Origin: an uncultured Methanosarcinales archaeon
Lineage (GTDB): Archaea > Nanobdellota > Nanobdellia > Woesearchaeales > ARS49
Length of the DNA: 64,000 bases
Assembly: GCA_964617195.1 (NCBI GenBank)
Contig: CAZTVK010000015.1
Location: forward strand, 2,317 to 66,316
Reading direction: 5' to 3'
Part shown: piece after piece, positions 1-64,000 of the stretch
How the letters are laid out: each line of letters begins with the position of its first letter
How positions within the stretch are numbered: the first letter of the stretch is position 1
Translations under genes and position numbers: made by a program
Notes under the pieces: generated by a model
The model's database searches: none
Seen by the model: only the letters and a program-made list of their open reading frames with translations
What the model was told of the DNA's origin: nothing

Positions 1-204
1 AGATTATGAAAGCGCGCGAAGATACTTCAAAGCGGCCATCCCTCATTTCGCAGAAGAAACCGTGCGTGACTACAGAAACGCATTCAAAATATTACTTATT
101 GATGCTGCTGAAAAAGGAGCAGACAACAACACTATTCTTGAATACTCAAAAACAGTCTACGCAGTCTGCAGCGTAAAAGGAAAAGAACCTGAAAAAAATC
201 AGAA

Positions 205-801
205 TTAACGTGAACTATCTGCCTGTCTCTCAATCTCGCCCTTCTTCGCAATCGCCAAAGACTTAACATCGAGCTTGAAAGCAGAAATAAGCTCATCAGC
301 CAAAGCGTCCTCAACAGAAGTCTTCTTGTTGAAACACCTTTCATAAGTGCCCTGCACGAAATACCTCAAAGCAACATCAACACGCCTTTGAGGAGCGCAA
401 TCAGTCGCCTTAGGATAACGCGCGCCACCATACTCAATCGTGACAATCTCCTCACGAGGAGCAGCATTCTCCAAAGCCTTGACGAAAACAGCAATCGGAT
501 TCTGCTTAATCCTTTCCTCTATAATCTTGAAAGCGTTAAACACAGTCTGGTACGCCAAAGAGCTCTTTCCGCAATTATGACCAGAACTCCTCAAATGCTT
601 CTTACCCTTGTGCCCAGGAATCATGATCTTGTTAATCAAACGCTCAACAATAAAAGTCCTGGACTTATGAAACTTCTTGCCAGCATATCTAGCACCAGTC
701 TTTGGAACAAAACGCGACTCAAGATTAACATACCTAATCAAACCAGCATCCAAAACCTTGATGCCCTCAACACTCCACTTGTTAAACGCCAAAACACTCA
801 T
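205..801 (-). CDS. rps7: 30S ribosomal protein S7 (uS7)
   Basis: 198-aa ORF with typical uS7 sequence. It is last in the conserved archaeal rpo-L30e-NusA-S12-S7 cluster. Confidence 0.9.
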   Translation of the reverse strand: MSVLAFNKWSVEGIKVLDAGLIRYVNLESRFVPKTGARYAGKKFHKSRTFIVERLINKIMIPGHKGKKHLRSSGHNCGKSSLAYQTVFNAFKIIEERIKQNPIAVFVKALENAAPREEIVTIEYGGARYPKATDCAPQRRVDVALRYFVQGTYERCFNKKTSVEDALADELISAFKLDVKSLAIAKKGEIERQADSSR

Positions 802-802
802 T

Positions 803-1240
803 TTACTTTCTCGCCTTCTCTATTTTGCCCCTCAAAAGGGCATCCAAACTCTGATCATTAACCTTAATAACCTGCCATCTGATACCAGGAATGTCTCCCT
901 TAGACTTTCCCTGACAACCGCCAATCCTTTCAATAATGACTTCATCGTGCTCATCAATCATCTTCTGAGCGCCATCCTTCGGCATGAAAACTCCAACCTG
1001 ACGGCCATTCTTAACCAATTGAACACGGCAGCACTTTCTCATCGCAGAGTTAGGCTGCTTAGCCTCAACCTGGAACTTCTCAATAACGATTCCTCTTGCC
1101 TGAGACGCGCCTTCCAACGGATCCGCCTTTCTGGCAAGATTCAAAGTCTTGCGAATATAATTAGCATCATGCCATTTACCAAAATGACGCCTTCGCTTCA
1201 AGGCCTTTCCAACATTCAATCCATTTGACTTGTTTGCCAT
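803..1240 (-). CDS. rps12: 30S ribosomal protein S12 (uS12)
   Basis: 145 aa with conserved uS12 motifs (PNSAMRK, VQL.KNG). Lies directly upstream of S7. Confidence 0.92.
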
Positions 1241-1241
1241 C

Positions 1242-1655
1242 TTAAATCACTCTTAATTCCTTAATCGGAAAATATCTCTGAACGATAGCTTCAAATAAAC
1301 GCAAATTTGAAGCCCCACGACCTATCAGCAAACCACGGGTTTTTAAATCTTTCGCAGACAAAAAGACAGTGGAATCCTCCATTTTAACCTCTTTCAACTC
1401 CAATGGAGCCACGACATTCTTCACGAACTGCATCACATCAGTATGATATTCAACGATCTTAACACGCTTCTTCAGCTTATTCTCAATGTTTCGCACATGC
1501 TGGCCTCCCCTACCGATAGCCTTGGCGCTCTCGCCCTCATGCACTATGAAAATAACTTGTTCATCACTAGGCACGCAGTCCTTAACATGAGCGCCAGTCA
1601 ACTGCTCGAATAAAGCAATAGTCTGCATTGCCTGCATGTCAAGAACTATCTTCAT
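1242..1655 (-). CDS. nusA: Archaeal NusA-like transcription termination factor (two KH domains)
   Basis: KH signature [18 protein letters not shown]. Probable start is the internal Met (MKIVLD), which overlaps the L30e stop in an ATGA arrangement. Confidence 0.8.
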
Positions 1656-1930
1656 GCCAATACGCCAACTACAGAAATAGCAAAAGGCTTCTTGCACAAA
1701 ACGCCGATCTCCTCGCTCGTCTGGTTGAGTTCGACAACATCAATTCCTGCAATACCGCACGCCCTCTCAAGATCGCTTTTCATCTGCGGACTGCAATTTG
1801 TAGAAATGAACACTCTGACAAGCTTGCCCTGACGCAACAATTTCACAGTAACAGTTGAACCTAAAACTAGCTTGCTCGCACTCATCAACTTTTTGACTTC
1901 AGAAACACCCTCAACAACAGCTTTAACCAT
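1652..1930 (-). CDS. rpl30e: 50S ribosomal protein L30e (eL30)
   Basis: 92-aa L30e/L7Ae-fold protein at its conserved position between rpoA'' and nusA. Confidence 0.85.
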   Translation of the reverse strand: MVKAVVEGVSEVKKLMSASKLVLGSTVTVKLLRQGKLVRVFISTNCSPQMKSDLERACGIAGIDVVELNQTSEEIGVLCKKPFAISVVGVLA

Positions 1931-1931
1931 A

Positions 1932-3071
1932 TCATTTCTCCTTGACTATCTTCGTAATCAATCCAGGCAGTCCAGTGCCAACTGGCACAGGCTGGTTCAA
2001 CATCACGTTCTCAACAACACTGTTCAACTGATCAACCTCTCCCTTCAAAGCAGCATTCACAATGTGCTTGATAGGAGTTTCGAAAGAAGCCCTTGCCAAA
2101 ACAGAAGCCTTCTCGCTGACAACACCATAACGGGTAATACCCTTGATCTCTCCGCTGGCAGTCATCGTGTCAGCAACCAGCATGATATGACGGATGTCAA
2201 CGTTCAAACCCTGCGTCTCGATAACCTTGAACACTTCATCCATGATTGCCTGCCTTGCAGCCTCAACGCCCAAAACTTCCGCAACCTCATGAATATCATT
2301 AGTGGTAGTTCTTTGCGTATCAACAAAATCAAGCTCGAAAAGCTTCTTCAGATTGCTCCCGGCAGTAATAATGATGAACTCATCCTTTCTCTTAACAGGA
2401 AGTATCTGAGTAACACCCTTAATGCCCTTAACATAAACTTCCTTTGCTTTTTCCTTCAAACGATACAACGCATTAAGGCCTTTCTCCTCATCCTTGCCCT
2501 TAACCTTCAGCGTTACAATACCATCAGCATACTTCACATTGGCCTCTGTAGACAATCCCTTCTCAACAGCCTTCACCAATGATTGCGGAGAAATATCAAA
2601 CTCCTTCATCTTCTCAGAATTCAGCTTGACATCAATCTTCAAATCAACAATGTTCATACCATACTCGGAAACAACCTCATCAAACTTGGTCTCCTTAATC
2701 TGCAAAGCAATCTCACGAATGTCCTTTCCCTTGTTAAACGGAGCCTTCAAGAAAATTTCCATGAAAGGAGTCGCGATCGATTTCCTTCCGTCAAGAATCT
2801 CAATAATACGCGGCAAACCCATTGTGACGTTCATCTCTGCGACACCAGCAAAGTGGAAAGTGTTCAAAGTCATCTGAGTGCCCGGCTCGCCGATACTTTC
2901 AGCTCCGACCAAACCAACAGCTTCACCGGCATCAATCTTGGCAGCCTCGTACTCTTCAAGCACACGCTTTGCCACCTTCTTAATCTTGCCCGCAGGACAA
3001 TTTTCCTCAATCTCCTTCAGCATGCTCGGAGGCAGCTTGTCCTCAAAATCCTTAAGATCTGCATGTACCAT
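1932..3071 (-). CDS. rpoA2: DNA-directed RNA polymerase subunit A''
   Basis: 379 aa. Homologous to the Rpb1 C-terminal portion. Sits downstream of rpoA'. Confidence 0.93.
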   Translation of the reverse strand: MVHADLKDFEDKLPPSMLKEIEENCPAGKIKKVAKRVLEEYEAAKIDAGEAVGLVGAESIGEPGTQMTLNTFHFAGVAEMNVTMGLPRIIEILDGRKSIATPFMEIFLKAPFNKGKDIREIALQIKETKFDEVVSEYGMNIVDLKIDVKLNSEKMKEFDISPQSLVKAVEKGLSTEANVKYADGIVTLKVKGKDEEKGLNALYRLKEKAKEVYVKGIKGVTQILPVKRKDEFIIITAGSNLKKLFELDFVDTQRTTTNDIHEVAEVLGVEAARQAIMDEVFKVIETQGLNVDIRHIMLVADTMTASGEIKGITRYGVVSEKASVLARASFETPIKHIVNAALKGEVDQLNSVVENVMLNQPVPVGTGLPGLITKIVKEK

Positions 3072-3075
3072 TTTT

Positions 3076-5805
3076 TTACTCCGTCGTATTAATTATTTTT
3101 TTAACATCAATCTTTCCGCTCTCAGACCTGGCGACATCAATTCCATCTTCACCGTATTTGAACTGAATAATTCTGCCAGACGCGTCACGGACAGTTCCGT
3201 CATACTCAACACGCAAGTCCTGCATAGCGTTCGCCAAACGTCTGTACAAATAACCTGACTTAGGCGTACGCAAAGCAGTGTCCATCAAAGCATCCCTTCC
3301 AGTTATAGCGTGGAAGAAAAACTCCTTAGGATTAATGCCGTGCTTGAAACCGTGAATGATGAAACCGTGAGATTCAGGACTCAAGTCTCCGCGCTTGAAA
3401 CAACTCAAAGTCCTGTTACGATAACCCTTCTCGATACGCTTACCACGCATAGCTTGCTGGCCAACACAAGCGCTCATCTGAATCAAAGAAGTGATGCTAC
3501 CTCTAGCACCAGACAAAATCATTACAGCAGCATGGTTTTTGTCCTCGACAAAACCCTTGATGATCTGACCGCACGCGTTACGCGCCTTGTTCAAACGCTC
3601 CAAAATCTTAAGCTCAAGAGTCTCACTCGCAGTCCTGCCAGGATACACTTCAAGAGTGCCGCCTTGGAAAGACTTAATCATCTGAGAAACATCCTCTTCT
3701 GCCTGGTGAAGCAATTGGTCGATCTGGTCACGGGCTTCCTGAGGCAAGTCCTCGTCAGCAATACCAGTGCTGAATCCATGAATGAACAAGTACTCAATAC
3801 CCATTTTCAAAATGTGGTGCAAAATTTTGATAGTCTTCGCAGGCCCATACTGCTTGTGCAGGCTTCTCAAAAGAAGACCCTCGCCTTCTCCGCCGATCGC
3901 CTTGGTATCAATAATTCCCTCAATAAGCTGACCCTTCTTTATGATAACCGGCTCTCCAGAACGGGAAACGCCAACATAATCAAAATCATCAGGCAGCAAA
4001 GCACTGAACACTTCCCTGCCAGTCACTTTCTTCTTTGACGCGAGCCCTGCGAAACCAGACGCACCAATGCTCGCAAGCATCGAAGTCGCCTGCTCAGGAG
4101 TCAAATCTCCACGCTTCGTCAAAAGATAATTGCCACTGATCGCGTCCTGAATGCAACCAATGACTGAAAGACCATATCTTGGCGAAATCAGTTGCGTCTG
4201 AACCTGCATCAAAATCTCAGCTTCAGCCCTTGATTCCTCAGTCTGAGGAATATGCAAGTTCATCTCGTCACCGTCAAAGTCAGCGTTATAAGGGTTACAA
4301 ACAGCAGGGTTCAATCTCAAAGTCCTGCCAGGCAAAACTCTCACACGGTGGCACATCATGCTCATCCTGTGAAGCGAAGGCTGACGGTTGAAAATCGCAA
4401 TGTCGCCGTCAAGCAAATGACGCTCAACAACATAACCAGGCTGCAATTCTTCCAAAGCAGCTTCCTTAGTTTCCTCAGTAATCTTCTTCTTTTTGCCATC
4501 AGGCCTTACAACATAATTAGAACCAGGATAAACACCAGGACCATTCTGCACGAACTTCTTCAAATACACCATGTTCCAATCATTAACAGTCTCAGGAACA
4601 GTCAATTTCATAGCAATAATCTTCGGAACACCAACCTCATCCAATGCAAGCATCGGGTCAGGCGAGATAACAGTTCTAGCGCAGAAGTTCGTACGCTTAC
4701 CAGCAAGATTATGCCTGATACGACCTTCCTTACTCTTGATTCTCTCAGTGATCGTCTTCAAAGGCTGACCAGACCTGTGCCTTGCAGGCGGCAATTGCGC
4801 AATGCTGTTGTCAAAGAACGTGGTCACGTGATACTGCAACAAGTCCCACAAGTCCTCAATGATTATTTCAGGAGCACCAGCATTGATGTTCTCAAACAAT
4901 CTCTGGTTAATCCTGACAATATCGCCAAGCTTGTGCGTCAAATCATCCTCAGAACGCTCACCACTCTCGAGAGTGATGGACGGCCTGACAGTAACAGGAG
5001 GAATAGGCAAGACTGTCAAAATCATCCACTCAGGCCTTGCAGCCTTAGGATTCAAGCCGAATAACTCAGTGTCCTCATCAGGAATCTTCTCAAGGCGCGC
5101 GCGAATCTCTATCGGAGAAATACGCTTGTCACCCTCAAGGAAAGTAGTGGGTTTTTCAATCGAAATCTTTGCCTGTTTAGCCTTGCAATGCGGACACTTG
5201 CCGCCAGTCTTGGAACTGTCAATCAAAGCCTTGACTGCCAAACGTCGCGCTTCAGGACCTTCCTCGAACTCAATCTTGTCCAAATGCGCTTTAGCCTTAG
5301 CCAGCTTGTCCGGATGAACCATCAAACGAGAGCATTCCTTGCACGCTGTTCTCAACAACAACTGGATTATTCTGGCAAACTTAACGTGAATGACAGGTCT
5401 TGCAAGTTCAATATAACCAAAGTGACCGATGCATTCCTTCAATTTGCTACCGCAAGTCTTGCATCTCAAACCAGGATCGATGACTCCAAGACGGACATCC
5501 ATCAATCCGCCATCAACAGGATAACCTTCCTTATCATACAATTCAGGCGTCACAATCTTTGCGGACGCCATCTTCTTAATCATCTTAGGAGAAAGAACAC
5601 CGAACACAACGCTAGAAACTTGTTTGTAAACGTAATGAGCCATCCCTTCCATGCGCTCCCTTGAAAACTGCTCCCGCTCAATCTTCTCTTCCTTCGGAGC
5701 TTCAACTGGAGTTTCAACTGCTTTTTCAGCTACAATTTCTGCTTTCACTTCTTCAGCCGCAGGGGCTTCAGTTGTTACTGCTTCTTCCTTTTTCTTGCGT
5801 GGCAT
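3076..5805 (-). CDS. rpoA1: DNA-directed RNA polymerase subunit A'
   Basis: 909 aa with Rpb1 N-terminal motifs, including the zinc-binding CKTCG...C region and the NADFDGDEMN catalytic motif. Confidence 0.96.
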   Translation of the reverse strand: MPRKKKEEAVTTEAPAAEEVKAEIVAEKAVETPVEAPKEEKIEREQFSRERMEGMAHYVYKQVSSVVFGVLSPKMIKKMASAKIVTPELYDKEGYPVDGGLMDVRLGVIDPGLRCKTCGSKLKECIGHFGYIELARPVIHVKFARIIQLLLRTACKECSRLMVHPDKLAKAKAHLDKIEFEEGPEARRLAVKALIDSSKTGGKCPHCKAKQAKISIEKPTTFLEGDKRISPIEIRARLEKIPDEDTELFGLNPKAARPEWMILTVLPIPPVTVRPSITLESGERSEDDLTHKLGDIVRINQRLFENINAGAPEIIIEDLWDLLQYHVTTFFDNSIAQLPPARHRSGQPLKTITERIKSKEGRIRHNLAGKRTNFCARTVISPDPMLALDEVGVPKIIAMKLTVPETVNDWNMVYLKKFVQNGPGVYPGSNYVVRPDGKKKKITEETKEAALEELQPGYVVERHLLDGDIAIFNRQPSLHRMSMMCHRVRVLPGRTLRLNPAVCNPYNADFDGDEMNLHIPQTEESRAEAEILMQVQTQLISPRYGLSVIGCIQDAISGNYLLTKRGDLTPEQATSMLASIGASGFAGLASKKKVTGREVFSALLPDDFDYVGVSRSGEPVIIKKGQLIEGIIDTKAIGGEGEGLLLRSLHKQYGPAKTIKILHHILKMGIEYLFIHGFSTGIADEDLPQEARDQIDQLLHQAEEDVSQMIKSFQGGTLEVYPGRTASETLELKILERLNKARNACGQIIKGFVEDKNHAAVMILSGARGSITSLIQMSACVGQQAMRGKRIEKGYRNRTLSCFKRGDLSPESHGFIIHGFKHGINPKEFFFHAITGRDALMDTALRTPKSGYLYRRLANAMQDLRVEYDGTVRDASGRIIQFKYGEDGIDVARSESGKIDVKKIINTTE

Positions 5806-5812
5806 TTTTTCC

Positions 5813-7615
5813 TCAATATTTATTTTTCAATACAAGCTTTGGATAAATACCCAAGCTCTTAAATTCATCCAAAATCAACTTGAACGCGTATGAAATCTCG
5901 ATATCACTAATCTCGACATTATCACCGCAAATAGGACAATACCTCTTGTCCTTGAACTGGTCGAAAATGGCAATAATGCCGCAACTCTCACAGATCGGCA
6001 CGACAGTCTTGTCAGAATCAAAACGCTCCTTCAACAACATGCTCGCACCATGGGCTACAAAAGTATCCTTCTCCATTTCTCCCAATCTCAAACCGCCTTC
6101 CTTCGCACGACCCTCTGTAGGCTGTCTTGTAAGAAGCTGGATAGGACCACGCGCACGCGAGTGAATCTTGTTCGCAACCATGTGCTTCAATTTCAAATAA
6201 TACATATTACCCATGTAAATCTTGGCCTCGAAAATCTCGCCAGTCACACCATTATACATAGTCTCAGAGCCATTTTCCTTAAAGCCCATGCTGACCAATT
6301 CTTTTCTAATTTCCTGCTCAGGCTCGCCGCTGAAAGTCGTGCCATCAATGAGTCTTCCAGACAATGCACCAGTCTTGCCGCCAATAAGCTCTATCAAATG
6401 CGAAATAGTCATACGCGAAGGAATACCGTGAGGAGAGAAGATGAGATCAGGCTTGATACCTGAAGCGCTGAACGGCACATCTGCCTCAGGAACGATCAAT
6501 CCAACAACTCCCTTCTGACCGTGACGCGAAACGAACTTGTCCCCAATCTCAGGAACTCTTGAATCACGAAGTCTGACCTGCACTAACTTGTTACCTTCCT
6601 CATTCTCAGTCAAACAGACAAAATCAACAACGCCCTCTTCACCATGGCGAAGCGAGACTGAAGATTCTCTCCTTATGTTTGACGCAAGACTATACTCTTC
6701 AAGGTTAGACAAGAATCTTGGAGGAGAAGTCTTTCCGATAATGACGTCTTCCTCCTTAACCTTCGCTTCAGGATAAACAATACCGTCGCCTTCCAAGAAC
6801 CTGTAATCACGCTCTGACTTGTAACCCTTGACATCCTTGTCAGGAATGCCGACAGAATCCATCAAACCGCCAGAATACCTCAACTCTTCACTGATGGCCG
6901 GCCTGAAATACGTGCTTCTTCCAAATCCTCGCTCAATAGACCCCTTGTTGATAATGACTGCGTCTTCCATGTTATAACCCTTATAGCTCATAATTGCGAC
7001 AACAATGTTTTGACCACAAGGGTGCGCGTTGTATTCAGACAACTCGTGCATCATCGTATGAACCAAAGGAGCCTGCGGATAGTGCAATAAGTTAACGTCC
7101 ATATCCATACGAACAGGATAATTTGTAGCGTACAAACCAATAGACTGCTTCAAGTTCCTGCTTCCAATGATCAAACGAGCAGACTGAATGTAATCACCAT
7201 ATGGAATCAAGCCGGTAACAATACCCAGCATGCACAATGGAGAAATCTCCAAATGAGTGTGCTCAGGAGTCAGATCCTGGTCTGAGAAAGCAATAAGAGA
7301 ATTCTCCTCCTCTGCAGCATCCAAAAACTCGATGACGCCCTGGTCAACCAAGTCAGACCAAGTGGTTTCGCCTTTTTGCAATTGCTTGACGTGCTTGTCA
7401 GTCAAAACAGGCATGCCGCCATTAACCACTATCAATGGTCTTCGGCATCTTCCTCTTGAACTTTCAACAAAAACGTGGTCAATCATCTCGTCAAAATAAA
7501 CGTTCACATTAGTAGAAAGCGCTCCAGAACGCCTGTCCTGCTTCAAACGCTGAACAAACTCATGAGCATTCTCAATATCACCCGCAAACTTGCCGTTCAG
7601 GTAAACTTCACTCAT
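5813..7615 (-). CDS. rpoB1: DNA-directed RNA polymerase subunit B' (C-terminal part of split B)
   Basis: 600 aa. Rpb2 C-terminal region with the C-terminal Zn motif CPICGD...C. Confidence 0.95.
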   Translation of the reverse strand: MSEVYLNGKFAGDIENAHEFVQRLKQDRRSGALSTNVNVYFDEMIDHVFVESSRGRCRRPLIVVNGGMPVLTDKHVKQLQKGETTWSDLVDQGVIEFLDAAEEENSLIAFSDQDLTPEHTHLEISPLCMLGIVTGLIPYGDYIQSARLIIGSRNLKQSIGLYATNYPVRMDMDVNLLHYPQAPLVHTMMHELSEYNAHPCGQNIVVAIMSYKGYNMEDAVIINKGSIERGFGRSTYFRPAISEELRYSGGLMDSVGIPDKDVKGYKSERDYRFLEGDGIVYPEAKVKEEDVIIGKTSPPRFLSNLEEYSLASNIRRESSVSLRHGEEGVVDFVCLTENEEGNKLVQVRLRDSRVPEIGDKFVSRHGQKGVVGLIVPEADVPFSASGIKPDLIFSPHGIPSRMTISHLIELIGGKTGALSGRLIDGTTFSGEPEQEIRKELVSMGFKENGSETMYNGVTGEIFEAKIYMGNMYYLKLKHMVANKIHSRARGPIQLLTRQPTEGRAKEGGLRLGEMEKDTFVAHGASMLLKERFDSDKTVVPICESCGIIAIFDQFKDKRYCPICGDNVEISDIEISYAFKLILDEFKSLGIYPKLVLKNKY

Positions 7616-9099
7616 TTTATAACCGCCTTCAAGCCAGCGGCTTTCAACTGCTTAAGCACATCCTCTTCAGGAACGTCCTTGCTAACTGTCGCGAGCATAC
7701 TGAAATTCTTTCTCAAACCAATATTAGTACCTTCAGGAGTCTCTGAAGGGCACAATCTTCCCAAATGAGTAGCGTGCAATTCTCTAGCCTCAAAATTCTC
7801 CTGAGAAGAGCTCAAAGGCGAGACAACTCTCTGCAAGTGCGACAAAGTATTCAAGAAATTCAATCTCTGGATTCTCTGAGAAACACCCTTCCTGCCGCCA
7901 ACCCAGTTGCCGGTCGCCATCGCGCTGTAAATCCTCGACGTCAAAAGCTTGTCCCTGATTATAACCTTGATGCTTGGGAACTTTCCTCTTTTCACAATAC
8001 GCTGGAAATTGTACAACAAGTCGCCAATCAAAACTTTCAAATTCATCCTGAACAAATCTGCCAGCAAATCCCCTGACATCTTGATGCGCTTGTTCATATA
8101 ATGGTCCTTATCATCCAACGGAACCTCTCCGCGCGCAGCTAAAATATATTTCTTCAACATCTTGCACAAATTGTAAGCCTTCATCATACGGTCTTCCTTA
8201 TCTGAACCAATGTGAGGCAGCAAATACTTGTCAATCAGCTCAATCATCCTTTCAAGCCTTATCTCCCTTGTCTGCGTGATTCCGATCACTTTCGCAATCC
8301 TATCCATAGCCTCATCAGGAGCCTTAACATCAACAAACTCGAACAAATTAATGAGAACCTCATCAAACTGTTTGTCCTTGCTGACAGATTGCAGTATCTC
8401 TTCATCTTTCACAAGACCTAATGCCTTAACCACGAGAATTATAGGAACACGCTTCACTCTTGTGAAACTCAAATAGTAAATACCATCTTTCATTTTTTCA
8501 ACCGTGTGCGGAATCTTATACGAGCCCTGCTCGCTGAACATCTTGCCAATGAATGATGAAACACCGCCAGACTCCTCATTAACCAAGAACCTGTTCGCGC
8601 CCAAGTCCTCAATGTTAACAAGAACACGCTCTGTACCATTTATAATAAAATAACCGCCAGGCTCGAACGGGTCCTCTCCCTTCTCTATCAATTCCTGCTT
8701 TGACAACTTGTTCAAATGACAGTAATTGCTGTGCAGCATTACAGGCAGGCTGCCAATCTGCGTGGTGAAAGACTCTCTTTGCACGTCATTCACGTGCGCT
8801 GAGACTTCAATAAAGATAGGAGCGGCATATGAGAGTTTTCTCAATCTGGCTTCTGCAGGATAAATATTACGCCTGCTACCGTCAGCTTCAGTGATTTCTG
8901 GCTTCGTGACCCAGATCTTATCCAACCTGATCTTGAAACTTTCAACATTCGGAGGAATAATCGTAGGAATAACTTCCTTGTTCTCTTCAACAATCAAGTT
9001 AAGCTCTCGATCAACAAAGAAATTGAAACTCTCAATATTAGACTTGACAAAACTATTCTCCTCAAAGAACTTCTTAATCAAAGTTTTTGCTACAGTCAT
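7612..9099 (-). CDS. rpoB2: DNA-directed RNA polymerase subunit B'' (N-terminal part of split B)
   Basis: 495 aa. Rpb2 N-terminal region. Overlaps rpoB' by 4 nt. Confidence 0.95.
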   Translation of the reverse strand: MTVAKTLIKKFFEENSFVKSNIESFNFFVDRELNLIVEENKEVIPTIIPPNVESFKIRLDKIWVTKPEITEADGSRRNIYPAEARLRKLSYAAPIFIEVSAHVNDVQRESFTTQIGSLPVMLHSNYCHLNKLSKQELIEKGEDPFEPGGYFIINGTERVLVNIEDLGANRFLVNEESGGVSSFIGKMFSEQGSYKIPHTVEKMKDGIYYLSFTRVKRVPIILVVKALGLVKDEEILQSVSKDKQFDEVLINLFEFVDVKAPDEAMDRIAKVIGITQTREIRLERMIELIDKYLLPHIGSDKEDRMMKAYNLCKMLKKYILAARGEVPLDDKDHYMNKRIKMSGDLLADLFRMNLKVLIGDLLYNFQRIVKRGKFPSIKVIIRDKLLTSRIYSAMATGNWVGGRKGVSQRIQRLNFLNTLSHLQRVVSPLSSSQENFEARELHATHLGRLCPSETPEGTNIGLRKNFSMLATVSKDVPEEDVLKQLKAAGLKAVIK

Positions 9100-9332
9100 G
9101 CCGCCACCCTTCTATAAAATACTGTCTCGCCCGCGGTAGGGCTCTTGCGCGAAATCTTGACAATGTCCCCTTCCTTGATATCAAGCTCCTGAATCGCAGG
9201 ATCATTCTTGAAAATTCTCGGCAGGTTCAGAAGCTCAATAGAGTATTTTTCGAACAATTCCTTAGTCTCTTTCTCAGAGAGCTTGGAATGCTTCGGTACA
9301 AGTTCGTGCTTTGCAACTTCAAACTTAGTCAT
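9096..9332 (-). CDS. rpoH: DNA-directed RNA polymerase subunit H (Rpb5 homolog)
   Basis: C-terminal 79 aa of the 119-aa ORF, beginning MTKFEVAKHELVPKHSKLSEKE and ending GDIVKISRKSPTAGETVFYRRV, match RpoH. Start assigned to the internal Met. Confidence 0.85.
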   Translation of the reverse strand: MTKFEVAKHELVPKHSKLSEKETKELFEKYSIELLNLPRIFKNDPAIQELDIKEGDIVKISRKSPTAGETVFYRRVAA

Positions 9333-9398
9333 GCGACGCCTCCGCATGACGAGGCACAAAAAATTGCGAATTTTTGTTGTTTTTCCATGGTAGTATAA

Positions 9399-9503
9399 CG
9401 GGCCGTACGGGACGTTCAGTCGCGAACTCGCGCTCGCGAACTTTTGAACCCGCAACCCTCTGGTTAAAAGCCAGATGCTCTAACCAGGTTGAGCTAACGG
9501 CCC
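9399..9503 (-). tRNA. tRNA-Lys(UUU) with ~30-nt intron inside the T-loop
   Basis: Hand-folded. Acceptor GGGCCGT/ACGGCCC, D-arm GCTC..GAGC, anticodon arm TCTGG-CTTTTAA-CCAGA, T-stem GCGGG/CCCGT. The T-loop is interrupted by a structured ~30-nt insert (TTCGCGAGCGCGAGTTCGCGAC...). A TATA-like element (ggtataa) lies ~30 bp upstream. Confidence 0.75.
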
Positions 9504-9625
9504 TTGATCTTCACTTCAACTGATGATAGGTATAACTGGAGACTTTTGTGGATGTGAGAAATTTTGGTGATGGTTAACCCCATTGTGCGCACTACCCTGT
9601 AACAATAGAGGCTTTGGGAAAGGAG

Positions 9626-9639
9626 GGGGTATATAAAGC
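9626..9639. promoter_or_regulatory. G-run + TATATAAA promoter-like motif
   Basis: gggggtatataaag. The same composite motif recurs at ~17523, ~27964, ~60192 and ~46219. Confidence 0.45.
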
Positions 9640-9717
9640 TTACTGTTTCTCCCTGATACGGAAGTTACCACAAACCTTTTTAAGTTACATAACATACATG
9701 AACAAAAAGAGGCAGCC

Positions 9718-10140
9718 ATGAACAAAAACGTCCCGTACATCATTTTATTCACAATAATAGCATTAGCTGCACTTGCATTCATGTTCTACTCATCAAACCA
9801 ATACGGAAAAGCCAGCTACATAGGAACAATGATGTTCGAGGGCAGAATCGATGACAGCAATGGAAAACCAATATGGGCAGGCAGCATTGTGGGAGTTGCT
9901 GGCCAACGCCGAGTTGCAACAGGCAGAATCAAAGGCTCATACCGGCTTCACTTCCCAACAACATTTGAAAAAGGCATGGACTGGTATAAAGACAAGCCCT
10001 TATCCATATATGTAAACGGCAAACTTTGCACTACACTCGACCTATATAAGTTCGTACAAGAAAAAGGAGGAGGAGTCATAGCCCAAGCGAATCTCAACCT
10101 CAAATGCGGATTTGCATTAACTAAAGGAAGATACGCATAG
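9718..10140 (+). CDS. Hypothetical membrane-anchored protein (N-terminal TM helix)
   Basis: 140-aa ORF. Hydrophobic N-terminus IILFTIIALAALAFMF. No recognisable domain. Confidence 0.5.
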   Translation: MNKNVPYIILFTIIALAALAFMFYSSNQYGKASYIGTMMFEGRIDDSNGKPIWAGSIVGVAGQRRVATGRIKGSYRLHFPTTFEKGMDWYKDKPLSIYVNGKLCTTLDLYKFVQEKGGGVIAQANLNLKCGFALTKGRYA

Positions 10141-10188
10141 ATTTCTGAAAACGCCGAGATTGAGATTTTTGACTTCGTCCTGAAAAAA

Positions 10189-10261
10189 CGCCGGGACCGG
10201 GATTTGAACCCGGGTTGCAAGCGCGACAGGCTCGCGTGCTAGGCCACTACACTATCCCGGC
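10189..10261 (-). tRNA. tRNA-Asp(GUC)
   Basis: Hand-folded 73-nt cloverleaf. Acceptor GCCGGGA/TCCCGGC, anticodon loop CTGTCGC, T-arm CCGGG-TTCAAAT-CCCGG. TATA tttataaa lies ~30 bp upstream. Confidence 0.85.
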
Positions 10262-10313
10262 AATAGATTTAGGTTTGATACGGGCGATTTATAAATGTTA
10301 TGCGACTATAATA

Positions 10314-10814
10314 TTAAGAAATCCTGAACTGTTCTTCCAAATGCGCATACTCGCCCTCTGAGCCGTCCGGAGAATACCTTTTAGTCGTTTCCTTTCTTCT
10401 ATTCAACAAATAATCTTCAACAATCTCTACAGCCTTCTTCACGCCGCCCTTGAACGACACCTGCTTGTGCACGCCCAAAGTGATACTTGCAATGTAATCT
10501 TTTGGGGTGCAATCTTTACCAGAATACCTTAGCGTTAAAATCGCCTTTTTATTATTGTTAATATTAGTCATAACAACAACAATGCCATCCGGATGAGGTG
10601 TTTCTTCTGCAATACATTCCAAAGAATCCGACCTGTCCAGAACATTCACAAAAGACTCAATACTCATACTTGAACGATCATCTCCCCCAAAACGAGGCAT
10701 TACAACCTGCTTAGGTTTGATAAGCTGACCTCTCACGTACTGAGCTTCAGCTAATACTAATTCATACGTAGAACGGTCCAAATTAGGTAAATACGGCTTT
10801 GACTGCATCTTCAC
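10314..10814 (-). CDS. Hypothetical protein, probably co-transcribed with the RlmN-like radical SAM gene
   Basis: 166-aa ORF abutting the stop of the upstream radical SAM gene. No recognised motif. Confidence 0.5.
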   Translation of the reverse strand: MKMQSKPYLPNLDRSTYELVLAEAQYVRGQLIKPKQVVMPRFGGDDRSSMSIESFVNVLDRSDSLECIAEETPHPDGIVVVMTNINNNKKAILTLRYSGKDCTPKDYIASITLGVHKQVSFKGGVKKAVEIVEDYLLNRRKETTKRYSPDGSEGEYAHLEEQFRIS

Positions 10815-11666
10815 TCACTCAGAAATCTGTACAAGCTTCTCATTTAAATTCTTTTTGGTGCTAAGCATGCCACAAGCAGCATTCGACTCAATACCCTTAG
10901 TAGTCCTAATAATAGTCTTAAAACCAGCACTGATTAAAGCCTGCTTGAAAACTTCAGCAGACTCTTTTGACGGCCTTGCAAAAGTCGCGCCATCAACCGG
11001 ATTGTACATTATAAGATTAATAACGATATGTTTGAAACCTTTCAATAAAACAGCCAATTCTTCAGCATGCTCAATCTTATCATTCACGCCTGCTAATAAC
11101 ACATACTCAACCATCAACGGACCACGTTTCGTGAAAGGAAACTCCCTGCAAGCGTCAAGCACATCCTTAATCGGATAACGACTATTAATAGGAACAATCC
11201 TGCTTCTCAACTCATCATTCGGAGCATGCAACGACAATGCAAACTGACACTGAGTGTCTTTGCCCAATTGCATAATCTTATCCGGCAGTCCAACAGTAGA
11301 GACAGTGATTTTCTGCCAACTCATACCCTGCTTTCTGAACTCATTAACAGCACCAACAACATTATCATAATTGTGCAACGGCTCGCCCATGCCCATGAAC
11401 ACAATATTAGTGATTTTTTGTTCTGAAACAGACTGCATCAAAGATAACTGTCCAACAATTTCTTCTTTTGACAAATTTCTTGTGAAACCCATCATTCCAG
11501 TCGCGCAAAAAGAACACTTCATAGCGCAACCAACTTGCGACGATATGCACGCGCACAAAGTACGCTTGTGATGAATTAATACAGACTCCACTTTTTTGGC
11601 GTCATCTAATTCAATCAAGAATTTTCTTGTGCCGTCCGGAGATTTGATTTCTGAAGCGATACGCAT
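10815..11666 (-). CDS. Radical SAM enzyme of the RlmN/Cfr family (short form lacking an N-terminal extension)
   Basis: CAMKCSFCATG (Cx3Cx2C), GMGEP motif and conserved C-terminal Cys (ACGML), as in RlmN/Cfr. Confidence 0.75.
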   Translation of the reverse strand: MRIASEIKSPDGTRKFLIELDDAKKVESVLIHHKRTLCACISSQVGCAMKCSFCATGMMGFTRNLSKEEIVGQLSLMQSVSEQKITNIVFMGMGEPLHNYDNVVGAVNEFRKQGMSWQKITVSTVGLPDKIMQLGKDTQCQFALSLHAPNDELRSRIVPINSRYPIKDVLDACREFPFTKRGPLMVEYVLLAGVNDKIEHAEELAVLLKGFKHIVINLIMYNPVDGATFARPSKESAEVFKQALISAGFKTIIRTTKGIESNAACGMLSTKKNLNEKLVQISE

Positions 11667-11687
11667 GATATAGACGGCAGAACAGGA

Positions 11688-13100
11688 CTATATATTTTTT
11701 TGCAATTCACCGACGGCAACCGCATACCCAGCAGCATACGGACCCATCATCGCGGCCTGAGAAGAAACAGCCTCCAAAGTCTTCTGAGCCATTTTCACAT
11801 ATTTGCCTTCACGCGTAATATGCGCCAGCTGGAACAAAACCAAAGCCACAAAAGCATTATCATTCACAATCTTTTTACGTTCTTTCAACCTGCCAACAGA
11901 ATCCTTACTGGCAAGAACATCAAAAAAGCCTCCATTCTTCTTGTCATAAAACCTTTCCAACGCCTTCGCAACAGTCATCGCCTTGGCCTTCCACTCCAAT
12001 TTATCAGTCCTCTTGAAAGCCCAAAGCAAGCCCAACAACAAATAAGCATGATCCTTAAACAAAAACAACGGCTTCTCAGCAGGATAACAATGCGCTACAC
12101 AACCACGCATATTCGTTTTGTACAAAGAATCAAGGAGCTTAAATGCGACTTTATCATACTCAGGATCAAGAATGGCGGCTTCTGACAACGCCATAATCAT
12201 CGCAGCATTACAATCAGTAAAAATTCTCCTATCAACCGCAGGAGCTTCATGACGCATCCGCTCGGACAACGGCAGATTGCAATAAGCCTCATCAGCATCC
12301 TGGCTCGCAAAGAAAACGCCTTTCTCATGGTCATACATCATCGAAAACAGCCAGAACAAAATCTTATTTGAAGCCGTCAAGTACTCTTCCTTCTTGAACA
12401 CCCTGTGAGCAAACAAATAATATGCTAACAATCTGGAATTATCCTCCAGCATTTTCTCAAAATGAGGAATAGTCCAGTTCTGCAAAGTAGCATACCTATA
12501 GAAACCACCGCTCACATGATCGAAAATCTCGCCCTTCAACATCTTTGAAAGCGTGAAATCAAGCATCTTGGCAGCATCCTTGTCCTTCAACTTCATAATA
12601 CGCCAGACAAGATAACCAAGAATCTCATGATGAGGGAATTTAGGCTCCAAACCAAAACCGCCATTAATTGGGTCGTAGAACGACTTAATCATCTTCCAGA
12701 AATACTCATGATCAAAAGGCAGCTTCAACGGCTTTTCCTTCCCTGCTTTCTTCGGCTTATACTTCTTGAAACGACCAATCGCGTCCTCCAAAAATTTAAT
12801 CATATGCTCAGGAGAAACATAAGTAGCAGCAGAGACTATTTCTCCATCGTGCGCTAGAACAGCAGTGGTAGGCCAGCCGCCAACATTATACCTGTCATTA
12901 ATATCAGGACGCTCGTCAGTATCAACCCTTATCGGAATGAAATTTTTGTTGATGAACTCAATAATTTCTTTATTAGAATACGTCAAACGGTCCATCGTAT
13001 GACACCAATGACACCATACTGCAGAAATTCCGAGCAAGACTGGCTTCTTCTCCTTCTTAGCCTTCAGAAATGCTTCTTTACCCCAGTCAAACCAGTTCAT
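11688..13100 (-). CDS. Thioredoxin-domain protein of the DUF255/YyaL family
   Basis: N-terminal thioredoxin-like motif WCHWCH followed by a helical six-hairpin-like domain. Confidence 0.7.
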   Translation of the reverse strand: MNWFDWGKEAFLKAKKEKKPVLLGISAVWCHWCHTMDRLTYSNKEIIEFINKNFIPIRVDTDERPDINDRYNVGGWPTTAVLAHDGEIVSAATYVSPEHMIKFLEDAIGRFKKYKPKKAGKEKPLKLPFDHEYFWKMIKSFYDPINGGFGLEPKFPHHEILGYLVWRIMKLKDKDAAKMLDFTLSKMLKGEIFDHVSGGFYRYATLQNWTIPHFEKMLEDNSRLLAYYLFAHRVFKKEEYLTASNKILFWLFSMMYDHEKGVFFASQDADEAYCNLPLSERMRHEAPAVDRRIFTDCNAAMIMALSEAAILDPEYDKVAFKLLDSLYKTNMRGCVAHCYPAEKPLFLFKDHAYLLLGLLWAFKRTDKLEWKAKAMTVAKALERFYDKKNGGFFDVLASKDSVGRLKERKKIVNDNAFVALVLFQLAHITREGKYVKMAQKTLEAVSSQAAMMGPYAAGYAVAVGELQKNI

Positions 13101-13164
13101 ATTGCTCCTCTTTCAGTCGAATATTAGACACGCCCATATAAAAACTTGCTCACACCGAAAGGTT

Positions 13165-13207
13165 TAAATATTAACATATATTAACAACTGTTAATAGATA
13201 TTAACAG
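13165..13207. promoter_or_regulatory. Repeat operator (3 direct + 1 inverted ATATTAACA) upstream of the antitoxin gene
   Basis: atattaaca at ~13168, 13178 and 13198, and inverted tgttaatag at 13189. The block lies immediately 5' of the 13216 start. Confidence 0.5.
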
Positions 13208-13215
13208 GTGAGACA

Positions 13216-13458
13216 ATGAAAGCATTACTAGATATCCCGCAAGAAGTAAACCAGACACTTAATATTATCAAAGCACAGCATAATTTGAAGAATAAAGTTG
13301 AAGCGATAACACTTGTCGTGACTATTTACAAAAACGAACACATGGAGCCGGAATTAAGGCCTGAATATATCAAAAAATTGAGCAAATTAGAGAAAGAAGG
13401 CAAATTTATCAGCTTTAAGAATATCAAGGAACTACGCGAGCATATAGAGCATGCGTAA
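13216..13458 (+). CDS. Putative antitoxin of a RelE/ParE-type toxin-antitoxin pair
   Basis: 80-aa ORF overlapping the downstream toxin gene by 8 nt. Preceded by the repeat operator. Confidence 0.55.
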   Translation: MKALLDIPQEVNQTLNIIKAQHNLKNKVEAITLVVTIYKNEHMEPELRPEYIKKLSKLEKEGKFISFKNIKELREHIEHA

Positions 13459-13729
13459 TTTTTCTTTTGAAGAGAAACTTCTGAAAATAATGAATAGACT
13501 ATACAAAAAAGATAGAAAAACGCATGAAATATTAATCAACAAAATCCAAGAAATTCTCACATGCCTCGATATCGACCATTATAAAAATCTACGAAGCCCG
13601 ATGCAAGCTTTCAAAAGGGTACACATCAATGGACCATTTGTGTTGGTCTTCAAATATATAGAATCAGAAGACAAAATAGTATTCTATGATTTTGACCACC
13701 ACGACAATATTTATTCGCTCTCAGGCTAA
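13451..13729 (+). CDS. RelE/ParE-family toxin
   Basis: 92 aa. The C-terminal pattern KRVHINGPFVLVFKYIESEDKIVFYDFDHHDNIY resembles RelE/ParE/YafQ toxins. Confidence 0.6.
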   Translation: MRNFSFEEKLLKIMNRLYKKDRKTHEILINKIQEILTCLDIDHYKNLRSPMQAFKRVHINGPFVLVFKYIESEDKIVFYDFDHHDNIYSLSG

Positions 13730-14850
13730 TCTTTCCATAAAAACTTGTCCAACTTGCTTCTAGCCTTCTCACGCTCTTTCTGATGATGTGATAAAAATGC
13801 CTTCACCTTCTCAATGGCAATATCCTTCAACTCAGAAGTCAACAATTTACCAGACTTATAATCATCATAAATCTTTGCCAGCTTCTTATCATCAGGCTCC
13901 AAACCATAACGCAACATCTGGAAAGCAACATCAACATCAGGATTACCGCCCTTCTTCCGATGCTCCTCAACAGTCGGCTGGCCGCCAGAGAAAGCAAATT
14001 TCCTGATTTTACGCTCTGCATCATCAGGAGAATCAGTCAAAGCGATAAAAGACATCGGATCAGAACTAGACATCTTGCCACCCTTCAAGCCAGGCTGAAA
14101 CAAATGATAAGTAGAACTCAACTGCATAAACTTGAAAACTTCAGTCCTCTGCGAAACATCCCTTGCGAGACGCAAATGCGGATCCTGATCAGGACCAACA
14201 GGAACAACAACCGGCAAAGGCCTGCCCTCAAACTCAGGAAGTTGCGGGTGAAGCATATCAGCCGCCTGCAACAAAGAAGCAGACATCTTACCAGGAGAAA
14301 TCTCGCCATACACCGCCTTGAACTCATTAAAAGTCGCACTGCGCGCAAGCATACTCGCAAGACTGTAATACGCATTTGACTTCTTCCCATCTTTAGAACG
14401 CTTTGACTGGAAATAAAAATCGCAATTCTTAGGCTCCAAACCCAACGCGACATAATTCAGCAAGTATTCCTCAACCGCAGTCTCGTGCAATTCAGCCATA
14501 TTAGGAATACGAGTGTTATACGCTTCAATATCAGCAACAGTAATGTACAATTTCGCGCCAAGACCCTGATAAAACAACATCTGGTCAGCAACCATCTTAT
14601 GCCCAAAATGAAACTTGCCAGAAGGCATCAAGCCAGTCATCATCACAAAAGGCTTCTTCTTCTCAACAGCATCAACAATACGCTCGAAATCACGATGAGC
14701 AAAAATAATATTTCTCCTAAAAAGCAAATGATTAAACTGCTTCGGCAAAGAAGGCATCGGCTTCAAGCCAAACTCCTTGATCAACCTATCATAATCAAGA
14801 GCTCCCTTTACTTCCCAAGGCGTAATCACCAATTTTTCAGCCATACACAC
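13726..14850 (-). CDS. trpS: Tryptophanyl-tRNA synthetase (archaeal/eukaryotic type)
   Basis: Class I aaRS motifs: PSGKFHFGH (HIGH-like), KMSSS (KMSKS), DQDPHLRLARDV. Confidence 0.85.
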   Translation of the reverse strand: MCMAEKLVITPWEVKGALDYDRLIKEFGLKPMPSLPKQFNHLLFRRNIIFAHRDFERIVDAVEKKKPFVMMTGLMPSGKFHFGHKMVADQMLFYQGLGAKLYITVADIEAYNTRIPNMAELHETAVEEYLLNYVALGLEPKNCDFYFQSKRSKDGKKSNAYYSLASMLARSATFNEFKAVYGEISPGKMSASLLQAADMLHPQLPEFEGRPLPVVVPVGPDQDPHLRLARDVSQRTEVFKFMQLSSTYHLFQPGLKGGKMSSSDPMSFIALTDSPDDAERKIRKFAFSGGQPTVEEHRKKGGNPDVDVAFQMLRYGLEPDDKKLAKIYDDYKSGKLLTSELKDIAIEKVKAFLSHHQKEREKARSKLDKFLWKD

Positions 14851-14894
14851 AAGATAAGAAGGAGAGTTTTAAAATGTTACTGTGAGCGCAAGTT

Positions 14895-15635
14895 TCACTT
14901 ATCCAAAGAAAACTCAGACTTAATCAAACCGAGAAACTCACTACGCATAGATTCAGACCAGTCAGCAGGCATCACAACAGCCACACCATCGACCAACAAC
15001 TCACGATAATTATTAACAGCTCCCACAACATCATTCACCAGCGCTTTATTCTCGTTCAACACATCAGAATGATTCTTTTTCAACTCTGCCAAGCTCTGAA
15101 CCTTTCTGATATATTCATGCGCGTGATGGAAAACGTCCTCACGAACAGAAGAATAACCATGCATGTGAGGCTTCAAATGACTAATATTATTGCTTAACGA
15201 CTTTGCAAAACCACCATCACCATCATGGCCAACCAAATCAGACTTTATCGATTTCAAGGCATCCACAACATTCTTGCCTACCTTGCTTTCTACAGGATGA
15301 GGCAGTTTTTCACCTGCAGCATTTCGAAACGCGCTTTCATACCTATACGGAATCCGCTTCAACAAACCAGCATCATCAACAATTTCCTTTGCGACAGCCT
15401 GCATGCTCTCCAAAGCAGCATGCGCCTTCAATGCGCTCTTATGCTTTGCCGCAACACCAGAATGATGAATCAAAATGTGCTTGTACTGTGAAACATTTTG
15501 CAGAAAAGAACTGGCAAAATCAGCATAATCCTGATGATGCGAAAAAGAGCCAGCTGAGACTCTAGAATCCTTCAACTTGTCAAAGAATCTTTTAGCTTCT
15601 TTTTCACTACCCACAACCTCTTTATAATCTACCAC
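14895..15635 (-). CDS. Hypothetical protein (His-rich)
   Basis: 246-aa ORF. No confident domain call. Confidence 0.45.
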   Translation of the reverse strand: MVDYKEVVGSEKEAKRFFDKLKDSRVSAGSFSHHQDYADFASSFLQNVSQYKHILIHHSGVAAKHKSALKAHAALESMQAVAKEIVDDAGLLKRIPYRYESAFRNAAGEKLPHPVESKVGKNVVDALKSIKSDLVGHDGDGGFAKSLSNNISHLKPHMHGYSSVREDVFHHAHEYIRKVQSLAELKKNHSDVLNENKALVNDVVGAVNNYRELLVDGVAVVMPADWSESMRSEFLGLIKSEFSLDK

Positions 15636-15679
15636 GGAAAGAATAAATCATTACACAGTTTATAAACATTACGAAGAGC

Positions 15680-16354
15680 TCATTCCCACTTATCCAAGAA
15701 AATGTGCTCTTTCAGCTGGCCAAGATCGATTAACTTCTCCTCAACATTCTCCACCAGTGCTGGCGGACCGCAGATGTAAACTTGATAACCTTTCTTGAAA
15801 TACTTCTGCAAGAAATTCTGCACTCTTCCACGCTCACCATCCCACTGAGGAAAACCATCAACAGTAATCGTCGGAACAAGCTTGAACTTGCCTTTCAAGC
15901 TTTCAAACTCTTTTCTATAGATAAAGTCAGAAGGAGTTTTCATGCTGTAGATTAGAAGAACTTCCTTTCCTTCAGCCAAAGCCTGATGAATCATCGGCCT
16001 GAACGGAGCTATGCCAGTTCCACCTGCAATGAAAAGATATTTTTGCGCAGGCCTCAGCCAAAACATTCCATAAGGGCCATCAATATGCACAACACTACCA
16101 GGCTTCAAGTCCTGCAAGTGAGCGCTCAAACCCTGACCACGAGCAACACACAGTTCAACATAATCTTCGCCAGACATTGAAGCAATCGAGAAAGCCCTTC
16201 TCAAAGGCTTGTTGTTCTCGCCAATAAAATCATCACACCATACACCAGCCCACTGGCCGGGGCGGAAAGCGATTTTTTGCGGCAATGACAATCTCACAAG
16301 ACGAACTTTCGGAGTCTCCTGAACAACCTCTTTTACCGTCGCATCGACTTTCAT
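15680..16354 (-). CDS. FAD/NAD(P)-binding oxidoreductase (ferredoxin-NADP reductase-like, PyrK-type)
   Basis: RAFSIAS FAD motif and GGTGIAP NAD(P) motif. Start reassigned to the internal Met (MKVDATVKEV), which has a TATA ~25 bp upstream. Confidence 0.75.
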   Translation of the reverse strand: MKVDATVKEVVQETPKVRLVRLSLPQKIAFRPGQWAGVWCDDFIGENNKPLRRAFSIASMSGEDYVELCVARGQGLSAHLQDLKPGSVVHIDGPYGMFWLRPAQKYLFIAGGTGIAPFRPMIHQALAEGKEVLLIYSMKTPSDFIYRKEFESLKGKFKLVPTITVDGFPQWDGERGRVQNFLQKYFKKGYQVYICGPPALVENVEEKLIDLGQLKEHIFLDKWE

Positions 16355-16390
16355 AATATTTATTAACGCAGAACAGCATATAAAAGGTTT

Positions 16391-16756
16391 ATGATGAAAA
16401 AAACGCTTATCATTCTGCTCATACTCGCCAGCTGCGCTCCTGCCCAAAACGGATTTCTCGAAGGAAGCGCTGACATCGGACCAATCTGTCCAGTCGAAAG
16501 ACCAGACCAGCCCTGCAAAGTCCCGCCAGAAGCGTACGAAGCACGCAAAATAATGGTTTACAACGGCAAAAAACTAGTCAAACAAATAGACATTGACAAC
16601 ACAGGGCACTATAAAACAGAACTAAAACCAGGAACGTACACAATCGACATCAACCGAGCAGGCATGGATTTCAGCAAAGAACTGCCAGCAAGCATCACAA
16701 TAGAACCGGACAAAACAACAACACTCGACATCAGCATAGACACAGGAATAAGATGA
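16391..16756 (+). CDS. Small secreted lipoprotein-like protein
   Basis: Signal peptide with lipobox LILASC. Overlaps the msrA start. Confidence 0.55.
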   Translation: MMKKTLIILLILASCAPAQNGFLEGSADIGPICPVERPDQPCKVPPEAYEARKIMVYNGKKLVKQIDIDNTGHYKTELKPGTYTIDINRAGMDFSKELPASITIEPDKTTTLDISIDTGIR

Positions 16757-17220
16757 CAGAACTAGCAACATTCGGAGCAGGATGCTTCTGGCACGTAGAA
16801 GAAGCATTCAGAGAAATAAAAGGCGTACTCAAAACAGAAGTCGGCTATTCCGGCGGAAAAATGAAAAATCCAACATACGAAGACATATGCACAGATGAGA
16901 CTGGTCATGCAGAAGTCGTACAGCTTGAATTTGACCCGAAGGTTGTGCCGTATGAAAAATTACTTGAAGTCTTCTGGACCATACACGACCCGACACAAAA
17001 AAACAAGCAAGGACCTGACGTCGGCACACAATACAGAAGCGCCATATTTTACCATTCTGAAGAACAAAAGAAAATTGCAGAAAAATCGTTGAAAGAAGAA
17101 CAAAAACATCACAAAGAAAAAATTGCGACAGAAATCACCAAAGCAAACACGTTCTACCGCGCAGAAGAATACCACCAGAAGTATCTGATGAAAAAAGGAT
17201 CAAAGACGTGCGGGATTTAG
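16753..17220 (+). CDS. msrA: Peptide methionine sulfoxide reductase MsrA
   Basis: GCFWH active-site region and other conserved MsrA blocks. Confidence 0.9.
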   Translation: MTELATFGAGCFWHVEEAFREIKGVLKTEVGYSGGKMKNPTYEDICTDETGHAEVVQLEFDPKVVPYEKLLEVFWTIHDPTQKNKQGPDVGTQYRSAIFYHSEEQKKIAEKSLKEEQKHHKEKIATEITKANTFYRAEEYHQKYLMKKGSKTCGI

Positions 17221-17504
17221 TTCATTGTGTGGTCTAATTTCTTTGTAACTAGAAAAGCCAAATCATAGTTGCCTTTGGGAGTTACAACAACACCAGTAAA
17301 CTGCTGACCGCTAAAACAACCAAGCAGACCGCTCTTGCCGTCAGTCTTAATGACTGCTGCGTAATCAGGCCTGACAATCTTTTTCTGCTTCTGCTTCCCA
17401 ATATACATCTCAATAGCCACTTCAACAAGATGCAACCGCTCCTCAAGAGGAATTTGCACTGGCGCCAATAAGAATGCATAATCCCAACCATCAGTATCGT
17501 ACAT
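17217..17504 (-). CDS. Hypothetical protein
   Basis: ORF with a TATA (tatatat) ~26 bp upstream of the ATG at 17504. Likely leaderless. Confidence 0.45.
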   Translation of the reverse strand: MYDTDGWDYAFLLAPVQIPLEERLHLVEVAIEMYIGKQKQKKIVRPDYAAVIKTDGKSGLLGCFSGQQFTGVVVTPKGNYDLAFLVTKKLDHTMN

Positions 17505-17546
17505 TGTTATCGACGACAAAAAGAGGGATATATAAGCTTTTAGAAA

Positions 17547-18659
17547 CTATTTACAAGTCGTGCACTTCGCTCTCACACGTTCCTTCGCAATCTTCTCAGC
17601 AGCAACACGCGGAATGACCTTGTCTTTCTTCGAACGCTCAAGAACTAATTGGGTGTTCTTCGTAATCTTTTCCTCGACCAGCTTGAACATCTTCGCCTCA
17701 GTGCCGCCGATGTACTCCATGTAACTGGAAATAACTCCTCCGGCGTTCGCGACAAAGTCAGGAATAACTAGAACGCCTTTCTTCGCCAAAGCTTCCTCAG
17801 CTTCAACACTAGTCGCGATGTTACTGCCCTCGACAATCAGCTTTGCTTTAATCTTCGGCACATCAGAAACACCAAACAAATCAGGAATAGCCGCGGTAAC
17901 GAAAACATCAACATCCTGAAAACAAATATCCTTGTTCGACAAAACCTTGCCGCCATACGCAGTAACACTGCCCTTACTCTTCTTCACGTCATACAATTTC
18001 TTAACATCAATACCCTTGGGAACAACCAACGTCCCCTTGCTGTCAGAAATTGCCACGAGCTTCGCGCCTGCATCAGACATAAACTTGCAGACAAACTCGC
18101 CAACATTACCATAACCCTCAACAGCATACGTAACTTTCTTGATATCTCTACCCATATGCTTGAGAGCGACCTTTATCGCGTGGAAAACACCAAAACCAGT
18201 GCTGCCAAGCTCATGAGGCAAACCACCAAGCTTCTTAGGCTTGCCAGTGCACGCCTTCATATCACCATTCGCCTTCGCGAACGTCTCCATATCGTGCTCT
18301 GCCATACTAATATCAGGACCCGCAACATAAATTGATGGCACGACACTCTTCAACAATTTTGAAAACGCGGCAACCCACTCATCCTTCAACTCCGGAGTCA
18401 TCTTATGCGGCTCGCCAATAATTCCAGCCTTAGCGCCACCGAAAGGCAAGTCCGCCATGGCATTCTTCCAAGTCATAGTTCTCGCCAACCTGAAAACTTC
18501 CTCTTTGTCAACAGTCGGCGTAAAACGAATTCCGCCCTTTCCAGGGCCGAGCGCAGTGTTATCAATAACCAGCACGCCGCGCATTCCCAGTTTTGGATGA
18601 TAAACCTCAATAATTCTTTCCGGACCAAAATCATCAAACATCTTATCCATAACAAACAC
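17547..18659 (-). CDS. gdhA: Glutamate dehydrogenase family (Glu/Leu/Phe/Val dehydrogenase)
   Basis: LGPGKGGIRF catalytic-lysine motif. Rossmann GYGNVG. Confidence 0.85.
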   Translation of the reverse strand: MFVMDKMFDDFGPERIIEVYHPKLGMRGVLVIDNTALGPGKGGIRFTPTVDKEEVFRLARTMTWKNAMADLPFGGAKAGIIGEPHKMTPELKDEWVAAFSKLLKSVVPSIYVAGPDISMAEHDMETFAKANGDMKACTGKPKKLGGLPHELGSTGFGVFHAIKVALKHMGRDIKKVTYAVEGYGNVGEFVCKFMSDAGAKLVAISDSKGTLVVPKGIDVKKLYDVKKSKGSVTAYGGKVLSNKDICFQDVDVFVTAAIPDLFGVSDVPKIKAKLIVEGSNIATSVEAEEALAKKGVLVIPDFVANAGGVISSYMEYIGGTEAKMFKLVEEKITKNTQLVLERSKKDKVIPRVAAEKIAKERVRAKCTTCK

Positions 18660-18660
18660 C

Positions 18661-18951
18661 TCAAATTATTCTTTCATTAGTATCATTATCATAAATATGA
18701 ATGACTTGCACAGGACAGACTTCGGCAGCTTCCTTGTTAACAGCCAACACGTTCTTGCCCTCCTTTGACAACTGACTTTCCTTTACAATCAATACTTGCA
18801 TTCCGTTCTCGTCAACTTTATGGCCGATCAAGTCTGCCTTGCCATCATCCTTCATCACCCAAAAATCAGGAGAGACAGCAGCACAAGCCGCAGCGCCAAT
18901 GCAGTTCTTCCTGTCAAATACAATCTTATAAGTCTTCTCCTTCTTTTCCAT
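18661..18951 (-). CDS. Ferredoxin (single-cluster, Pyrococcus type)
   Basis: CIGAAACAAV...CPV cysteine pattern in a 96-aa protein. Confidence 0.7.
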   Translation of the reverse strand: MEKKEKTYKIVFDRKNCIGAAACAAVSPDFWVMKDDGKADLIGHKVDENGMQVLIVKESQLSKEGKNVLAVNKEAAEVCPVQVIHIYDNDTNERII

Positions 18952-18974
18952 AGAAAAAACGGCGTCTGGGACAA

Positions 18975-19403
18975 TTATAAATCTTTCTCTTGGAACAACT
19001 CATCAACATCCAAGATAGGCTTCCTGTTCTCATAGCCAGAATCACAGTCGTGCCAATAACGAATCTTGTCCTCGCCCAACTGCCAGCACAAGAACGCATC
19101 CTGACCATTCAACATGAAAGGAAAATCAATCAATCCATCATCAATATCTTTGACAATCACTCCCATCGAGCTCAATACATCAATCACCCTATAAAACTGG
19201 TAATACAAACGGTGAAACTCCTTGTTAGCCTTGACCTGCTCAGTCATGAAGAAATGAAAGCCTTCATCGCTGCTGACTTCCAAAACAACATCATTAGTCT
19301 CAAGAATCCAAGCAATCCTGTCGCGCAATTTCTGCGCCTTCTTCAACAAACGCTCCACCTTAGGCAAACACTTCTCGGCCTGCTCGATGGTGAAATAATT
19401 CAT
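18975..19403 (-). CDS. Hypothetical protein
   Basis: 142-aa ORF overlapping the rhodanese gene stop by 4 nt. Confidence 0.45.
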   Translation of the reverse strand: MNYFTIEQAEKCLPKVERLLKKAQKLRDRIAWILETNDVVLEVSSDEGFHFFMTEQVKANKEFHRLYYQFYRVIDVLSSMGVIVKDIDDGLIDFPFMLNGQDAFLCWQLGEDKIRYWHDCDSGYENRKPILDVDELFQEKDL

Positions 19404-19723
19404 CCAGATTCCACCGGAAAGCCCGCTTCACTCCACTCGGCAATCCCGCCTGCAAAATCAAAAACCTTGAAACCAAAAGAAGACAATTTCTCAGCAGCAT
19501 ACCCTGATAATGAACATGTAGAACTTGTGCAATACACTACAACAGGCTTTGACTTGTCCAACGTCTTCACCTCTCTGTCAATCACATCAGTCGGTAAACT
19601 CTTTGCCCCTTTTATATGTTTCTCTAAATAAGCAGCGTAATTGCGCACATCAAACAACACAACATCACCTTTCTCCAACATCTTCCTCAATTCCTCTTTT
19701 GCAATTTTTCTATACTTAAGCAT
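19400..19723 (-). CDS. Rhodanese-domain sulfurtransferase
   Basis: 107 aa. Rhodanese fold with a Cys-containing loop VVYCTSSTC. Confidence 0.7.
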   Translation of the reverse strand: MLKYRKIAKEELRKMLEKGDVVLFDVRNYAAYLEKHIKGAKSLPTDVIDREVKTLDKSKPVVVYCTSSTCSLSGYAAEKLSSFGFKVFDFAGGIAEWSEAGFPVESG

Positions 19724-21200
19724 AATGCTCTAACGCGTGAACCAACAATCTCACACCAAAACCAGTGCCGCCTTTCCTGACATATTCCGCATCAACATCA
19801 GACCAGCTCACGCCAGCAATATCAAGATGCGCCCAAGGAGTTTTCTCGACGAAATTTGAAAGAAAAACCGCGCCCACAATTGTTCCAGCATTTCTGGGAA
19901 CAGTAGACGTGTTGAACACGTCAGCGATTTCAGACTTAACAAGCTCATTATATTCAGGCCACATAGGCAACTGCCACAAGCGCTCACCTGAAGCATTACC
20001 TGAAGCGATCAAATGACTCACGAGCTTCTCGTCCTTACTCATCACTGCCGCGCACACATTGCCCAACGCAATACGCACTGCACCTGTCAAAGTAGCCAAG
20101 TCAACCATAACATCAGGCTTCAAATTCTTCTCAGTGTAAGAAAGCGCATCAGAAAGAATAACCCTGCCCTCAGCATCAGTATTATTAATCTCAATAGTCT
20201 TACCATTGTAAGCAGTAACTACATCTCCAGGCTTGTACGCATCCATACCAAGCATGTTTTCCGTCGCAGCGAAAACTCCGACAACATGAACTTTCAGCTT
20301 AAGCAAAGCAGCAGCGCGAACTGCCGCGAGAACAGTCGCAGCACCAGCCATATCCTCTTTCATCGTCACCATACCATCAGCAGACTTAATGTCAAGACCA
20401 CCAGAATCAAATGTTATGCCTTTCCCGACAAAAGCGACTTTTTTCTTTCCACCGCCATTATATTCCATTATGACAAATCTGGGCTCATTAACACTGCCCC
20501 TGTTAACTGCAAGCAATGCAGTAAGACCAATCTTTTCAATCGCCTTTTTATCAAAAACAGTGACTTTAACGCCTAGCTTTTCCAACTTCTTCGCTTCCTG
20601 CGCAAGATCATCAGGCTTCATATTGCTTGCAGGCTCGTTAACCAAATCCCTGACCAGATTAGAGCATTCCGCAAGAACCACTCCCTTCTTCACCTCAGCA
20701 TGAACGTCATCACCGACAAGAGTCACCTGAGAAATAACTTTTATCCTATGCTTATCGACGGTGCGATACTTGATGTACTGATAAGCGCCAAGAACACTGC
20801 CCTCTGCAACAGCCTGAGCGCGCTCCTTTCTCGTCGTGCCCTTAATCTCCAGATTATGCAAAGTAGTGGAATATTCAGTAATACCACAAAAATCACGAGT
20901 AATCTTAGCACTCAAGCCTGCAGCCTTGCGCAAAATCTCAAGAGTAACATCCTCTTTCTTACCAAGACCCAACAAGAGAATATTCTTCGCAGGAATCTTG
21001 TCCAAAGTAGAAACCGATCTGAACTGCAGCCATTCGCCCTCAAACTCCTTTCCCTTGATAGCATGCGCGATAGCGCCGTGCAATTTCTCATCAACAGATT
21101 TCAATTCCGCAGGAAGTTTTTCAGCCGGAGAAAACAAGCCAACAACAATTAACTCTGTTTTGAAAGAATCAAGCTTAGCATCAACAACGCGAACTTCCAT
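19716..21200 (-). CDS. pepA: Leucyl aminopeptidase (M17 family)
   Basis: NTDAEGR and GKGITFDSGG motifs. Confidence 0.9.
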   Translation of the reverse strand: MEVRVVDAKLDSFKTELIVVGLFSPAEKLPAELKSVDEKLHGAIAHAIKGKEFEGEWLQFRSVSTLDKIPAKNILLLGLGKKEDVTLEILRKAAGLSAKITRDFCGITEYSTTLHNLEIKGTTRKERAQAVAEGSVLGAYQYIKYRTVDKHRIKVISQVTLVGDDVHAEVKKGVVLAECSNLVRDLVNEPASNMKPDDLAQEAKKLEKLGVKVTVFDKKAIEKIGLTALLAVNRGSVNEPRFVIMEYNGGGKKKVAFVGKGITFDSGGLDIKSADGMVTMKEDMAGAATVLAAVRAAALLKLKVHVVGVFAATENMLGMDAYKPGDVVTAYNGKTIEINNTDAEGRVILSDALSYTEKNLKPDVMVDLATLTGAVRIALGNVCAAVMSKDEKLVSHLIASGNASGERLWQLPMWPEYNELVKSEIADVFNTSTVPRNAGTIVGAVFLSNFVEKTPWAHLDIAGVSWSDVDAEYVRKGGTGFGVRLLVHALEHYA

Positions 21201-21240
21201 GTAAAAAGATTTTTGTAGAACAAGTTTATAAATATTTTCA

Positions 21241-22083
21241 TTATAGTTTTGAAAAAGCGCGCTGCAACATCAACGCATCGCTTTCAATGTTGGGAGATTC
21301 TGTAATAACAACGCCTTTAATCTTGAATTCCTTCCACGCTTTCAGCATATCTTTCCAGTTAAAATCAGATTCTTCGAAGTTCAAATGATTCTTTTCGCCC
21401 TTCGGACCATAATTAATGCCACAACACTGAATATGCATGTTGTCCAGCGCTTCCCTGCCAAGACCTTTTTCGATTTGAGATAAGATATTGCGGAATTCCT
21501 CTAATGTATTGTTCGTACCATTATATCTCGCGTGCAAATGGCCGAAATCAATGCACGGCAAGACTTGCTCGACTTCCTGCGATAATTTGATAGTCTCCTG
21601 CAAGTCACCCCACTGAGTTTCCTTGCCAGTTGTTTCAGGCCTAATCCAGATTTTAACATCTTCATCCTGTAATTTCTTGACAACTTCCTTCACGCCGCGC
21701 GTGACAATCTCGTGCACTTTATCCTTCGGCCTGCCAAGATAGTAACCCATATGCCAAGTAATGCTATACCCGCCACACTCATTCACACGACGGGCAGCTG
21801 AAAGCATCCTGCCAATAGACGCTTGCAGTTTCGCAGGCTCTATCGCTGCCAAGTTCACATAATACTGGCCATGACAGGTGAGAACAACATTCAACTCTTC
21901 TGCTGTTTTCTTGATTATCGGAGCAAGCGTCTCATTCACATGCACGTTCTGCACAAACTCAAACTCCATAGCGTCAAGACCGAGCTTACGAACTTGTTTA
22001 ACACCATTAAGCGTATCCCTAGGCACGGTAGAAATCGGAATTCCAGGAGTGCCAAACAAGAGAGACTTCATATTAACCAACAA
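21241..22083 (-). CDS. nfo: Endonuclease IV-like AP endonuclease (xylose-isomerase TIM barrel)
   Basis: Family-2 AP endonuclease-like conserved His/Asp/Glu pattern. 280 aa. Confidence 0.6.
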   Translation of the reverse strand: MLVNMKSLLFGTPGIPISTVPRDTLNGVKQVRKLGLDAMEFEFVQNVHVNETLAPIIKKTAEELNVVLTCHGQYYVNLAAIEPAKLQASIGRMLSAARRVNECGGYSITWHMGYYLGRPKDKVHEIVTRGVKEVVKKLQDEDVKIWIRPETTGKETQWGDLQETIKLSQEVEQVLPCIDFGHLHARYNGTNNTLEEFRNILSQIEKGLGREALDNMHIQCCGINYGPKGEKNHLNFEESDFNWKDMLKAWKEFKIKGVVITESPNIESDALMLQRAFSKL

Positions 22084-22774
22084 TCTTCAACAATTCTTTC
22101 AAATCACTAATTTCGTACTTAGGCTTGGGAGTTTCAGGACTATTCTCCTCTTTCCTGCGATTAATCCAGCACACAGTCAAACCCGCATTAGTCGCGCCGC
22201 ACACGTCCATCTGAGAACTCGCCACGTGCAAAATCTCAGAACGCTGCAAGCCCAAATACTTAACCGCAGCATTATACATCTCAACATGAGGCTTTGTAAC
22301 ACCAGTCTCATCAGAAACAAAAGTTCCATCAAAATCAACAGGAATCTTTTTCACAGTCATCTCAAACAAATCAGGATCACCATTCGAAACTATAACCAGC
22401 CTATGGCGCTTCTTCAGCTCTGACAAAACACCGGCAACTTCAGGATAAGGCTTAATCTCCTTCCACTTCTCAAACAACAAATTCTCCTCACCAGAAGCTT
22501 CAACGCCAAAAGTCTTACACACCTCATCAAGACTCTTCTTAACCATCTCCTTATACTTCAAGAAAGGCATCTTCTCAACATACCAACGGCCAGCACGACG
22601 CCAAGACAAAGCGAACTCACGAGCAGAACACTTCAAATTATTCTTTTTGACAATACCCGCAGAAACATTCTCCCAAACAGGCAGCCAATCTACCAAAGTA
22701 CCCCAAAAATCAAGAGTTAACGCTCGGAACTTACTATCCGAAGCTCTTTCCGCAACCACAGCTTTGCTTTGCAT
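22073..22774 (-). CDS. HAD-superfamily hydrolase (motif I variant DFWGT)
   Basis: LTLDFWGTLVD motif I and VIVSNGD motif. The Asp+2 position is Trp, as in dehalogenase-like DxYGT members. Confidence 0.65.
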   Translation of the reverse strand: MQSKAVVAERASDSKFRALTLDFWGTLVDWLPVWENVSAGIVKKNNLKCSAREFALSWRRAGRWYVEKMPFLKYKEMVKKSLDEVCKTFGVEASGEENLLFEKWKEIKPYPEVAGVLSELKKRHRLVIVSNGDPDLFEMTVKKIPVDFDGTFVSDETGVTKPHVEMYNAAVKYLGLQRSEILHVASSQMDVCGATNAGLTVCWINRRKEENSPETPKPKYEISDLKELLKIVG

Positions 22775-23324
22775 TTGGATTATTAATCTTAAAACCAGAC
22801 TCGTTCAAAGAATCAACATAATCAATCTCGGAATCACGCAACATGTTCAAACTGTCCGCGTCAATAAACAATTTAACGCCCTTGTCTTCAATAACAATAT
22901 CGGTTTTTTCCGGCTGCTTCTCAAAATTCATCTGATAAACAAAACCAGAACAACCACCAGGAGAAACTGCAACGCGCAAGCCATGACCTGCAATCTTGTC
23001 CTTAGCCAGCAATTCCTTTATTTTACCAGCAGCACCATCGGAAATAAGCACTCTTGCAGGGCCAGTCGGCTCCTCATGCTTGTGCTCTTTGCTTTCCTCA
23101 GAAATGAACTTGTTAATCTCAACAACCATGCTGTCAATTGTCTCATCATCAAGACCGTGCACTCTAGCACCAGCTTCAACCGTATCAAACACGTTCGCAT
23201 GACAACCAACGCAATGCAACCCATGCTCGAGCATAATAACAGCTACATCAGGATACTTCTTCAAAACATCAGCAATTACCATGTCCTTTGTAACTAACTG
23301 CTTGATTTCAATTGTCTGTGTCAT
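22734..23324 (-). CDS. sufA: DUF1858 domain fused to an A-type Fe-S carrier (SufA/IscA/HesB)
   Basis: N-terminal DUF1858-like region. C-terminal GGCSGF...SCGCGKSF A-type carrier signature. Confidence 0.7.
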   Translation of the reverse strand: MTQTIEIKQLVTKDMVIADVLKKYPDVAVIMLEHGLHCVGCHANVFDTVEAGARVHGLDDETIDSMVVEINKFISEESKEHKHEEPTGPARVLISDGAAGKIKELLAKDKIAGHGLRVAVSPGGCSGFVYQMNFEKQPEKTDIVIEDKGVKLFIDADSLNMLRDSEIDYVDSLNESGFKINNPNAKQSCGCGKSFG

Positions 23325-23715
23325 CTTCTACCTCCAACTTCTTACCCATGAATTGCAAAACGCCCAATTTCAGCACTTTCAAACCCAGCAAAGCACACTT
23401 CAACCTCATGCACGAAATCGGGATATTAATAAGGCTTAACGCATCCGCTTTATTAAACCTAGCTACCTCTTCCAAAGACTTGCCCAACGCATACTCTGTC
23501 AGCATCGAAGCAGCAGCCTGTGAAATAGCACAACCCTTTCCAGAAAAACGAACATTGCCAATCCTATTGTCTTTAACAAGAACATGCATCGTAATCTCGT
23601 CACCACACGAAGTATTCGCATCATGAGATATGATGTCCGGATGAGGAAGAATTCCCTTATTCCTCGGATTACGATAATAATCCAAAATTATTTCCTGATA
23701 CATCTCATCTATCAT
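23308..23715 (-). CDS. sufU: SufU/IscU-like Fe-S scaffold (sulfur acceptor)
   Basis: Conserved Cys in SCGD, GCAIS and a third Cys. 135 aa. Confidence 0.8.
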   Translation of the reverse strand: MIDEMYQEIILDYYRNPRNKGILPHPDIISHDANTSCGDEITMHVLVKDNRIGNVRFSGKGCAISQAAASMLTEYALGKSLEEVARFNKADALSLINIPISCMRLKCALLGLKVLKLGVLQFMGKKLEVEDDTDN

Positions 23716-24923
23716 AACCTGAACACCTTCTTTGCCTTCTGCAACGCTGCCAAAAAGACATCAACATCCTCTTTAGTATTGTAAGGGCCAAAGCTAATTC
23801 TGACCGTGGCAGCAACGCCAAGCCTGTCCATCAAAGGCTGAGCGCAATGATGCCCAGAACGAACACACACTTTCAAATGATCAAGAACAGTAGAAACATC
23901 ATGAGCGTGCATGTCACCAAGATTAAAACTGATAACACCGCCACGCATTTCAGGACCATACATCATGATTACATCATCCTTTTTCATCTTATCATACGCA
24001 TACCTTGTCAATTCCTGCTCGTGCTTCCACACGTTATCCATGCCCAAAGATTTCAAATAATCAACAGCAACGCCAAAACCAACAGCGCCAGCAACATTAG
24101 GAGTGCCAGCCTCAAACTTCCAAGGAACCTCATTCCAAGTAGAACCTTCAAAAGTCACTTCCTTAATCATGTCCCCGCCGCCAAGAACCGGCTCCATCTT
24201 CTCCAACAATTCACGCTTGCCATAGAGAACACCGATCCCAAAAGGAGCCAGCATCTTATGGCCTGAGAAGACCATGAAATCACAATCAAGCTCTTTGACA
24301 TTAACAGGCATATGAGGAACACTCTGAGACGCGTCAACCAAAGTGATAACTCCATTCTTGTGAGCCTCAGCAATCAATTCTTTGGCAGGATTGACCGTGC
24401 CAAGAACATTGCTGACTTGCAAGAACGCAAACAATTTCGGCTTTTGCTCTAACATATGAGTTGTTGAATTCTTATCAAGCTCACCATGCTCAGTAATAGG
24501 AATGTACGAAATTTTCGCGCCTGCCCTCTTCGCCAGCATCTGCCAAGGCACAATATTACTATGATGCTCCATCTCAGTCAACAAAATAGTGTCACCCTTG
24601 TTGATATTTGAGCCCCAGCTCTGCGCGACCAAATTAATACCCTCAGTCGCATTCCTGACAAAAACAATCTCTTTGGGATGAGCGCCGATAAACTCTGCAA
24701 TCTTTTTTCTAGCGCCCTCGTAAGCCTGCGTTGCCTCCTCAGCAAGAGAATTCACCCCACGATGCACATTAGAATTAGACGTCTCGTAAAACTTTTTCAT
24801 CGCTTCCAACACAATTGCCGGCTTATGAGTAGTTGCTGCGCTATCCAAATAAACCATTCCGCGCGCAAAAAACGGAAAATCCTTTCGCACACGCGCAATA
24901 TCTAAAACGCTCACATTTGCCAT
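23712..24923 (-). CDS. sufS: Cysteine desulfurase SufS (class II)
   Basis: PLP fold with RSGHHCAQPL motif and SGHK region. Confidence 0.9.
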   Translation of the reverse strand: MANVSVLDIARVRKDFPFFARGMVYLDSAATTHKPAIVLEAMKKFYETSNSNVHRGVNSLAEEATQAYEGARKKIAEFIGAHPKEIVFVRNATEGINLVAQSWGSNINKGDTILLTEMEHHSNIVPWQMLAKRAGAKISYIPITEHGELDKNSTTHMLEQKPKLFAFLQVSNVLGTVNPAKELIAEAHKNGVITLVDASQSVPHMPVNVKELDCDFMVFSGHKMLAPFGIGVLYGKRELLEKMEPVLGGGDMIKEVTFEGSTWNEVPWKFEAGTPNVAGAVGFGVAVDYLKSLGMDNVWKHEQELTRYAYDKMKKDDVIMMYGPEMRGGVISFNLGDMHAHDVSTVLDHLKVCVRSGHHCAQPLMDRLGVAATVRISFGPYNTKEDVDVFLAALQKAKKVFRL

Positions 24924-25426
24924 TTGTCATACCCCTCAGGCAATTTCAAAAAACCCTGAATGATCATCTTACAAGCTTCTGACTCGCTCATGCCCCTGCT
25001 AGTCAAATAAAATATCTTTTCAGCATCAATCGGACTCATAGTAGCAGAGTGAGACGCCTTGACGTTATTCGCCTCAATCTCCAAAGAAGGAACAGCCTCT
25101 ACCTTAGCACTGCCATCCAAAAGCAAGAAATGCTGTTCAACAAAACTATCACTCAAATCACCACTCTTCGGAATAACAATCCTCGCGTGCGAAACAGTAT
25201 TCTGAGATTTACCAACAACACCACGGGAATTAATCCTTGATTTAGTACGCGCAGCATCATGAATTATCGTCAAATTACTTTCCACATCACCAGAAGTGAA
25301 AAACTCATCAACAAGCACCTCAGCGCCCTCGCCTGACAAGCGAATAACCTGCTCAACGCGCGTAGGACTATCATGAATAAGCACAATATGCCTCTTCTCT
25401 CCAGCAGGAACAATCAGCTCGCTCAT
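24911..25426 (-). CDS. sufD: Short SufD-like protein (C-terminal beta-helix only)
   Basis: 171 aa with similarity to the SufB/SufD C-terminal region. Located between sufS and sufB. Confidence 0.6.
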
Positions 25427-26823
25427 CCCACACTACCCTCCATCTCCATCTGGATAAGCTTGTTCAACTCAACAGAATACTCCATCGGCAACTCTTTAGT
25501 GAATTCAGCAATAAAGCCAAGAACAATCAATGACAAAGCCTCACTTTCTGAAAGTCCGCGAGACATTAAGTAAAACAACTGCTCCTCGCCCACTTTTCCA
25601 ACAGTAGCTTCGTGCACAATAGTTGAAGTCGGCTCCTCAATCTTCATCGTCGGATAAGTATCAGACCTTGAGAATTCATCAAGCAATAACGCATCACACC
25701 TGACAGAACTAGTAACGTTCTTTGCGCCTTTTGCAACACGCAACAAGCCCCTATAACTACTTCTGCCACCATCCTTACTAACCGACTTTGAAACAATTCT
25801 TGAACTGGTGTTTGATGCAAGATGAATCACTTTGCCGCCAGCATCCTGATGCTGATTCTTGCCGGCATACGCAACACTCAGAATATCCGCCTTTGCGCCC
25901 TCACCATTCAAGATGACGCACGGATATTTCATCGTCAGCTTGCTTCCAAGATTGCCATCAACCCATTCAACAGTCGCGTTTTTATGCGCCATGGCACGCT
26001 TTGTAACAAGATTGTAAACATTACTGCTCCAGTTCTGAATTGTAGTGTAACGGACTTTTGCGCCTTCAAGCGCGATAACTTCAACAACTGCTGCGTGAAG
26101 GCTATCTGTAGAGTAAACGGGCGCTGTGCAGCCCTCGATGTAATGCACTTCCGCATCTTTATCGACAATAATCAAAGTCCTCTCAAACTGGCCAACATTC
26201 TTTGCATTAATCCTGAAATAAGCCTGCAACGGCACCGTGACTTTGACTCCAGGAGGAATGTAAACGAAACTACCACCACTCCACACCGCAGTATTTAATG
26301 CAGCGAACTTGTTATCGCCAGCAGGAACAAGCGTTGCAAAATATTTCTTTACGAGCTCAGGATATTCCTTGACCGCAGTGTCTGTATCTGTGAAAACAAC
26401 GCCCTGCTTCGCCAAATCCTCTCTCAACTTGTGATAAACTGTCTGGCTTTCATACTGCGCGCCAACACCGCCTAAAAATTTCTGCTCAGCCTCAGGAATA
26501 CCCAATCTGTCAAACGTTTTCTTGATATCAGCAGGAACATCATCCCAATTATGCGCAGTCTTTTCCGAAGAAGAAAAATAATAAGTATACCTGCCAAAAT
26601 CAATATCCTTCAAATCACCGCCCCACTCAGGCATAGGCTTGCTCAAAAAAATCTTGAACGCTTTCAAACGCAAGTCAAGCATCCACTGAGGTTCGCCTTT
26701 TATTTTAGAAATCTGCCTAACAATATCTTCTGACAATCCTTTCTGCGTCTTGAACACAAAATTCTCAGGATCTTTGAAGCCATACTTCTTCTCATAATCA
26801 TTATTAAGAATCGTCAAGCTCAT
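25423..26823 (-). CDS. sufB: Fe-S cluster assembly protein SufB
   Basis: 466 aa. Conserved SufB blocks. Confidence 0.92.
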
Positions 26824-27551
26824 ACCGTCACCAGTTTCTGATAACCTTTCTTTTCAATATCAAGGGCAAGCGTTGCATCACCACTCGCCACAATCTTTCC
26901 GTCAACCATAATATGAACGAAATCCGGCTTCAAATAATTCAACAAACGCTGATAATGAGTAATGACCAAACAACTAAATTCAGGAGAACGAAGAGCGCTA
27001 ACAGCCTTAGACAACAACTGCAAGCTGTCAACATCAAGACCAGAATCCATCTCATCAAGAACGGCAAGCTGAGGCTTCACGGTCAACAACTGCAAAACTT
27101 CAGCGCGCTTTTTCTCGCCACCAGAAAAACCGACATTCACCTCGCGATCAATAAAAGACTTGTCAACACCAAGCAGAGAAAGAGAAACATCAAGATTTTT
27201 TTTGAAATCAATAATAGAAAGCTTATTGTTCTTGGCCTTCGCCAAAGTGAACAAGAATTTTGAAAAACTCACGCCAGCAATCTCCAAAGGATGCTGGAAA
27301 GCCAAAAACAAGCCAAGCTTTGCGCGCTCATCAGGCTTCAAAGCCAGAATGCTTTTACCATCAATAAGAACATCTCCCTTTTCCACCTTGTACTTCGGAT
27401 GACCTGCAAGAACATACGACAAAGTACTTTTGCCACTGCCATTCGGACCCATCAATGCGTGAACTTCTCCAGGATTCACAACTAGAGAAATCCCTTTCAA
27501 AATCTGATTCCCCTCCACAGATACATGTAAGTCCTTAATCTCTAATTTCAT
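26820..27551 (-). CDS. sufC: Fe-S cluster assembly ATPase SufC
   Basis: Walker [13 protein letters not shown] signature and Walker B. Confidence 0.92.
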
Positions 27552-27559
27552 AACTCCCC

Positions 27560-27949
27560 CTATTGCTTAATTTGAATCAAACCGTTTTCTTCAAAACAGA
27601 CATTGCAACCCTTAGGCGCACCGCCCAATGCTTCATGCGCCTGACACACCAAACGCTCTTCACGAATCAATATAAGCAAACGCTGCATTTCACGCATCAA
27701 ACCAATCTCTCCAGTGATGCGCTTCACAGACTCCTTGATCGCAACCTTTACTCTGTCGTTTAATTGGAATGTTGAAGCCCGCTTAGCACTCATATACTGG
27801 CTCACAGCAGGCTCTGTAACGCTCAAAAGCCCTGCAATCTCCTTCTGAGACTTCCCCTCTGCCTTCATCACTATAGCGATTTCCCTGCGCACAGCAGGAA
27901 GCACGTAAAAAACCTCAATCTCCTGAGGCTGCAACAAGCGGTTAACCAT
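27560..27949 (-). CDS. HTH transcriptional regulator with a C-terminal Cys triad, first gene of the suf operon
   Basis: HTH-like segment SQKEIAGLLSVTEPAVSQY. C-terminal C-x12-C-x2-C (CQAHEALGGAPKGCNVC). Lies upstream of sufCBDSUA. Confidence 0.55.
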   Translation of the reverse strand: MVNRLLQPQEIEVFYVLPAVRREIAIVMKAEGKSQKEIAGLLSVTEPAVSQYMSAKRASTFQLNDRVKVAIKESVKRITGEIGLMREMQRLLILIREERLVCQAHEALGGAPKGCNVCFEENGLIQIKQ

Positions 27950-27956
27950 AGTTAAC
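27941..27956. promoter_or_regulatory. GTTAAC-cata-GTTAAC repeat overlapping the regulator start codon
   Basis: gttaaccatagttaac spans the ATG of the suf regulator, next to the TATA motif at 27971-27980. Confidence 0.35.
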
Positions 27957-28068
27957 TATTGCAGGGGGGAGTATATAAAGGTTGCTCAATATTGCAGGCA
28001 AAGCATAGGAGTTTCCAACAGTTGAATAAAAGTAGAATTTATATATTACAAAGAGTATTCTGAAGAAT

Positions 28069-28563
28069 ATGGGTGGCATTCTCGGGGTAGATATCGGTGG
28101 CGTAATTATAGATAAAATAAACGACAATACCGATACTTCTTTCTTTGGCAGTAATTATTTACATACAACTGCCGTGCCTGGTGCATTTGAAGCATTAAAG
28201 ACTCTCTCGGGGATTTATGTGACTCATCTAGTATCAAAGTGTGGTGAGAATATTCAGCGCAAGACTTTAGAATGGCTAGCGCATCATGATTTCTACGACA
28301 AAACAGGAGTTGCTAGAGAAAATGTACATTTCTGTCGCAGGCGCAACGAAAAACGAGGCATATGTGATGATATTGGTGCGACTCATTTTGTCGATGACCG
28401 TCTTGAGGTATTGAGTTATCTTTCTGGTAAAATGAAATTATATTTATTTAACCCGAATGAACGCGAAATGCAAAAGTTTTCTCACGCACTCACGAGAGTG
28501 ACGCGTGCTGATAATTGGCAAAATTTGTCTCACGTTCTGCAACAAGATCAACATGTAGCTTAA
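28069..28563 (+). CDS. HAD-like NT5C-family (5'(3')-deoxyribonucleotidase-like) protein with degenerate motif I
   Basis: GVDIGGVIID in place of DxDGV. The C-terminal motif FVDDR is retained. Confidence 0.5.
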   Translation: MGGILGVDIGGVIIDKINDNTDTSFFGSNYLHTTAVPGAFEALKTLSGIYVTHLVSKCGENIQRKTLEWLAHHDFYDKTGVARENVHFCRRRNEKRGICDDIGATHFVDDRLEVLSYLSGKMKLYLFNPNEREMQKFSHALTRVTRADNWQNLSHVLQQDQHVA

Positions 28564-28615
28564 AAGTCTGACGAGTCCTGATTTTTGCAATAGTCTTAAA
28601 AGTAACGCTTTTCTG

Positions 28616-29254
28616 ATGGCGTTAGTATTAATGATGGATATCGAATCAATTGTAAGGGTGGACGAAGAATTTTCACGTTTAAATACTGAGATTTCTGATG
28701 GATTGATGAGGAGGTATTTTCTACCTGCACCCTCAAAAATTTACTTTGCCGAAGATAAATTCAGGTTAGAACATGATTCTTTGAGAGGATATGGATTAAG
28801 ATTTCATGAAAAATGGGAGATTAGAGAACTTTTGAGAACGGGGCTTACGGAAGAAGAAATAACTTCTGACCATGGGTATAATAAAAGAGAATCGTGCAAT
28901 GACGTTCCGCACCATTCTGCACAATATCATGAACATCGTTTTTATCAGAGAATTGGAGAAAGACTGTCAGGGATAAAGATTCCTATTTTAGCTCTTAAAG
29001 CAGTGAGAGATTGCTTTGAGATCCAGAGAGCATATGGCCAAGTGTTCAATGATTTTGGAGAATTTTACCGAGACATAGAGCAAAAAGAGATAACAAGAAA
29101 GGATGTAAGAAATGCGATTAGATTATTTGAAAAAACTGAATGGAAGTTTAGAAATAGAGATGGAATTTTTGATTACTTAAAGAAGCTACAAGAAGAGGGA
29201 GAAATTTCAGTCATAGAGAAGACCGCCCCCGTACTAAAGGCAACCCGACATTGA
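28616..29254 (+). CDS. Hypothetical protein
   Basis: 212-aa ORF immediately downstream of the NT5C-like gene. No recognisable domain. Confidence 0.45.
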   Translation: MALVLMMDIESIVRVDEEFSRLNTEISDGLMRRYFLPAPSKIYFAEDKFRLEHDSLRGYGLRFHEKWEIRELLRTGLTEEEITSDHGYNKRESCNDVPHHSAQYHEHRFYQRIGERLSGIKIPILALKAVRDCFEIQRAYGQVFNDFGEFYRDIEQKEITRKDVRNAIRLFEKTEWKFRNRDGIFDYLKKLQEEGEISVIEKTAPVLKATRH

Positions 29255-29362
29255 GCATAACAACTATTGAGCGAACTTTTCTTCACTTAATCAGAAAGTA
29301 TCAGGTTTTGGGAAGGTGTTTTTTAGTTATCTGAATCCTTGTTTAAAGTGTTTCAAAGCTTA

Positions 29363-30214
29363 CTACTGGCCATGCTCTTTCAGCCATTCCTGAGAAACAG
29401 GCTTATAATTCAGCAAGGCTGCGATTTTTTCCTCCTTGCCATAAAGCGGAACATTAGTGAAAAACACGTTCCTGAAACTAATCGGCTGCTGCCCCTGAAT
29501 TTCAATCTGAATCGGCACCTGCCTGCGCTGGTCGATGTGCAAGACAACACGCACGCCATCAACTAAGTAGTGCAAAGAAGGCTGGACTGTTTTCGGCACT
29601 CCCGCACTATTAAGCGTTTGAACACCAACCTCAACAAAATCAGGAACAACATCAGCAAAGTCTTCTAAATAATTCAAAGGCCCCTTGGATGTCCAATCTT
29701 CATATTGCATAGAAGTTTCGTTGTTAACAAAATGCTTGCAATTAGACTGCGACCACGTAAACTGATTGCCCATCATCTGCGCCTCATGCTCCACATTGCA
29801 ATAAGCAACCGCAGTATTACTTACAGAATCAACAAACACATCCGTAATAGGCACCCTATCAATAAAAATCACTTTCAAAAACATATGGCGCGATTTACCG
29901 CCTGAAACAAGCACAAACCTGTCTTCAAGCTCATACGCATACCCATCATACTTCTGAGCCTGAGCCAACAATTGCCTGCCAATGGCAACTGATTCAACAG
30001 CCTGAGGCTCTGGCGCGACAACCTCATTAGCAATTATTCTTTCATCTTTCTGAGGGCATTGCTCAACAGAAGAAGCAGTACTGCCATCCCAACACTGCAC
30101 GATGACTTTCTCCACAATTCTTTCTTCAACCACAGGCTGCATAGTTGGAGCGGGCTGTACCGCAGGCTGTGCGCATGCTGCAAACAACAATAATAACAAA
30201 ACCACCCATTTCAT
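29363..30214 (-). CDS. Secreted lipoprotein-like protein, paralog A
   Basis: Signal peptide MKWVVLLLLLFAACAQ (start reassigned). Shares the IVQCWDGSTAxSVxxCP block and C-terminal region with the adjacent paralog. Confidence 0.6.
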   Translation of the reverse strand: MKWVVLLLLLFAACAQPAVQPAPTMQPVVEERIVEKVIVQCWDGSTASSVEQCPQKDERIIANEVVAPEPQAVESVAIGRQLLAQAQKYDGYAYELEDRFVLVSGGKSRHMFLKVIFIDRVPITDVFVDSVSNTAVAYCNVEHEAQMMGNQFTWSQSNCKHFVNNETSMQYEDWTSKGPLNYLEDFADVVPDFVEVGVQTLNSAGVPKTVQPSLHYLVDGVRVVLHIDQRRQVPIQIEIQGQQPISFRNVFFTNVPLYGKEEKIAALLNYKPVSQEWLKEHGQ

Positions 30215-30255
30215 AGAACAATAGAGAACTTGCAAAGATAAAAATGTATCGCTTA

Positions 30256-31140
30256 TCAGTCGCCCAAAGCCTTCCAATACTCAGAAACAGGAACGTATTC
30301 AACCCAAGACTTGTCAATCTTCTGCTGACCGCCATAAAGAACCATGACGTCAAAGTAAGTATCCCTGAAGTCCACAGCTTGCGTACCCTCAACCTCAATC
30401 TTAATAGGAACTTGGTAACGCCTGTCAATCCTCAAAATAACACGCTTGCCATCAAGCATGTAATGCAAAGAAGGCTGGACAGTCTTTGAGTTTCCACCAA
30501 TACTAATAGTTTGAATGTTGTTTTCCACAAGAATAGGCTCCAGTTCAGAAAATTCTTTCAAATACTCTAAAGGACCTTTAGGAACCCATTTTTCATAAGG
30601 CACTGAAATCTCCTTGTCAATGTAGTCCTTGCACCTGCTTCTCTCGTACTCAAATGAATCATCCAAAATACGACCTTCCCGCTCGAGATTACAATAGGCG
30701 ACGGCCTCTTTTTTATCATGATCAACAAAAACATCAGTAATCGGAGTACGATCATCCAATTGAGACATCTTCAAAAACAAATGCCTGGACTTATTGCCAT
30801 AAACAATAACCATCCTGTCATCAAGCACAAAAGCATAACCTGTAAACTTAGTCTGAGCATCAGCCAGCAATTTCTTCGCGACAGGCATGGCCTCTGGAGC
30901 AGATTCAACGACAACCTTCGCAGGAGGCAAATCTTCAACAGAAGGCATGGTTTCAGCTTCCACAGGAGTTTCTTCCTTCACAGGACACTTGTCAACAGAA
31001 TCAGCAGTACTGCCATCCCAGCACTGAACGACAATCTTCTCAACACTCTTTTCTTCTGTTTTATTCTCAATTCCCGGCTGGACGTACGGCTGAGAAACAC
31101 ACGCTGCCAACAACAACAGAACCAAAAACCACTTTCTCAT
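30256..31140 (-). CDS. Secreted lipoprotein-like protein, paralog B
   Basis: Signal peptide MRKWFLVLLLLAACVSQ (start reassigned). Tandem paralog of 29363-30214. Confidence 0.6.
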   Translation of the reverse strand: MRKWFLVLLLLAACVSQPYVQPGIENKTEEKSVEKIVVQCWDGSTADSVDKCPVKEETPVEAETMPSVEDLPPAKVVVESAPEAMPVAKKLLADAQTKFTGYAFVLDDRMVIVYGNKSRHLFLKMSQLDDRTPITDVFVDHDKKEAVAYCNLEREGRILDDSFEYERSRCKDYIDKEISVPYEKWVPKGPLEYLKEFSELEPILVENNIQTISIGGNSKTVQPSLHYMLDGKRVILRIDRRYQVPIKIEVEGTQAVDFRDTYFDVMVLYGGQQKIDKSWVEYVPVSEYWKALGD

Positions 31141-31222
31141 TAAACTGCTGAGAAAGTTTGGAGAATAAAAAGATATCGGTGATAAAGAAAAAAAACTGCA
31201 GGGCTCTTGACCCTGCAGAGAA

Positions 31223-31351
31223 TCCCCGCGGCCGGATTTGAACCAGCAACCTTTCGGGCTCAACGTGCTGACCCACTATCATCCTGAGTTAATACTCCGT
31301 CTGTGGGCGACTACTCTACAGCCGAATGCTCTGCCGTTGAGCTACGCGAGG
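31223..31351 (-). tRNA. tRNA-Tyr(GUA) with a ~56-nt intron after position 37
   Basis: Hand-folded. Acceptor CCTCGCG/CGCGGGG, D-arm GCTC-AACGGCA-GAGC, anticodon stem TTCGG/CCGAA with loop CTGTAG + intron, T-arm GCTGG-TTCAAAT-CCGGC. TATA tttttaaaa lies ~28 bp upstream. Confidence 0.75.
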
Positions 31352-31451
31352 GTTATTATGAGAACTAGAAGAACTGTTTTTAAAACTGTCGGAAATTTAA
31401 AAACCATAATTCAATACTTCAAATCATCGATGAACAAAGTTCGTCGAGTGT

Positions 31452-31511
31452 GCTCAGCAATCGAAGATTGCTGACATTCCGAGCACGTCAGAAATCTATG
31501 ATTTCCGACGC
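31452..31511 (-). terminator. Two hairpins downstream of the 31512 gene
   Basis: gtgctcagcaatc...attgctgac..gagcac and cgtcagaaatc...atttccgacg inverted repeats. Confidence 0.25.
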
Positions 31512-32918
31512 TTACTCTCGATGCCTGATCTCAGGCTTGTTAGAAACAACCTCGCGCTCATTACCTTCAATGAAAAAGCGCACGGCAGCCACAGGCAAAG
31601 TCATCCCGCCAATAACCTGCAACCTCGTCCTCATCTTATACATCAAAATCCTGTGCTCTTTAGGCTCCATCATCTCAATATCCCATCTAACCAATGTGCC
31701 AGTATTCTCGTGAGGAACAATCTTAGACGGAGCAAGAATAGTCTCCTTGAACTCTTTTTCAACATCAGCAAGCTTTGGCGCCAAGTCCATAATGCGGACA
31801 TTTCGGACAATCTTACTGCTCCTATTCACCAACTCAATAACGACCTTCAACTCAGTAATCCCGCCCTCATGACTGCTGACAACAGAAGCTCTCTTTTGAA
31901 CAGCAATCGGACTCCTGAACAAATAATACGCAACGACAATAACTACTGCGATTAACACAAGCCAGAACAACGGACGATAATCATACGTAATCGAAATCTG
32001 CGCACTGGAACCTGCCTTCAAAGGAACTTCCCATGACAAAGCGCCCTCTTCACTGCGCGGCTCGGGAACAGCAGAAATAAACCACTTCTTAGCAAACCAA
32101 GCAGGAACCTTGTACACGTGCGCCAAAGGCTTGTTTCCCTTATTGTACAAAGTAACAGTCTCCAAACTCTTCAAGAATAAAGACTTCCTCTCAACAGAAG
32201 GCACCACAGCACCATAATCTATAACTTCAAAATGCGCAGGAAACAAATCAAACTGGTAAACTTTCTCTTTTTCCGGCACGACAATAGAAATCTGCAAAGC
32301 ATCCTTTCCAGGAGGAGTGAGAACGTCAATCTCGGCAAGGAAAGTCAAAGTCTTCTTCTCCAACGGGCCAAGAGAAGTTGTATAATCCTTGTTGACAACA
32401 CCGCTTCTGACCTTCACGTTCACATTTTCCAGAATACGCATGTTCTGATTTTCCAAAGACAACTTGATAGTCATCCCTTTTCTCGGATCAACCTCTTCAT
32501 CAACAGTCGCCACGCCCCTAATCGCAGGCAGATAAGTGGCGTCCTCAGGGAAAGGAGACTCAACAGAAATATACAATGCAACCTTTTTCTGATCACTTGA
32601 GCCTGTGCGCTTGAAAACAACAGGCAAGTTATACGAGCCAGGATTCAAATTCAACGGGTGCACTGACAAATTAGCCTTCAATTTCTCTCCAGGAAGAACA
32701 ATCAATATCTTTTCAGGACGCACATCCCAAGTCACGTCATTCGAAAAAACTTCAAATATCTCTTCAACAGAAGAATCATGCTCTAATTCTAACTCGAAAA
32801 TAGCAGTCTCGTTTGACTTTATAGTGCGTTCGTTCGGAAAAATAGAAATGTTAAAGTCAACAGCACTAACAGAAAACGCTAACAAGCACAACACTACAAC
32901 AAACAGCAACCGCCTCAT
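31512..32918 (-). CDS. Secreted/membrane protein (signal peptide plus one central TM helix)
   Basis: Start reassigned to MRRLLFVVVLCLLAFSVSA. TM segment LFWLVLIAVVIVVAYYLF. Last gene of the S-layer locus. Confidence 0.55.
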   Translation of the reverse strand: MRRLLFVVVLCLLAFSVSAVDFNISIFPNERTIKSNETAIFELELEHDSSVEEIFEVFSNDVTWDVRPEKILIVLPGEKLKANLSVHPLNLNPGSYNLPVVFKRTGSSDQKKVALYISVESPFPEDATYLPAIRGVATVDEEVDPRKGMTIKLSLENQNMRILENVNVKVRSGVVNKDYTTSLGPLEKKTLTFLAEIDVLTPPGKDALQISIVVPEKEKVYQFDLFPAHFEVIDYGAVVPSVERKSLFLKSLETVTLYNKGNKPLAHVYKVPAWFAKKWFISAVPEPRSEEGALSWEVPLKAGSSAQISITYDYRPLFWLVLIAVVIVVAYYLFRSPIAVQKRASVVSSHEGGITELKVVIELVNRSSKIVRNVRIMDLAPKLADVEKEFKETILAPSKIVPHENTGTLVRWDIEMMEPKEHRILMYKMRTRLQVIGGMTLPVAAVRFFIEGNEREVVSNKPEIRHRE

Positions 32919-32987
32919 TTTCACTACAGAAGAGGCGTTAGTATTTATAAATCTTATCAAAAAGAAAAAATGAGAAAAAAAATAAAA

Positions 32988-33650
32988 TTAAAGCTTTTTC
33001 TTAAGCTTGACAATAATACTCTTAGCTTCAGACTGCATGGCAAGACCAAAACCAATGCCGAACATCAAAGCCAAACCAAGCATAATGCCTGAAAGTATTA
33101 TCAAAACGCTGTTGGCAGCAAGCTCGATCTTAACACCAATCTGGTCCAGCACGATTATTGCTGTGAAGATGTAGATGACAATCCTTGCAGCAGAAGCCAG
33201 AACATCAGCAGCCTTTGCCCTAGTCTCCTCAATCTTCATGCCAACATAATCAGCAGACATGATACCAACCAAGCCAAGAATCACGCCAAGAATCACCTGA
33301 GGAATCCACAATGCGATATCCAACAAGAAATTCTGAACTGAACCCAAGTTGATGACATTAGCAGCAGCCGGCAAGAACAATATGAACACGTACCATTTCG
33401 TGATAATCTCCAAGAAATGGCTCAAGCGGAAATCGCCAACAATACGAGACAGGTTAGTCCTGTGCAACACCCATTGGTCAAACTTAGCACGGCTCAACAA
33501 GCCTCCAACAACCCTGCCTAGAACCCATGCGACGATATAACCAATAATCAATATCAAGATCGCCGCGACAACGCCAGGAACAGCGTCTATAAAACCATAC
33601 GCGAGCCTCAAGAACGGACTCGTGACTTCTTCTAATAATGCCATACACAT
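32988..33650 (-). CDS. Polytopic integral membrane protein
   Basis: 220 aa with 5-6 predicted hydrophobic helices. Confidence 0.5.
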   Translation of the reverse strand: MCMALLEEVTSPFLRLAYGFIDAVPGVVAAILILIIGYIVAWVLGRVVGGLLSRAKFDQWVLHRTNLSRIVGDFRLSHFLEIITKWYVFILFLPAAANVINLGSVQNFLLDIALWIPQVILGVILGLVGIMSADYVGMKIEETRAKAADVLASAARIVIYIFTAIIVLDQIGVKIELAANSVLIILSGIMLGLALMFGIGFGLAMQSEAKSIIVKLKKKL

Positions 33651-33748
33651 TCACCTCTTTTTTTAATGGATTTTATGGATTACCGACTAAGGCGGTATGA
33701 ATGAAAAATAAGAAATAGAAAAAAAATAAATTAAAAAAAAAGGCGCTC

Positions 33749-36484
33749 TTAAACAGAGCTAACCGTTATGTCTGCAAGCGTTGTGCCCGAGACCTTTGCT
33801 TCCATGCCAGATGCGCTCTTGATTGCACCGGTTGCAACTGCACGTGCACCTTGTCTGGTGTTCAATGCAGTTCTACCGTTGATCAACAATGCAACGTTGC
33901 CGTTCGTGTGCGTGAACAACTTAACCATTGCTTCGTTCTGACCAACTGACTCGTAACATGGGTCTGGGTTGCCTAATAGAGATGCTGCAACTGGGTTTGC
34001 ACATGGACCACCTACAACAACTGCGTTGTACATAGCCACATCGCTTACTTCACTTGCAAGCTTGGCTGCACCAATTGCGATTGGCTGAACCTTCTCTATA
34101 CCGCCAGCTGAAACAGCTGTCGTTGAAACAACACCGCCAGTTATGAAGACACGAGCTCCTCTCTCTGAGAGCGGGTACTCGATTGTCAAGTCCTCTGCTT
34201 CATCGTCGCCCTGTGGGTCGAACAATTCGAAGAAAGTACCGTATCCTGACAATGCCTGCTCTATGTCGTCGTTTTCTTCAAGGTCAAACAGACCGAAGAA
34301 GAATCCCGCGCCAGTTCCAGGTGATTGGTTTGTAACAGCTGCGATACCGATCTCGCTGGTTAGTCTTGCAGTGATGTTGATGCTGATGTTTTCATCAAAT
34401 ACTGCTTCATCAAACTCCTTTGCAAGAGTCGTCAGGCTGACGTTGTTCCAAGTGTTCGCTGTTGCACCAGTTGAACAATCCCACGGGGTTGGAGGCACAG
34501 AGTGCTCAACACCAGCTGGGAAGCCTATACCAACGTCAATATCTAACTGTTCTCCCAAGTCGATCAAGCCTTCTCCTTGGATGCCGATGATGGCCTCTTC
34601 ACAGTTGACGATGTCTCCGTCGCCGTTCAAGTCAATCAACAAGTCGAACGGTGCTGTTTCAAGAACGCCTGTGTTCTCGACACCGGCTCTGTACGTGATA
34701 CCGCCAACAACGAGTTCTGCAATGAACGTTGTGCCGTCGTAGGTGGTTTCACGAGTACCAGTACCGAGGTCGGTAAAGGTAATCTGCCTGTTGGTAGAGT
34801 CAACGCTGTCGTACCTGATTACGTGTGAGAAACACGTGTCATCAGATGTACTATAGTTGCAGTTGCTCAAGACGAAAAAGTCGTCATCGCTGATGTAGGC
34901 TTGTGCACCTGTTAGAGTGGCTGCACTTGTGAAGGGTACACAACTTGTACCACAATCACCGACGCCACCGCCTACGAACTCTGTGAACCAGAGGTCGTCA
35001 TCGTCGTCACCAAACTTGAACGAAAGTGTTGCATTAGCTAAAGCTACAGTGTTTCCAGCTTCGTTGCTGTGCACTGGGAAATCAAAGAAGATTCCCTCTT
35101 GGTTGGTAAACTCAAGGTCGTACTCGTCGTCACCAGCTGCGTCAATTCTGACTAGTGTGACACCAGTGTCCATCAGACCTTCGTATCTGATGTCCCAGTT
35201 TGGAGTCAACATTCCTTCTGGCTCGTCCAACTGCTCTCTTGTGCCGGTTCCTGGTGGAATAAACATGTCACCGAGAACTGCATCAGCAGTCAAGTTGTAC
35301 TTCAAGTTCTGGATTTCAAACTCTGAACCAGTCAAGCTGTCAACTCTTGGCGCGGCCTTGGTGAACTGAGCTCTGATGAGAACAGCTGAGTCCTCAATCG
35401 TTTCCTCGTTCACTTGCGTACCTGCAGTGTTGAAAATTTGGTCAGCTGTGTTGTCGTCTCTGAACTCAACCTTGTACGCACCCAAGTAGAACTGGACAAT
35501 GGACTTTTGAATGTCCTTACCAGTTGCTAGGATGTCACGGATACCGATCTGGGTACCGTCTGCAAGAACGTCTGTTTCACCGTCTTCGAGCTCGTCAGTG
35601 ATTTCTCCGTTGATTCGGAACTTCACTGAACCCTCTCCCTGGTTTGACGTCTCTGAAATAACGAGAACTTCAACCTCGTATTCCTTGCCGTCAACAACAT
35701 AAGTTTCCTTGTCGTTCTCGCCGAGGACAGCTGAGACTGCACCACCGATAAACTCAATGGTCAAGTCTGGGCTACCGCCTGAGATAATTGTGCCGAAAAC
35801 GTTTGACTTGTTGGTAACATCTGTGTCAACAATAACGAAAGGCTGACCCAAAATGGTGATGTCTTCGTCTTCCAAATCAACAAGGTCGTCAATCTCAATT
35901 TCTGATTCAAGGCCTTCTTCAAATTCCAATTCCCATTGGAACATGACTTCGCCATCGTTGAAAAACAAGTAATGGCCTACACGGTCTCTTTCGTCTTCTG
36001 CGAAAGTAACTGTCGAGTGAGGAATAACTACCTCTGATGGTGTTGGGAATCTCAAGTATTGGTTGAATTCCGTGCTACCTTCATCAGTGACTATCTGACC
36101 GCCTTTCAGCATGTCCAAGTCAACTTCTGTAAAAGTTTCACGAACGTCACCGATTGGCTCGTTGATTTCGAGCAAGTCTGACGTTGAACCAACTTCTACA
36201 GCGTCACCTTCAATCACGAGTTGCGAAGGCGCACCTGGAGCAGATGTCTTAATAACTGCTTGGGACTGCAAACTCTGAATGACGTCCACTGCGCCAATCA
36301 CGTCTGAACCGTCCGCTTGATCGCCGACAATAATTGCCAAGTTCGAGGCAGGCGTACCGTTAACTACAAACGGCGCTGGCCAGTCTGACAATTTTGCTGC
36401 TGATGCTCCGAAGATCGTTGCACCGACCATCGTTAAACCCATTCCTAAAGCCACCATCTTTTTTATTGCTTGTATTGCTTTCAT
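33749..36484 (-). CDS. S-layer-like large surface protein
   Basis: 911 aa. Signal peptide MKAIQAIKKMVALGMGLTMVGATIFGASA resembles methanogen S-layer leaders. Acidic, Thr/Asp/Glu/Gly-rich. Strong SD GGAGGTG 7 nt before the ATG, and a ~340-bp 5' region. Confidence 0.65.
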   Translation of the reverse strand: MKAIQAIKKMVALGMGLTMVGATIFGASAAKLSDWPAPFVVNGTPASNLAIIVGDQADGSDVIGAVDVIQSLQSQAVIKTSAPGAPSQLVIEGDAVEVGSTSDLLEINEPIGDVRETFTEVDLDMLKGGQIVTDEGSTEFNQYLRFPTPSEVVIPHSTVTFAEDERDRVGHYLFFNDGEVMFQWELEFEEGLESEIEIDDLVDLEDEDITILGQPFVIVDTDVTNKSNVFGTIISGGSPDLTIEFIGGAVSAVLGENDKETYVVDGKEYEVEVLVISETSNQGEGSVKFRINGEITDELEDGETDVLADGTQIGIRDILATGKDIQKSIVQFYLGAYKVEFRDDNTADQIFNTAGTQVNEETIEDSAVLIRAQFTKAAPRVDSLTGSEFEIQNLKYNLTADAVLGDMFIPPGTGTREQLDEPEGMLTPNWDIRYEGLMDTGVTLVRIDAAGDDEYDLEFTNQEGIFFDFPVHSNEAGNTVALANATLSFKFGDDDDDLWFTEFVGGGVGDCGTSCVPFTSAATLTGAQAYISDDDFFVLSNCNYSTSDDTCFSHVIRYDSVDSTNRQITFTDLGTGTRETTYDGTTFIAELVVGGITYRAGVENTGVLETAPFDLLIDLNGDGDIVNCEEAIIGIQGEGLIDLGEQLDIDVGIGFPAGVEHSVPPTPWDCSTGATANTWNNVSLTTLAKEFDEAVFDENISINITARLTSEIGIAAVTNQSPGTGAGFFFGLFDLEENDDIEQALSGYGTFFELFDPQGDDEAEDLTIEYPLSERGARVFITGGVVSTTAVSAGGIEKVQPIAIGAAKLASEVSDVAMYNAVVVGGPCANPVAASLLGNPDPCYESVGQNEAMVKLFTHTNGNVALLINGRTALNTRQGARAVATGAIKSASGMEAKVSGTTLADITVSSV

Positions 36485-36827
36485 CTAATAAACACCTCCG
36501 TGTTTTTGGCTATTATCTTTACTATCTTTACTTGGTAATAATGGTAAAGACTGTGATGCAGAAACTAGTGAACTGTATTTAAAACTTTTGGAAAGACTAT
36601 TTTTGTAATCTATATTTTGCATTGTATGTTTCCTCTTTTTACTTTCTGATGATTGTCGACTACTCAACGATGCGACTACCTAGCTAACTTGTCATAAAAC
36701 CGCAGGAAGTTTATAAACTTTTCGCACTTACTAGCCGTACTTTTTCACCCATAAAACGTACTTGTTTCATGAGCGTTATCGACGATAAGCGCTGGAACAA
36801 CCAACGTACAACTGGTTATAAATACAG

Positions 36828-37373
36828 TCAGATAATAGCAAACCTAGTACTAGAACACATGACCATCATGCGCAAATCCGGGCTGGATTGCTTCATTCTC
36901 TCATAAACAGAGACGTCCTGCGCACTAGCCAAGCACTGATTAATAGGATGGCCATGCAAGTCAATCAAAGTCTCAATAGGACACGGCACACTAACAACAT
37001 GAATGACATTTGCCCTGATTATCTCAGGAAACTCAACTCTACTAATAATATAGGAAGAATCTTCCTTGCTACCAAACAAACACGCCTTAATCTCCCTATT
37101 CTCATTAGTGATGAACTCGTTTTGCAGTTGAACAAGCGTGTTGCCTTCAAAAATTACGGTTGCGCTAGGAAAATACAATGCACTATCAGTTACCCGCTCA
37201 CTATGAATAATACCGGAAAGAGCATCATAGAACGAAAGAGAAACGACAAGCATTAAAAGAAAAAAACCAATCACGATAAGAAGAGGTCTTCTCCAAGGAG
37301 ATTCAGGTATCGGCTGCTCTAGTTCTTCGGGGTCGATGCCCTCGAAAACAGGATTATGTTGCCCATTGCCCAT
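36828..37373 (-). CDS. Hypothetical membrane-anchored protein
   Basis: 181 aa with a TM segment LLIVIGFFLLMLVVSLSF. Confidence 0.45.
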   Translation of the reverse strand: MGNGQHNPVFEGIDPEELEQPIPESPWRRPLLIVIGFFLLMLVVSLSFYDALSGIIHSERVTDSALYFPSATVIFEGNTLVQLQNEFITNENREIKACLFGSKEDSSYIISRVEFPEIIRANVIHVVSVPCPIETLIDLHGHPINQCLASAQDVSVYERMKQSSPDLRMMVMCSSTRFAII

Positions 37374-37728
37374 AACGCTCAGGCAGATCTTCAGGAATCA
37401 CACAACAATACTTGCCAGGATTAGTCTCATCAGCAACACACGGGTACGGGCTCGTCAAGGCTTCCGCACCATACGAGCAATCCCACTTGTCCTTATTAGA
37501 ATACAAGAACTGTTGAGCACGGTCCATATACAACTGCCTCTCAAATGCATGACCCATCACGTTAGGCTGCTGATAAATCTTCTTGATAGCACCACCATAA
37601 ATCTTAGGACCACGAGAACTGCCCAATGAAAGATAAGCATTACCAGTCAATGAGTCATTCAAAACAACAGCAAACACAGAAACAACAACAACCAACAAAA
37701 TACCAATCAATGCAATACGTTCTGACAT
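37354..37728 (-). CDS. Type IV pilin-like protein (class III signal peptide), paralog 3
   Basis: N-terminus MSERIALIGILLVVVVSVFAVVL. Shares the YGGAIK block with the 57094 paralog. Confidence 0.55.
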   Translation of the reverse strand: MSERIALIGILLVVVVSVFAVVLNDSLTGNAYLSLGSSRGPKIYGGAIKKIYQQPNVMGHAFERQLYMDRAQQFLYSNKDKWDCSYGAEALTSPYPCVADETNPGKYCCVIPEDLPERYGQWAT

Positions 37729-37788
37729 AGTCTTCGCCTCTTTTCAACATTGAAATAATCTTCTTGTATTTAAATGATGTGAAATGCG

Positions 37789-37833
37789 GCGGGAAGGCAG
37801 CGCCGAACTCACGTTCGGCTGGTCTTCCCTTGT
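37789..37833 (-). pseudogene. Duplicated 3' fragment of tRNA-Leu (T-arm-like hairpin + acceptor 3' strand)
   Basis: tgcggcgggaagg at 37789-37801 repeats 37845-37857. The fragment GGGAAG-[27-nt hairpin]-CTTCCC-GCCGCA is followed by a second copy of the TTTAAATACAAG-like trailer. Confidence 0.45.
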
Positions 37834-37844
37834 ATTAAAATAAG

Positions 37845-37960
37845 TGCGGCGGGAAGGATTCGAACCTTCGAAGGCACTAAGCCACCAGAGTCTAAATTTG
37901 ACCGAATGCTAAATACGCTCTAGCACTCACTGGTCCGTTAGACCACTTCGGTACCGCCGC
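37845..37960 (-). tRNA. Class II tRNA, most consistent with tRNA-Leu(UAG), with a ~32-nt non-canonical intron near positions 31/32
   Basis: Acceptor GCGGCGG/CCGCCGC, D-arm CCG-AAGTGGTCTAA-CGG, long variable arm GGCTTAGTGCC, T-arm GAAGG-TTCGAAT-CCTTC. The anticodon loop TTTAGAC is only obtained after removing an insert starting right after the 5' anticodon stem. TATA at -30. Confidence 0.6.
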
Positions 37961-38010
37961 GTGAATAAATAAAAGAAATCACCCAATATATAATAGTATT
38001 TGCTCAAGAA

Positions 38011-38196
38011 TTACTTTCGCTTTCTGCTGTTCTTCCAATTATAAGTTCTCATCTTGGAACTATTGCCATAACCGCAGCTTGAACAAATCGATTTCTTGAT
38101 GTGGAAACTACTTCGACCACAGCGCCTGCACGGAATATGCGATTTTCCGCGAGAACGCTTTCCCTGAGAACCTGTACCGCCGTAACCTTTGCTCAT
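38011..38196 (-). CDS. rpl37e: 50S ribosomal protein L37e (eL37)
   Basis: 61 aa with C4 zinc finger CRRCG...CSSCG. Confidence 0.88.
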
Positions 38197-38200
38197 TTTA

Positions 38201-38422
38201 TTATGCCGGACTAATCAAAACTATTGTGTCACCACGAATAAACGCAGTGCCGAGCTTACGCTTTACTTCGCCGTCTGCCCTTTCCTCTGTCTCATCGAGA
38301 ACCACGTTAATATGAATGTCAAACGCTCTCAAAGTACCAACATACTGTTTATTATTCTTACACTCAACAATAACTTTCTTATCGCGAGCGCGATTCAATG
38401 CATCAAGCGGTCTTGCTTCCAT
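38201..38422 (-). CDS. Sm-like archaeal protein (SmAP/LSm)
   Basis: 73-aa Sm fold ([14 protein letters not shown]...IRGDTIV). Conserved Sm-L37e gene pair. Confidence 0.85.
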
Positions 38423-38483
38423 GATTTAACACCCCGTAGTTGTTAAGTTGAAAATCCAATAGAGTGATATTTAAATGTTTTGG

Positions 38484-39749
38484 TTAAAAGCCGAAGGACT
38501 TCTGCCTTTTCTTATAGTATTTATAGCCATAATAGAACACGAAAGGCAGAATAAGTATGATTAGCAAATACCAATACCACGCAACACCCTTCTCAACAAC
38601 AGGCACTTCAGACACGTTCTGAGGCAGTACTAGTTCTTCTTTCTCGGACACTTTGCTTTCAGACCTCTTTTCAGGCTTCTCACAAGCATCACCAACACCA
38701 TCCTTGTCAGAATCAGCCTGATCTTCATTCATTATTGCAGCACAATTATCAGTAAAGTCAAAAACGTCATCACCATCAATATCCTCAGCCTTTGCAAAAC
38801 GGATAATAACGTCATCCTGGTCATTATCACCATTCAAATCACCAACATCTTTTTCAGAAGAAGAAAACACCGCAGTATCCTCAAACACTGAAACTTCACC
38901 AGCAACAACATCCATCTTGGCAGCTGACTTTGACTCAAGATTCCAACCATACAAAAAGCCATCATTAGAGAATAATATTACGTCTCCAGAAATTGAAGGA
39001 GAACTGCCTTTAAGCTCAGTATCAAACACCTTTCTTTCTCTTGCATCAAGAATCTTTATTTTCCCATCAGAAGCAAACACCGCCATGCTATCCTTTGACA
39101 ACAACGGACGCCCTGCTGAAACAGGAATATTAGTAACGCCGCGATCCTCACGATCATACACGCGCACTATCTCATCAGCCTTATCGCCATCAGCATTCAA
39201 ATCAGTATCCAACTGTTTTTCCTCTGTAACGAACACCGCAAATTTTTGATTCACCACAGGATAATCACCCACTGCCTTTGTGTTCGTAATCTCTCCTGTC
39301 CCAATATCATACATTCTGACAATGTCGTCATCCACATCATCGTCATTGGTAAAATCAATGCCCAGCTCAGACTCTTTTGTTGAGAAAATAATCATATCAG
39401 CAAACACGCTCGGATGCCGTCCGACAGCATTCGTGCTCACAACTTTTTTGTCACGCACGTTCGCAAACTGAATGACAGTATCATCTTCATCCTTATCACC
39501 ATTCAAATCATTGTCAGACTCCTTTGTCTCAAACACCACAGTAAAGCCGAAAATAGCCGGAGAAGAACCCTGGCTGAGCTCAGTATCCTCATTCCTTGCC
39601 AAATCATAAACGTGAATGAAACCATCACGCTCGTACACGACAATGCCACCATATAACATTGGATGACTGCCCTGCATTCCAGTGCTTTCAACAATCAAAG
39701 CAGCAGAAAACGGAAGTACCAATAAGAGAGCAATAATCCATGGGCGCAT
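38484..39749 (-). CDS. Surface-anchored repeat protein with Ca-binding-like DxDxDG motifs, a thrombospondin type-3-like repeat and a C-terminal TM anchor
   Basis: Start reassigned to MRPWIIALLLVLPFSAALIV (signal peptide). The upstream part of the 572-aa ORF overlaps rps8e. About 4 repeats of K.xD.DLNGDxDxDDxVIRF. DSDKDGVGDACE near the C-terminus. C-terminal TM WYWYLLIILILPFVFYY. Confidence 0.6.
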   Translation of the reverse strand: MRPWIIALLLVLPFSAALIVESTGMQGSHPMLYGGIVVYERDGFIHVYDLARNEDTELSQGSSPAIFGFTVVFETKESDNDLNGDKDEDDTVIQFANVRDKKVVSTNAVGRHPSVFADMIIFSTKESELGIDFTNDDDVDDDIVRMYDIGTGEITNTKAVGDYPVVNQKFAVFVTEEKQLDTDLNADGDKADEIVRVYDREDRGVTNIPVSAGRPLLSKDSMAVFASDGKIKILDARERKVFDTELKGSSPSISGDVILFSNDGFLYGWNLESKSAAKMDVVAGEVSVFEDTAVFSSSEKDVGDLNGDNDQDDVIIRFAKAEDIDGDDVFDFTDNCAAIMNEDQADSDKDGVGDACEKPEKRSESKVSEKEELVLPQNVSEVPVVEKGVAWYWYLLIILILPFVFYYGYKYYKKRQKSFGF

Positions 39750-39837
39750 ATCACGATAAGAAAAACATACCCATATAAACCTTTTGACATGGGCTAACAC
39801 AGAAACCTTTTTAAATAACCTATAGCCCAGCACGATT

Positions 39838-40218
39838 ATGGTCATAGTACACAGAGCAAGAACGAACAGAAAGCCAACAGGCGGCATGTACAACATAGCC
39901 CGAGATAAACGAAAATACGAAATGGGAAGGTTGCCAACCATGACAAAAATCGGCACACAAAAAATCAAGGCTGTAACGACAAAAGCAAACACGAAAAAAA
40001 TGAAAGTCCTCGTAGCACAATTCGCAAACGTTCTTGATCCAAAAACAAAAAAGTTCGTAAAAGCGACCATCAAAACAGTTGATGAATGCCCGGCAAACAG
40101 GCACTTCGTCAGACGAAACATAGTAGTCAAGGGCGCAGTAATAATGACAGACGCAGGAAAAGCAAAAGTAACATCTCGTCCTGGACAAGATGGAACTGTC
40201 AACGCAGTGCTTATTTAG
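39838..40218 (+). CDS. rps8e: 30S ribosomal protein S8e (eS8)
   Basis: RKPTGG...RKYE...AKVTSRPGQDGTVNAVL matches archaeal S8e. Confidence 0.9.
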   Translation: MVIVHRARTNRKPTGGMYNIARDKRKYEMGRLPTMTKIGTQKIKAVTTKANTKKMKVLVAQFANVLDPKTKKFVKATIKTVDECPANRHFVRRNIVVKGAVIMTDAGKAKVTSRPGQDGTVNAVLI

Positions 40219-40266
40219 TTCTGATTTTTGTTAAAATTTATATACTGAAACATATAGATTCTAGAT

Positions 40267-41304
40267 ATGGGGGCAACAATTAACGAATGCGTAGACCGCA
40301 TAATCTCGCACAAAGGACCAGTTCTGCCAGGGCGCGTGACCCTGACCGTTTTGGAATATGTTCTAGTTAATCTTGAAGTAAAAATCTGTGACGATGCTGA
40401 GCTTGCCTACTTGAAAAAATTAAGACCTTACGATTTCAAAGGCACAGACAACCTATGGAACATCGACAACGGCAAGAATTACCCACTTGCACGAGAACTT
40501 TCCCACCATGTTGCCCAGAAACTAATGGAAAAAAACCATTGGAACGTCATGCAACTTGTGCAGAACGTAACTCAAAAACAATTCAATGAAACACCAATCA
40601 ACCAATGGGGCACAACTGCCAGCGGCATGGCTGAAAAAGTCTATGGCAGCCATTCAGAAGCAATCATCGACCTCACACAGAACGACAATAGATATGCAGA
40701 ATGGAATGATGCCAAATGGTACGACTTCAAGAAAGTTCACCTAACTGACGAAAGATCACGAGAGCTTACCCACATCCTTTTGCAGAAAATAATGAAAGAC
40801 AACAACTGGGACTTCGTGCAATTAGTAAAGAACATGCGCGACCCTCCTGAGAACTGCGGCTACACTGGATGGAAGCATGCGTTCCAGAAACCAATAGACC
40901 GATACGGCGCGTCGCTTGTTGGCGTAATCGACCGGCATCGTGATTGTCCGGCTGAAGTGGTTTTAGATCTTGTAATGAATGATAAACGTTACAGGGAATT
41001 CCGCGATTTGAGCAAACCCGACTTCCCAGACCAGCGCAATATCTGGAACCTGAAGAACGGGAAGAAAAACTACGAACTCGCCCGCAAAACAACAGAAATG
41101 CTGATGAAAAAGCTCGACGTGCAGGATTACGCATTGAAAGAGATTCTAGAATGTGTAACCGACAGAGTTTTTCGCAACACCGAAATAAACCGTTACGGAA
41201 CAAAGCTAGAAGGCATGGTTAAGAGGACGTATGGGTGCAGAGTTCGCAGAGCAATCGAGGATTGGTACAATGCAGACAGGACCGCATCCATGAACTTAAG
41301 TTAG
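40267..41304 (+). CDS. Hypothetical protein composed of three ~95-aa internal repeats
   Basis: Repeats share WN..NGKNY.LAR......KLM.K..W...QLV.N.....F..T.IN..GT...GM..K.YG. No recognisable family. Confidence 0.5.
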   Translation: MGATINECVDRIISHKGPVLPGRVTLTVLEYVLVNLEVKICDDAELAYLKKLRPYDFKGTDNLWNIDNGKNYPLARELSHHVAQKLMEKNHWNVMQLVQNVTQKQFNETPINQWGTTASGMAEKVYGSHSEAIIDLTQNDNRYAEWNDAKWYDFKKVHLTDERSRELTHILLQKIMKDNNWDFVQLVKNMRDPPENCGYTGWKHAFQKPIDRYGASLVGVIDRHRDCPAEVVLDLVMNDKRYREFRDLSKPDFPDQRNIWNLKNGKKNYELARKTTEMLMKKLDVQDYALKEILECVTDRVFRNTEINRYGTKLEGMVKRTYGCRVRRAIEDWYNADRTASMNLS

Positions 41305-41466
41305 AAGAATTGTTTTCCTCTGTTAATTCTTTTTTAGACGAAATTTCAAAAATGTTTCACTGAAAAGTAGGTCAAACATAGTGAAAAAATATTTCTGAGA
41401 ATATATGTTAAAGAGTGATAATGTTTATATATGAATTCAATATGTAGTAACTTGCTCCGACGATGA

Positions 41467-41482
41467 CCACAAGAGCTTGTGG
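41467..41482. promoter_or_regulatory. Inverted repeat CCACAAG-ag-CTTGTGG upstream of nrdR (candidate NrdR box)
   Basis: 16-bp 7-2-7 palindrome with CAC...GTG ends, ~50 bp upstream of the nrdR start. Confidence 0.35.
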
Positions 41483-41529
41483 TTTTTACAACTTGCGAGT
41501 GAAATTGAACTAAAAAATCAGGTGATTGT

Positions 41530-42006
41530 GTGAAGTGCCCGTTTTGCCAAAATACTGACAACAAAGTCCTTGACAGCAGATTAACAACTGATTCTGACAG
41601 CATTCGAAGAAGAAGAGAATGCGAACAATGCTCAAAAAGATTCACAACATACGAGCGAGTAGAAATGTTTGATATTTCTGTAGTAAAACGCGACGGAAGA
41701 AGAGAGCCGTTCTCAAGAGAAAAAGTCCTGAAAGGAATCATAAGAGCCTGCGAAAAACGACCAGTCAAAAGAGAACAAATGGACGCAGTAATCGGAATCG
41801 TAGAAGCAGCACTAAGACAATCAGACAAAGACGAAATCAAAAGCAACAAAATAGGAGAACTAGTCATGCAAGAACTAGCCAAGCTCGATGATGTCGCGTA
41901 CGTACGCTTTGCAAGCGTGTACAAAAAGTTCAAAGACGCAAACCAATTCGTTGACGCGATCAAAACACTCAAGAAACAGGAACGATTAATGGAGGCAGAA
42001 CCATGA
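41530..42006 (+). CDS. nrdR: Transcriptional repressor NrdR (Zn ribbon + ATP-cone)
   Basis: MKCPFCQ...CEQC zinc ribbon followed by an ATP-cone. Stop overlaps the RNR start (ATGA). Confidence 0.88.
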   Translation: MKCPFCQNTDNKVLDSRLTTDSDSIRRRRECEQCSKRFTTYERVEMFDISVVKRDGRREPFSREKVLKGIIRACEKRPVKREQMDAVIGIVEAALRQSDKDEIKSNKIGELVMQELAKLDDVAYVRFASVYKKFKDANQFVDAIKTLKKQERLMEAEP

Positions 42007-44561
42007 CGACAATAAAAACCACGCCAGAACTCAAACAAGAATGGGACAAAGCACCATTCGGCGACATACCACTAACTGAAAACCAAAGAAAAGTCATCAA
42101 AGACAAATACTTACGAGACGACCCAAGCGTTGAAACCTGGCTCTGGGGCATCGCCAAAAACATCGCGCTCTCAGAACTCCTCTACCACCCAGAAATACCA
42201 AGAGACCAAGCATTCGCAGGAACAAGATACAGCCAAGAATGGGTAGACGTAGGAAATGGAGAGACTAGCGAACTATTACTTCTACACATAGGAGCCAAAA
42301 ACTACGGCGACCAAGAACAAAACCACAGAAAATTCATACAAAACCTGTACAAACTACTCGACAACAGCCCAAGAGCAAGAGAAATCTGCCTCAAAACCGC
42401 AGCACAATACTACGACATACTGGCAAACTTTGATTTTCTGCCAAACTCGCCAACGCTAATGAATGCTGGAAGAGAATTACAACAATTATCAGCATGCTAC
42501 GTCCTCCCAATAGACGACAGCATAGAAGCATGGGGAGACTTAGTCAAGCAAACAATGCTCATCCACAAATCAGGAGGAGGAACGGGCTTCTCAGGCTGCA
42601 GAGTCAGACCAAAAGGAGACAGAGTCAAAAGCACAAAAGGAGTAGCATCAGGAGCACTATCCCCATTCAGCATAATTAATTACGCAACGCAAGAAGTCAA
42701 ACAAGGAGGAACGAGAAGAGGAGCAAACATGGGCATCCTGCCATACTGGCACCCAGACGTCTTCGACTTCATCAAACACAAAGCAGAAGACGGCAAACTC
42801 GAAAATTTTAACGTCTCTGTCGCAGTAGACAAAAAGTTCATGGAAGCAGTCAAAAAAGGAGAAGACTACGACTTATTGAATCCAAGAACAAAAGAACCAG
42901 TCGGCAAAGCAAACGCCAAAGAAGTCTTCAACATGATATGCGACTTTGCATGGAAAACAGGAGACCCAGGAATGATCTGGCTGGACAGAATCAACAACAG
43001 CCACTCAAACCCAACACCAAAACTAGGAGAAGTCGAAAGCACCAACCCTTGCGGCGAACAACCATTGCTCCCATACGAGCCATGCAACCTTGGAAGCATC
43101 AACCTGAGCAAGTTCGCAGTAATGGGCAAAATAGATTACGCAAGACTAGGAGAAGTAACCAAGCTAGCCACACGATTCCTAGACAACGTCATTGACGTGA
43201 ACAACTACCCGATTCCAGAAATAGAAAAAATCGCGAAAGGAAACAGAAGAATCGGCCTAGGCGTCATGGGCTGGGCAGAAATGCTCGCGCTATTAAACAT
43301 TCCATACGACAGCAACGAAGCGCTCGCAAAAGCAGAAGAACTAATGAGCTTCATCAACGCAAAAGCGCTGGAAGCAAGCGAAGAACTCGCAATAGAACGC
43401 GGAGTCTTCCCAAACTTCAAAGACAGCATCTTCGACTCAAGCGGGCCATTCTACAGAGACTGGGCAAAAGGAAGACCAAGAAACTGCGCAAGAACAACAA
43501 TCGCGCCAACAGGAACAATAGCGATCTGCGCAGGACTGCAAGGAGGAGGAATCGAACCATTCTTCGGCATAGCCTATACAAGATACAACGCAAAAGCGCT
43601 AGACGCGCTTAAAGCAGGCGCGGAGCCAAACGAAGGAGACGTCTTCCACGAAGTCAACCCGATATTCATGACCGTAGCCAAGAACAACAACTACTTCGGA
43701 CTGGAACCAGAAGAACTGTGGAAAAAAATAGAAGCAAACCACAACTCGGCCAGAGGCGTGAAAGAAATACCAGAGAGCATACAAAGATCATTCGGCTCAG
43801 CGCACGACGTGCAAGTAGAATACCACGTCCAACAACAAGCAGCATTCCAAAAATACACGGACAACGGAGTGTCAAAAACTATTAATTTGCCAAACAGCGC
43901 AACAGTCGAAGACATCAAGAAAACATACATGATGGCACACGAACTCGGCTGCAAAGGAATCACTGTCTACCGCGACGGGTGCAAGAGCCAGCAAGTCCTC
44001 AACATCAGCAAAAAAGAAGTCAAGGAAGTTGCAAAAGAAATGCCGAAAATGGATCCTTCCGAAGGCATCAACTCTGTATACTACCAGTTCGAAACAGGGT
44101 ACGGACCAGTGCACGTGCACATCGACCACCACAACGGCCAGATTTTGAAAGTATTCACGAACATTGCGCCGATAGGAACAGAAATCGCAGGATTGACATC
44201 AGTGATGGGAATACTGATCAGCAAGTATTTGTCGCTAGGCGGAGAAATAAACACGCTCAGAAAGCACCTGAACAGCATCAAAAGCGACAAGCCATACGGA
44301 TTCGGACCAAAAAGAGTAGAAAGCATCCCACACGCCGTGTCAACCGCTTTGAGCAAATTCCTAGCACAAATGGGAAACCTGCCAGGACAACAATTACTGA
44401 CACCAATGGTAGCAACTGCTGAAATCAAAACACAGGCAAAACCAGACCTGCAAGAACACAAGCCAGGACACTGCCCAAAATGCTACAGCCCAAACATTGC
44501 TTACTTAAGCGGCTGTGCTGGACCAACCTGCTACGAGTGCGGATTCAGCGAGTGCAGCTAA
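42003..44561 (+). CDS. nrdJ: Adenosylcobalamin-dependent (class II) ribonucleotide reductase
   Basis: 852 aa. TNPCGEQPL active-site motif, SACYV, C-terminal Cys cluster CPKC...CYEC. Confidence 0.88.
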   Translation: MTTIKTTPELKQEWDKAPFGDIPLTENQRKVIKDKYLRDDPSVETWLWGIAKNIALSELLYHPEIPRDQAFAGTRYSQEWVDVGNGETSELLLLHIGAKNYGDQEQNHRKFIQNLYKLLDNSPRAREICLKTAAQYYDILANFDFLPNSPTLMNAGRELQQLSACYVLPIDDSIEAWGDLVKQTMLIHKSGGGTGFSGCRVRPKGDRVKSTKGVASGALSPFSIINYATQEVKQGGTRRGANMGILPYWHPDVFDFIKHKAEDGKLENFNVSVAVDKKFMEAVKKGEDYDLLNPRTKEPVGKANAKEVFNMICDFAWKTGDPGMIWLDRINNSHSNPTPKLGEVESTNPCGEQPLLPYEPCNLGSINLSKFAVMGKIDYARLGEVTKLATRFLDNVIDVNNYPIPEIEKIAKGNRRIGLGVMGWAEMLALLNIPYDSNEALAKAEELMSFINAKALEASEELAIERGVFPNFKDSIFDSSGPFYRDWAKGRPRNCARTTIAPTGTIAICAGLQGGGIEPFFGIAYTRYNAKALDALKAGAEPNEGDVFHEVNPIFMTVAKNNNYFGLEPEELWKKIEANHNSARGVKEIPESIQRSFGSAHDVQVEYHVQQQAAFQKYTDNGVSKTINLPNSATVEDIKKTYMMAHELGCKGITVYRDGCKSQQVLNISKKEVKEVAKEMPKMDPSEGINSVYYQFETGYGPVHVHIDHHNGQILKVFTNIAPIGTEIAGLTSVMGILISKYLSLGGEINTLRKHLNSIKSDKPYGFGPKRVESIPHAVSTALSKFLAQMGNLPGQQLLTPMVATAEIKTQAKPDLQEHKPGHCPKCYSPNIAYLSGCAGPTCYECGFSECS

Positions 44562-44577
44562 TTTTTTCTTTTATTAA

Positions 44578-44637
44578 TTAGAAATCTTCGTCATCGCCGC
44601 CAACATCGTCAGCGTCATCATCACCAATATCATCCAT
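44578..44637 (-). CDS. Putative 19-aa acidic micro-ORF (MDDIGDDDADDVGGDDEDF) with a perfect SD
   Basis: GGAGGTG 7 nt upstream of ATG on the minus strand. Shares a palindromic TATA region (atttaaat, ~44680) with the divergent adenosyltransferase gene. Confidence 0.25.
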   Translation of the reverse strand: MDDIGDDDADDVGGDDEDF

Positions 44638-44708
44638 ATGCAGACACCTCCATTTTTTTATCCCTAAAACCCACATAGTATTTAAATTTAGCCAACACAC
44701 TCACACCC

Positions 44709-45230
44709 ATGTCAATCGTAACAAAAGGAGGAGACAAAGGACAGACTTCTTTACTTGGCGGGCAAAGAGTTCCGAAAAATGACGCACGAATAGAAGCATA
44801 CGGAGACGTAGATGAATTGAACGCGGCAATCGGCATCGCACTGACTTACGCCAAAGACAAGAACGTGAAAAAAATCTTACACCAAGTTCTAAACGACTTG
44901 TTCAGAATCGGAGCAGAACTGGCAGCACTCGGAACTAAATTCACTAATTTTCCGAAAATAACTGAAACGCACACAATCGCAATAGAAAAAGAAGTCTACC
45001 GCGTTGAGAACAAATTACCAAAACAAAAAACGTTCATCCTGCCAGCAGGAAACGAAAGCTCAACACATTTGCACTTGGCACGCGCAATCTGCAGAAGAGC
45101 AGAAAGAAAAGTCGTCGCACTGACCGGAGTAAACCAGGAGCTTATCAGATATCTCAACAGGCTAAGCGATTTACTCTTTATTTACGCAAGACTAGAGAAT
45201 AAAAAAGACGAACCGGTGAAGTATGATTGA
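44709..45230 (+). CDS. PduO-type ATP:cob(I)alamin adenosyltransferase
   Basis: N-terminal TKGGDKGQTS motif and overall PduO/MMAB-like sequence. Leaderless (TATA ~25 bp upstream). Confidence 0.85.
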   Translation: MSIVTKGGDKGQTSLLGGQRVPKNDARIEAYGDVDELNAAIGIALTYAKDKNVKKILHQVLNDLFRIGAELAALGTKFTNFPKITETHTIAIEKEVYRVENKLPKQKTFILPAGNESSTHLHLARAICRRAERKVVALTGVNQELIRYLNRLSDLLFIYARLENKKDEPVKYD

Positions 45231-45378
45231 ACAAACATTTCTAGACAGAGAATTCGCAAGAAAACTTGTAACTACAGAATATGACCCGTGCAACATCTGC
45301 GGAATGCCAATGCTCGCCAATAAGTGCAAGATCACTTGCTTGAACTGCGGGTTCAAAAGAGATTGTAGTGACTCGTAG
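45223..45378 (+). CDS. Small C4 zinc-ribbon protein translationally coupled to the adenosyltransferase
   Basis: 51 aa, not in the ORF track. CNIC...CLNC. ATG overlaps the upstream stop by 8 nt. Confidence 0.5.
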   Translation: MIEQTFLDREFARKLVTTEYDPCNICGMPMLANKCKITCLNCGFKRDCSDS

Positions 45379-45454
45379 CTAAATCTTTAAATAGGTCATT
45401 GTAATTGTATTCTCGGGGGGAATGTCAAGAACCATCAAAAAACAATAATGAATA

Positions 45455-46174
45455 GTGATGGTTCTTGAGCATGCTCGGAAACTCCGCCTAAAAGATGTTT
45501 CCGAGCGGAGTTTCCGACACATGGAACAAACAGCTAAAGAGGTAGTGCTCACGTATGAAACATTGTACGAGCTTCTGCGAAGAGAAAAATCACGCGAAGA
45601 GCTGCAAAAGCTAGACGAAAGATTCTTCAAAGACACGCTGAATTATTTACGCGAAAAACAGCAATCATACGATGACAATCTCACAAAAAACGACATCTTC
45701 TCGCAAAGCGAAAGAGACAAACTGCACATACAACTCGCAAACATCAAGAAAATACTGAAAGACTTGTACGACATAAGAGAACGCAAGATAATCAACATGG
45801 CGATCAACAAGAGCAGAACAAACTCACACATAGTAGACACGCAAAATCTTCTTCAACAAGAACAATCAATGTTTGAAAGCCTGCACTCAGTGCTATCACA
45901 GTACAGAACAGGAATACTGCACAGACTCATCGAATTAAGAGAGCCAGACATAATGCCAATCGTTTTACCATTGCCGAACGAACAGCCGCAAGAAGAGATA
46001 CCGGCACCATTGCCGCACGGAATGAGGAAAATCAAGTGTTTAGAAGCAGTCGACCAATTCTTCGGAGAAGAATTAGAACAATACGGACCTTTCAAACAAG
46101 ACGAAGAAGTCACGATTCCAGGCCAGCTGGCAGATATTTTGATTTCTCAAGGGAAAGCAGCCGAGACACAGTAA
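45455..46174 (+). CDS. Hypothetical coiled-coil protein
   Basis: 239-aa ORF. Charged, helical. No family recognised. Confidence 0.45.
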   Translation: MMVLEHARKLRLKDVSERSFRHMEQTAKEVVLTYETLYELLRREKSREELQKLDERFFKDTLNYLREKQQSYDDNLTKNDIFSQSERDKLHIQLANIKKILKDLYDIRERKIINMAINKSRTNSHIVDTQNLLQQEQSMFESLHSVLSQYRTGILHRLIELREPDIMPIVLPLPNEQPQEEIPAPLPHGMRKIKCLEAVDQFFGEELEQYGPFKQDEEVTIPGQLADILISQGKAAETQ

Positions 46175-46218
46175 CCGCGCCAAAGCAAAGCCTTGGAATG
46201 CACGAGCATTCCAAAACC

Positions 46219-46232
46219 TTTTTAAACCCCCC
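46219..46232 (+). promoter_or_regulatory. TATA (tttttaaa) plus C-run, ~25 bp upstream of the rpl44e start
   Basis: tttttaaacccccc, then ATG at 46249. Confidence 0.4.
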
Positions 46233-46248
46233 ATATACCCAACGACGT

Positions 46249-46566
46249 ATGAAGCTTCCGAAAACAAGAAAGACGTACTGCCCGAAGTGCAAAAAGCACA
46301 CAGAACACAAAGTAATAGAGGGCAAGAAAAAAGGCAGAAACGCCACGCACCCAATGAGTTTCGGAAGCCAGAAAAGAATCAGACACCGAGGCCATCTAGG
46401 CATAGGAAACCACGGAAAATATTCACGACCTCCAATCACAAAATGGAGAATGACAGGAAGAAAAACCAGCAAAAAAGTTGATTTACGCTTCGAATGCCCA
46501 GTCTGCAAGAAAATGCACGGCATGAGCGCAGGCGGATTCAGGACAAGAAAGGTGGAGTTCAAATGA
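46249..46566 (+). CDS. rpl44e: 50S ribosomal protein L44e (eL42)
   Basis: MKLPKTRKTYCPKCKKHTEHKV...ECPVCKK zinc ribbon. Start reassigned to the internal Met of the 176-aa ORF. Confidence 0.88.
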   Translation: MKLPKTRKTYCPKCKKHTEHKVIEGKKKGRNATHPMSFGSQKRIRHRGHLGIGNHGKYSRPPITKWRMTGRKTSKKVDLRFECPVCKKMHGMSAGGFRTRKVEFK

Positions 46567-46751
46567 GAAATCGCATGAAAGAATCAGAAAGCAAATTCAT
46601 CAAAGTAAGATGCCCAAAGTGCAAAAACGAGCAAATACTCTACGGAAAAGCAAGCACTTTGATTCTCTGCCTAGTCTGCGGAAAAGAACTGGCAGAACCA
46701 GTCGGCGGCAAAAGCAGAGTAAAGGCACGAATATTAGAAGTTCTAGAATAA
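46563..46751 (+). CDS. rps27e: 30S ribosomal protein S27e (eS27)
   Basis: FIKVRCPKCKNEQILYGKASTLILCLVCGKELAEPVGGK C4 zinc finger. The start may instead be the upstream Met at 46494. Confidence 0.85.
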   Translation: MRNRMKESESKFIKVRCPKCKNEQILYGKASTLILCLVCGKELAEPVGGKSRVKARILEVLE

Positions 46752-46802
46752 TTGCGAAATATTTATAAGCCACAAATTTCTGTTTAATAGACGGGGGATT
46801 GA

Positions 46803-47924
46803 ATGGCAAAAATACAAGTAGGAATTCTAGGCGCAACAGGAGCAGCAGGACTCGAATTTGTCAAAACGCTCGCAGACCATCCAGTGTTTGAAATCACAGA
46901 ACTCTACGCATCTGAAAGAAGCGCGGGAAAAACACTCGAAGAAGCATGCGCGCTGGACATCAGCAGCCTGCCGGAACAAATACGATCAAAAACCATCAGA
47001 AGAACGCATTCTGTTGAAGCAGGACTAGGACTTCTCTGCTCAGCACTGCCATCCGAAATTGCCAAAGAAGTAGAAGCAAAATGCGCAGCCCACACCCCCG
47101 TAATCAGCACAACATCAGCATACAGATACGAAGACGACGTCCCAGTCATCATCACAGAAGTAAACGCGGACCATTACAAACTCCTGCGAGAACAAAAATA
47201 CCGGGGCTGGAAAGGATGGATAGCGCCAGGACCAAACTGCACAACAGTAGGACTGGTCATGTCGCTCGCACCACTTGAGGATGCATTTGGGATAGAACGA
47301 GTCATCATGTCATCATACCAATCAGTCTCCGGCGGAGGAGTGGGCCTTATCGAACGATGGAGAACAGAAAGAAAACCAGGACTGCCAGAACCAGAACACC
47401 TAGAAGAGCCAGTAAAAGATCCAAGTCTAACACTTGACGGAAACGTCATCGGATACATTGACAAGGAAGAAGGAAAAGTAAGAAGAGAAACTCTCAAAAT
47501 ATTAGGAGCATACGACAGCGGAATAATTCCTGCTGGCTTTTTAATAGACTGCACCTGTGTAAGAGTTCCAGTACTCAGAGGACATTTCGAGACAGTCTTT
47601 GTTGAACTATCGAAGAATCCATCCATTGAGCAAGTCAAAGAAGTCTATGCTGAATTCAACAAGCAATGCGCACAAGAATATGGAGACTTGCACTCAAGTC
47701 CGAAAGAAACCATAGTTATACTTGACAGAGCACCACAGCCACGCTTTGACGCGTTCGTTAACGGAGGAATGTCCGCAGTAATCGGAAGAATAGAACACAC
47801 AGAAGCATTCGGCGGATTCAACACTGGCATCAAATACCAAGTCTTGTCAAACAACACAGAACGCGGCGCGGCAAAAGGAATAGTGCACGTAGCAGAATAT
47901 TTGCACAAACAAGGAATACTCTAA
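46803..47924 (+). CDS. asd: Aspartate-semialdehyde dehydrogenase
   Basis: GATGAAG NAD(P) motif, catalytic GPNCTTVG and SYQSVSGGG. Confidence 0.85.
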   Translation: MAKIQVGILGATGAAGLEFVKTLADHPVFEITELYASERSAGKTLEEACALDISSLPEQIRSKTIRRTHSVEAGLGLLCSALPSEIAKEVEAKCAAHTPVISTTSAYRYEDDVPVIITEVNADHYKLLREQKYRGWKGWIAPGPNCTTVGLVMSLAPLEDAFGIERVIMSSYQSVSGGGVGLIERWRTERKPGLPEPEHLEEPVKDPSLTLDGNVIGYIDKEEGKVRRETLKILGAYDSGIIPAGFLIDCTCVRVPVLRGHFETVFVELSKNPSIEQVKEVYAEFNKQCAQEYGDLHSSPKETIVILDRAPQPRFDAFVNGGMSAVIGRIEHTEAFGGFNTGIKYQVLSNNTERGAAKGIVHVAEYLHKQGIL

Positions 47925-48247
47925 AATTCTTCTTCATCGCCAAAGAAATTCTTAGGACTGTCAGGCCTGCTGACAACAAAAGAATCAGCCTTCTTGCGCA
48001 TCTCATTCGCAACATACCCAACAGCCAAAGCAGCAAGACCGAAATACACTGCCCCCTTTGGAAAGTCAACAGGCTCTTGAGGCTCACGATGCTCAGGAGG
48101 CAACACGCAAGGCTCTCCTGGTTTTCGGACATACCTGACCTTAGAATCAATAGACTCGTTCATAGATCCCGCGCCCACACCTGCCAAAAGAGCAAGAGAC
48201 AAAGCAGTATACTGCGTCGTGTTCTTCAAAACTGAATATAAACCCAT
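47921..48247 (-). CDS. Small membrane protein
   Basis: 108 aa with two hydrophobic helices. Confidence 0.4.
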   Translation of the reverse strand: MGLYSVLKNTTQYTALSLALLAGVGAGSMNESIDSKVRYVRKPGEPCVLPPEHREPQEPVDFPKGAVYFGLAALAVGYVANEMRKKADSFVVSRPDSPKNFFGDEEEF

Positions 48248-48331
48248 TCAACAAGCCCTAATACCTGACTTTTTATAGTTATTGCTACTGGAACATAAAC
48301 ATTTTTAAACAATAGTCGTTCATTCCCGAAT

Positions 48332-48601
48332 ATGGGGGACTCAGTATCCGTCGTCCTGCCCAAGGGCGCGAAACTCACAAGTAGACTGGAAGTCATACTC
48401 ACGCCAGAAGAATTCGGCCTCAAAACAGCAAGCAAGAAACACATGCCAGAAGTCAACCAAATGCTCAAAAAACTCGAATTACGAATTTACAGCAACAACC
48501 AAACATATGTAGGAACAGGAAAATATTCAAACGCGTATACGCTCGACGGAAAAATACACGCAGTCTACCAACTAAACGGAGCAAACCACAATGCTACTTA
48601 A
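48332..48601 (+). CDS. Hypothetical small protein upstream of aIF2-alpha
   Basis: 89-aa ORF ending 11 nt into the aIF2-alpha gene. Confidence 0.4.
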   Translation: MGDSVSVVLPKGAKLTSRLEVILTPEEFGLKTASKKHMPEVNQMLKKLELRIYSNNQTYVGTGKYSNAYTLDGKIHAVYQLNGANHNAT

Positions 48602-49364
48602 AAAAACAGGATTTCCACAATCAGAAGAACTAGTTCTTTGTACTGTAACCGGCGTCAACCCGCACTCAGTATTCTGCACTTTAGACGAGTATGGCGGAAG
48701 AACAGGCATGATTCACATTTCCGAAGTTGCGCCCGGAAGAATAAGAAACATCCGCGAATTCGTACAAGAAGGCAAGAAGGTAGTCTGCAAAGTATTGCAG
48801 GTCAGCCAAGAAAAGGGACACATCGACCTCTCACTAAGAAGAGTCAACCAATCGCAAAAGACAAACAAGCTCAACCAGATAAAACAAGAACAGCTCGCAG
48901 AAAAAATAGTTGAATACGTGGCAAAACAAACCGGCGACTCAGTACTAACATTGTACAACAAACTGGCAGAAAAATTAATACCACAATTCGGCACAGTCTT
49001 CGCGGCATTCGAAGAAGCATCACAAGACAAGCTGGACCTAGAAACAATCCTGGACAAAAAAGTCGCAAAACTCCTGACCGACTCCATCAAACAAAGAATA
49101 AAGCCTCCAGAAGTCAAGATTTCAGGAGACCTTAAACTCACAAGCTACGCGCCAGACGGCGTGCAAGAAATCAAAGACACACTAGCCATCGCAACAAAAG
49201 CAGGAGTAGAAGTACGCTACCTAGGCGCGGGAACATACCACTTTGAAGTCATCGCGGAAGACTACAAAGACGCAGAAAAAACACTCGCGACAGCAATCGA
49301 CCCAATCCTTGAACACGCCAAAGAAAAAGACATCGCAGCAGAATGGACGAGAAAAGAGGACTAA
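48591..49364 (+). CDS. eif2a: Translation initiation factor 2 alpha subunit (aIF2-alpha)
   Basis: N-terminal S1 domain (GMIHISEVAPGRIRNIREFVQEGKKVVCKVLQV) and conserved C-terminal domain. Confidence 0.88.
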   Translation: MLLKKTGFPQSEELVLCTVTGVNPHSVFCTLDEYGGRTGMIHISEVAPGRIRNIREFVQEGKKVVCKVLQVSQEKGHIDLSLRRVNQSQKTNKLNQIKQEQLAEKIVEYVAKQTGDSVLTLYNKLAEKLIPQFGTVFAAFEEASQDKLDLETILDKKVAKLLTDSIKQRIKPPEVKISGDLKLTSYAPDGVQEIKDTLAIATKAGVEVRYLGAGTYHFEVIAEDYKDAEKTLATAIDPILEHAKEKDIAAEWTRKED

Positions 49365-49373
49365 ACTTATAAG

Positions 49374-49544
49374 ATGAAACACATCAACAAATGCCAACAG
49401 TGCGGTGAGTTCACAATGAAAGAAAAGTGCGCCTGCGAAGGACAAGCGGTAACGACAAAACCGCAACGCTACGCACCAGACAAATACGGAAAATACAGGC
49501 GCGAAGCAAAACGTGAAGACCTCTCAAAAAGAGGACTATTATGA
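49374..49544 (+). CDS. nop10: H/ACA RNP protein Nop10
   Basis: 56-aa ORF MKHINKCQQCGEFTMKEKCACEG...YAPDKYGKYRREAKR, not in the ORF track. Conserved position after aIF2-alpha. Confidence 0.8.
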   Translation: MKHINKCQQCGEFTMKEKCACEGQAVTTKPQRYAPDKYGKYRREAKREDLSKRGLL

Positions 49545-50302
49545 CCTGGAAAATCAAATATCTAGCAAACAAACCAATTCTAAATAAGCCAATACTCATC
49601 GAAGGACTGCCTGGCATAGGCAATGTGGGCAAAGTAGCGCTCGACTTCATGGTTGAAGAACTAAAAGCCAGAAAAATAGCAGAATTCCGAGGCGGAAACC
49701 TGCCACATTCTGTTTTCGTCAATGAACACAACCTAGTAGAACTACCAACAATAGAATTATACTACAAAAAATTCAACAACGGAAAAAGAGACCTATTACT
49801 TCTAGCAGGCGACGCGCAGCCAAACGACGAGATGAGCTGCTATGAATTCTGCGATGCTGTTTTAGACACCGCACAAGAATTCAACTGCGCAGAAATCGTA
49901 ACACTAGGAGGAGTAGCATTGCGACAAGAACCAAAAAACCCGCAAGTCTACCTAACAGGAAACCAGAAAGAACTAATCAATACATACTCCAAAGGCACAA
50001 AAACCAACACGCGCCTCTACGGCAAAGTCGGACCAATCATCGGCGTCTCAGGACTGCTGTTAGGACTGGCGAAAAGACGAAAGATAAACGCAGTCAGCCT
50101 GCTGGCAGAAACACTCGGACACCCGCTCTATCTCGGCGTCAGCGGAGCAAGAGAAATACTAAAAGTAATCAAGAAAAAACTCAGCATACCACTCGACATC
50201 AAACTTCTCGAACAAGAAATAGCAGAGATTGAGGAAGAACTAACCAAACGCGCACTGCCAAAAAAAGGCAAGAAGCAGGGCGATGTCAATTATATCGGCT
50301 GA
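49541..50302 (+). CDS. PAC2-family (proteasome assembly chaperone-like) protein
   Basis: 253 aa with the LIEGLPGIGNVG motif typical of archaeal PAC2/DUF75 proteins. Conserved neighbour of nop10. Confidence 0.7.
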   Translation: MTWKIKYLANKPILNKPILIEGLPGIGNVGKVALDFMVEELKARKIAEFRGGNLPHSVFVNEHNLVELPTIELYYKKFNNGKRDLLLLAGDAQPNDEMSCYEFCDAVLDTAQEFNCAEIVTLGGVALRQEPKNPQVYLTGNQKELINTYSKGTKTNTRLYGKVGPIIGVSGLLLGLAKRRKINAVSLLAETLGHPLYLGVSGAREILKVIKKKLSIPLDIKLLEQEIAEIEEELTKRALPKKGKKQGDVNYIG

Positions 50303-51646
50303 TTATTTTGACAACGAGACAACGGCAGAAGGCAGTATAACATCCAAAACTCCTTCAGAGAAATCACCTTCAAGCCTGTCCGCAAGACACGCATTAATAA
50401 GCGCTTTTGCCTTCAATTTCGACTTAACCTTGCACTTATCCGGATTCTGTTTCGGTCCTCTTTCTGGAGGCGACGGCATAGGAGATATCCCTGCATGAAC
50501 CATTGCATAAACACAAGACGAGTCCTTCCTATAGGCAGAATACGGAGTGAAACTTACCGGCCTAATTTTTGTTGCGGTCAACTCCAAATCAGCAGGAAGA
50601 GAAATATCGGCTTTCCCCTTGGACAGTTTTTCATCACTTCTGATTCTCCACATGAAAGGCTCAAAATGCATCAGATGACTTCCCGTACCATCATAGCCAC
50701 TGAAATCATAATGCCTGGTTTTTTGGTAAAGATCAAGCACTAACTTGCTCATTGTCTGGCCTTTGTCGTACATGTCATTAAGAATTTCACTTGCATCTGG
50801 ATCTGATATCGTAACTGTTCCTGGCTGACCGCTAATCCCCGGTTCGCCATGACAAATATTACCATCCTCATCAAGCCAGTATACTTTCAAAATACCGCCA
50901 GCAGGATCAATTGTTATTTTTAGTCCTGGCGGCAGCTCTTCAAACCACCGCGTTATATCAATTATCAATCCATTCTCACGCGGACCGCTTTTTTCTCCAG
51001 GCAAAATAGAAAGTAAAATGCCTTTCAAAAAGTCAATAACACCTACAAAGAACCCCTTTGGTTTCGGCTTTTCAACTACTAGCACATACTCTGCTTTTGG
51101 CTTTGACGTCATTTCCCTCTCATCAATCTCCAAAGGTTCAACCTCTACAGATTCAACATGCGGCGCAGGAGTTGGTTCAACAGGCGGAACAAATTTCGGC
51201 GGTGCAACAACAGGAATTGGTTCTTTTAGCACAGACTTGCAACCCTTGTTCGTACATTCCTGATATTTACCACACGTCAACTGAGTCTGCCAGACACCAT
51301 TAATACACATCTGGAAGTTCTGACGATCACAACGCTTTTCACCATAATAACACTCGGCCGGCCGAGCAGATGGCGGCTCTTCATAAGGCTCTTCCGGAAT
51401 CTGCATCACACCAGGAGGCACATAAGCAGGCTCTGTGCACCCTTGATTCGAATCACAGCCGTATTCACACTGTTGTATGGCCTGCCAATTCCCATTTACG
51501 CACTGCAAGAAAACATTGCCATCGCACTGAGTATCACCTTCATTACAAAAAGCAATGTTCTGACCAATATTAGGATCATAATACTGCGCAGAAACAACAG
51601 GAATAATCAGTAATAACAACACTAACAACACTACCTCTTTTTGCAT
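50303..51646 (-). CDS. Secreted protein with two N-terminal 6-Cys modules, a Pro-rich linker and a C-terminal domain of unknown function
   Basis: Signal peptide. Duplicated C..G.W......C.YGC...GC modules. PVVAPPKFVPPVEPTPAP linker. Confidence 0.55.
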   Translation of the reverse strand: MQKEVVLLVLLLLIIPVVSAQYYDPNIGQNIAFCNEGDTQCDGNVFLQCVNGNWQAIQQCEYGCDSNQGCTEPAYVPPGVMQIPEEPYEEPPSARPAECYYGEKRCDRQNFQMCINGVWQTQLTCGKYQECTNKGCKSVLKEPIPVVAPPKFVPPVEPTPAPHVESVEVEPLEIDEREMTSKPKAEYVLVVEKPKPKGFFVGVIDFLKGILLSILPGEKSGPRENGLIIDITRWFEELPPGLKITIDPAGGILKVYWLDEDGNICHGEPGISGQPGTVTISDPDASEILNDMYDKGQTMSKLVLDLYQKTRHYDFSGYDGTGSHLMHFEPFMWRIRSDEKLSKGKADISLPADLELTATKIRPVSFTPYSAYRKDSSCVYAMVHAGISPMPSPPERGPKQNPDKCKVKSKLKAKALINACLADRLEGDFSEGVLDVILPSAVVSLSK

Positions 51647-51737
51647 GTGCCAGTTTAATAGAACATAGTATTAAAATCTTACTCAAACAACAACCTTTTA
51701 AAACCCGCGTCTTATAATATTACAAAAAGAGGAGAAC

Positions 51738-53003
51738 ATGTCAAAAATACTCGCAGTCAAAGCACGCCAAGTTCTAGACAGCAGAGGAAATCCTACTGTT
51801 GAGTGCGATATCAAGACAAACGACGGAATATTTAGGGCAAGTGTGCCATCAGGAGCAAGCACAGGCGCAAACGAAGCGCTTGAACTGCGAGACCACAAAA
51901 AAGAATTCTTAGGCAACGGAGTAATGAGAGCAGTCAATAATATAAACTTAATTCTGGCAAAAAAACTCAAAGGAAGAAACCCGACAACACAAGAAGAACT
52001 CGATAATTTAATGATAAAACTAGACGGAACTCAAAACAAAAGCAAACTAGGAGCAAACGCGATGCTTGCAGTCAGCATGGCGCTATCACGCGCAGGAGCA
52101 GCAGCGAAAAAACAACAATTGTACGAACACATCGGAGAATTATACGGCACGAAAAAATTCACACTGCCGATACCAGCATTCAACATCATAAACGGAGGAA
52201 AACACGCCGGAAACAAATTAGACATACAAGAATACATGATACTGCCAACAGGAGCCAAGAACTTCGCAGAAGCACTCCGCATAGGAAGCGAGATTTACCA
52301 CACTCTCAAGAAAAATCTGGAAAACCACTTCGGAAAGACAGCCATCAATGTAGGAGATGAAGGCGGATTTGCGCCTCCATTAACCTGCATAGAAGAGCCG
52401 TTTGACTACATCACAGACGCGATAATCAAGCTCGGTTATTGGAAAAAAGTAAAACTAGGCATAGACTGCGCATCAACAACATACTGGAAACACGGCACAT
52501 ACTACCTGGAAGGAAAAGAATACACGCCAGACAAGCTAGCAGAAAAATACCAAGAACTCGCCGACAATTATCCTCTAGTCAGCATCGAAGACCCATTCTA
52601 CGAAGAAGACTTTGAAAATTTCGCGAAATTAAACCGAAGATTAGTGAACACGCAAATAGTTGGAGACGATTTATTGGTAACAAACCCAAAAAGAGTCAGA
52701 AAAGCAATAACGATGAAAAGCTGCAACTGCCTTTTACTTAAGATTAATCAGATCGGCACGATAACAGAAGCGCTCGAAGCCGCAAAAATGGCCAAGAACG
52801 CAGGCTGGAACATCATGACATCGCACAGAAGCGGAGAAACAGAAGACAGCTTCATCGCTGATCTGGCAGTCGGCATTGCCTCAGGACAGATAAAGTCAGG
52901 AGCGCCATGCAGAGGAGAAAGATTAGCAAAATACAATCAACTATTACGCATAGAAGAAGAAACAGGAGCACCATATGCAGGAAAAACAATCAGATTTGCT
53001 TAA
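51738..53003 (+). CDS. eno: Enolase
   Basis: 421 aa with the SHRSGETED signature. Confidence 0.95.
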   Translation: MSKILAVKARQVLDSRGNPTVECDIKTNDGIFRASVPSGASTGANEALELRDHKKEFLGNGVMRAVNNINLILAKKLKGRNPTTQEELDNLMIKLDGTQNKSKLGANAMLAVSMALSRAGAAAKKQQLYEHIGELYGTKKFTLPIPAFNIINGGKHAGNKLDIQEYMILPTGAKNFAEALRIGSEIYHTLKKNLENHFGKTAINVGDEGGFAPPLTCIEEPFDYITDAIIKLGYWKKVKLGIDCASTTYWKHGTYYLEGKEYTPDKLAEKYQELADNYPLVSIEDPFYEEDFENFAKLNRRLVNTQIVGDDLLVTNPKRVRKAITMKSCNCLLLKINQIGTITEALEAAKMAKNAGWNIMTSHRSGETEDSFIADLAVGIASGQIKSGAPCRGERLAKYNQLLRIEEETGAPYAGKTIRFA

Positions 53004-53730
53004 GTTTGCGATCAGTTTAGCGAAGGAAAGCGCGCAAATTCTGAAAAGAATGCAAAAAAACGCTAAAATAGTGCAGGAAAAAGTTCAGGGAGACTTTGCG
53101 CTTAATGCTGACATCGCTTCTGAACAACACGTCATGAAAAGAATAAGGCAAAAATATCCAAGCCACGACATTCTCACAGAAGAATCAGGACACCACCACA
53201 AAGATTCCGAATACCTGTGGATAATCGACCCTCTCGAAGGAACGCTCAACTACGCGCATCATCTTCCAATATGGGCAGTTAACATAGGGCTTTTCTACAA
53301 AGGAAAACCATACCTAGGCGTCATATACGCACCCATCATTAAAGAATTATTCCACGCATCAAAAGGAAAAGGAACCTACCTGAATGGAAAAAGAGTGCAT
53401 GCCAACAAAGAAACAGACATCATGAAATCATTCTTTGCTGCAACAACAGCACAAATAAATGAAATACCAATAAGCCCAACAATAGTCAGAGGAATCGGCT
53501 GCGCCGGAGTTGAGCTCGCATATGTGGCATGCGGGCGCTTTGCAGCGAAAATAAAACTCAGAGGAAACGACCCATACGGATACGGAGCCGGAAGCATCAT
53601 AGTAATGGAAGCAGGCGGAAAAATAACGGACATGAAAGACAATCCGTGGAATTTGAAATCAAACGGCGCACTGGCAAGCAACGGAAAAATTCACGACAAA
53701 CTACTCAAGCTTCTCAGTAATACTTCTTAA
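52975..53730 (+). CDS. suhB: Inositol monophosphatase / fructose-1,6-bisphosphatase family protein
   Basis: WIIDPLEGT motif and IMPase fold blocks. Confidence 0.8.
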   Translation: MQEKQSDLLKFAISLAKESAQILKRMQKNAKIVQEKVQGDFALNADIASEQHVMKRIRQKYPSHDILTEESGHHHKDSEYLWIIDPLEGTLNYAHHLPIWAVNIGLFYKGKPYLGVIYAPIIKELFHASKGKGTYLNGKRVHANKETDIMKSFFAATTAQINEIPISPTIVRGIGCAGVELAYVACGRFAAKIKLRGNDPYGYGAGSIIVMEAGGKITDMKDNPWNLKSNGALASNGKIHDKLLKLLSNTS

Positions 53731-54397
53731 GAATATTGTGCTTATCAGTGGCTAATCTGACATGAGAAGGCAAGACAACGCTCTTCCATGACTTTCTCGT
53801 AAACGGAGGCGCTTTGCCTGAAGGAACGTCAACAAAATATTCAAAATAATCATCATACGGCATCTCCCACTTCATCATCTGCTGAATAGAAGCTTTCTCA
53901 AAATGCCGGCGGAAAGGACGCATGCTGTTGCCATGCGCTGAAATAGCGACGCTCACCTTATACTTCCTGATGAAGACTAGCAAGTCTTTGATGAACGAGT
54001 TAACACGACTTTCAACCATTTTCACACTCTCGCCCTTTGGCGGAGGAAAATTGTAAGCGCGATGGTATTTATCATACAATGCTTTGCCGTTTTCACGAAT
54101 AAAAGCAGCATGAGCACGACCTTGCAAAAGCCCATAACACCTCTCAAGCATCCTGTCGTCGCGAAAGACAACCTTGCACTCACGATGATGTTTAAGCACT
54201 TCCTTCAATGTTTCCTTAGAACGCGTCAAATTAGAAGAAAACGCGACATCAACACGCCGATTCCTGAGCTTCCTGCCAACCAGGGACGCATTCATCTTTC
54301 CTTTAACAGTCCACGTCGCGTCCTTCCACCCAGTAAACATCTTCCTCTTGTTAAAATGCGTCTGGCCATGACGGAACAGATAGATATAGCATTTCAT
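53714..54397 (-). CDS. Histidine phosphatase (phosphoglycerate mutase family)
   Basis: YIYLFRHGQT RHG motif. Start reassigned to the internal Met MKCYIYLF. Confidence 0.75.
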   Translation of the reverse strand: MKCYIYLFRHGQTHFNKRKMFTGWKDATWTVKGKMNASLVGRKLRNRRVDVAFSSNLTRSKETLKEVLKHHRECKVVFRDDRMLERCYGLLQGRAHAAFIRENGKALYDKYHRAYNFPPPKGESVKMVESRVNSFIKDLLVFIRKYKVSVAISAHGNSMRPFRRHFEKASIQQMMKWEMPYDDYFEYFVDVPSGKAPPFTRKSWKSVVLPSHVRLATDKHNILKKYY

Positions 54398-56190
54398 TTT
54401 CCAACTGCCTTGTTGTGCGCTTCTATATACCTTTCTATAAACAGCTTCCAATCAGCAGTAGCAGCAATCTTCTGCGCCATAATCTTGTTCTCAATCCGCT
54501 CCTTTGTCGTAAAGTGAGCAAACTGAGACATCATATCAGTCAAAGACTTGATAATCTCCTCAGTAGACTTTTTGAAACGTTGAAGCACGAAAATACCTGG
54601 ATACTTGCTCGGCGAACATTCCTTGCAAATATACTGGCCAAAACCAGAAAGATCAGTTGTAAGACTACTCACGCCGAGCGCTGCAGCCTCCAGAGGAGTA
54701 TACCCCCACGGCTCATAATAACTAGGGAAAACACCCAAATGACTGCCCTGCATACTCTCGTAATAACTGGTATCCAACAAGCCATCTGCGCCTGACAAGT
54801 AGATTGGATAGAAGACAATCTTGACAACATCATCAGGAGAATTGTCCAATCCAACTTCACGCAAAGTCTTCATAATCAAATCAGTATCTTCATCAAACAA
54901 GAAATGCGTGCTAAGCGGAGGCAAGCCTTTGCGCGCCAAACGCTTCAATTTAGGCCTGATCTCCTGAAGAAAATCATCACCAAGCAAAGACTTGTTGTTG
55001 ATATCTTTTCCCATAATCAACAATTCTGAAACCTTATTCTGCACGTCCTCATGCACTTCCTCAACGCTCTTCTTGATATCATTGAAAAACGTCCTGCTCT
55101 CCAAAAGCTCAGGACGGATTGCCTTAACATTACCCGGAATCCAGAAGAACGCCACAATCGTCTTTTCACACTTCTCAGCCTTCAACTGATCATTAAGCCT
55201 GCCTAACGCCTTTATGAAAACATCAACACCCTTATCATGAAATTCATACCGGCCTGCAAGGAAAAAAATCAAAGTATTCTCAATGTCGAAAGTATAATAG
55301 GGAAAGAAATAATACATCAAAAACTGCTTCATCCTGTTCTTGAAGAACTTGTGCTTCAAAGAAGCCTCCTCAAAAGACGGGAATTTAGACATGTCAAGAC
55401 CATTGAATAACAAAACATCAGGCTTCCTGCCAAGAAAATGCCCTGCTTCCATTCCAGTAATCTCGCTTACAGTCGTGAAAACATGAGCATTCTGAGCACT
55501 CTGCTTTTCCAGCGAATGCTTAGCCCAAACAGAAATGCCGAGACGCTTAGCCTCGCCATCACTGTCAATACTCTCCAACTGCTCGTAAATATCCCTTTCC
55601 TGCATTGCCAAAGAACGGCCCAAAGTAGTAGCATGAGTGGTAAAAACAGTGCCCACCCTGACATTTTCATGCCTTAAGTACAACAAGCCAGCGCCAGCAA
55701 GCCATTCATGAAAATGAGCAACGATCTTTTTCCCAGAAAACACCTTGCTTAATTCCTCAATAAGCCTGCCCACAGCATACGCCCACATTACAGGCTCGTC
55801 AAAATCAAACCAGTCCGTATTAAGACTGTCAATCTGATACCAATCCCACAATTTACGCTTAACATCGTTCTTCTGGACAGAGAAATTAGTAAAATCGACC
55901 AGCAAGGTATTCGGATTCCCTTTCGTTATCCAAGTGCCACAATGCACTTCAATGCCTTCCTGCTTAAGCTTCTCAAAAGCCCCCTTGCACTCCGCAGGAG
56001 GAATATGCTCCTCAAAAATACCCCAAGACTTCTTAGGAAAATACGGGCCAACCAAGAAATAATTATCCCCATAATGCTCTTTCATAGGCAGAATCTTGCT
56101 CTGCACAACCGTGAAAATCCCGCCAACCTTATTGCAAACTTCCCACGAAACTTCAAAACAAATCTCTGCCTTAGATTCCATTCTTAACAC
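54394..56190 (-). CDS. Glycogen synthase, eukaryotic type (GT3 family)
   Basis: FEVSWEVCNKVGGIFTV, VAHFHEWLAG, FTTHATTLGRS, HVFTTVSEIT, FFLAGRYEFHDKG and LGVFPSYYEPWGYTP are near-identical to animal/fungal glycogen synthase motifs. Confidence 0.85.
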   Translation of the reverse strand: MLRMESKAEICFEVSWEVCNKVGGIFTVVQSKILPMKEHYGDNYFLVGPYFPKKSWGIFEEHIPPAECKGAFEKLKQEGIEVHCGTWITKGNPNTLLVDFTNFSVQKNDVKRKLWDWYQIDSLNTDWFDFDEPVMWAYAVGRLIEELSKVFSGKKIVAHFHEWLAGAGLLYLRHENVRVGTVFTTHATTLGRSLAMQERDIYEQLESIDSDGEAKRLGISVWAKHSLEKQSAQNAHVFTTVSEITGMEAGHFLGRKPDVLLFNGLDMSKFPSFEEASLKHKFFKNRMKQFLMYYFFPYYTFDIENTLIFFLAGRYEFHDKGVDVFIKALGRLNDQLKAEKCEKTIVAFFWIPGNVKAIRPELLESRTFFNDIKKSVEEVHEDVQNKVSELLIMGKDINNKSLLGDDFLQEIRPKLKRLARKGLPPLSTHFLFDEDTDLIMKTLREVGLDNSPDDVVKIVFYPIYLSGADGLLDTSYYESMQGSHLGVFPSYYEPWGYTPLEAAALGVSSLTTDLSGFGQYICKECSPSKYPGIFVLQRFKKSTEEIIKSLTDMMSQFAHFTTKERIENKIMAQKIAATADWKLFIERYIEAHNKAVGK

Positions 56191-56348
56191 TCATCACTCA
56201 TGATTCAAAAAGTTTTCACACCACTCTACAGAGAGAACGACATTATCAGAACAGAAATGCCAATAACTACAGTAATGATGACGTAGATAGAATAAAGTTC
56301 AAACGCTTCCATGGTAAAAAGTTAATAAAAAAATAAAAATAAAAAAAT

Positions 56349-56969
56349 TTAGACGAATCCTGGGCGCTCTCCGCAACCCCATGCTCCATCTTGGATTGCT
56401 TGCGTGACGTCATTGATGACATCATCACGGCTCAAACCATACTGGTCAGACTTTGTAATCCAATCACCTGCAGTTAACTGCTGCATAGACATTGACATTC
56501 TTGCCAATGAAGCCCATGCTTGGTGCTCTTGGAAGCTGAGTGACACTGGTAGGTCTACACCGTTCAAGATGCTCAACCATGTGCATGCTCGGTATGACGG
56601 AATCTCTTCCAATTGTTCATTGTGAACAAGGTTCGTCTGACTGCTCACTGCACGTGCTTTGACTGATTCACCATATTGAGTTTCTGCAATTGGCTGGTAG
56701 TATCCTGGTCCACCAAGGCCTGAGAATCTCTCGCCTGAAGAACCGTCTGCTCCGCTTGGGAATTCATACGATCTTCCTGCAAATGCTCTCGATTCAGGGT
56801 CTGCGACACCTCTGACTGCTCCACCATATTCTTTGGCGGCTGGCACTGCGAACTCACCAACTGCTGACTTTCGCGCACCCGTGAAGAGTAGCACCAAACC
56901 AACAATCGCTATTATCGCAACTATGCCTAGAATTACAAGTGCGATTCCTTTTCCACTTTCTTCTGCCAC
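56349..56969 (-). CDS. Type IV pilin-like protein (class III signal peptide), paralog 1
   Basis: MAEESGKG|IALVILGIVAIIAIVGLVLLF. Positively charged N-terminus, KG cleavage context and hydrophobic helix. Confidence 0.65.
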   Translation of the reverse strand: MAEESGKGIALVILGIVAIIAIVGLVLLFTGARKSAVGEFAVPAAKEYGGAVRGVADPESRAFAGRSYEFPSGADGSSGERFSGLGGPGYYQPIAETQYGESVKARAVSSQTNLVHNEQLEEIPSYRACTWLSILNGVDLPVSLSFQEHQAWASLARMSMSMQQLTAGDWITKSDQYGLSRDDVINDVTQAIQDGAWGCGERPGFV

Positions 56970-57093
56970 AACTGATCACCTCGTTTAGTTGTTCTTAATC
57001 GTTTGTGTGTGTTATACACACACTGATTTATATACTTTTCGTTTTGTCAAAACGTACAATCGTTCTGACTATTTTCTAATGAAATAAAAAAAA

Positions 57094-57552
57094 TTAATTA
57101 ACGCCTGCGATTCCGCCGACCATTGTGTCTGGCGGGAAAACGCACACGCCTGGCTTGTCTCCAGCCTGCACAACATCATAACCAATCGATGCATAATATT
57201 CTGCCTGGTCGTTGTAAGGTACAAGGAAACCGCCGGATTCGCACTTTCTCATTGCGCTTGGAATGTCACTCACTGGGTTTCTCTTTGGGTCGCCGTAATA
57301 ATTCCAGCTAGTGTGCATGTCATTATACTGAGTTTGTCCTGGGATGTAATTAGGATTTTGGAATTCAGGAACGTTTCTTGGAACACCGCGACCAGTCCAG
57401 TACGGATACGGGACTTGCTTGATCGCTCCGCCGTAAACACCTTCACCAGTTGCGTTCTTGCCTTGAACGAACATTAAGACAAGACCAACAATTGCAATAA
57501 CGGCAACAATGCCTAGAATCACTAATGCTATACCTTTGTGTTCACTTGCCAT
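57094..57552 (-). CDS. Type IV pilin-like protein (class III signal peptide), paralog 2
   Basis: MASEHKG|IALVILGIVAVIAIVGLVLMF. N-terminus nearly identical to paralog 1. Confidence 0.65.
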   Translation of the reverse strand: MASEHKGIALVILGIVAVIAIVGLVLMFVQGKNATGEGVYGGAIKQVPYPYWTGRGVPRNVPEFQNPNYIPGQTQYNDMHTSWNYYGDPKRNPVSDIPSAMRKCESGGFLVPYNDQAEYYASIGYDVVQAGDKPGVCVFPPDTMVGGIAGVN

Positions 57553-57622
57553 TTTTTCACCTCGATTTTTCAGTGTTAACGAATGAAATACACTAATATA
57601 GGATTATGTATACTGGATATAT

Positions 57623-58066
57623 TTAAATGTTGCGTTTCTTGGGAAAATATTCTCTCACTAATAATAACAAAACGGCAATTGTGATAGCAGAATCAGCGAC
57701 ATTAAAAGCAGGCCAGAAATGGAAATCAATAAAGTCAATAACTGAGCCATAAAGAAGACGGTCTGCAAGATTTCCGAACGCTCCACCGAGGATAAGTCCC
57801 AAGATGGGCTGCAATTTCTGAGAGAAAGTTTTGTATTTCAAGATGAGAAATACGCTCACTGCTGCCGCAAAAATCACGAAAAACCACGACGCATTTCTGA
57901 ACAAACCAAAAGCAGTGCCGGTATTCAAGACATGAGTTAACGAGACGATTGGGAAATCTATAGACGAGTTAAGCGGAATAAATCTCAGGACGAAAAATTT
58001 AGAAACTCTGTCGAGAATCAAAACAGCGAGCGCTATGCTCCAGAATGCTAAGTGCTTGTTCGCCAT
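57623..58066 (-). CDS. lspA: Lipoprotein signal peptidase (signal peptidase II, LspA)
   Basis: LDRVSK, NTGTAFGLF, GGAFGNLADR, VIDFIDF and FNVADS correspond to the conserved LspA blocks, including the two catalytic Asp regions. Confidence 0.85.
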   Translation of the reverse strand: MANKHLAFWSIALAVLILDRVSKFFVLRFIPLNSSIDFPIVSLTHVLNTGTAFGLFRNASWFFVIFAAAVSVFLILKYKTFSQKLQPILGLILGGAFGNLADRLLYGSVIDFIDFHFWPAFNVADSAITIAVLLLLVREYFPKKRNI

Positions 58067-58440
58067 CTCTGCTGATAAGGACTAGGCTCCTCTTTCCTTT
58101 CCAAACGATCAAGACGCTGCAAAACCGTCTCCAACTGAGCTTTAATCGTGTCTAATTTTGAAGAAATCAACTGCAACTGCTGCTCTGTCGTAACGGGAGC
58201 GAACTGCTGTTGCTGCGCTTGCTGCTGCGCAAAAGCCCTTGGAACTTGACCACTAAACTGCTGCTGCCCAAAATCCTCAACAGGAGGCTCGGTCAGTCCA
58301 GGCATCGGCCTAGGCATACCCATCTGCTCCATTCCCCCAGGCATATGCTGTTCAGAAGGAGCAAACTCGGCAGCACGTGGAAATTCCTGAGGCATCTCCT
58401 CTTCTTTTTTCCAGAACTTCAATTTATCCATCATGCCCAT
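58048..58440 (-). CDS. Hypothetical Q/P-rich coiled-coil protein
   Basis: 130-aa low-complexity ORF overlapping the lspA start by 19 nt. Confidence 0.4.
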   Translation of the reverse strand: MGMMDKLKFWKKEEEMPQEFPRAAEFAPSEQHMPGGMEQMGMPRPMPGLTEPPVEDFGQQQFSGQVPRAFAQQQAQQQQFAPVTTEQQLQLISSKLDTIKAQLETVLQRLDRLERKEEPSPYQQRWRTST

Positions 58441-58487
58441 AAAGACAAAGAAACACAGAGTTGCATTATAAAACTTTTGATAGGCTC

Positions 58488-59492
58488 TTAACCATCACAT
58501 ACATCATCATCGTTCGCATCCAAGCAATAACACACCTGATTATCAGCAATAGTAACAAGCGATCCAGGAGGAGCTGAACTCAAAACAGAATTAGCAGTCA
58601 CGATGCCTACAAGAGGCAAGCAAGTGATTTGAGGCTTGACAACACCAATCGCGAAGCACGGATTACTTACTATTATCAAATTTCCTATACCCCAACTCTG
58701 ACTTCCAATATACCATGAAACGTCAATCTTGTCTGCCATCTTGTTCTCAAAGTCCAATATGCTGGCAAGAACCGCAGGACAACCACTCGTGCTCTGGGAA
58801 TCAGCAGCAACACCATTCAATGAAATAGTGGCTCCGATACTGTTCGAACACCAGTTGTGATGATGAGCAATATTTGGTTCAACAATCTTCAGCTTGTCAA
58901 CAACCCTTGCAGTGAAGCTCTTCGACCAAGAATTTCCAAAAGCCTGGCCGCTCGCAATATCCTCCTGCACGCAAACCTGACAGACATTTCCGACACCATT
59001 CGAATCACTATCAGCCTGATTATAGTTTGCAACGTTCACGCAATTATCGCAAACATCACCGCGCTTATCCCTATCAGCATCAGCCTGATCAGCATTAGAA
59101 GTCATAGGACAATTATCAATAACATTGGCAACACCATCGCCATCAAGATCAGGAAGAATATCAGTAACGTCCATCACCACAATAAAAGATCTGGGCGGCT
59201 GAACATACTTAATAATCGCGTATTTAGTAACGGTTCCACGCTCTGAAGTAGCAGTAATCTTACGAGAACCAAGAGGAACATTTGAGAATGTTGCGATACC
59301 GCCACTGGTAGTTGTCTGCGTGCACATAGTCGGATAAGCATCATCACACATGTCAATAATCACTCCTGGCGCTCTAGGACTGGTAGCAATTTGCACTTTG
59401 GTGGTTTGAGGACCGGTAGCCCTGCCAGGACCAATGCAAGACGCGATTAATAATAAAGAGAGAACTGCTAATACCATCACCAGCTTTTTCAT
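58488..59492 (-). CDS. Lipoprotein with thrombospondin type-3 (Ca-binding) repeats
   Basis: Signal peptide with lipobox LLIASC. DLDGDGVANVIDNCP, NADQADADRDKRGDVCDNC and NQADSDSNGVGNVCQVC repeats. Confidence 0.65.
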   Translation of the reverse strand: MKKLVMVLAVLSLLLIASCIGPGRATGPQTTKVQIATSPRAPGVIIDMCDDAYPTMCTQTTTSGGIATFSNVPLGSRKITATSERGTVTKYAIIKYVQPPRSFIVVMDVTDILPDLDGDGVANVIDNCPMTSNADQADADRDKRGDVCDNCVNVANYNQADSDSNGVGNVCQVCVQEDIASGQAFGNSWSKSFTARVVDKLKIVEPNIAHHHNWCSNSIGATISLNGVAADSQSTSGCPAVLASILDFENKMADKIDVSWYIGSQSWGIGNLIIVSNPCFAIGVVKPQITCLPLVGIVTANSVLSSAPPGSLVTIADNQVCYCLDANDDDVCDG

Positions 59493-59558
59493 TAAAGATA
59501 CTTTACCAAGATACGTATTTAAAACTTTCCCCTGATAAAAGGACCTCTGAATCTTAAA

Positions 59559-60122
59559 CTACTTTCCTGCAGAAATGAGTTTGCTGTATTTTCTAACAAG
59601 CGGATCATCATCGCTAAGATGCTCAGTCATTATTGCCACACGCTCAGCCAACTCATAGACCGCATCAGGATTTCCAGCAGACAATGCTTTCTCCAATTCT
59701 TTCAATTGAACTTTAGGATCGCTAATACGCCTTTCATAGGCTTCCAAACGTCTGACAGCACCACGATAACGCTGTTCAAACAACTCGCCAATCCGCCTGC
59801 TAATCGTACCTAAACATTCTTCGCGCGTCTGATTTAACTCCTCATCTCTCATTGGAGCGCTTTGCGTCCTTCTATGACGCCTCTTTATCATATTGTCCAA
59901 CACCACACTATGTTCTAACACTCTACGAACTGTACTCAGAGCCAGAAACCTTGAAGACAAACCTGCGTGGCCGACATACAGACTTTCGCTTCCTATACCA
60001 ATCACATTACCAAACATAAGCGTTTCCAATTGGCCAAGAATGTTCCCCGTTCCTACAGAATTATGATTACTGATATAGCGCCTATCACGCTCATAATCCG
60101 GTTGGGCATAAGCTGTCGTCAT
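59559..60122 (-). CDS. Hypothetical protein
   Basis: 187-aa ORF. Confidence 0.4.
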   Translation of the reverse strand: MTTAYAQPDYERDRRYISNHNSVGTGNILGQLETLMFGNVIGIGSESLYVGHAGLSSRFLALSTVRRVLEHSVVLDNMIKRRHRRTQSAPMRDEELNQTREECLGTISRRIGELFEQRYRGAVRRLEAYERRISDPKVQLKELEKALSAGNPDAVYELAERVAIMTEHLSDDDPLVRKYSKLISAGK

Positions 60123-60191
60123 ATAGTATACATAGAATTCCTCCTATATAAATCTTTCTGTTTTTACTACTCAATAGTGACTAAATAGTAC

Positions 60192-60208
60192 GGGGGCAAG
60201 TATATAAA
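60192..60208 (+). promoter_or_regulatory. G-run + TATATAAA promoter, ~23 bp upstream of the ogg start
   Basis: gggggcaagtatataaa, then ATG at 60231. Confidence 0.5.
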
Positions 60209-60230
60209 CATCCTGCTCTAAAAAGCCCAT

Positions 60231-61016
60231 ATGAAGATAGGGGTGGATACGTTCAGCCTGCAGCACACGCTAGATTCAGGACAATTCTTCAGATACCAGA
60301 AAATAGGAGACTGGTACCACTGCCAGGAAAGAGACGCGCATTTCAAGATAAGGCAAACCGGCGATATTCTTGAATTTGACGGCACTACGAAAAAGCACAT
60401 CAAAAAACTGTTCGGCCTCAATCAAGACTACAAAAAAATAATCACCATCCTGTCAAAAGACAAAACACTGCTTCCAGCAATAAAACAATACCGCGGACTG
60501 CGGTTAATGGAACGCGACCCATGGGAAACACTCGTATCATTCCAATGCAGCATATTCTCAAACATCAAAAAAATCAAGCTAAACATGAACTGCCTCGCAA
60601 AAGAATTCGGAAAAGAAAACATGCCAGGAAAATATGCTTTTCCAGAACCAGGAAAAATTGACGATTTGCAAAAAATCAAGAAATGCGCAACAGGATTCAG
60701 AGCAAAATACATCCACGCTGCAAACTCAATGGTTGACGACGCATATTTTGCGAAATTGAGAAAGAAAAAATACGAAGACGCGCTGCAAGAGCTAATGGAA
60801 CTCCCAGGCGTGGGAGAAAAAGTAGCAGACTGCATCTGCCTCTTCGCACTCGGCAAAACAGAAGCGTTCCCAGTAGACGTCTGGATACAAAGAATGATGA
60901 CAAAACTATACAAACAAGAAAAAATGAAAGACATCAAAAAATTCGCAGCACAAAGATGGGGAAACCTTGCGGGATACGCGCAACAATTCATATATCATTG
61001 GGGAAGACATCTATGA
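60231..61016 (+). CDS. ogg: 8-oxoguanine DNA glycosylase (Ogg family, HhH-GPD)
   Basis: LMELPGVGEKVADCICLFALG helix-hairpin-helix and FPVDVWIQR blocks. Confidence 0.75.
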   Translation: MKIGVDTFSLQHTLDSGQFFRYQKIGDWYHCQERDAHFKIRQTGDILEFDGTTKKHIKKLFGLNQDYKKIITILSKDKTLLPAIKQYRGLRLMERDPWETLVSFQCSIFSNIKKIKLNMNCLAKEFGKENMPGKYAFPEPGKIDDLQKIKKCATGFRAKYIHAANSMVDDAYFAKLRKKKYEDALQELMELPGVGEKVADCICLFALGKTEAFPVDVWIQRMMTKLYKQEKMKDIKKFAAQRWGNLAGYAQQFIYHWGRHL

Positions 61017-61378
61017 AAGCATTATCACTGAAACAACCATGGGCAGAACTCATCGTATCAGGAAAGAAAACGATTGAAGTCAGGAACTGGAACACGAAAT
61101 TCAGAGGAGAATTCCTAGTACACGCGTCAAAAAATACAAATAAAGAAAAAGAACGAGAATTCGGCTTCAAAGACCTGCCAACAGGATGCATCGTCGGCAA
61201 AGCAACGCTCTTAGACGTCAAAAAATACAAAACACAAAAAGAATTTGAGAAAGACTCTGACAAACATTACGCGCGCGGCTGGTGGAATTCAAAAGCGCAC
61301 GGATTCACACTCGCTAACGCGCAAAGACTCCCATTAAAACCAATAAAAGGAAAACTGAACTTCTTTGAAACAGCCTAA
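61013..61378 (+). CDS. ASCH-domain protein
   Basis: LKQPWAELIVSGKKTIEVRNW motif. Start at internal Met overlapping the ogg stop (ATGA). Confidence 0.65.
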   Translation: MKALSLKQPWAELIVSGKKTIEVRNWNTKFRGEFLVHASKNTNKEKEREFGFKDLPTGCIVGKATLLDVKKYKTQKEFEKDSDKHYARGWWNSKAHGFTLANAQRLPLKPIKGKLNFFETA

Positions 61379-62202
61379 ATCTTCACAAAGAAATTCTTCC
61401 CCCTAAAAGAACGCAACAAATCAGCACCAATCGCTCTCGCACTGATTTTCACCACATATTTTCCAGGAACAAGAGAAGCACGAGAAACACTAGAGCCGAA
61501 ACCAAAACAACGATTATTACCGATCAATTTCTTATTCATCGGAGAAGTCACAAGCGAGCCATCACGCAAAACTTCAACAGAAACAATTTCGCTTCCAAGC
61601 ACTTCCGTCAAAAACTCAGCATTCACTTCGCGCAATACTTCAAACTCAAACCAAGTCTCAACAACCCGCTCATCAGTCCTCGCCAGACAACTCAACTGCC
61701 AAGGCAAACTCACAGATTTAGTTTTCAAAGGAGTCTGCTCGCACATTGTCTGCGGCAAACAATTATCATAACATTTAGTTACGCGCAACACATCACCAAA
61801 AGTTCCTTCTGCGCACCTGCCGTCATCAACCAATTTGTAAACTGGCTTTGAAACTTTCAGACACGCGCCATTCTCACAGCCAAACTCGCAATCAATAATT
61901 TGAGCAACAACCTCATCATTATCGCACACATACTCTAGAACCTTTGAAATAGGCTGAAGCCCATCCTTTCTAACAGACAAACAAGAATCAGACAATAACT
62001 TATCACTCATCACACTGCCCTTCACAAAAACATCAAAACCATCAGAATCAACACACTTGACAACCTCTGCAGGAGAGGGTATCTGCTCAACAGGCACGGG
62101 CTGCTCAAAAACAGGAGATTCAACTTGGATGCTCGGCTGCTGAACAGACTCTTTTACAGGCATACAAGCAACAAGCAACAGAAGAAACACCAGCTTTTTC
62201 AT
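61375..62202 (-). CDS. Cys-rich secreted lipoprotein
   Basis: Start reassigned to MKKLVFLLLLVACMP (lipobox LVAC). The upstream part of the 370-aa ORF overlaps nth on the other strand. Confidence 0.55.
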   Translation of the reverse strand: MKKLVFLLLLVACMPVKESVQQPSIQVESPVFEQPVPVEQIPSPAEVVKCVDSDGFDVFVKGSVMSDKLLSDSCLSVRKDGLQPISKVLEYVCDNDEVVAQIIDCEFGCENGACLKVSKPVYKLVDDGRCAEGTFGDVLRVTKCYDNCLPQTMCEQTPLKTKSVSLPWQLSCLARTDERVVETWFEFEVLREVNAEFLTEVLGSEIVSVEVLRDGSLVTSPMNKKLIGNNRCFGFGSSVSRASLVPGKYVVKISARAIGADLLRSFRGKNFFVKI

Positions 62203-62254
62203 AACACGATTATCTTGCGCTAGATATATAAATATTCTCCAATCGCTCATTTCT

Positions 62255-62905
62255 ATGCCAACGCACGCAGAAATCGACAAAATACTGAAAATACTTGTAA
62301 AAGAACAAGGCACGAGCACAATGCTCGGAAGAATGAGCAAAAAATACGACCCATTCAAAGTTCTGATTTCTACCATTATGAGCGCACGGGCAAAAGACGA
62401 AATGACTGAGGTCATCGCGGAAAAATTGTTTGAAAAATATCCGACAGCAGAGAAATTAGCAAAGGCTGACAAAAAAGACGTCATCAAGATAATAAGAAAA
62501 ATAGGATTCTACAACGCAAAATCAAAGAACGTTATCAATTCTGCGAAAATGCTGCTTGAGAAATTCGACGGAAAAGTCCCAGACACGCTCGAACAACTAA
62601 TAGAACTGCCAGGAGTTGGAAGAAAAGTCGCGAACTGTGTGCTTGTTTACTCTTTTGGAATTGCCGCACTACCAATCGATACTCATTGCCACCGGATACC
62701 AAATAGGCTCGGATGGATTAAAACTAGAACTCCAGAAGAAACAGAGAAAAAACTCATGGAAATTGTGCCGAAAAAACATTGGCTTGTATTTAATGATACT
62801 TTTGTTGCTCACGGAAAGACCATCTGTGCCCCAATATCCCCCTTCTGCTCTAAATGTCCAATCTACAAATATTGCAAAAGAGTGGGCGTAAAAAGCCATC
62901 GATGA
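62255..62905 (+). CDS. nth: Endonuclease III (Nth), HhH-GPD with [4Fe-4S] cluster
   Basis: LIELPGVGRKVANCVL HhH, and C-terminal CAPISPFCSKCPIYKYC (Cx6Cx2Cx5C). Confidence 0.88.
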   Translation: MPTHAEIDKILKILVKEQGTSTMLGRMSKKYDPFKVLISTIMSARAKDEMTEVIAEKLFEKYPTAEKLAKADKKDVIKIIRKIGFYNAKSKNVINSAKMLLEKFDGKVPDTLEQLIELPGVGRKVANCVLVYSFGIAALPIDTHCHRIPNRLGWIKTRTPEETEKKLMEIVPKKHWLVFNDTFVAHGKTICAPISPFCSKCPIYKYCKRVGVKSHR

Positions 62906-63093
62906 TCTTCACTGGACATTTCCGTAAGATTTCCGGATTTTTATCGACGACAGCACTATCCACTGGACAACTACGCGTGAGCTTTATAAAGCAAAAACTA
63001 AATTAAAAATTCATGTCAAAAATCTCCCTTCAACAACTTGCGCCACATCTCACTAACACACACGCTAAACTTCAACTAATTTTTCTTCGAGAA

Positions 63094-64000
63094 ATGCTGA
63101 CAAAAGCCTCGAAATCTACGATACCTTATCGAAATTGCAATTTTGCGGCGAAGTTAGGATGCTCTTTTAATGAAAAATGGAGAATAGCTCCTGAAATAAT
63201 CGGGTGGTGGTATGGCAGAAAAACCATAAAGTTCTCAAGACTCATCAAATTGATTGATTTGTCGAATTCCGACTGGTCCGAAGTGGAGAAACAACTAATT
63301 TTTCTAAAAGCCGGTATGCGTAAAGGCGAAGTGTTTATCCGTTTTCCAATTGAACTTGATGAAAAGCTTGGAACTATTGTTGGCCATATCCTAGGCGACG
63401 GGTCTCTGGATAAAAAATATCGCCAAGTCTTTTTCACTAATTTAAATTCTGAATTATTACAAGAGTTCATAACAAATATGAAATTCATATTCGGCATAGA
63501 ACCCCGAATTTGGATTCAGGAAAGCCTTGGATTCAATAAAGCCAAATGGATTAAAAGAATTTACGATTTAAGCAAGAAAGAAAAATATCAGGTTGGTCTA
63601 TTTTATCCGTCTATTTGCGGCATTATTTTGCATGGAATGTTAGGAACCTTTGCAAATGGAAAAAATAAGTCCATAACTTCCCAAATTAAGAATGCTCCAA
63701 CCAGCTTCAAAAAAGGTTTATTACGAGCAATTTTTGATGACGAGGCAAATGTAGACGTTCCATCTCAGATGATTAGATTTTCTCAAGATAATAAGATTCT
63801 TACAGAAGAACTGAGATCAATGCTGAAAGAATTTGACATAGAACCAAATCCGATTCGTACATATTTCAGAGATGGAAAACCCCACCAGTACTTTAACATA
63901 ACCCACATCAAGAACTATTATCTTTTTGCCAATATAATCGGCTTTACTTCATCAAATAAAATAAATCTTTTGAAAAAAATGATAGAGCATGTAAGAGCAA
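63094..64000 (+). CDS. LAGLIDADG-family homing endonuclease-like protein (3' end beyond window)
   Basis: Open frame from ATG ~63094 to the window end. IVGHILGDGS and KKGLLRAIFDDEANV are the two LAGLIDADG motifs. In-frame stop at 63055 and a TATA (ctttataaag ~62985) upstream indicate a free-standing gene. Confidence 0.7.
   Translation, partial: MLTKASKSTIPYRNCNFAAKLGCSFNEKWRIAPEIIGWWYGRKTIKFSRLIKLIDLSNSDWSEVEKQLIFLKAGMRKGEVFIRFPIELDEKLGTIVGHILGDGSLDKKYRQVFFTNLNSELLQEFITNMKFIFGIEPRIWIQESLGFNKAKWIKRIYDLSKKEKYQVGLFYPSICGIILHGMLGTFANGKNKSITSQIKNAPTSFKKGLLRAIFDDEANVDVPSQMIRFSQDNKILTEELRSMLKEFDIEPNPIRTYFRDGKPHQYFNITHIKNYYLFANIIGFTSSNKINLLKKMIEHVRA

Follow-up and report, generated by a model that had tools for sequence, protein, structure and literature searches.

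A class II ribonucleotide reductase locus with predicted NrdR autoregulation and a neighbouring PduO gene in a Woesearchaeota-type archaeon

Within the 64-kb stretch of DNA analysed here (the window), a bacterial-type NrdR repressor, a B12-dependent ribonucleotide reductase (RNR) and a PduO-type adenosyltransferase are encoded side by side. The initial annotation described the arrangement as a self-contained, possibly transferred, dNTP-supply cassette. This raises the question of whether the locus is a recent bacterial import or a resident part of an archaeal chromosome, and of how it is controlled. We consider it highly probable that this tiny Woesearchaeota-type (DPANN) archaeon carries on its chromosome a dNTP-supply locus that it inherited vertically, in which nrdRJ is autoregulated and PduO supplies the cofactor. 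Four ORFs were confirmed:

41530-42006, + strand: nrdR, Zn ribbon and ATP cone repressor, 158 aa, GTG start
42003-44561, + strand: nrdJ, adenosylcobalamin-dependent (class II) RNR, 852 aa
44709-45230, + strand: pduO, PduO-type ATP:cob(I)alamin adenosyltransferase of 173 aa, limited to the N-terminal domain
45223-45378, + strand: Zn51, 51-aa HVO_2523 zinc-finger family microprotein with an RDCSDS end

The gene identities first proposed were borne out by profile matches over curated cut-offs. The overlap of the nrdR TGA with the nrdJ ATG (ATGA at 42003-42006) was confirmed, and the functional logic of a regulator next to a B12-dependent RNR and its cofactor-activating enzyme was upheld. NrdR matched TIGR00244 over its full length (205 bits over positions 1-147 of 147; cut-off 124.65), together with Zn_ribbon_NrdR (PF22811) and an intact ATP cone (PF03477), and aligned gap-free to its closest solved relatives, the NrdRs 9FXK and 7P37. 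Among 98 archaeal-clade sequences R17, R27-R29, C31 and C34 were invariant and C3, C6, D15 and R26 nearly so; the four Zn cysteines and the DNA-reading residues (D15, R17 and RRRR; PMC9110341) are invariant or nearly invariant. NrdJ proved to be a class II enzyme (TIGR02504 NrdJ_Z, 628 bits; cut-off 400), with T. maritima NrdJ (1XJE, 337 bits) as its closest solved relative. A class I assignment was rejected, the TIGR02506 score being under its cut-off. The enzyme has no ATP cone. It contains NPCGE (nt 43044-43058, aa 348-352) and a TSCPD-like region, and its C-terminus bears an array of six Cys (C824, C827, C838, C843, C846 and C851) of the kind described in PMC5704485. PduO matched PF01923 (190 bits), TIGR00636 (172 bits; cut-off 108) and 37 solved PduO-type chains (best E = 9e-33).

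A search for NrdR boxes at 41340-41530, the region that the initial annotation had singled out, revealed a canonical pair within a conserved upstream region:

41353-41412, + strand: conserved non-coding block (GTTTCACT..AAGTGG..CATAGTGAAAAAnTATT..GCAGAATATATGTT) 5′ of the promoter
41424-41431, + strand: archaeal TATA box TTTATATA of the nrdR-nrdJ promoter (invariant AATGTTTAWATA in a 9-locus alignment)
41435-41450, no strand: predicted NrdR box 1, ATTCAATATGTAGTAA, 6/6 core positions
41451-41466, no strand: 16-bp linker with the predicted transcription start and a conserved CCGACGA
41467-41482, no strand: predicted NrdR box 2, CCACAAGAGCTTGTGG, 5/6 core positions, followed by T5
41520-41525, + strand: Shine-Dalgarno-like AGGTGA, read from the sequence, 4 nt 5′ of the nrdR GTG

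The core positions are C4, A6, A8, T9, T11 and G13 (PMC13584703), and in most relatives box 2 matches all six. The start-to-start spacing of 32 bp is the canonical value, and the linker measures 16 bp in 10 of 11 loci (17 bp in L083). This is the only pair in the window with at least 11/12 core positions and a 15-16 bp linker, and it sits in the 225-bp spacer 5′ of nrdR; Markov simulations, counting each palindromic site once, predict ∼0.33 such sites per 64 kb by chance. A pair was found 85-100 bp 5′ of nrdR (150 bp in L002) in every one of the 11 archaeal loci that extend far enough upstream, among them L013, whose NrdR is only 54% identical. The TATA box and both boxes are conserved columns in the nine aligned loci, and GGTGA precedes nrdR also in L001, L004 and L081. 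In archaeal promoters the TATA box lies ∼26 nt from the start site, which predicts an nrdRJ transcription start at ∼41454; box 1 begins 3 bp 3′ of the TATA box, and box 2 would span ∼+13 to +28.

Conservation extends beyond the TATA box and the two boxes. The linker CCGACGA is kept as far as L081 and L082, and the upstream block is kept in the nine aligned loci, these two (66-76% NrdR identity) included. The block has no Rfam match and no resemblance to an NrdR box, and its CATAGTGAAAAA occurs once in the window. Since the bacterial NrdR model needs neither the CCGACGA nor the ∼60-bp block 5′ of the TATA box, their conservation suggests further regulators.

We propose an nrdR-nrdJ operon with translational coupling and autoregulation, whose TATA promoter would be controlled through the tandem 16-bp boxes and their 16-bp linker. 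By analogy with bacterial NrdR, from which the nucleotide-dependent switch and the start of nrdRJ transcription are extrapolated, the protein loaded with ATP only would be oligomeric and off the DNA, and a rise in dATP would place an ATP/dATP-loaded tetramer on both boxes, kinking the DNA and covering the start site. Recruitment of RNA polymerase behind TBP/TFB would then be blocked, and less NrdR and reductase would be made. Because NrdJ lacks an ATP cone of its own, overall feedback by dATP/ATP would come from NrdR, acting on transcription.

The interval between nrdJ and pduO contains three further features:

44562-44572, + strand: T-rich tract TTTTTTCTTTT, read from the sequence, directly 3′ of the nrdJ stop
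44578-44637, - strand: hyper-acidic 19-aa micro-ORF MDDIGDDDADDVGGDDEDF, preceded by GGAGGTG
44678-44688, no strand: near-palindromic TATA-like element GTATTTAAATT, read from the sequence, 21-31 nt 5′ of the pduO ATG

Archaeal transcription terminates at oligo-T, and the T-rich tract is likely to be the nrdRJ terminator. The TATA-like element, whose AAGTATTTAAATTTA recurs in L003 and L004, is likely to be the promoter of a leaderless pduO-Zn51 transcript and possibly serves the divergent micro-ORF as well. The micro-ORF runs towards nrdJ and away from pduO. No other ATG-started ORF of 10-46 aa in the window reaches 50% D/E, and a hyper-acidic micro-ORF occupies the same place in each of L001-L004. 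In this genome the translationally coupled pduO and Zn51 probably form a separate transcription unit. No NrdR boxes were found for these two genes themselves, which may lie outside NrdR control. NrdJ, with its six-Cys zinc/redox tail, would require adenosylcobalamin, which PduO would make from salvaged cobalamin. The suggested check for cobalamin uptake genes found none among the 38 scanned ORFs of the window, nor was a cobalamin transporter or reductase found within it.

Zn51 overlaps the pduO stop by 8 nt. It is kept in L002-L005, L008, L081 and L082, and its codons show 378 synonymous against 73 non-synonymous differences; the ORF is a genuine gene, subject to purifying selection. It had been described as a C4 zinc ribbon, but has six invariant Cys. 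The family was assigned via homologues carrying PF28087:HVO_2523. With the HVO_2523 family (PF28087, NF041914; Haloferax volcanii) Zn51 shares small size, the C-terminal motif CxxCG...CK..C..CG..RDCSD and the six invariant Cys, and it scored 63.7 bits on the family profile. In contrast, it reached only 18.6 bits against the NCBIfam cut-off of 60, ends in SDS where the family ends in SDP, and is in this lineage coupled translationally to pduO.

Could Zn51 be a stand-alone copy of the NrdJ tail that passes electrons to NrdJ, or else to PduO-bound cob(II)alamin? The locus would then be a four-part functional unit. Zn51 and the NrdJ tail align with their six Cys in register (hhalign local P = 0.0017), both Zn51 and the S. 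nassauensis tail measure 25 residues from C1 to C6, family members weakly match the final 30 positions of PRK06556, an NrdJ model (E ∼0.02), the overlap with the pduO stop is kept in six genomes, and tail-bearing NrdJ enzymes lack an identified physiological reductant (PMC5704485). However, the hhalign probability was only 15%, and hmmsearch with the family profile failed to retrieve an NrdJ tail (E up to 5), other zinc ribbons scoring better. A fold search gave only generic zinc ribbons (E > 0.6), the contexts of bacterial family members are unrelated, and L007 lacks the gene at this position, L081 having it displaced. Deletion of HVO_2523 in Haloferax has pleiotropic effects without an obvious dNTP link, and we regard the proposal as improbable. 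Slightly more doubtful still is that the palindromes act as RNA elements or terminators, or bind another factor, and that archaeal NrdR no longer represses RNR. Box 2, a perfect 6+6 palindrome followed by T5 (CCACAAGAGCTTGTGGTTTTT), resembles a short hairpin with a U-tract and could also fold as such in the leader RNA, and the linker and upstream block show conservation that NrdR alone does not call for. Yet box 1, without hairpin potential, has all six NrdR core positions; the spacing is canonical; the DNA-reading residues of NrdR are kept; and Rfam gave no match. Moreover, the stem halves of box 2 are invariant and never covary, and its central 4 nt vary, which is the pattern of a DNA site.

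The origin of the locus can be weighed in the same way. Recent acquisition of a mobile, self-contained bacterial cassette would be favoured by the nearest relatives outside the lineage, which are bacterial both for NrdR (Omnitrophota, Planctomycetes, Deltaproteobacteria and Firmicutes, 52-62% identity) and for NrdJ (Planctomycetes 66%, Elusimicrobia 57-59%), and by a variable slot of 0.2-3 kb directly 5′ of nrdR. The flanking genes are archaeal (S8e, GINS51, L44e/S27e and split RNAP A′/A″/B′/B″). Relatives, however, keep the order S8e-[variable]-nrdR-nrdJ-pduO-Zn51-GINS-S27e, with the cluster in the slot between the core informational genes S8e and GINS-L44e-S27e down to 66% NrdR identity. This conserved slot and the normal GC content (45.1% against 43.4% for the window) argue that the cluster was inherited. 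Furthermore, the archaeal NrdRs fall into a single clade, neither an integrase nor a tRNA was seen flanking the cluster, and the bacterial nrdR loci nearest in sequence have no adjacent nrdJ. Recent transfer is thus very unlikely, and that part of the initial proposal falls; the sole transfer still credible, and plausible from the bacterial affinities of both proteins, is an ancient one into the ancestor of the lineage. The initial description of NrdR as uncommon in Archaea is out of date: 22% of archaeal genomes are reported to have it (PMC13584703), it is pervasive among Woesearchaeota, and we found ∼100 Woesearchaeota/Nanoarchaeia-type homologues (57-92% identity). The taxon labels of the closest MAGs conflict, L001-L005 and L008 being called Methanosarcinales and P0004, L007 and L013 Woesearchaeota or Nanoarchaeota.

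The inherited locus closely resembles the Streptomyces coelicolor nrdRJ operon, in which nrdR also precedes a class II RNR gene and which is autoregulated via two NrdR boxes. Both have 16-bp boxes, a 15-16 bp linker and overlap with the start-site region, and both NrdRs share the Zn-ribbon/ATP-cone architecture with D15, R17 and RRRR. The archaeal boxes, however, lie behind a TBP/TFB TATA box, whereas those of S. coelicolor overlap the -10/-35 elements, and here the linker and an upstream block are conserved, with the genes for PduO and a zinc microprotein 3′ of the operon. Haloarchaeal nrdR-nrdAB cassettes (Halogeometricum pHBOR02, Natronomonas PL131; PMC3019208) likewise carry a bacterial-type NrdR directly 5′ of the RNR, and that of pHBOR02 has a 6/6 and 6/6 box pair just 3′ of a TATA-like element, with a linker of 14 bp rather than 16 bp. 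In contrast to the class II enzyme here, theirs are class I RNRs on plasmids or secondary replicons, with documented transfers (PMC3019208). With 47.6% identity, their NrdR is further from this one than many bacterial NrdRs are; these cassettes are independent acquisitions. In the nrdJ-cbrS-cbrT-pduO cluster of Lactobacillus delbrueckii, a B12 auxotroph that must salvage cobalamin, a B12-dependent RNR is also linked to a PduO-type adenosyltransferase (PMC5997447); that cluster itself lacks NrdR, and ours lacks ECF and Btu transporter genes, in the cluster as in the window. Both nrdRJ operons and nrdJ-pduO linkage are already known, and the locus is best seen as known parts in a lineage-wide inherited arrangement, neither newly transferred nor a new kind of system.

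The initial annotation had described a module of NrdR, class II ribonucleotide reductase (RNR), PduO adenosyltransferase and Zn-ribbon protein. All four ORFs were located in the window where it had placed them, together with the other features listed here.

41424-41431, plus strand: TATA box of the nrdR-nrdJ promoter, ending 3 bp ahead of box 1
41435-41450: NrdR box 1, ATTCAATATGTAGTAA, 6/6 core positions
41467-41482: NrdR box 2, CCACAAGAGCTTGTGG, 5/6 core positions
41530-42006, plus strand: nrdR, GTG start, with AGGTGA 4 nt ahead
42003-44561, plus strand: nrdJ, starting within the nrdR stop (ATGA at 42003-42006)
44562-44572, plus strand: oligo-T tract directly 3′ of nrdJ
44709-45230, plus strand: pduO, coding for a single-domain PduO-type ATP:cob(I)alamin adenosyltransferase
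45223-45378, plus strand: Zn51, coding for a 51-aa microprotein, with an 8-nt overlap with the pduO stop

The nrdR product matches the equivalog model TIGR00244 from end to end with 205 bits (cut-off 124.65). Its zinc ribbon covers positions 1-42 of the 42 of Pfam PF22811 (75.5 bits), and the ribbon cysteines C3, C6, C31 and C34 are all present as two CxxC motifs. C31 and C34 are found in 98 of 98 archaeal-clade NrdRs, and C3 and C6 in all 95 that have no N-terminal truncation. The ATP cone claimed for this ORF is intact: the domain is full-length (PF03477, 91 bits, 2-87 of 88 model positions), and its hallmark positions K53, F61, K65, Y124, R126 and F127 are conserved among the 98 archaeal-clade sequences. 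NrdR aligns without gaps with the solved E. coli-type and S. coelicolor proteins. In the NrdR cryo-EM structure the DNA is read by D15, R17 and an RRRR motif (PMC9110341); D15, R17 and R26-R29 are present in the window protein and kept in 97-98 of the 98 archaeal-clade sequences. No exact match to this NrdR was on record in the contig collection. About 100 of its best matches in a large protein collection were 57-92% identical and, where the source was named, came from Candidatus Woesearchaeota or Nanoarchaeia MAGs, in which NCBI already annotates the protein as NrdR. Reported frequencies of NrdR are 77% among bacterial genomes and 22% among archaeal ones (PMC13584703), and some recent papers still describe it as rare or absent in archaea.

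The reductase encoded by nrdJ scored 628 bits on TIGR02504 (NrdJ_Z; cut-off 400), and 295 bits on the class I model TIGR02506, below that model's own cut-off of 341. Among solved structures, the B12-dependent RNR from Thermotoga maritima scored highest (337 bits), with all other RNR chains at 190 bits or less. The ten-stranded barrel domain is complete (PF02867, 397 bits, 1-523 of 523), and the thiyl-radical loop NPCGE occupies residues 348-352. By sequence, NrdJ is a class II, adenosylcobalamin-dependent RNR, and both the profiles and the solved relatives place it there rather than with class I or class III, as first annotated. A Pfam scan found no ATP cone in NrdJ itself, and nothing like NrdB, NrdD or NrdG turned up in the cluster or in the scan of 38 window ORFs. 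The very C-terminus of NrdJ carries a six-Cys array (C824, C827, C838, C843, C846 and C851) that is conserved in 117 homologues; such a domain occurs in ~70% of NrdJ enzymes (PMC5704485). Some 26-30 kb upstream the window codes for a DUF255/Thioredox_DsbH thioredoxin-fold protein of 470 aa (11688-13100, minus strand) and a FAD/NAD(P)-binding oxidoreductase (15680-16447, minus strand), which are conceivable candidate reductants for NrdJ or cobalamin.

The NrdR box is a 16-bp partial palindrome with conserved C4, A6, A8, T9, T11 and G13, and boxes occur in pairs 15-16 bp apart (PMC13584703). Both strands of the 64-kb window were scanned for pairs with at least 11 of the 12 core positions. A single pair qualified; it has a 16-bp linker and lies in the RNR promoter, upstream of nrdR, where the initial annotation had suggested that boxes be sought. 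In a first-order Markov simulation the same scan gave 0.66 strand-hits per window (~0.33 sites), with one or more hits in 27% of simulated windows, so that a pair somewhere in the window is unremarkable alone. For a pair within the 225-bp spacer before nrdR, the chance expectation is ~1 per thousand windows. The canonical pair recurs in 11 of the 11 related archaeal loci with enough upstream DNA, at 85-100 bp from nrdR except in L002, where an insertion is present and the distance is 150 bp. Ten of these loci have a 16-bp linker and one has a 17-bp linker, and the conserved pair extends to L013, whose NrdR is only 54% identical. This comparative conservation is the decisive evidence for the predicted NrdR boxes.

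In the promoter, AATGTTTAWATA is invariant across 9 aligned loci. The distance from TATA box to transcription start is usually ~26 nt in archaea, and transcription is therefore predicted to start at ~41454, inside the box linker. Relative to this predicted start, box 1 would reach from about -19 to -4, and box 2 would lie at about +13 to +28. If the bacterial NrdR mechanism is transplanted onto this archaeal promoter, ATP alone would give NrdR oligomers that are kept off the DNA, and ATP plus dATP would give tetramers that occupy both boxes, introduce a kink into the DNA and cover the start site. Archaeal repressors with binding sites downstream of the TATA box typically prevent recruitment of RNA polymerase, and we infer that this would also be the final step here.

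A further ~60-bp non-coding block lies upstream of the TATA box (41353-41412; GTTTCACT..AAGTGG..CATAGTGAAAAAnTATT..GCAGAATATATGTT) and is kept down to 66% NrdR identity. It does not match the C4/G13 pattern, which rejects it as extra NrdR boxes, and its core 12-mer occurs only once in the window, which rejects it as a repeated regulatory motif. An Rfam search of 40200-46300 (E up to 1) found no cobalamin riboswitch and no other family. A second regulator might bind here, or the block might be a second promoter. Inside the box linker, the sequence CCGACGA is also conserved.

The pduO product scored 189.8 bits on PF01923 and 172 bits on TIGR00636 (cut-off 108), and it is matched by 37 solved chains, which include L. 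reuteri PduO and the archaeal proteins TA0546, ST1454 and PH0671. Because an oligo-T tract follows nrdJ and a near-palindromic TATA-like element lies 21-31 nt ahead of the pduO ATG, pduO-Zn51 is probably a separate, leaderless unit in this genome, and it has no NrdR boxes. In two related loci, L005 and L007, nrdJ and pduO are nearly contiguous or directly abutting and are probably co-transcribed. In Lactobacillus delbrueckii, a B12 auxotroph, nrdJ and pduO are known to be linked (PMC5997447). Among the 38 window ORFs scanned, Pfam detected no genes for B12 transport or biosynthesis.

Zn51 has orthologues in seven other loci and is often missed by gene callers, e.g. in L082. Among the eight loci, third codon positions account for 408 differences vs 106 and 76 at the other two, and 378 codon differences are synonymous vs 73 non-synonymous. 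Zn51 is a real gene. An exhaustive profile-free search recovered 128 small proteins with the C-terminal motif CxxCG-x7-CK-x2-C-x2-CG-x2-RDCSD(P). In a 19-sequence alignment of the family the six cysteines (C23, C26, C35, C39, C42 and C48) are invariant, as are K36, G43, R46, D47, S49 and D50. Homologues of Zn51 carry the precomputed Pfam assignment PF28087, named HVO_2523. On the NCBIfam HVO_2523 model (NF041914; cut-off 60) Zn51 itself scored 18.6 bits (E = 0.0013), and its homologues also matched below the cut-off; on a profile built from the homologues, Zn51 scored 63.7 bits (E = 1e-17). Deletion of HVO_2523 in Haloferax gave pleiotropic phenotypes, with no assigned function (PMC6562870).

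It could be proposed that the Zn51 motif is a free-standing version of the six-Cys tail of NrdJ. The program hhalign places the six cysteines of the family and of the tail in register, with a local P of 0.0017 and a probability of 15%, and family members matched the last 30 positions of an NCBIfam NrdJ model at E ~0.02. However, an hmmsearch with the family profile against 19,670 ORF fragments, NrdJ tails included, did not recover the tails at E up to 5. Bacterial members of the family also stand in unrelated gene contexts: they adjoin an anti-sigma factor and FMN reductase, or a hexapeptide-repeat protein, and no RNR or B12 genes lie beside them. The AlphaFold2 model of Zn51 (mean pLDDT 69) retrieved only generic zinc ribbons from the PDB with Foldseek (E > 0.6). 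We therefore regard the kinship of Zn51 with the NrdJ tail as a low-probability lead.

A second small ORF lies between nrdJ and pduO on the minus strand (44578-44637). It codes for a hyper-acidic peptide, MDDIGDDDADDVGGDDEDF, and has a GGAGGT ribosome-binding site. Counterparts are present at L001:6146-6205, L002:8412-8474, L003:3240-3296 and L004:10034-10090. The five peptides are 18-20 aa long and always end in Phe; they differ from one another by in-frame indels, with the acidity retained. In the window and in each of these four loci, no other ATG-started ORF of 10-46 aa reaches 50% D/E. The peptide may resemble acidic, Phe-terminated docking tails such as those of bacterial SSB (its tip), T7 gp2.5 and class I RNR beta subunits (their C-termini). 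The six-Cys microprotein coupled to pduO and the 19-aa peptide by the nrdJ 3′ end may be candidate accessory factors. Possible roles would be that of an electron shuttle to the six-Cys tail of NrdJ, or of a peptide that binds RNR or the replisome. Likewise, the conserved linker and upstream block could point to a second regulator, of archaeal type, that acts with the bacterial-type NrdR. The joint proposal, that the two small conserved genes serve specifically as accessory factors for a class II RNR with a six-Cys tail and that the linker and block serve a second regulator, is improbable as it stands.

The variable slot between S8e and nrdR holds a 345-aa ORF (40267-41304) with internal repeats of ~100 aa, for which we found no Pfam or NCBIfam match and no homologue in the S8e-nrdR spacers of relatives; these range from ~225 bp (L005, L008) to ~3 kb (L002). 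The nrdJ-pduO-Zn51 neighbourhood tolerates lineage-specific insertions (L081:10070-10456 and 11049-12062; L082:11004-12139; L008:10053-10572). In L081, a NUDIX hydrolase gene separates nrdJ from pduO, and an adenylosuccinate synthetase gene separates pduO from Zn51. In L082, Zn51 is followed by genes for AdoMet decarboxylase and spermidine synthase, and the L008 spacer holds other small minus-strand ORFs, one of them a 35-aa zinc ribbon. L083:7001-11784 carries a more distant Woesearchaeal nrdR (62% identity), after which come two distinct RNR catalytic genes, the first coding for 750 aa and the second for 673 aa including an ATP cone. This locus has no pduO nearby, and the linker of its best upstream box pair is 17 bp long. 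Strongly purine-skewed coding strands give long spurious antisense ORFs. A 230-aa ORF antisense to nrdR (41346-42038, minus strand) was treated as such a by-product, and at L081:4442-4912 (minus strand) the public gene call runs on the wrong strand across the S8e gene.

The initial annotation had also regarded the module as a possibly transferred cassette. Its neighbours are archaeal informational genes, with S8e upstream and GINS51, L44e, S27e and eIF2-alpha downstream, and split RNA polymerase A′/A″/B′/B″ genes lie farther away; the host was taken as a Woesearchaeota-type DPANN archaeon. The closest genomes, L001-L005 and L008, are labelled "uncultured Methanosarcinales archaeon", and near-identical proteins and the neighbouring relatives carry the label Woesearchaeota or Nanoarchaeota, so that the former label looks like a taxonomic error in those MAG submissions. 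L001-L008 (78-95% NrdR identity) share the order S8e-[variable slot]-nrdR-nrdJ-pduO-Zn51-GINS-S27e. L082 (66%) also has it, interrupted by insertions, and L081 retains nrdR-nrdJ-NUDIX-pduO. The GC content of the module is 45.1% vs 43.4% for the window. In a neighbour-joining tree with no support values and an arbitrary root, all the archaeal-labelled NrdRs form one clade nested among bacterial sequences. On this synteny, the normal GC content and the clade structure we reject a recent transfer or a mobile cassette, and that part of the annotation was not supported. Outside the lineage, NrdJ has its nearest relatives in Planctomycetes (66%) and Elusimicrobia (57-59%). Among the bacterial nrdR loci closest in sequence (L009-L080) nearly all lack an adjoining nrdJ, and the only RNR genes downstream lie at a distance, in two Saccharibacteria loci; hence no donor operon is evident. 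Taken together, the data fit an ancient origin in bacteria and vertical inheritance since then.

The locus is an arrangement of known parts. S. coelicolor nrdRJ is the archetype, with NrdR followed by a class II RNR and two boxes, and the window locus has the same design; nrdRJ with boxes and archaeal NrdR have already been reported. Haloarchaeal nrdR-nrdAB cassettes have been described (PMC3019208). On the Halogeometricum borinquense plasmid pHBOR02 we found a box pair (L087:3924-3969; ACACGATATATTGCGG / CCACAACATGTGGAAT, 6/6 and 6/6, 14-bp linker) 77 bp upstream of nrdR and just downstream of the TATA-like CTTTATCA. The placement of a pair behind a TATA-like element is the same as in the window, and it provides an independent archaeal case. 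The haloarchaeal NrdR is only 47.6% identical to the window protein, more distant than many bacterial NrdRs are, and was therefore acquired separately. A search of the accessible literature returned no paper linking NrdR with DPANN archaea.

The locus thus offers a clean and conserved example of a bacterial-type nucleotide-sensing repressor on an archaeal TBP/TFB promoter, a setting for which no experimental study of NrdR is apparent, and the box pair directly behind the TATA box gives a testable model for NrdR repression of archaeal transcription. In practical terms the gain is modest: a small gene that callers often miss can be better annotated, and the collection of validated-looking NrdR sites now extends to archaeal promoters. 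For this genome-reduced DPANN archaeon, dNTP supply would rely on one class II RNR without an ATP cone of its own. Feedback by dATP/ATP would be supplied at the transcriptional level by NrdR, and the cofactor would come from salvaged B12 via a single PduO, which points to dependence on cobalamin supplied by the community.

Follow-up and report, generated by a model that had tools for sequence, protein, structure and literature searches.

GT3 glycogen synthases are already known in DPANN archaea from CAZy and KEGG annotation, from genome surveys, and from a 2024 review in which the DPANN GlgA-GT3 is described with a phylogeny (PMC11046441). The corresponding KEGG entry, K00693, is found in 68 of 123 complete Woesearchaeales genomes (55%), according to a 2026 preprint (bioRxiv 10.64898/2026.05.13.725050). 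Genomes of this order are also reported to encode GH57, GH133, GH13 and GH15. Glycogen synthase transcripts have been reported for Woesearchaeota MAGs (PMC11606122), and cultured nanohaloarchaea express glycogen genes (PMC10266531). The review further states that DPANN have no true glycogenin, and it knows of no biochemical characterisation of an archaeal GT3 enzyme (PMC11046441).

We analysed a GT3 gene in a 64-kb stretch of woesearchaeal DNA, called the window below. Its product is very probably a functional, retaining alpha-1,4-glucan synthase of GT-B fold, as judged from sequence and model; it belongs to a widespread clade of Woesearchaeota that is not recently derived from eukaryotes. Taken as a discovery, a GT3 enzyme in Woesearchaeota is correct but ordinary, the family being common in DPANN. 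What is added here concerns the absence of phosphoregulatory tails and arginines beside a reduced glucose-6-phosphate (Glc6P) pocket, the putative translational coupling to a dPGM-type mutase, the glycogen partners missing from the window and the neighbours of more distant relatives. The initial description of GT3 enzymes as rare in prokaryotes holds overall, with relatives in at least 597 of 185,579 GTDB species (at least 0.3%), but is misleading for Woesearchaeales, given the K00693 count above.

Gene, family and origin

The gene (Table 1) lies in an uninterrupted minus-strand ORF, 54394..56190, which encodes 598 aa when counted from the GTG at 56190. The sequence-only reading had taken the frame at this full length. 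The frame is real, but comparison with 12 homologues moves the start to the ATG, because all close homologues are 594 to 597 aa long and begin with ME/DxKAE.... In the intergenic region upstream, the preceding gene is followed by a T-rich tract, and an A/T-rich stretch some 30 nt ahead of the ATG is a possible candidate for an archaeal TATA box. The exact 595-aa sequence has no database record, the nearest being 96% identical; the closest genome copy, 83% identical and with the same synteny, is in a Woesearchaeota MAG in GTDB.

Table 1. Features of the GT3 locus, in window coordinates
Feature	Position	Strand	Basis and details
Enolase gene	51738..53003	plus	PF00113 and PF03952; TIGR01060 526.8 bits, cut-off 300
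IMPase/FBPase-family phosphatase gene	52975..53730	plus	PF00459, 5.7e-55
dPGM-type phosphoglycerate mutase-like gene, 227 aa	53714..54397	minus	PF00300, 2e-31; co-oriented with GT3
ATGA overlap, GT3 stop TGA sharing two bases with mutase ATG	54394..54397	minus	Sequence GGA AAA TGA AAT GC
GT3 glycogen synthase gene, 595 aa	54394..56181	minus	ATG at 56181, TGA at 54394-54396; ORF and homologue comparison
Regulatory helix counterpart (alpha24 of GYS1), residues 559-575	54457..54507	minus	Helix in AF2 model
E-X7-E pair, Glu490-Glu498 (human Glu510-Glu518), in YYEPWGYTPLE motif	54688..54714	minus	Mapping to GYS1
Helical hairpin insert, residues 357-415, counterpart of GT3-specific tetramerisation domain	54937..55113	minus	AF2 model, alignment
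Region upstream of GT3, 167-nt intergenic	56182..56348	minus	Read from sequence

By its sequence and predicted structure, the protein is a GT3-family glycogen synthase. It matches the GT3 profile PF05693 with 526.6 bits against a gathering score of 27 (residues 13-596 on profile positions 1-583 of 639), and its best matches by sequence among solved structures are human GYS1 (4e-127), yeast Gsy2p (1e-118) and C. elegans gsy-1 (2e-118). With Foldseek, the AF2 model gives TM scores of 0.88 to 0.92 to 39 GT3 chains, with about 600 aligned columns against Gsy2p and GYS1. The pLDDT of this model is 83; its confidence is low near the catalytic loop (residues 462-494), probably due to an alignment of only 13 sequences. 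The three long motifs singled out at the start for their likeness to animal and fungal enzymes are all present: VAHFHEWLAG (encoded at 55693-55722) and LGVFPSYYEPWGYTP (54694-54738) are 100% identical to human GYS1 and yeast Gsy2, and FFLAGRYEFHDKG (55228-55266) matches human FFIAGRYEFSNKG at 10 of 13 positions. With an E-value of 1.3e-157 for Pfam Glycogen_syn, besides that of GYS1, the resemblance is far above chance.

Two other origins of this resemblance were weighed. The protein could be a divergent GT5 (GlgA-type) or GT4 glycosyltransferase, misread as GT3 through a few common GT-B motifs. Weak Pfam matches to Glycos_transf_1, Glyco_trans_1_4, GT4-conflict and Glyco_transf_5 point in this direction; they lie on the common nucleotide-binding region, mostly at residues 478-566. 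These matches amount to 24 to 35 bits, however, against the full-length match to the GT3 profile, and the GT5 domain PF08323 is matched at residues 126-243 only (24.1 bits). The NCBIfam GlgA models are not reached (NF001899, 28.6 bits against a cut-off of 459; TIGR02095, 26.9 against 328), the best GT5 match among solved structures, Pyrococcus abyssi GlgA, has an E-value of about 1e-4 (1.5e-4) over 50 to 60 residues only, and the TM scores to GT5 and GT4 are 0.45 to 0.49, against 0.9 to GT3. On profile scores, solved structures and fold we rejected the GT5/GT4 assignment, to which we attach a negligible probability. The sequence-only reading was right to favour GT3 over GT5, and the phylogeny that it proposed as a check agrees: in an NJ tree of 226 GT3 sequences, whose eukaryotes include human, yeast, Dictyostelium and a chytrid (Cladochytrium), the window protein falls within GT3, in a Woesearchaeota clade with 100% bootstrap, and neither tree nor best matches lead to GT5 or GT4. 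One clade of the tree holds fused proteins of roughly 1,400 aa.

The near-identical animal and fungal motifs might otherwise mean that the gene was recently taken up from a eukaryote by horizontal transfer, or that the assembly is chimeric or contaminated with eukaryotic DNA. Two motifs of 10 to 15 residues are indeed 100% identical to human and yeast, and identity to GYS1 (38.7%) is slightly above that to Planctomycetota and Bacteroidota sequences (36 to 37%). However, the identical motifs are active-site motifs, invariant family-wide, the G+C content is uniform across the region, and the GT3 gene and the archaeal gene that follows it overlap by 4 nt, within a syntenic block that recurs on other contigs of Woesearchaeota, up to 580 kb long. 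The protein has homologues, 56 to 96% identical to it, in at least 120 clusters that carry the names Woesearchaeota, Nanoarchaeota or Aenigmarchaeota. In the tree, eukaryotes form a clade (91% support) inside a PVC/Bacteroidota group, and this whole group is split from DPANN/CPR at 100% bootstrap. Synteny, gene overlap and tree led us to reject recent transfer and contamination, which we consider hardly conceivable. 'Eukaryotic-type' is apt as a family name but not as a specific affinity, since eukaryotes group with PVC and Bacteroidota. The window also encodes split RpoA'/A'' and RpoB'/B'', GINS51, aIF2alpha, PAC2, an S-layer protein and an intron-containing tRNA; on present sequence data the GT3 gene is native to an archaeal genome. 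Backbone bootstraps in the DPANN/CPR half of the tree are 0 to 30, so we make no claim on the direction of DPANN-CPR transfer.

Active site and regulatory sites

The catalytic and ribose-binding roles of GYS1 residues were taken from PMC9287172. Its numbers 'His287', 'Arg311' and 'Lys19' do not match the GYS1 sequence; we read the first as His297 (yeast His286) and the third as Lys39, and left Arg311 out. Ten human active-site residues (Lys39, His205, Arg211, Arg331, Lys337, Glu510, Trp512, Gly513, Tyr514 and Glu518) recur unchanged in the window protein and do not vary among 120 close homologues; the catalytic and donor-binding ones are K18, H183, R189, R311, K317, E490 and E498 in window numbering. 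The two glutamates of the E-X7-E pair are invariant in all aligned sequences, from DPANN, CPR, PVC, Bacteroidota and eukaryotes, and over these five groups the active-site residues are conserved with the exception of position 39, where most PVC and Bacteroidota sequences carry Gln. The helical insert comprises helices 357-389 and 402-415 (DSSP on the AF2 model) and can be aligned to GYS1 and Gsy2 with no large gaps, and the protein probably forms the same insert-mediated oligomer as these enzymes.

The regulatory sites are less well preserved. The termini are too short for the eukaryotic phosphorylation sites: there are 16 residues before NKVGG (37 in human), without the N-terminal sites 2/2a, and 101 after EPWGY (223 in human), without the C-terminal tail that carries sites 3a/3b. 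The regulatory helix bears Arg562 and Lys566 (human Arg582 and Arg586) without the phospho-sensing arginines: Arg579 is replaced by Thr (Thr559), Arg588 by Met, and Lys stands at 580 and 591. The close DPANN homologues have Arg in 118 of 120 at the human R582 column, Lys in 120 of 120 at R586, and variable residues at columns 579, 580, 588 and 591. As read from the sequence, regulation of this enzyme is simpler than in eukaryotes, lacking both the phosphorylation tails and the phospho-sensing arginines.

The Glc6P site is kept in reduced form. His277, Lys281, His481 and Arg562 (human His297, Lys301, His501 and Arg582) are retained, as is Glu272 (human Glu292), while Arg586 is replaced by Lys566, Arg579 by Thr559, His291 by Glu271 and Gln294 by Ser274. 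Three of these changes (His291 to Glu, Gln294 to Ser, Arg586 to Lys) alter glucose-contacting residues in DPANN, so that allosteric activation could be lost or answer another ligand. The remaining basic pocket (His277, Lys281, His481, Arg562, Lys566) may still bind a hexose phosphate.

Neighbouring genes and proposed function

Downstream of the GT3 gene, and overlapping it by 4 nt, is the mutase-like gene; we infer that the two are co-transcribed and translationally coupled. This neighbour had been described as a PGM-family phosphatase. The family stands; as to the activity, the evidence favours a mutase: the protein scores 99.1 bits with NCBIfam TIGR01258 (pgm_1), above the cut-off of 81.7 and with every equivalog model below its own cut-off, its best PDB match is the S. 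pombe PGM 1fzt (1.5e-23), and it carries the two catalytic His motifs (RHG at residue 9, HGN at 155). In relatives' loci L003, L004 and L005, GT3 is followed by a His_Phos_1 gene on the same strand, and in L001, L002 and L007 the slot is taken by the unrelated iPGM, which in L001 and L002 lies beside enolase. As the protein passes the dPGM cut-off and iPGM occupies the same slot, we set aside a glycogen- or sugar-phosphate-specific phosphatase; the gene most probably encodes a true phosphoglycerate mutase.

The enolase and IMPase-family genes named by the sequence-only reading were both confirmed, enolase with Pfam and NCBIfam and the IMPase family with Pfam. The IMPase-family gene converges on the mutase gene, their 3' ends overlapping by 17 nt, and is kept between PGM and enolase in L001, L002 and L005. 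It is assigned to family level only, because it falls below the NCBIfam equivalog cut-offs of HisN, FBPase/IMPase and SuhB. Enolase lies upstream of this gene, overlaps it, and is syntenic in L001 to L005. The GT3/PGM/enolase synteny extends no further than close relatives, with identities of at least 61% (L007: 55%), and may reflect genome compaction rather than functional coupling.

No glycogenin (GT8), branching enzyme, debranching enzyme, phosphorylase or NDP-sugar pyrophosphorylase was found in the 64-kb window, nor any GH57, GH133, GalT-like or GT4-like partner gene; GT8 had no match among window ORFs of at least 230 aa. Around 41 DPANN/CPR GT3 loci, the enriched neighbours are GDE_C/GH133 (16), GH57 (11), GT4/GT5-like (11) and GalT-like genes (10), and GT8 is outside the 25 most frequent neighbour families.

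The enzyme would transfer glucose from a nucleotide-sugar to the non-reducing end of a growing alpha-1,4-glucan, with the active site that GYS1 and Gsy2 use, and would probably form an oligomer through the helical insert, as eukaryotic GT3 does. For the donor, UDP-glucose is the likeliest candidate, given the analogy to eukaryotic GT3 enzymes; like product and kinetics, it is deduced from homology, because the review knows of no characterised archaeal GT3 (PMC11046441). Priming would proceed without glycogenin, and the reduced basic Glc6P-site pocket may still allow control by a hexose phosphate. The putative GT3-mutase transcription unit faces the enolase and IMPase/FBPase-family pair, and glycogen synthesis would therefore be genetically tied to lower glycolysis/gluconeogenesis, a tie that would fit the storage of gluconeogenic or scavenged carbon.

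The question arises whether storage glycogen is the product at all. An enzyme of GT3 fold might serve the envelope or host interaction of an episymbiotic DPANN cell, making an unbranched or surface-associated alpha-glucan, or placing glucose on a non-glucan acceptor. The window holds no branching enzyme or other glycogen gene, and the genes directly upstream of GT3, for LspA and for a number of small proteins predicted to be secreted or in the membrane, keep this arrangement in L001, L003 and L005; moreover, the review cited above records no archaeal GT3 enzyme as assayed. Against this, every donor- and glucose-binding residue of GYS1 is conserved, the AF2 model has no signal peptide or membrane segment, more distant DPANN/CPR members lie beside classical partners of glycogen metabolism (GH133 debranching, GH57 and GalT-like genes), and Woesearchaeales genomes are reported with the glycoside hydrolases listed in the introduction. 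We therefore consider a non-storage product improbable, and retain glycogen synthesis as the likely function.

A wider proposal, which we find rather unlikely, is that the DPANN/CPR GT3 represents a minimal prokaryotic form of the eukaryote-type enzyme: self-priming without glycogenin, controlled solely through the five-residue hexose-phosphate pocket described above, and supplied with donor by a GalT-like nucleotidyl-transferase instead of a pyrophosphorylase. If this were true, then together with the full arginine cluster of PVC and Bacteroidota enzymes it would place the origin of Glc6P allostery in prokaryotes and leave the phosphorylation layer as the only eukaryotic invention. The comparison of regulatory residues across prokaryotic groups bears on the timing of eukaryotic glycogen synthase regulation, as does the placement of eukaryotes with PVC/Bacteroidota and not with DPANN in the NJ tree. 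A compact, tail-less 595-aa version of a medically important enzyme could also serve as a tractable model for the function of the Glc6P pocket, for GT3 self-priming and for the nucleotide-sugar used.

Comparison with known glycogen synthases

Archaeal and bacterial GT5 GlgA (P. abyssi GlgA, E. coli GS) belong to the same class of retaining GT-B alpha-1,4-glucan synthases and have in common with the window protein the nucleotide-binding E-X7-E region. They form another CAZy family, however: the window protein is more than 300 bits below the NCBIfam GlgA cut-offs, and GlgA is devoid of the helical insert and regulatory helix that the window GT3 carries.

The eukaryotic enzymes GYS1, Gsy2 and gsy-1 are much closer, with about 38 to 39% identity over some 580 residues, two Rossmann domains and a helical tetramerisation insert (TM 0.9), identical catalytic and UDP/glucose-binding residues, and partly retained Glc6P phosphate-binding residues. 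They differ in having phospho-tails, phospho-sensing arginines and the cysteine pocket at the GYG1 interface, all missing from the window protein, which also has no glycogenin gene nearby. The GT3 enzymes of Planctomycetota/PVC and Bacteroidota (Cytophagales) resemble the window protein in size (about 590 aa) and in the absence of phospho-tails, but possess the full eukaryote-type set His291, Gln294 and Arg579/580/582/586, and have Gln at position 39, where DPANN and human have Lys39.

Finally, with respect to the DPANN GlgA-GT3 clade, represented in Woesearchaeales by K00693, the window enzyme is a member without essential difference. It is the gene context that sets its subclade apart: the partner of GT3 is here a phosphoglycerate mutase, and in other DPANN a GalT-like, GH133 or GH57 gene.

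Family, fold and native status of the glycogen synthase

The uninterrupted minus-strand frame read earlier as a eukaryotic-type glycogen synthase contains all three motifs quoted for it: human GYS1 and yeast Gsy2 both have VAHFHEWLAG and LGVFPSYYEPWGYTP with 100% identity, and FFLAGRYEFHDKG matches the human enzyme at 10 of 13 positions. Given that 12 close homologues are 594 to 597 aa long and begin with ME/DxKAE..., we place the start at the ATG (595 aa) and not at the GTG of the ORF listing.

Membership of GT3 rather than GT5 or GT4 was borne out by profile, solved-structure and model comparisons alike. Residues 13-596 match Pfam PF05693 (Glycogen_syn), the equivalent of CAZy GT3, at 526.6 bits (E = 1.3e-157), as opposed to 24 bits, confined to about 120 residues, for the GT5 catalytic domain PF08323, and 27-29 bits for the NCBIfam GlgA (GT5) models, whose cut-offs are 328-459. 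The best solved structures, human GYS1 (4e-127), yeast Gsy2p (1e-118) and C. elegans gsy-1 (2e-118), each align over about the whole protein, whereas Pyrococcus GlgA, an archaeal GT5, aligns over only about 55 residues (E = 1.5e-4). An AlphaFold2 model (pLDDT 83, pTM 0.74) gives query-normalised TM scores of 0.88-0.92 with 39 GT3 chains, versus 0.33-0.49 with GT5 and GT4 enzymes. Neither the best matches nor the tree placement lies in GT5 or GT4.

This GT3 gene is native to DPANN. The window carries archaeal markers (split RNA polymerase A'/A'' and B'/B'', GINS51, aIF2alpha, the proteasome-assembly factor PAC2, an S-layer protein and a tRNA with a 60-nt intron), and G+C content is uniform around the gene. 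Database homologues that carry a taxon name belong to Woesearchaeota, Nanoarchaeota and Aenigmarchaeota; among the listed GTDB species-representative matches, the closest copy (83% identity) is in a 'Candidatus Woesearchaeota' MAG from Lac Pavin sediment, in which the local gene order is kept. Seven GTDB TPA records with GT3 relatives (L006, L010, L013, L018, L020, L022, L054) are titled 'uncultured Methanosarcinales archaeon', and their GT3 genes nest in Woesearchaeota clades (for example, L013 with L031, 100% bootstrap); these labels look unreliable.

Other features of the window are included in the table. ARAGORN made no call for the intron-containing tRNA gene, which overlaps the start of a mechanically listed ORF (30256-31263). 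The marginal tRNA match lies shortly downstream of the RNA polymerase operon; it has the anticodon loop CUUUUAA (Lys-UUU?) and no aligned acceptor stem, and may represent a tRNA that is atypical, split or degenerate. Upstream of the GT3 gene, small proteins without a family match accompany LspA, two of them sharing a near-identical hydrophobic N-terminus, KGIALVILGIVA(I/V)IAIVGLVL(L/M)F; LspA and small ORFs recur upstream of GT3 at three other loci (L001, L003, L005). The two predicted secreted proteins may serve an episymbiotic DPANN cell at its surface or in interaction with its host.

Features of the window and genes beside GT3 at related loci (L numbers, loci in other genomes)
Feature	Position	Strand	Remarks
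Marginal tRNA match	9436-9496	-	30.4 bits (gathering score 29); model positions 8-63 only
tRNA gene	31223-31351	-	60-nt intron in anticodon region; Rfam 52 bits
Predicted secreted protein	50303-51646	-	447 aa, cysteine-rich, no family match
Enolase gene	51738-53003	+	
IMPase-family gene	52975-53730	+	
His_Phos_1 (dPGM-type) gene	53714-54397	-	directly downstream of GT3
GT3 open frame	54394-56190	-	598 aa from GTG; ATG at 56181
Region upstream of GT3	56349-58066	-	bacterial-type LspA lipoprotein signal peptidase (TIGR00077, 104 bits)
Small proteins with similar N-termini	56349-56969, 57094-57552		
Predicted secreted protein	58488-59492	-	334 aa, thrombospondin type-3 (calcium-binding) repeat
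L003, beside GT3	11841-12488		dPGM-type His_Phos_1
L004, L005, beside GT3			dPGM-type His_Phos_1
L001, beside GT3	11791-13278		iPGM (Metalloenzyme + iPGM_N)
L007, beside GT3	9830-11302		iPGM (Metalloenzyme + iPGM_N)
L002, beside GT3			iPGM (Metalloenzyme + iPGM_N)

Distribution and phylogeny of GT3

A word-indexed protein search gave at least 7,999 matches at E <= 1e-10 (7,999 of 8,000 candidates), the best 120 clusters of which are all about 595 aa long and 56-96% identical; searched exhaustively, 1.84 billion representatives clustered at 50% identity gave 506 at E <= 1e-30. Relatives occur in at least 597 GTDB species: besides DPANN and Altiarchaeales, these include CPR/Patescibacteria (at 45-51% identity), Planctomycetota/PVC and Cytophagales, an order of Bacteroidota (at 35-38%), and a few further groups. 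The view that GT3 is rare in prokaryotes holds across prokaryotes overall (at least 0.3% of species) and is outdated for the woesearchaeal lineage, where the family is common. A 2024 review in Chemical Reviews reports GlgA-GT3 in DPANN and Euryarchaeota with a GT3 phylogeny, no detectable true glycogenin in DPANN, and archaeal GT3 enzymes uncharacterised at that date (PMC11046441); K00693 is found in 68 of 123 (55%) complete Woesearchaeales genomes (2026 preprint, bioRxiv 10.64898/2026.05.13.725050), glycogen synthase transcripts were seen for Woesearchaeota MAGs (PMC11606122), and the storage of glycogen has been proposed as a hallmark shared by many DPANN archaea (PMC10266531). GT3 in DPANN is thus correct and already known.

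The protein was also placed in a phylogeny of GT3 sequences. We aligned 226 sequences to the profile (the window protein, 78 named GTDB loci, human and yeast from PDB alignments, close DPANN proteins and 137 unlabelled representatives; no labelled Methanosarcinales GT3) and built a neighbour-joining tree, a distance method, with midpoint rooting (586 columns, Kimura distances, 100 bootstraps). One deep split on a long branch (100% support) separates Planctomycetota/PVC, Bacteroidota, Bdellovibrionota and eukaryotes from DPANN, Altiarchaeales and CPR, the DPANN/CPR backbone being poorly supported; a clade with fused proteins of about 1,400 aa carries no label. The five eukaryotes, all Amorphea, form a clade (91%) in which human and yeast are joined by three representatives, among them Dictyostelium and the chytrid Cladochytrium. 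Since the window protein falls within a Woesearchaeota subclade (100%), 'eukaryote-type' is a family name that implies no special affinity between DPANN and eukaryotes. Our Cytophagales sequences are not inside DPANN, unlike the (unspecified) Bacteroidetes in the maximum-likelihood tree of PMC11046441.

The CPR enzymes (L015, L017, L019, L029, L030) have 45-51% identity with the Woesearchaeota enzyme, against 35-38% for other bacteria, and share the DPANN-type residues Glu at 291 and Lys at 586 (GYS1 numbering). This suggests that DPANN and CPR exchanged the gene, in a direction that we do not assign. Neither such an exchange nor the close DPANN-CPR relationship is mentioned in PMC11046441; also absent from that review are the regulatory-residue comparison, the putative translational coupling to a mutase with displacement of one mutase type by the other, and the recurrent GT3-GalT-like pairing described below. 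These points are provisional.

Neighbouring genes

The named neighbours, a PGM-family phosphatase, an IMPase-family protein and enolase, lie where they had been placed, the GT3/PGM pair converging on the enolase/IMPase-family pair; the stop codon of GT3 and the start codon of the His_Phos_1 gene overlap (ATGA). The PGM family stands, but the phosphatase label does not fit well. The His_Phos_1 protein scores 99.1 bits on the NCBIfam subfamily of 2,3-bisphosphoglycerate-dependent phosphoglycerate mutase (dPGM; cut-off 81.7), has both catalytic histidine motifs, and among solved structures is closest to the short phosphoglycerate mutase of S. pombe. Relatives of 61-83% identity share the block GT3 / PGM / (IMPase) / enolase / aIF2alpha, and in a 66%-identity relative (323-kb contig) the unrelated cofactor-independent type (iPGM) occupies the dPGM slot; in a 55%-identity relative, GT3 is likewise followed by iPGM. 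Such non-orthologous displacement at one syntenic slot argues for a working glycolytic mutase and against a glycogen-specific phosphatase.

A search of the 64-kb window for glycogenin, branching and debranching enzymes, phosphorylase and NDP-sugar enzymes found none. Among 41 more distant DPANN/CPR loci, surveyed for two ORFs either side of GT3, enriched neighbours are GDE_C/GH133 (16), GH57 (11), a second GT4/GT5-like transferase (11) and a GalT-like HIT-family nucleotidyl-transferase (10); these glycogen-pathway partners support a glycogen-synthase role for the clade. All 10 ORFs of about 315 aa tested directly downstream of GT3 are GalT-like (PF01087/DUF4921/DUF4931/HIT; L009, L018, L019, L020, L022, L024, L025, L026, L033, L035). 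This pair recurs in Woesearchaeota and one CPR Paceibacterota genome, and the window has no GalT-like gene. The sugar-nucleotide donor may come from a GalT/NDP-glucose-phosphorylase-type enzyme, not a pyrophosphorylase.

Catalytic and regulatory residues compared with known synthases

Residue roles follow the cryo-EM study of human GYS1 (PMC9287172). Its text numbers 'His287', 'Arg311' and 'Lys19' do not match the GYS1 sequence, which has Phe at 287 and His at 311; His297 and Lys39 fit the roles described and yeast numbering. The donor, glucose and catalytic residues Lys39 (K18 in the window protein), His205 (H183), Arg211 (R189), Arg331 (R311), Lys337 (K317), Glu510 (E490), Trp512, Gly513, Tyr514 and Glu518 (E498) are all shared by the window protein and do not vary among 120 close homologues or, position 39 excepted, across DPANN, CPR, PVC, Bacteroidota and eukaryotes. 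The termini are shorter than in GYS1, with 16 residues ahead of NKVGG (37 in human) and 101 past EPWGY (223), and their comparison reveals no counterpart of phosphorylation sites 2, 2a, 3a and 3b. The phosphate-sensing arginines 579, 580, 588 and 591 are replaced by Thr, Lys, Met and Lys, and vary across DPANN. We predict an enzyme with standard GT3 catalysis and no phospho-control.

Residues holding the Glc6P phosphate are mostly kept (His297 as His277, Lys301 as Lys281, His501 as His481, Arg582 as Arg562); among the 120 close homologues, position 582 is Arg in 118 and position 586 always Lys (Arg586 to Lys566). In contrast, the glucose-moiety contacts are changed (His291 to Glu271, Gln294 to Ser274); the predicted hexose-phosphate pocket is altered but may be functional. 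In the model, a predicted C-terminal helix (559-575) corresponds to the regulatory helix, and a predicted long helical insert (357-415) has a counterpart that forms the tetramerisation domain in eukaryotic glycogen synthase. The PVC and Bacteroidota enzymes (L042-L083), all without phosphorylated tails, have the complete eukaryote-type set (His291, Gln294, Arg579/580/582/586) and group with eukaryotes (100% bootstrap), the residue set thus supporting the main split of the tree independently.

Follow-up and report, generated by a model that had tools for sequence, protein, structure and literature searches.

Canonical LspA, the type II (lipoprotein) signal peptidase of bacteria, normally needs a substrate whose cysteine carries a diacylglyceryl group. 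In archaea, the class III signal peptidases of the PibD/FlaK type, which are polytopic aspartic proteases of the membrane, cut off specialised signal peptides. For the LspA of S. aureus, 14 highly conserved residues have been described (D21, K25, N52, G54, G102, N106, D109, R110, V116, D118, F132, N133, A135 and D136), among them the catalytic dyad Asp118/Asp136 (PMC6952399). For archaea it was stated in 2018 that no genome encodes a homolog of signal peptidase II (SPII), Lgt or Lnt (PMC6098224), and in 2025 the archaeal lipoprotein signal peptidase was named as still to be found, with no archaeal Lsp homolog known (PMC12462473). The literature therefore agrees with the initial annotation of this DNA, which noted that SPII homologs are generally considered absent from Archaea, and our literature search found no paper describing an archaeal LspA, including in Woesearchaeota or other DPANN. 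The archaeal components of lipoprotein biogenesis that have been described are AliA and AliB of Haloferax volcanii (arCOG02177/02178), which belong to the lipidation step; lipoproteins are predicted to be prevalent in DPANN, where AliA occurs "with some gaps" (PMC12462473).

The stretch of DNA analysed here, 64 kb in its whole length and called the window below, carries a gene for a 147-aa LspA on its minus strand. From sequence comparison and structure models we consider it likely that this is a genuine and presumably active LspA encoded by the chromosome of a DPANN archaeon of the Woesearchaeota type, that it probably had an ancient bacterial origin followed by vertical inheritance, and that it processes lipobox proteins and is coupled with a small partner protein encoded next to it. 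The coordinates of the features are collected in Table 1. The host domain, the evidence for an old and integrated gene in this lineage and the conserved partner are new, whereas the enzyme family is known. The relatives of this LspA are known to databases as well, since the NCBI and JGI pipelines already name such genes "signal peptidase II [Candidatus Woesearchaeota archaeon]". The finding of a canonical LspA and conserved lipobox substrates in a whole DPANN lineage corrects the general statement of archaeal absence, and the archaeal LspA offers a concrete candidate lipoprotein signal peptidase to test.

Table 1. Position and strand of the features discussed in the text
Feature	Coordinates	Strand	Remarks
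lspA	57623..58066	minus	147-aa type II (lipoprotein) signal peptidase, MEROPS A8; N-terminus MANKHLAFWS
Partner gene	58048..58440	minus	130-aa soluble protein; overlaps lspA by 19 nt
BRE/TATA-like element	58465..58479	minus	cAAAAG-TTTTATAAT; centred about 29 nt upstream of the partner ATG; read from sequence
Predicted lipoprotein substrate, 121 aa	16391..16756	plus	signal peptide MMKKTLIILLILASC; MMKKTLIILLILAS before the lipobox C
Predicted lipoprotein substrate, 283 aa	29363..30214	minus	signal peptide MKWVVLLLLLFAAC (start 30214); MKWVVLLLLLFAA before the lipobox C
Predicted lipoprotein substrate, 294 aa	30256..31140	minus	signal peptide MRKWFLVLLLLAAC (start 31140); MRKWFLVLLLLAA before the lipobox C
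Predicted lipoprotein substrate, 334 aa	58488..59492	minus	signal peptide MKKLVMVLAVLSLLLIASC (start 59492); MKKLVMVLAVLSLLLIAS before the lipobox C
Predicted lipoprotein substrate, 275 aa	61375..62202	minus	signal peptide MKKLVFLLLLVAC (start 62202); MKKLVFLLLLVA before the lipobox C
Split Rpb2	5813-7615 and 7612-9099		Pfam or tblastn
eS8	about 39838-40218		Pfam or tblastn

Family membership and predicted structure of the archaeal LspA

All four motifs of the family (DRVSK, NTGTAFG, GGAFGNLADR and FNVADS) were present in the 147-aa protein. The Pfam model for signal peptidase II, PF01252 (Peptidase_A8), recovered it with 116.4 bits against a cutoff of 25, and the match covered model positions 1-140 of 142. 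The lspA equivalog model TIGR00077 (NCBIfam/TIGRFAM) scored 104.4 bits, with a cutoff of 73.95. When the PDB was searched with the sequence, only the LspA structures of P. aeruginosa and S. aureus were matched, with E values from 1e-17 to 9e-16. These results confirmed the initial annotation, which had recognised a 147-aa LspA with all conserved blocks; the gene lies on the minus strand.

Each of the 14 conserved residues of S. aureus LspA had its counterpart in the archaeal protein, namely D19, K23, N48, G50, G95, N99, D102, R103, V109, D111, F121, N122, A124 and D125, as determined by motif spacing and HMMER alignment. In an alignment of 33 clade members (38-88% identity) these residues were invariant or nearly so. 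The catalytic dyad consists of D111 (in SVIDF) and D125 (in FNVADS), which align with D124 and D143 of P. aeruginosa LspA; D102 (in GNLADR) is conserved yet lies outside the dyad. The first Asp of the dyad, D111, was not pointed out in the initial annotation. An AlphaFold2 model built on the 33-member alignment (pLDDT 90.3, pTM 0.83) had helices at residues 5-28, 59-79, 82-105 and 122-139 together with a beta-sheet, which fits four TM helices and the beta-cradle. When this model was compared with the PDB by Foldseek, the only significant matches were 5dir and 6ryo/6ryp (E 5e-11 to 4e-10, TM 0.76-0.83, rmsd 2.3-2.7 A). Every membership test by sequence or fold that was run pointed to LspA and, judged in this way, the protein is a true, canonical LspA of the known family.

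Compared with the bacterial enzymes of P. aeruginosa (5DIR), S. aureus (6RYO/6RYP) and E. coli (b0027), the archaeal protein belongs to the same Pfam/TIGRFAM family, has the same 14 residues and Asp-Asp dyad and is predicted to adopt the same four-helix and beta-cradle fold at 29-38% identity. Bacteria also have, like the archaeal genome, lipobox substrates of the same kind. At 147 aa, the archaeal LspA is more compact than the 164-aa enzyme of E. coli, and the alignment showed a shorter extracellular loop and a shorter beta-cradle hairpin than in P. aeruginosa LspA. The setting of the gene was unlike the bacterial one: no ileS, lgt or rluD was present nearby, and lspA overlapped an archaea-only 130-aa coiled-coil gene located behind a TATA/BRE-like element. 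A further difference from bacteria is the host, a DPANN archaeon, whose membrane may contain lipids of archaeal type, so that the lipid on the cysteine may be archaeal as well.

No similarity of the protein to PibD/FlaK-type peptidases was detected, the significant family and fold matches being only to LspA. Those peptidases belong to another family and fold (GxGD type), recognise another motif and involve no lipid-modified cysteine. AliA and AliB of Haloferax volcanii serve the same process, the maturation of archaeal lipobox proteins, but their sequences are unrelated to LspA, which is the direct Lsp homolog. Since the archaeal LspA was seen only in genomes labelled Woesearchaeota or Nanoarchaeota, it leaves the cleavage step of haloarchaea unexplained.

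As a separate observation, candidate class III-like substrates, with N-termini of the form ...KG|IALVILG..., were encoded right beside lspA.

Genomic context, age and origin of lspA

The genes identified by Pfam or tblastn on the same contig included those for the RNA polymerase subunits A', A'', split B''/B' and H, for NusA-KH, eL30, S7 and S12, and for aIF2-alpha, Nop10, LSM, eL37, eS27, eL42, eS8, GINS51 and PAC2. The initial annotation had called the surrounding genes archaeal, and this was borne out by the matches to Rpb1 A'/A'', split Rpb2, RpoH, aIF2-alpha, eL37, Nop10 and eS8. The GC content of the window was even (0.38-0.48), without a step near 56-60 kb. For lspA itself, GC was 0.408 and GC3 was 0.453, compared with 0.436+-0.025 and 0.446+-0.051, respectively, for the genes of the window.

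When genomes were scanned with one representative for each GTDB species, LspA at 72-80% identity was found only in MAGs labelled Woesearchaeota, Nanoarchaeota/Nanoarchaeia or "uncultured archaeon", together with some labelled "uncultured Methanosarcinales"; the last label is evidently wrong, as the lspA synteny of these relatives was the same. The named archaeal matches listed in two large protein searches were from Woesearchaeota or Nanoarchaeota only. Twelve independently assembled MAG contigs with LspA at 72-80% identity contained a common block consisting of the 130-aa gene, lspA, two small N-terminal-TM proteins, a GT3 glycogen synthase, a histidine phosphatase, enolase and aIF2-alpha, with the OGG and EndoIII glycosylases on the other flank of the block. 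The core of the block was kept in Woesearchaeota loci with LspA at 43-47% identity. It was also found on archaeal contigs of 91, 149 and 548 kb that encode eIF-1A, diphthamide synthase, LSM, eS8, eS27, eL42, GINS and PAC2. The same gene order was observed in about 20 independently assembled Woesearchaeota/Nanoarchaeota contigs, which came from different studies and extended down to 43% LspA identity, and an identical LspA with its upstream genes was present in two further independent assemblies from separate sequencing runs (loci L001 and L002).

The initial annotation had allowed for the contig being a bacterial/archaeal chimera, in which a bacterial fragment with lspA was joined to an archaeal contig by assembly or binning. 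LspA is otherwise a bacterial hallmark, and many bacteria occur among the more distant homologs (<=51% identity). Synteny decided the matter: because both flanks recur in about 20 independent archaeal contigs, including those of 91, 149 and 548 kb, and because the identical gene and its neighbours were assembled twice more from separate runs, we regard a chimera as practically excluded. The lack of a composition step across the window, the archaeal-type TATA/BRE-like element upstream and the kept overlap with the archaea-only partner gene also argue against it.

Among lspA orthologs, dN/dS was about 0.06-0.17 and synonymous sites were near saturation. The gene is under purifying selection and has been inherited vertically across a deep archaeal clade. 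The closest non-archaeal relatives of this LspA are bacterial, as would be the case if it were a passenger gene outside the biology of its host that had arrived by a recent and neutral horizontal transfer. However, synonymous sites near saturation combined with such low dN/dS values leave this explanation next to no probability, and it is also opposed by the synteny kept down to 43% identity, by a composition of lspA equal to that of the host and by the embedding of the lspA start codon in a host gene.

A neighbor-joining (NJ) tree was constructed from 54 LspA sequences. The close clade was recovered in 200 of 200 bootstraps, and the 18 archaeal sequences formed one clade in the best tree, yet this clade was weak, with 52 of 200 bootstraps. 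No bacterial sister group or donor of the archaeal LspA was resolved in this tree, whose bacterial sequences had been retrieved by peptide patterns and are therefore a biased sample. The phylogeny by which the initial annotation had proposed to find a bacterial donor thus pointed to none, and its suggestion of a probable horizontal acquisition is plausible but unproven for a gene that is fully ameliorated, syntenic and vertically inherited. One ancient acquisition from Bacteria with subsequent vertical descent would be the simplest reading.

Lipobox proteins and the lipidation step

Five proteins of the window had classical lipobox signal peptides (Table 1). At least six had been claimed before, but a sixth was not found in the window even under relaxed rules. 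The coordinates given earlier for the minus-strand lipobox genes corresponded to their 3' ends, and for three of the genes the mechanical ORF start lies upstream of the actual one. The 16391-16756 protein showed a weak CarboxypepD_reg match below the Pfam cutoff, the 58488-59492 protein had one thrombospondin type-3 repeat match, and no Pfam match was obtained for the 61375-62202 protein. The gene at 58488-59492 is located immediately upstream of the partner-lspA pair, and a TATA-like GAAAGTTTTAAATA was present about 28 nt upstream of its ATG. The two genes at 29363-30214 and 30256-31140 are tandem paralogs with 47% identity, and both keep the lipobox.

The frequency of lipoboxes in the window was compared with the background by a rule that was applied to all six-frame ATG starts and consisted of a K/R n-region, a hydrophobic core, [LIVFM][ASTVIGL][GAS], any residue at +1 and a polar tail. 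Cys was found at +1 in 5 of the 7 distinct matches, although it made up 1.5% of residues (binomial P about 1.6e-8), indicating that, for this window and this one rule with +1 left free, lipoboxes occurred above chance. A PROSITE-like lipobox rule (Cys at 15-35) was also tried and was rejected; it missed three of the five proteins, in which the Cys is at 13-14, and its +1 control was swamped by ordinary TM helices.

For the family of the 30256-31140 protein, a hydrophobic run followed by the lipobox Cys, in the form L-x-[AS]-C, was kept in at least 82 of 87 homologs (45-94% identity), with the consensus L-[AVSI]-[AS]-C. The five misses were an N-terminally truncated gene call, a fragment, an LMAC variant and two sequences with long upstream gene-call extensions, and at least three of them were artefacts. 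The named homologs came only from Woesearchaeota, Nanoarchaeia or "uncultured archaeon" records. Judging from equal contig sizes, homologs of this substrate family and LspA orthologs appear to share contigs of 91,101, 40,871 and 36,416 bp. The retention of the lipobox Cys across the family indicates that this residue is under selection in the lineage that has LspA, as a working Cys-dependent maturation step predicts. Because lipobox substrates are present and conserved, the cleavage step is very probably functional.

In the proposed mechanism, LspA would reside in the cytoplasmic membrane with four TM helices and with the Asp111/Asp125 dyad near the outer face. Precursors exported by Sec would be cut between position -1 ([AS]) and the +1 Cys of the L-[AVSI]-[AS]-C lipobox, and the cut protein would stay anchored by its modified N-terminal Cys. 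The substrates would be the many lipobox proteins of the organism, including the five in the window. Candidate sources of the lipid on the Cys are an Lgt encoded elsewhere in the genome, an archaeal enzyme of the AliA type, or none.

Lgt was searched for by phmmer with E. coli Lgt and by an HMM built from nine Lgt sequences. With these searches, 8 of 65 bacterial loci were found to have Lgt as the next gene downstream of lspA. Neither search gave a match at E<=10 in the 64 kb of the window or in the archaeal lspA loci, about 20 in number, which represent a small part of each genome. The only polytopic proteins in the window besides LspA were an MscS-like protein and a spurious ORF, and neither the window nor the surroundings of lspA in the archaeal loci contained an uncharacterised polytopic membrane protein of a size suitable for AliA/AliB. 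Genes located between partner and lspA or adjoining lspA (L089, L036 and L087) were considered as lipid transferases and were rejected, as they encode a soluble, a Fic-motif and a secreted protein, respectively, and no membrane protein. Of the functioning lipoprotein maturation pathway that had been proposed for this DNA, the peptidase gene and the conserved lipobox substrates were thus found, but no Lgt accompanied them in the window or in the about 20 loci.

The whole bacterial pathway might still operate in this organism, with Lgt, and perhaps Lnt, encoded elsewhere in the genome and lipoproteins diacylglyceryl-modified as in bacteria. We regard this as possible though rather doubtful. The lipoboxes match the bacterial consensus exactly and the substrate pocket residues of LspA are fully conserved; moreover, bacterial genes are numerous in DPANN archaea, which may obtain lipids by scavenging. 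Even some bacteria lack Lnt. However, the 64 kb and the about 20 archaeal lspA neighbourhoods contained no Lgt, compared with 8 of the 65 bacterial loci, and in a RefSeq-wide PF01790 scan Lgt was absent from archaea, RefSeq being a collection that omits most MAGs (bioRxiv 10.1101/2025.03.27.645668).

It is improbable that the archaeal protein, as an LspA homolog, has lost the processing of lipoproteins and instead cuts non-lipidated signal peptides or other membrane peptides, or acts as an antibiotic-immunity decoy. The 14 residues that bind the substrate or take part in catalysis are all invariant or nearly so, a single lspA copy was seen per locus and no biosynthetic cluster was located nearby, whereas in producers of LspA inhibitors extra lspA copies serve as immunity decoys. 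Moreover, canonical lipobox substrates are abundant, and the conservation of their Cys over 45-94% identity would be hard to explain without Cys-dependent maturation. Such a changed role would agree with the failure to find a lipid transferase in the window and in the about 20 loci, and with the Lgt-independent Lsp cleavage that occurs in some Gram-positive bacteria. The lineage-specific partner hints at an altered function as well, and the small secreted or TM proteins encoded by neighbouring genes lack a lipobox. The role of a lipoprotein signal peptidase is still the reading that we prefer.

The overlapping partner gene and its promoter

A conserved gene that overlaps lspA had been overlooked in the initial annotation. 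The ATG of lspA is located inside the AGA-TGG (Arg-Trp) codons of this partner gene. A partner homolog was found directly upstream of lspA in every archaeal locus in which that region was present, and in 0 of 65 bacterial loci. An overlap of 7-19 nt, with the ATG within the codons for (R/K/L)W, was observed in 18 of 20 archaeal loci; the two exceptions were L036, which has a 1.07-kb insertion with a Fic-motif gene, and L088, which has a 32-nt gap.

An HMMER search with the partner in 1.84 billion representatives yielded 292 clusters. All of them were stand-alone proteins of about 90-180 aa and none was fused, and two members at 30-31% identity were likewise linked to Peptidase_A8 genes. The N-terminus of the family has an MGxxDKLKFWKKEE motif with invariant FW, and it is followed by a variable, disordered linker rich in Pro, Gln and Gly. 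The conserved helix (residues 85-116) contains ...SKLDTIKAQLETVLQRLERLE, in which K95 and D97 are invariant. The C-terminus ends in RW(R), and its near-invariant Trp reflects the start codon of lspA embedded there. Neither a Pfam match nor a TM segment was detected in the partner, and its AlphaFold2 model was confident only for the long helix 85-116.

Judged by the archaeal promoter consensus, the BRE/TATA-like element upstream of the partner gene (Table 1) is a putative archaeal promoter. It is the likely candidate for the promoter of a leaderless or nearly leaderless partner-lspA transcript. As a TATA-like element precedes the partner and no promoter space is left before lspA, the two genes are likely to form a bicistronic and translationally coupled transcript, by which lspA would be expressed together with its small archaea-specific coiled-coil partner. 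The partner might be a cytoplasmic or membrane-peripheral cofactor or regulator.

More tentatively, the maturation of lipoproteins in this lineage might be a hybrid pathway, in which a bacterial-type LspA has been adapted to archaeal membranes, the precursors are lipidated at the Cys by an enzyme other than Lgt (AliA-like or other) and the archaea-specific coiled-coil protein is an obligate partner. In that case, the protein would be the first lipoprotein signal peptidase to be identified in archaea, and its partner would be the first known accessory protein of any LspA.

Apart from the partner, a PEMT/ICMT-family membrane protein that is absent from the window was not counted in the system; it was conserved near lspA in relatives.

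Small proteins downstream of lspA and other export signals

Directly 3' of lspA, the gene for the type II lipoprotein signal peptidase, lie two of three small proteins sharing the N-terminus M..(E)xKG|IALVILGIVA(V/I)IAIVGLVL, a sequence resembling the class III (type IV pilin-like) signal peptides of archaea. No Pfam match was found for any of the three, and the placement of the two beside lspA was kept in nearly all related loci. The lipobox-less signal peptides of the S-layer-like protein, the 482-aa protein and the product of window 50303-51646 (-) show that this organism has both type I-style and lipobox-style export signals.

Since the mechanically called 572-aa ORF overlaps the genuine eS8 gene antisense, its N-terminal part is spurious and the true gene is shorter. 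The product of this gene is a secreted repeat protein with a C-terminal TM anchor, and its match to TSP3 repeats was weak and sub-threshold.

Features in the window and in lspA loci of other archaeal contigs (L031, L036, L086)
Feature	Location	Strand	Remarks
Secreted protein, 482 aa	window 31512-32960	-	ordinary signal peptide, no lipobox
S-layer-like protein, 911 aa	window 33749-36484	-	PF05124; ordinary signal peptide, no lipobox
Small protein	window 37354-37728	-	class III-like N-terminal motif
Mechanical ORF, 572 aa	window 38484-40202	-	overlaps eS8 on opposite strand
eS8	window 39838-40218	+	real gene
Inositol-monophosphatase-family gene	window 52975-53730	+	~4 kb from lspA
Glycogen synthase	window 54394-56190	-	eukaryote-type GT3; PF05693, 526.6 bits, full length
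Small protein	window 56349-56969	-	class III-like N-terminal motif
Small protein	window 57094-57552	-	class III-like N-terminal motif
GT-C glycosyltransferase, 532 aa	L031 4293-5891		PMT_2/PMT; dolichyl-phosphate-mannose protein mannosyltransferase type
Fic-motif ORF, 314 aa	L036 about 6350-7422		HPFQDGNGRVGR
PEMT/ICMT-family protein	L086 6142-6711		example
Fic gene	L086 11974-12831		close to lspA

Other genes near lspA

Archaeal relatives retain the GT3 glycogen synthase (58-94% identity) within a few genes of lspA. According to PMC12462473, aliA genes frequently adjoin inositol-monophosphatase-family genes; the closeness of such a gene to lspA in the window may be coincidence.

Six related loci (L005, L006, L007, L010, L013 and L086) encode a 189-aa protein with 4-5 TM segments of the PEMT/ICMT family, that is, phospholipid or isoprenylcysteine carboxyl methyltransferases. 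Its gene lies ~3-4 kb from lspA, a position conserved among the relatives, and the window has no homolog of it. At a single distant Woesearchaeota locus (L031), the GT-C glycosyltransferase gene is directly 3' of lspA. Lipoprotein export is coupled with O-mannosylation in actinobacteria, and this one adjacency recalls that coupling. Only in L036 were lspA and its upstream partner gene separated by >1 kb, by the inserted Fic-motif ORF.

Organism names of the related records

Several MAGs among the relatives (L005-L008, L012, L014, L040) are titled 'uncultured Methanosarcinales archaeon'. Compared with Woesearchaeota/Nanoarchaeia MAGs, they have the same gene order and LspA proteins 72-80% identical, and the names on these records look wrong.
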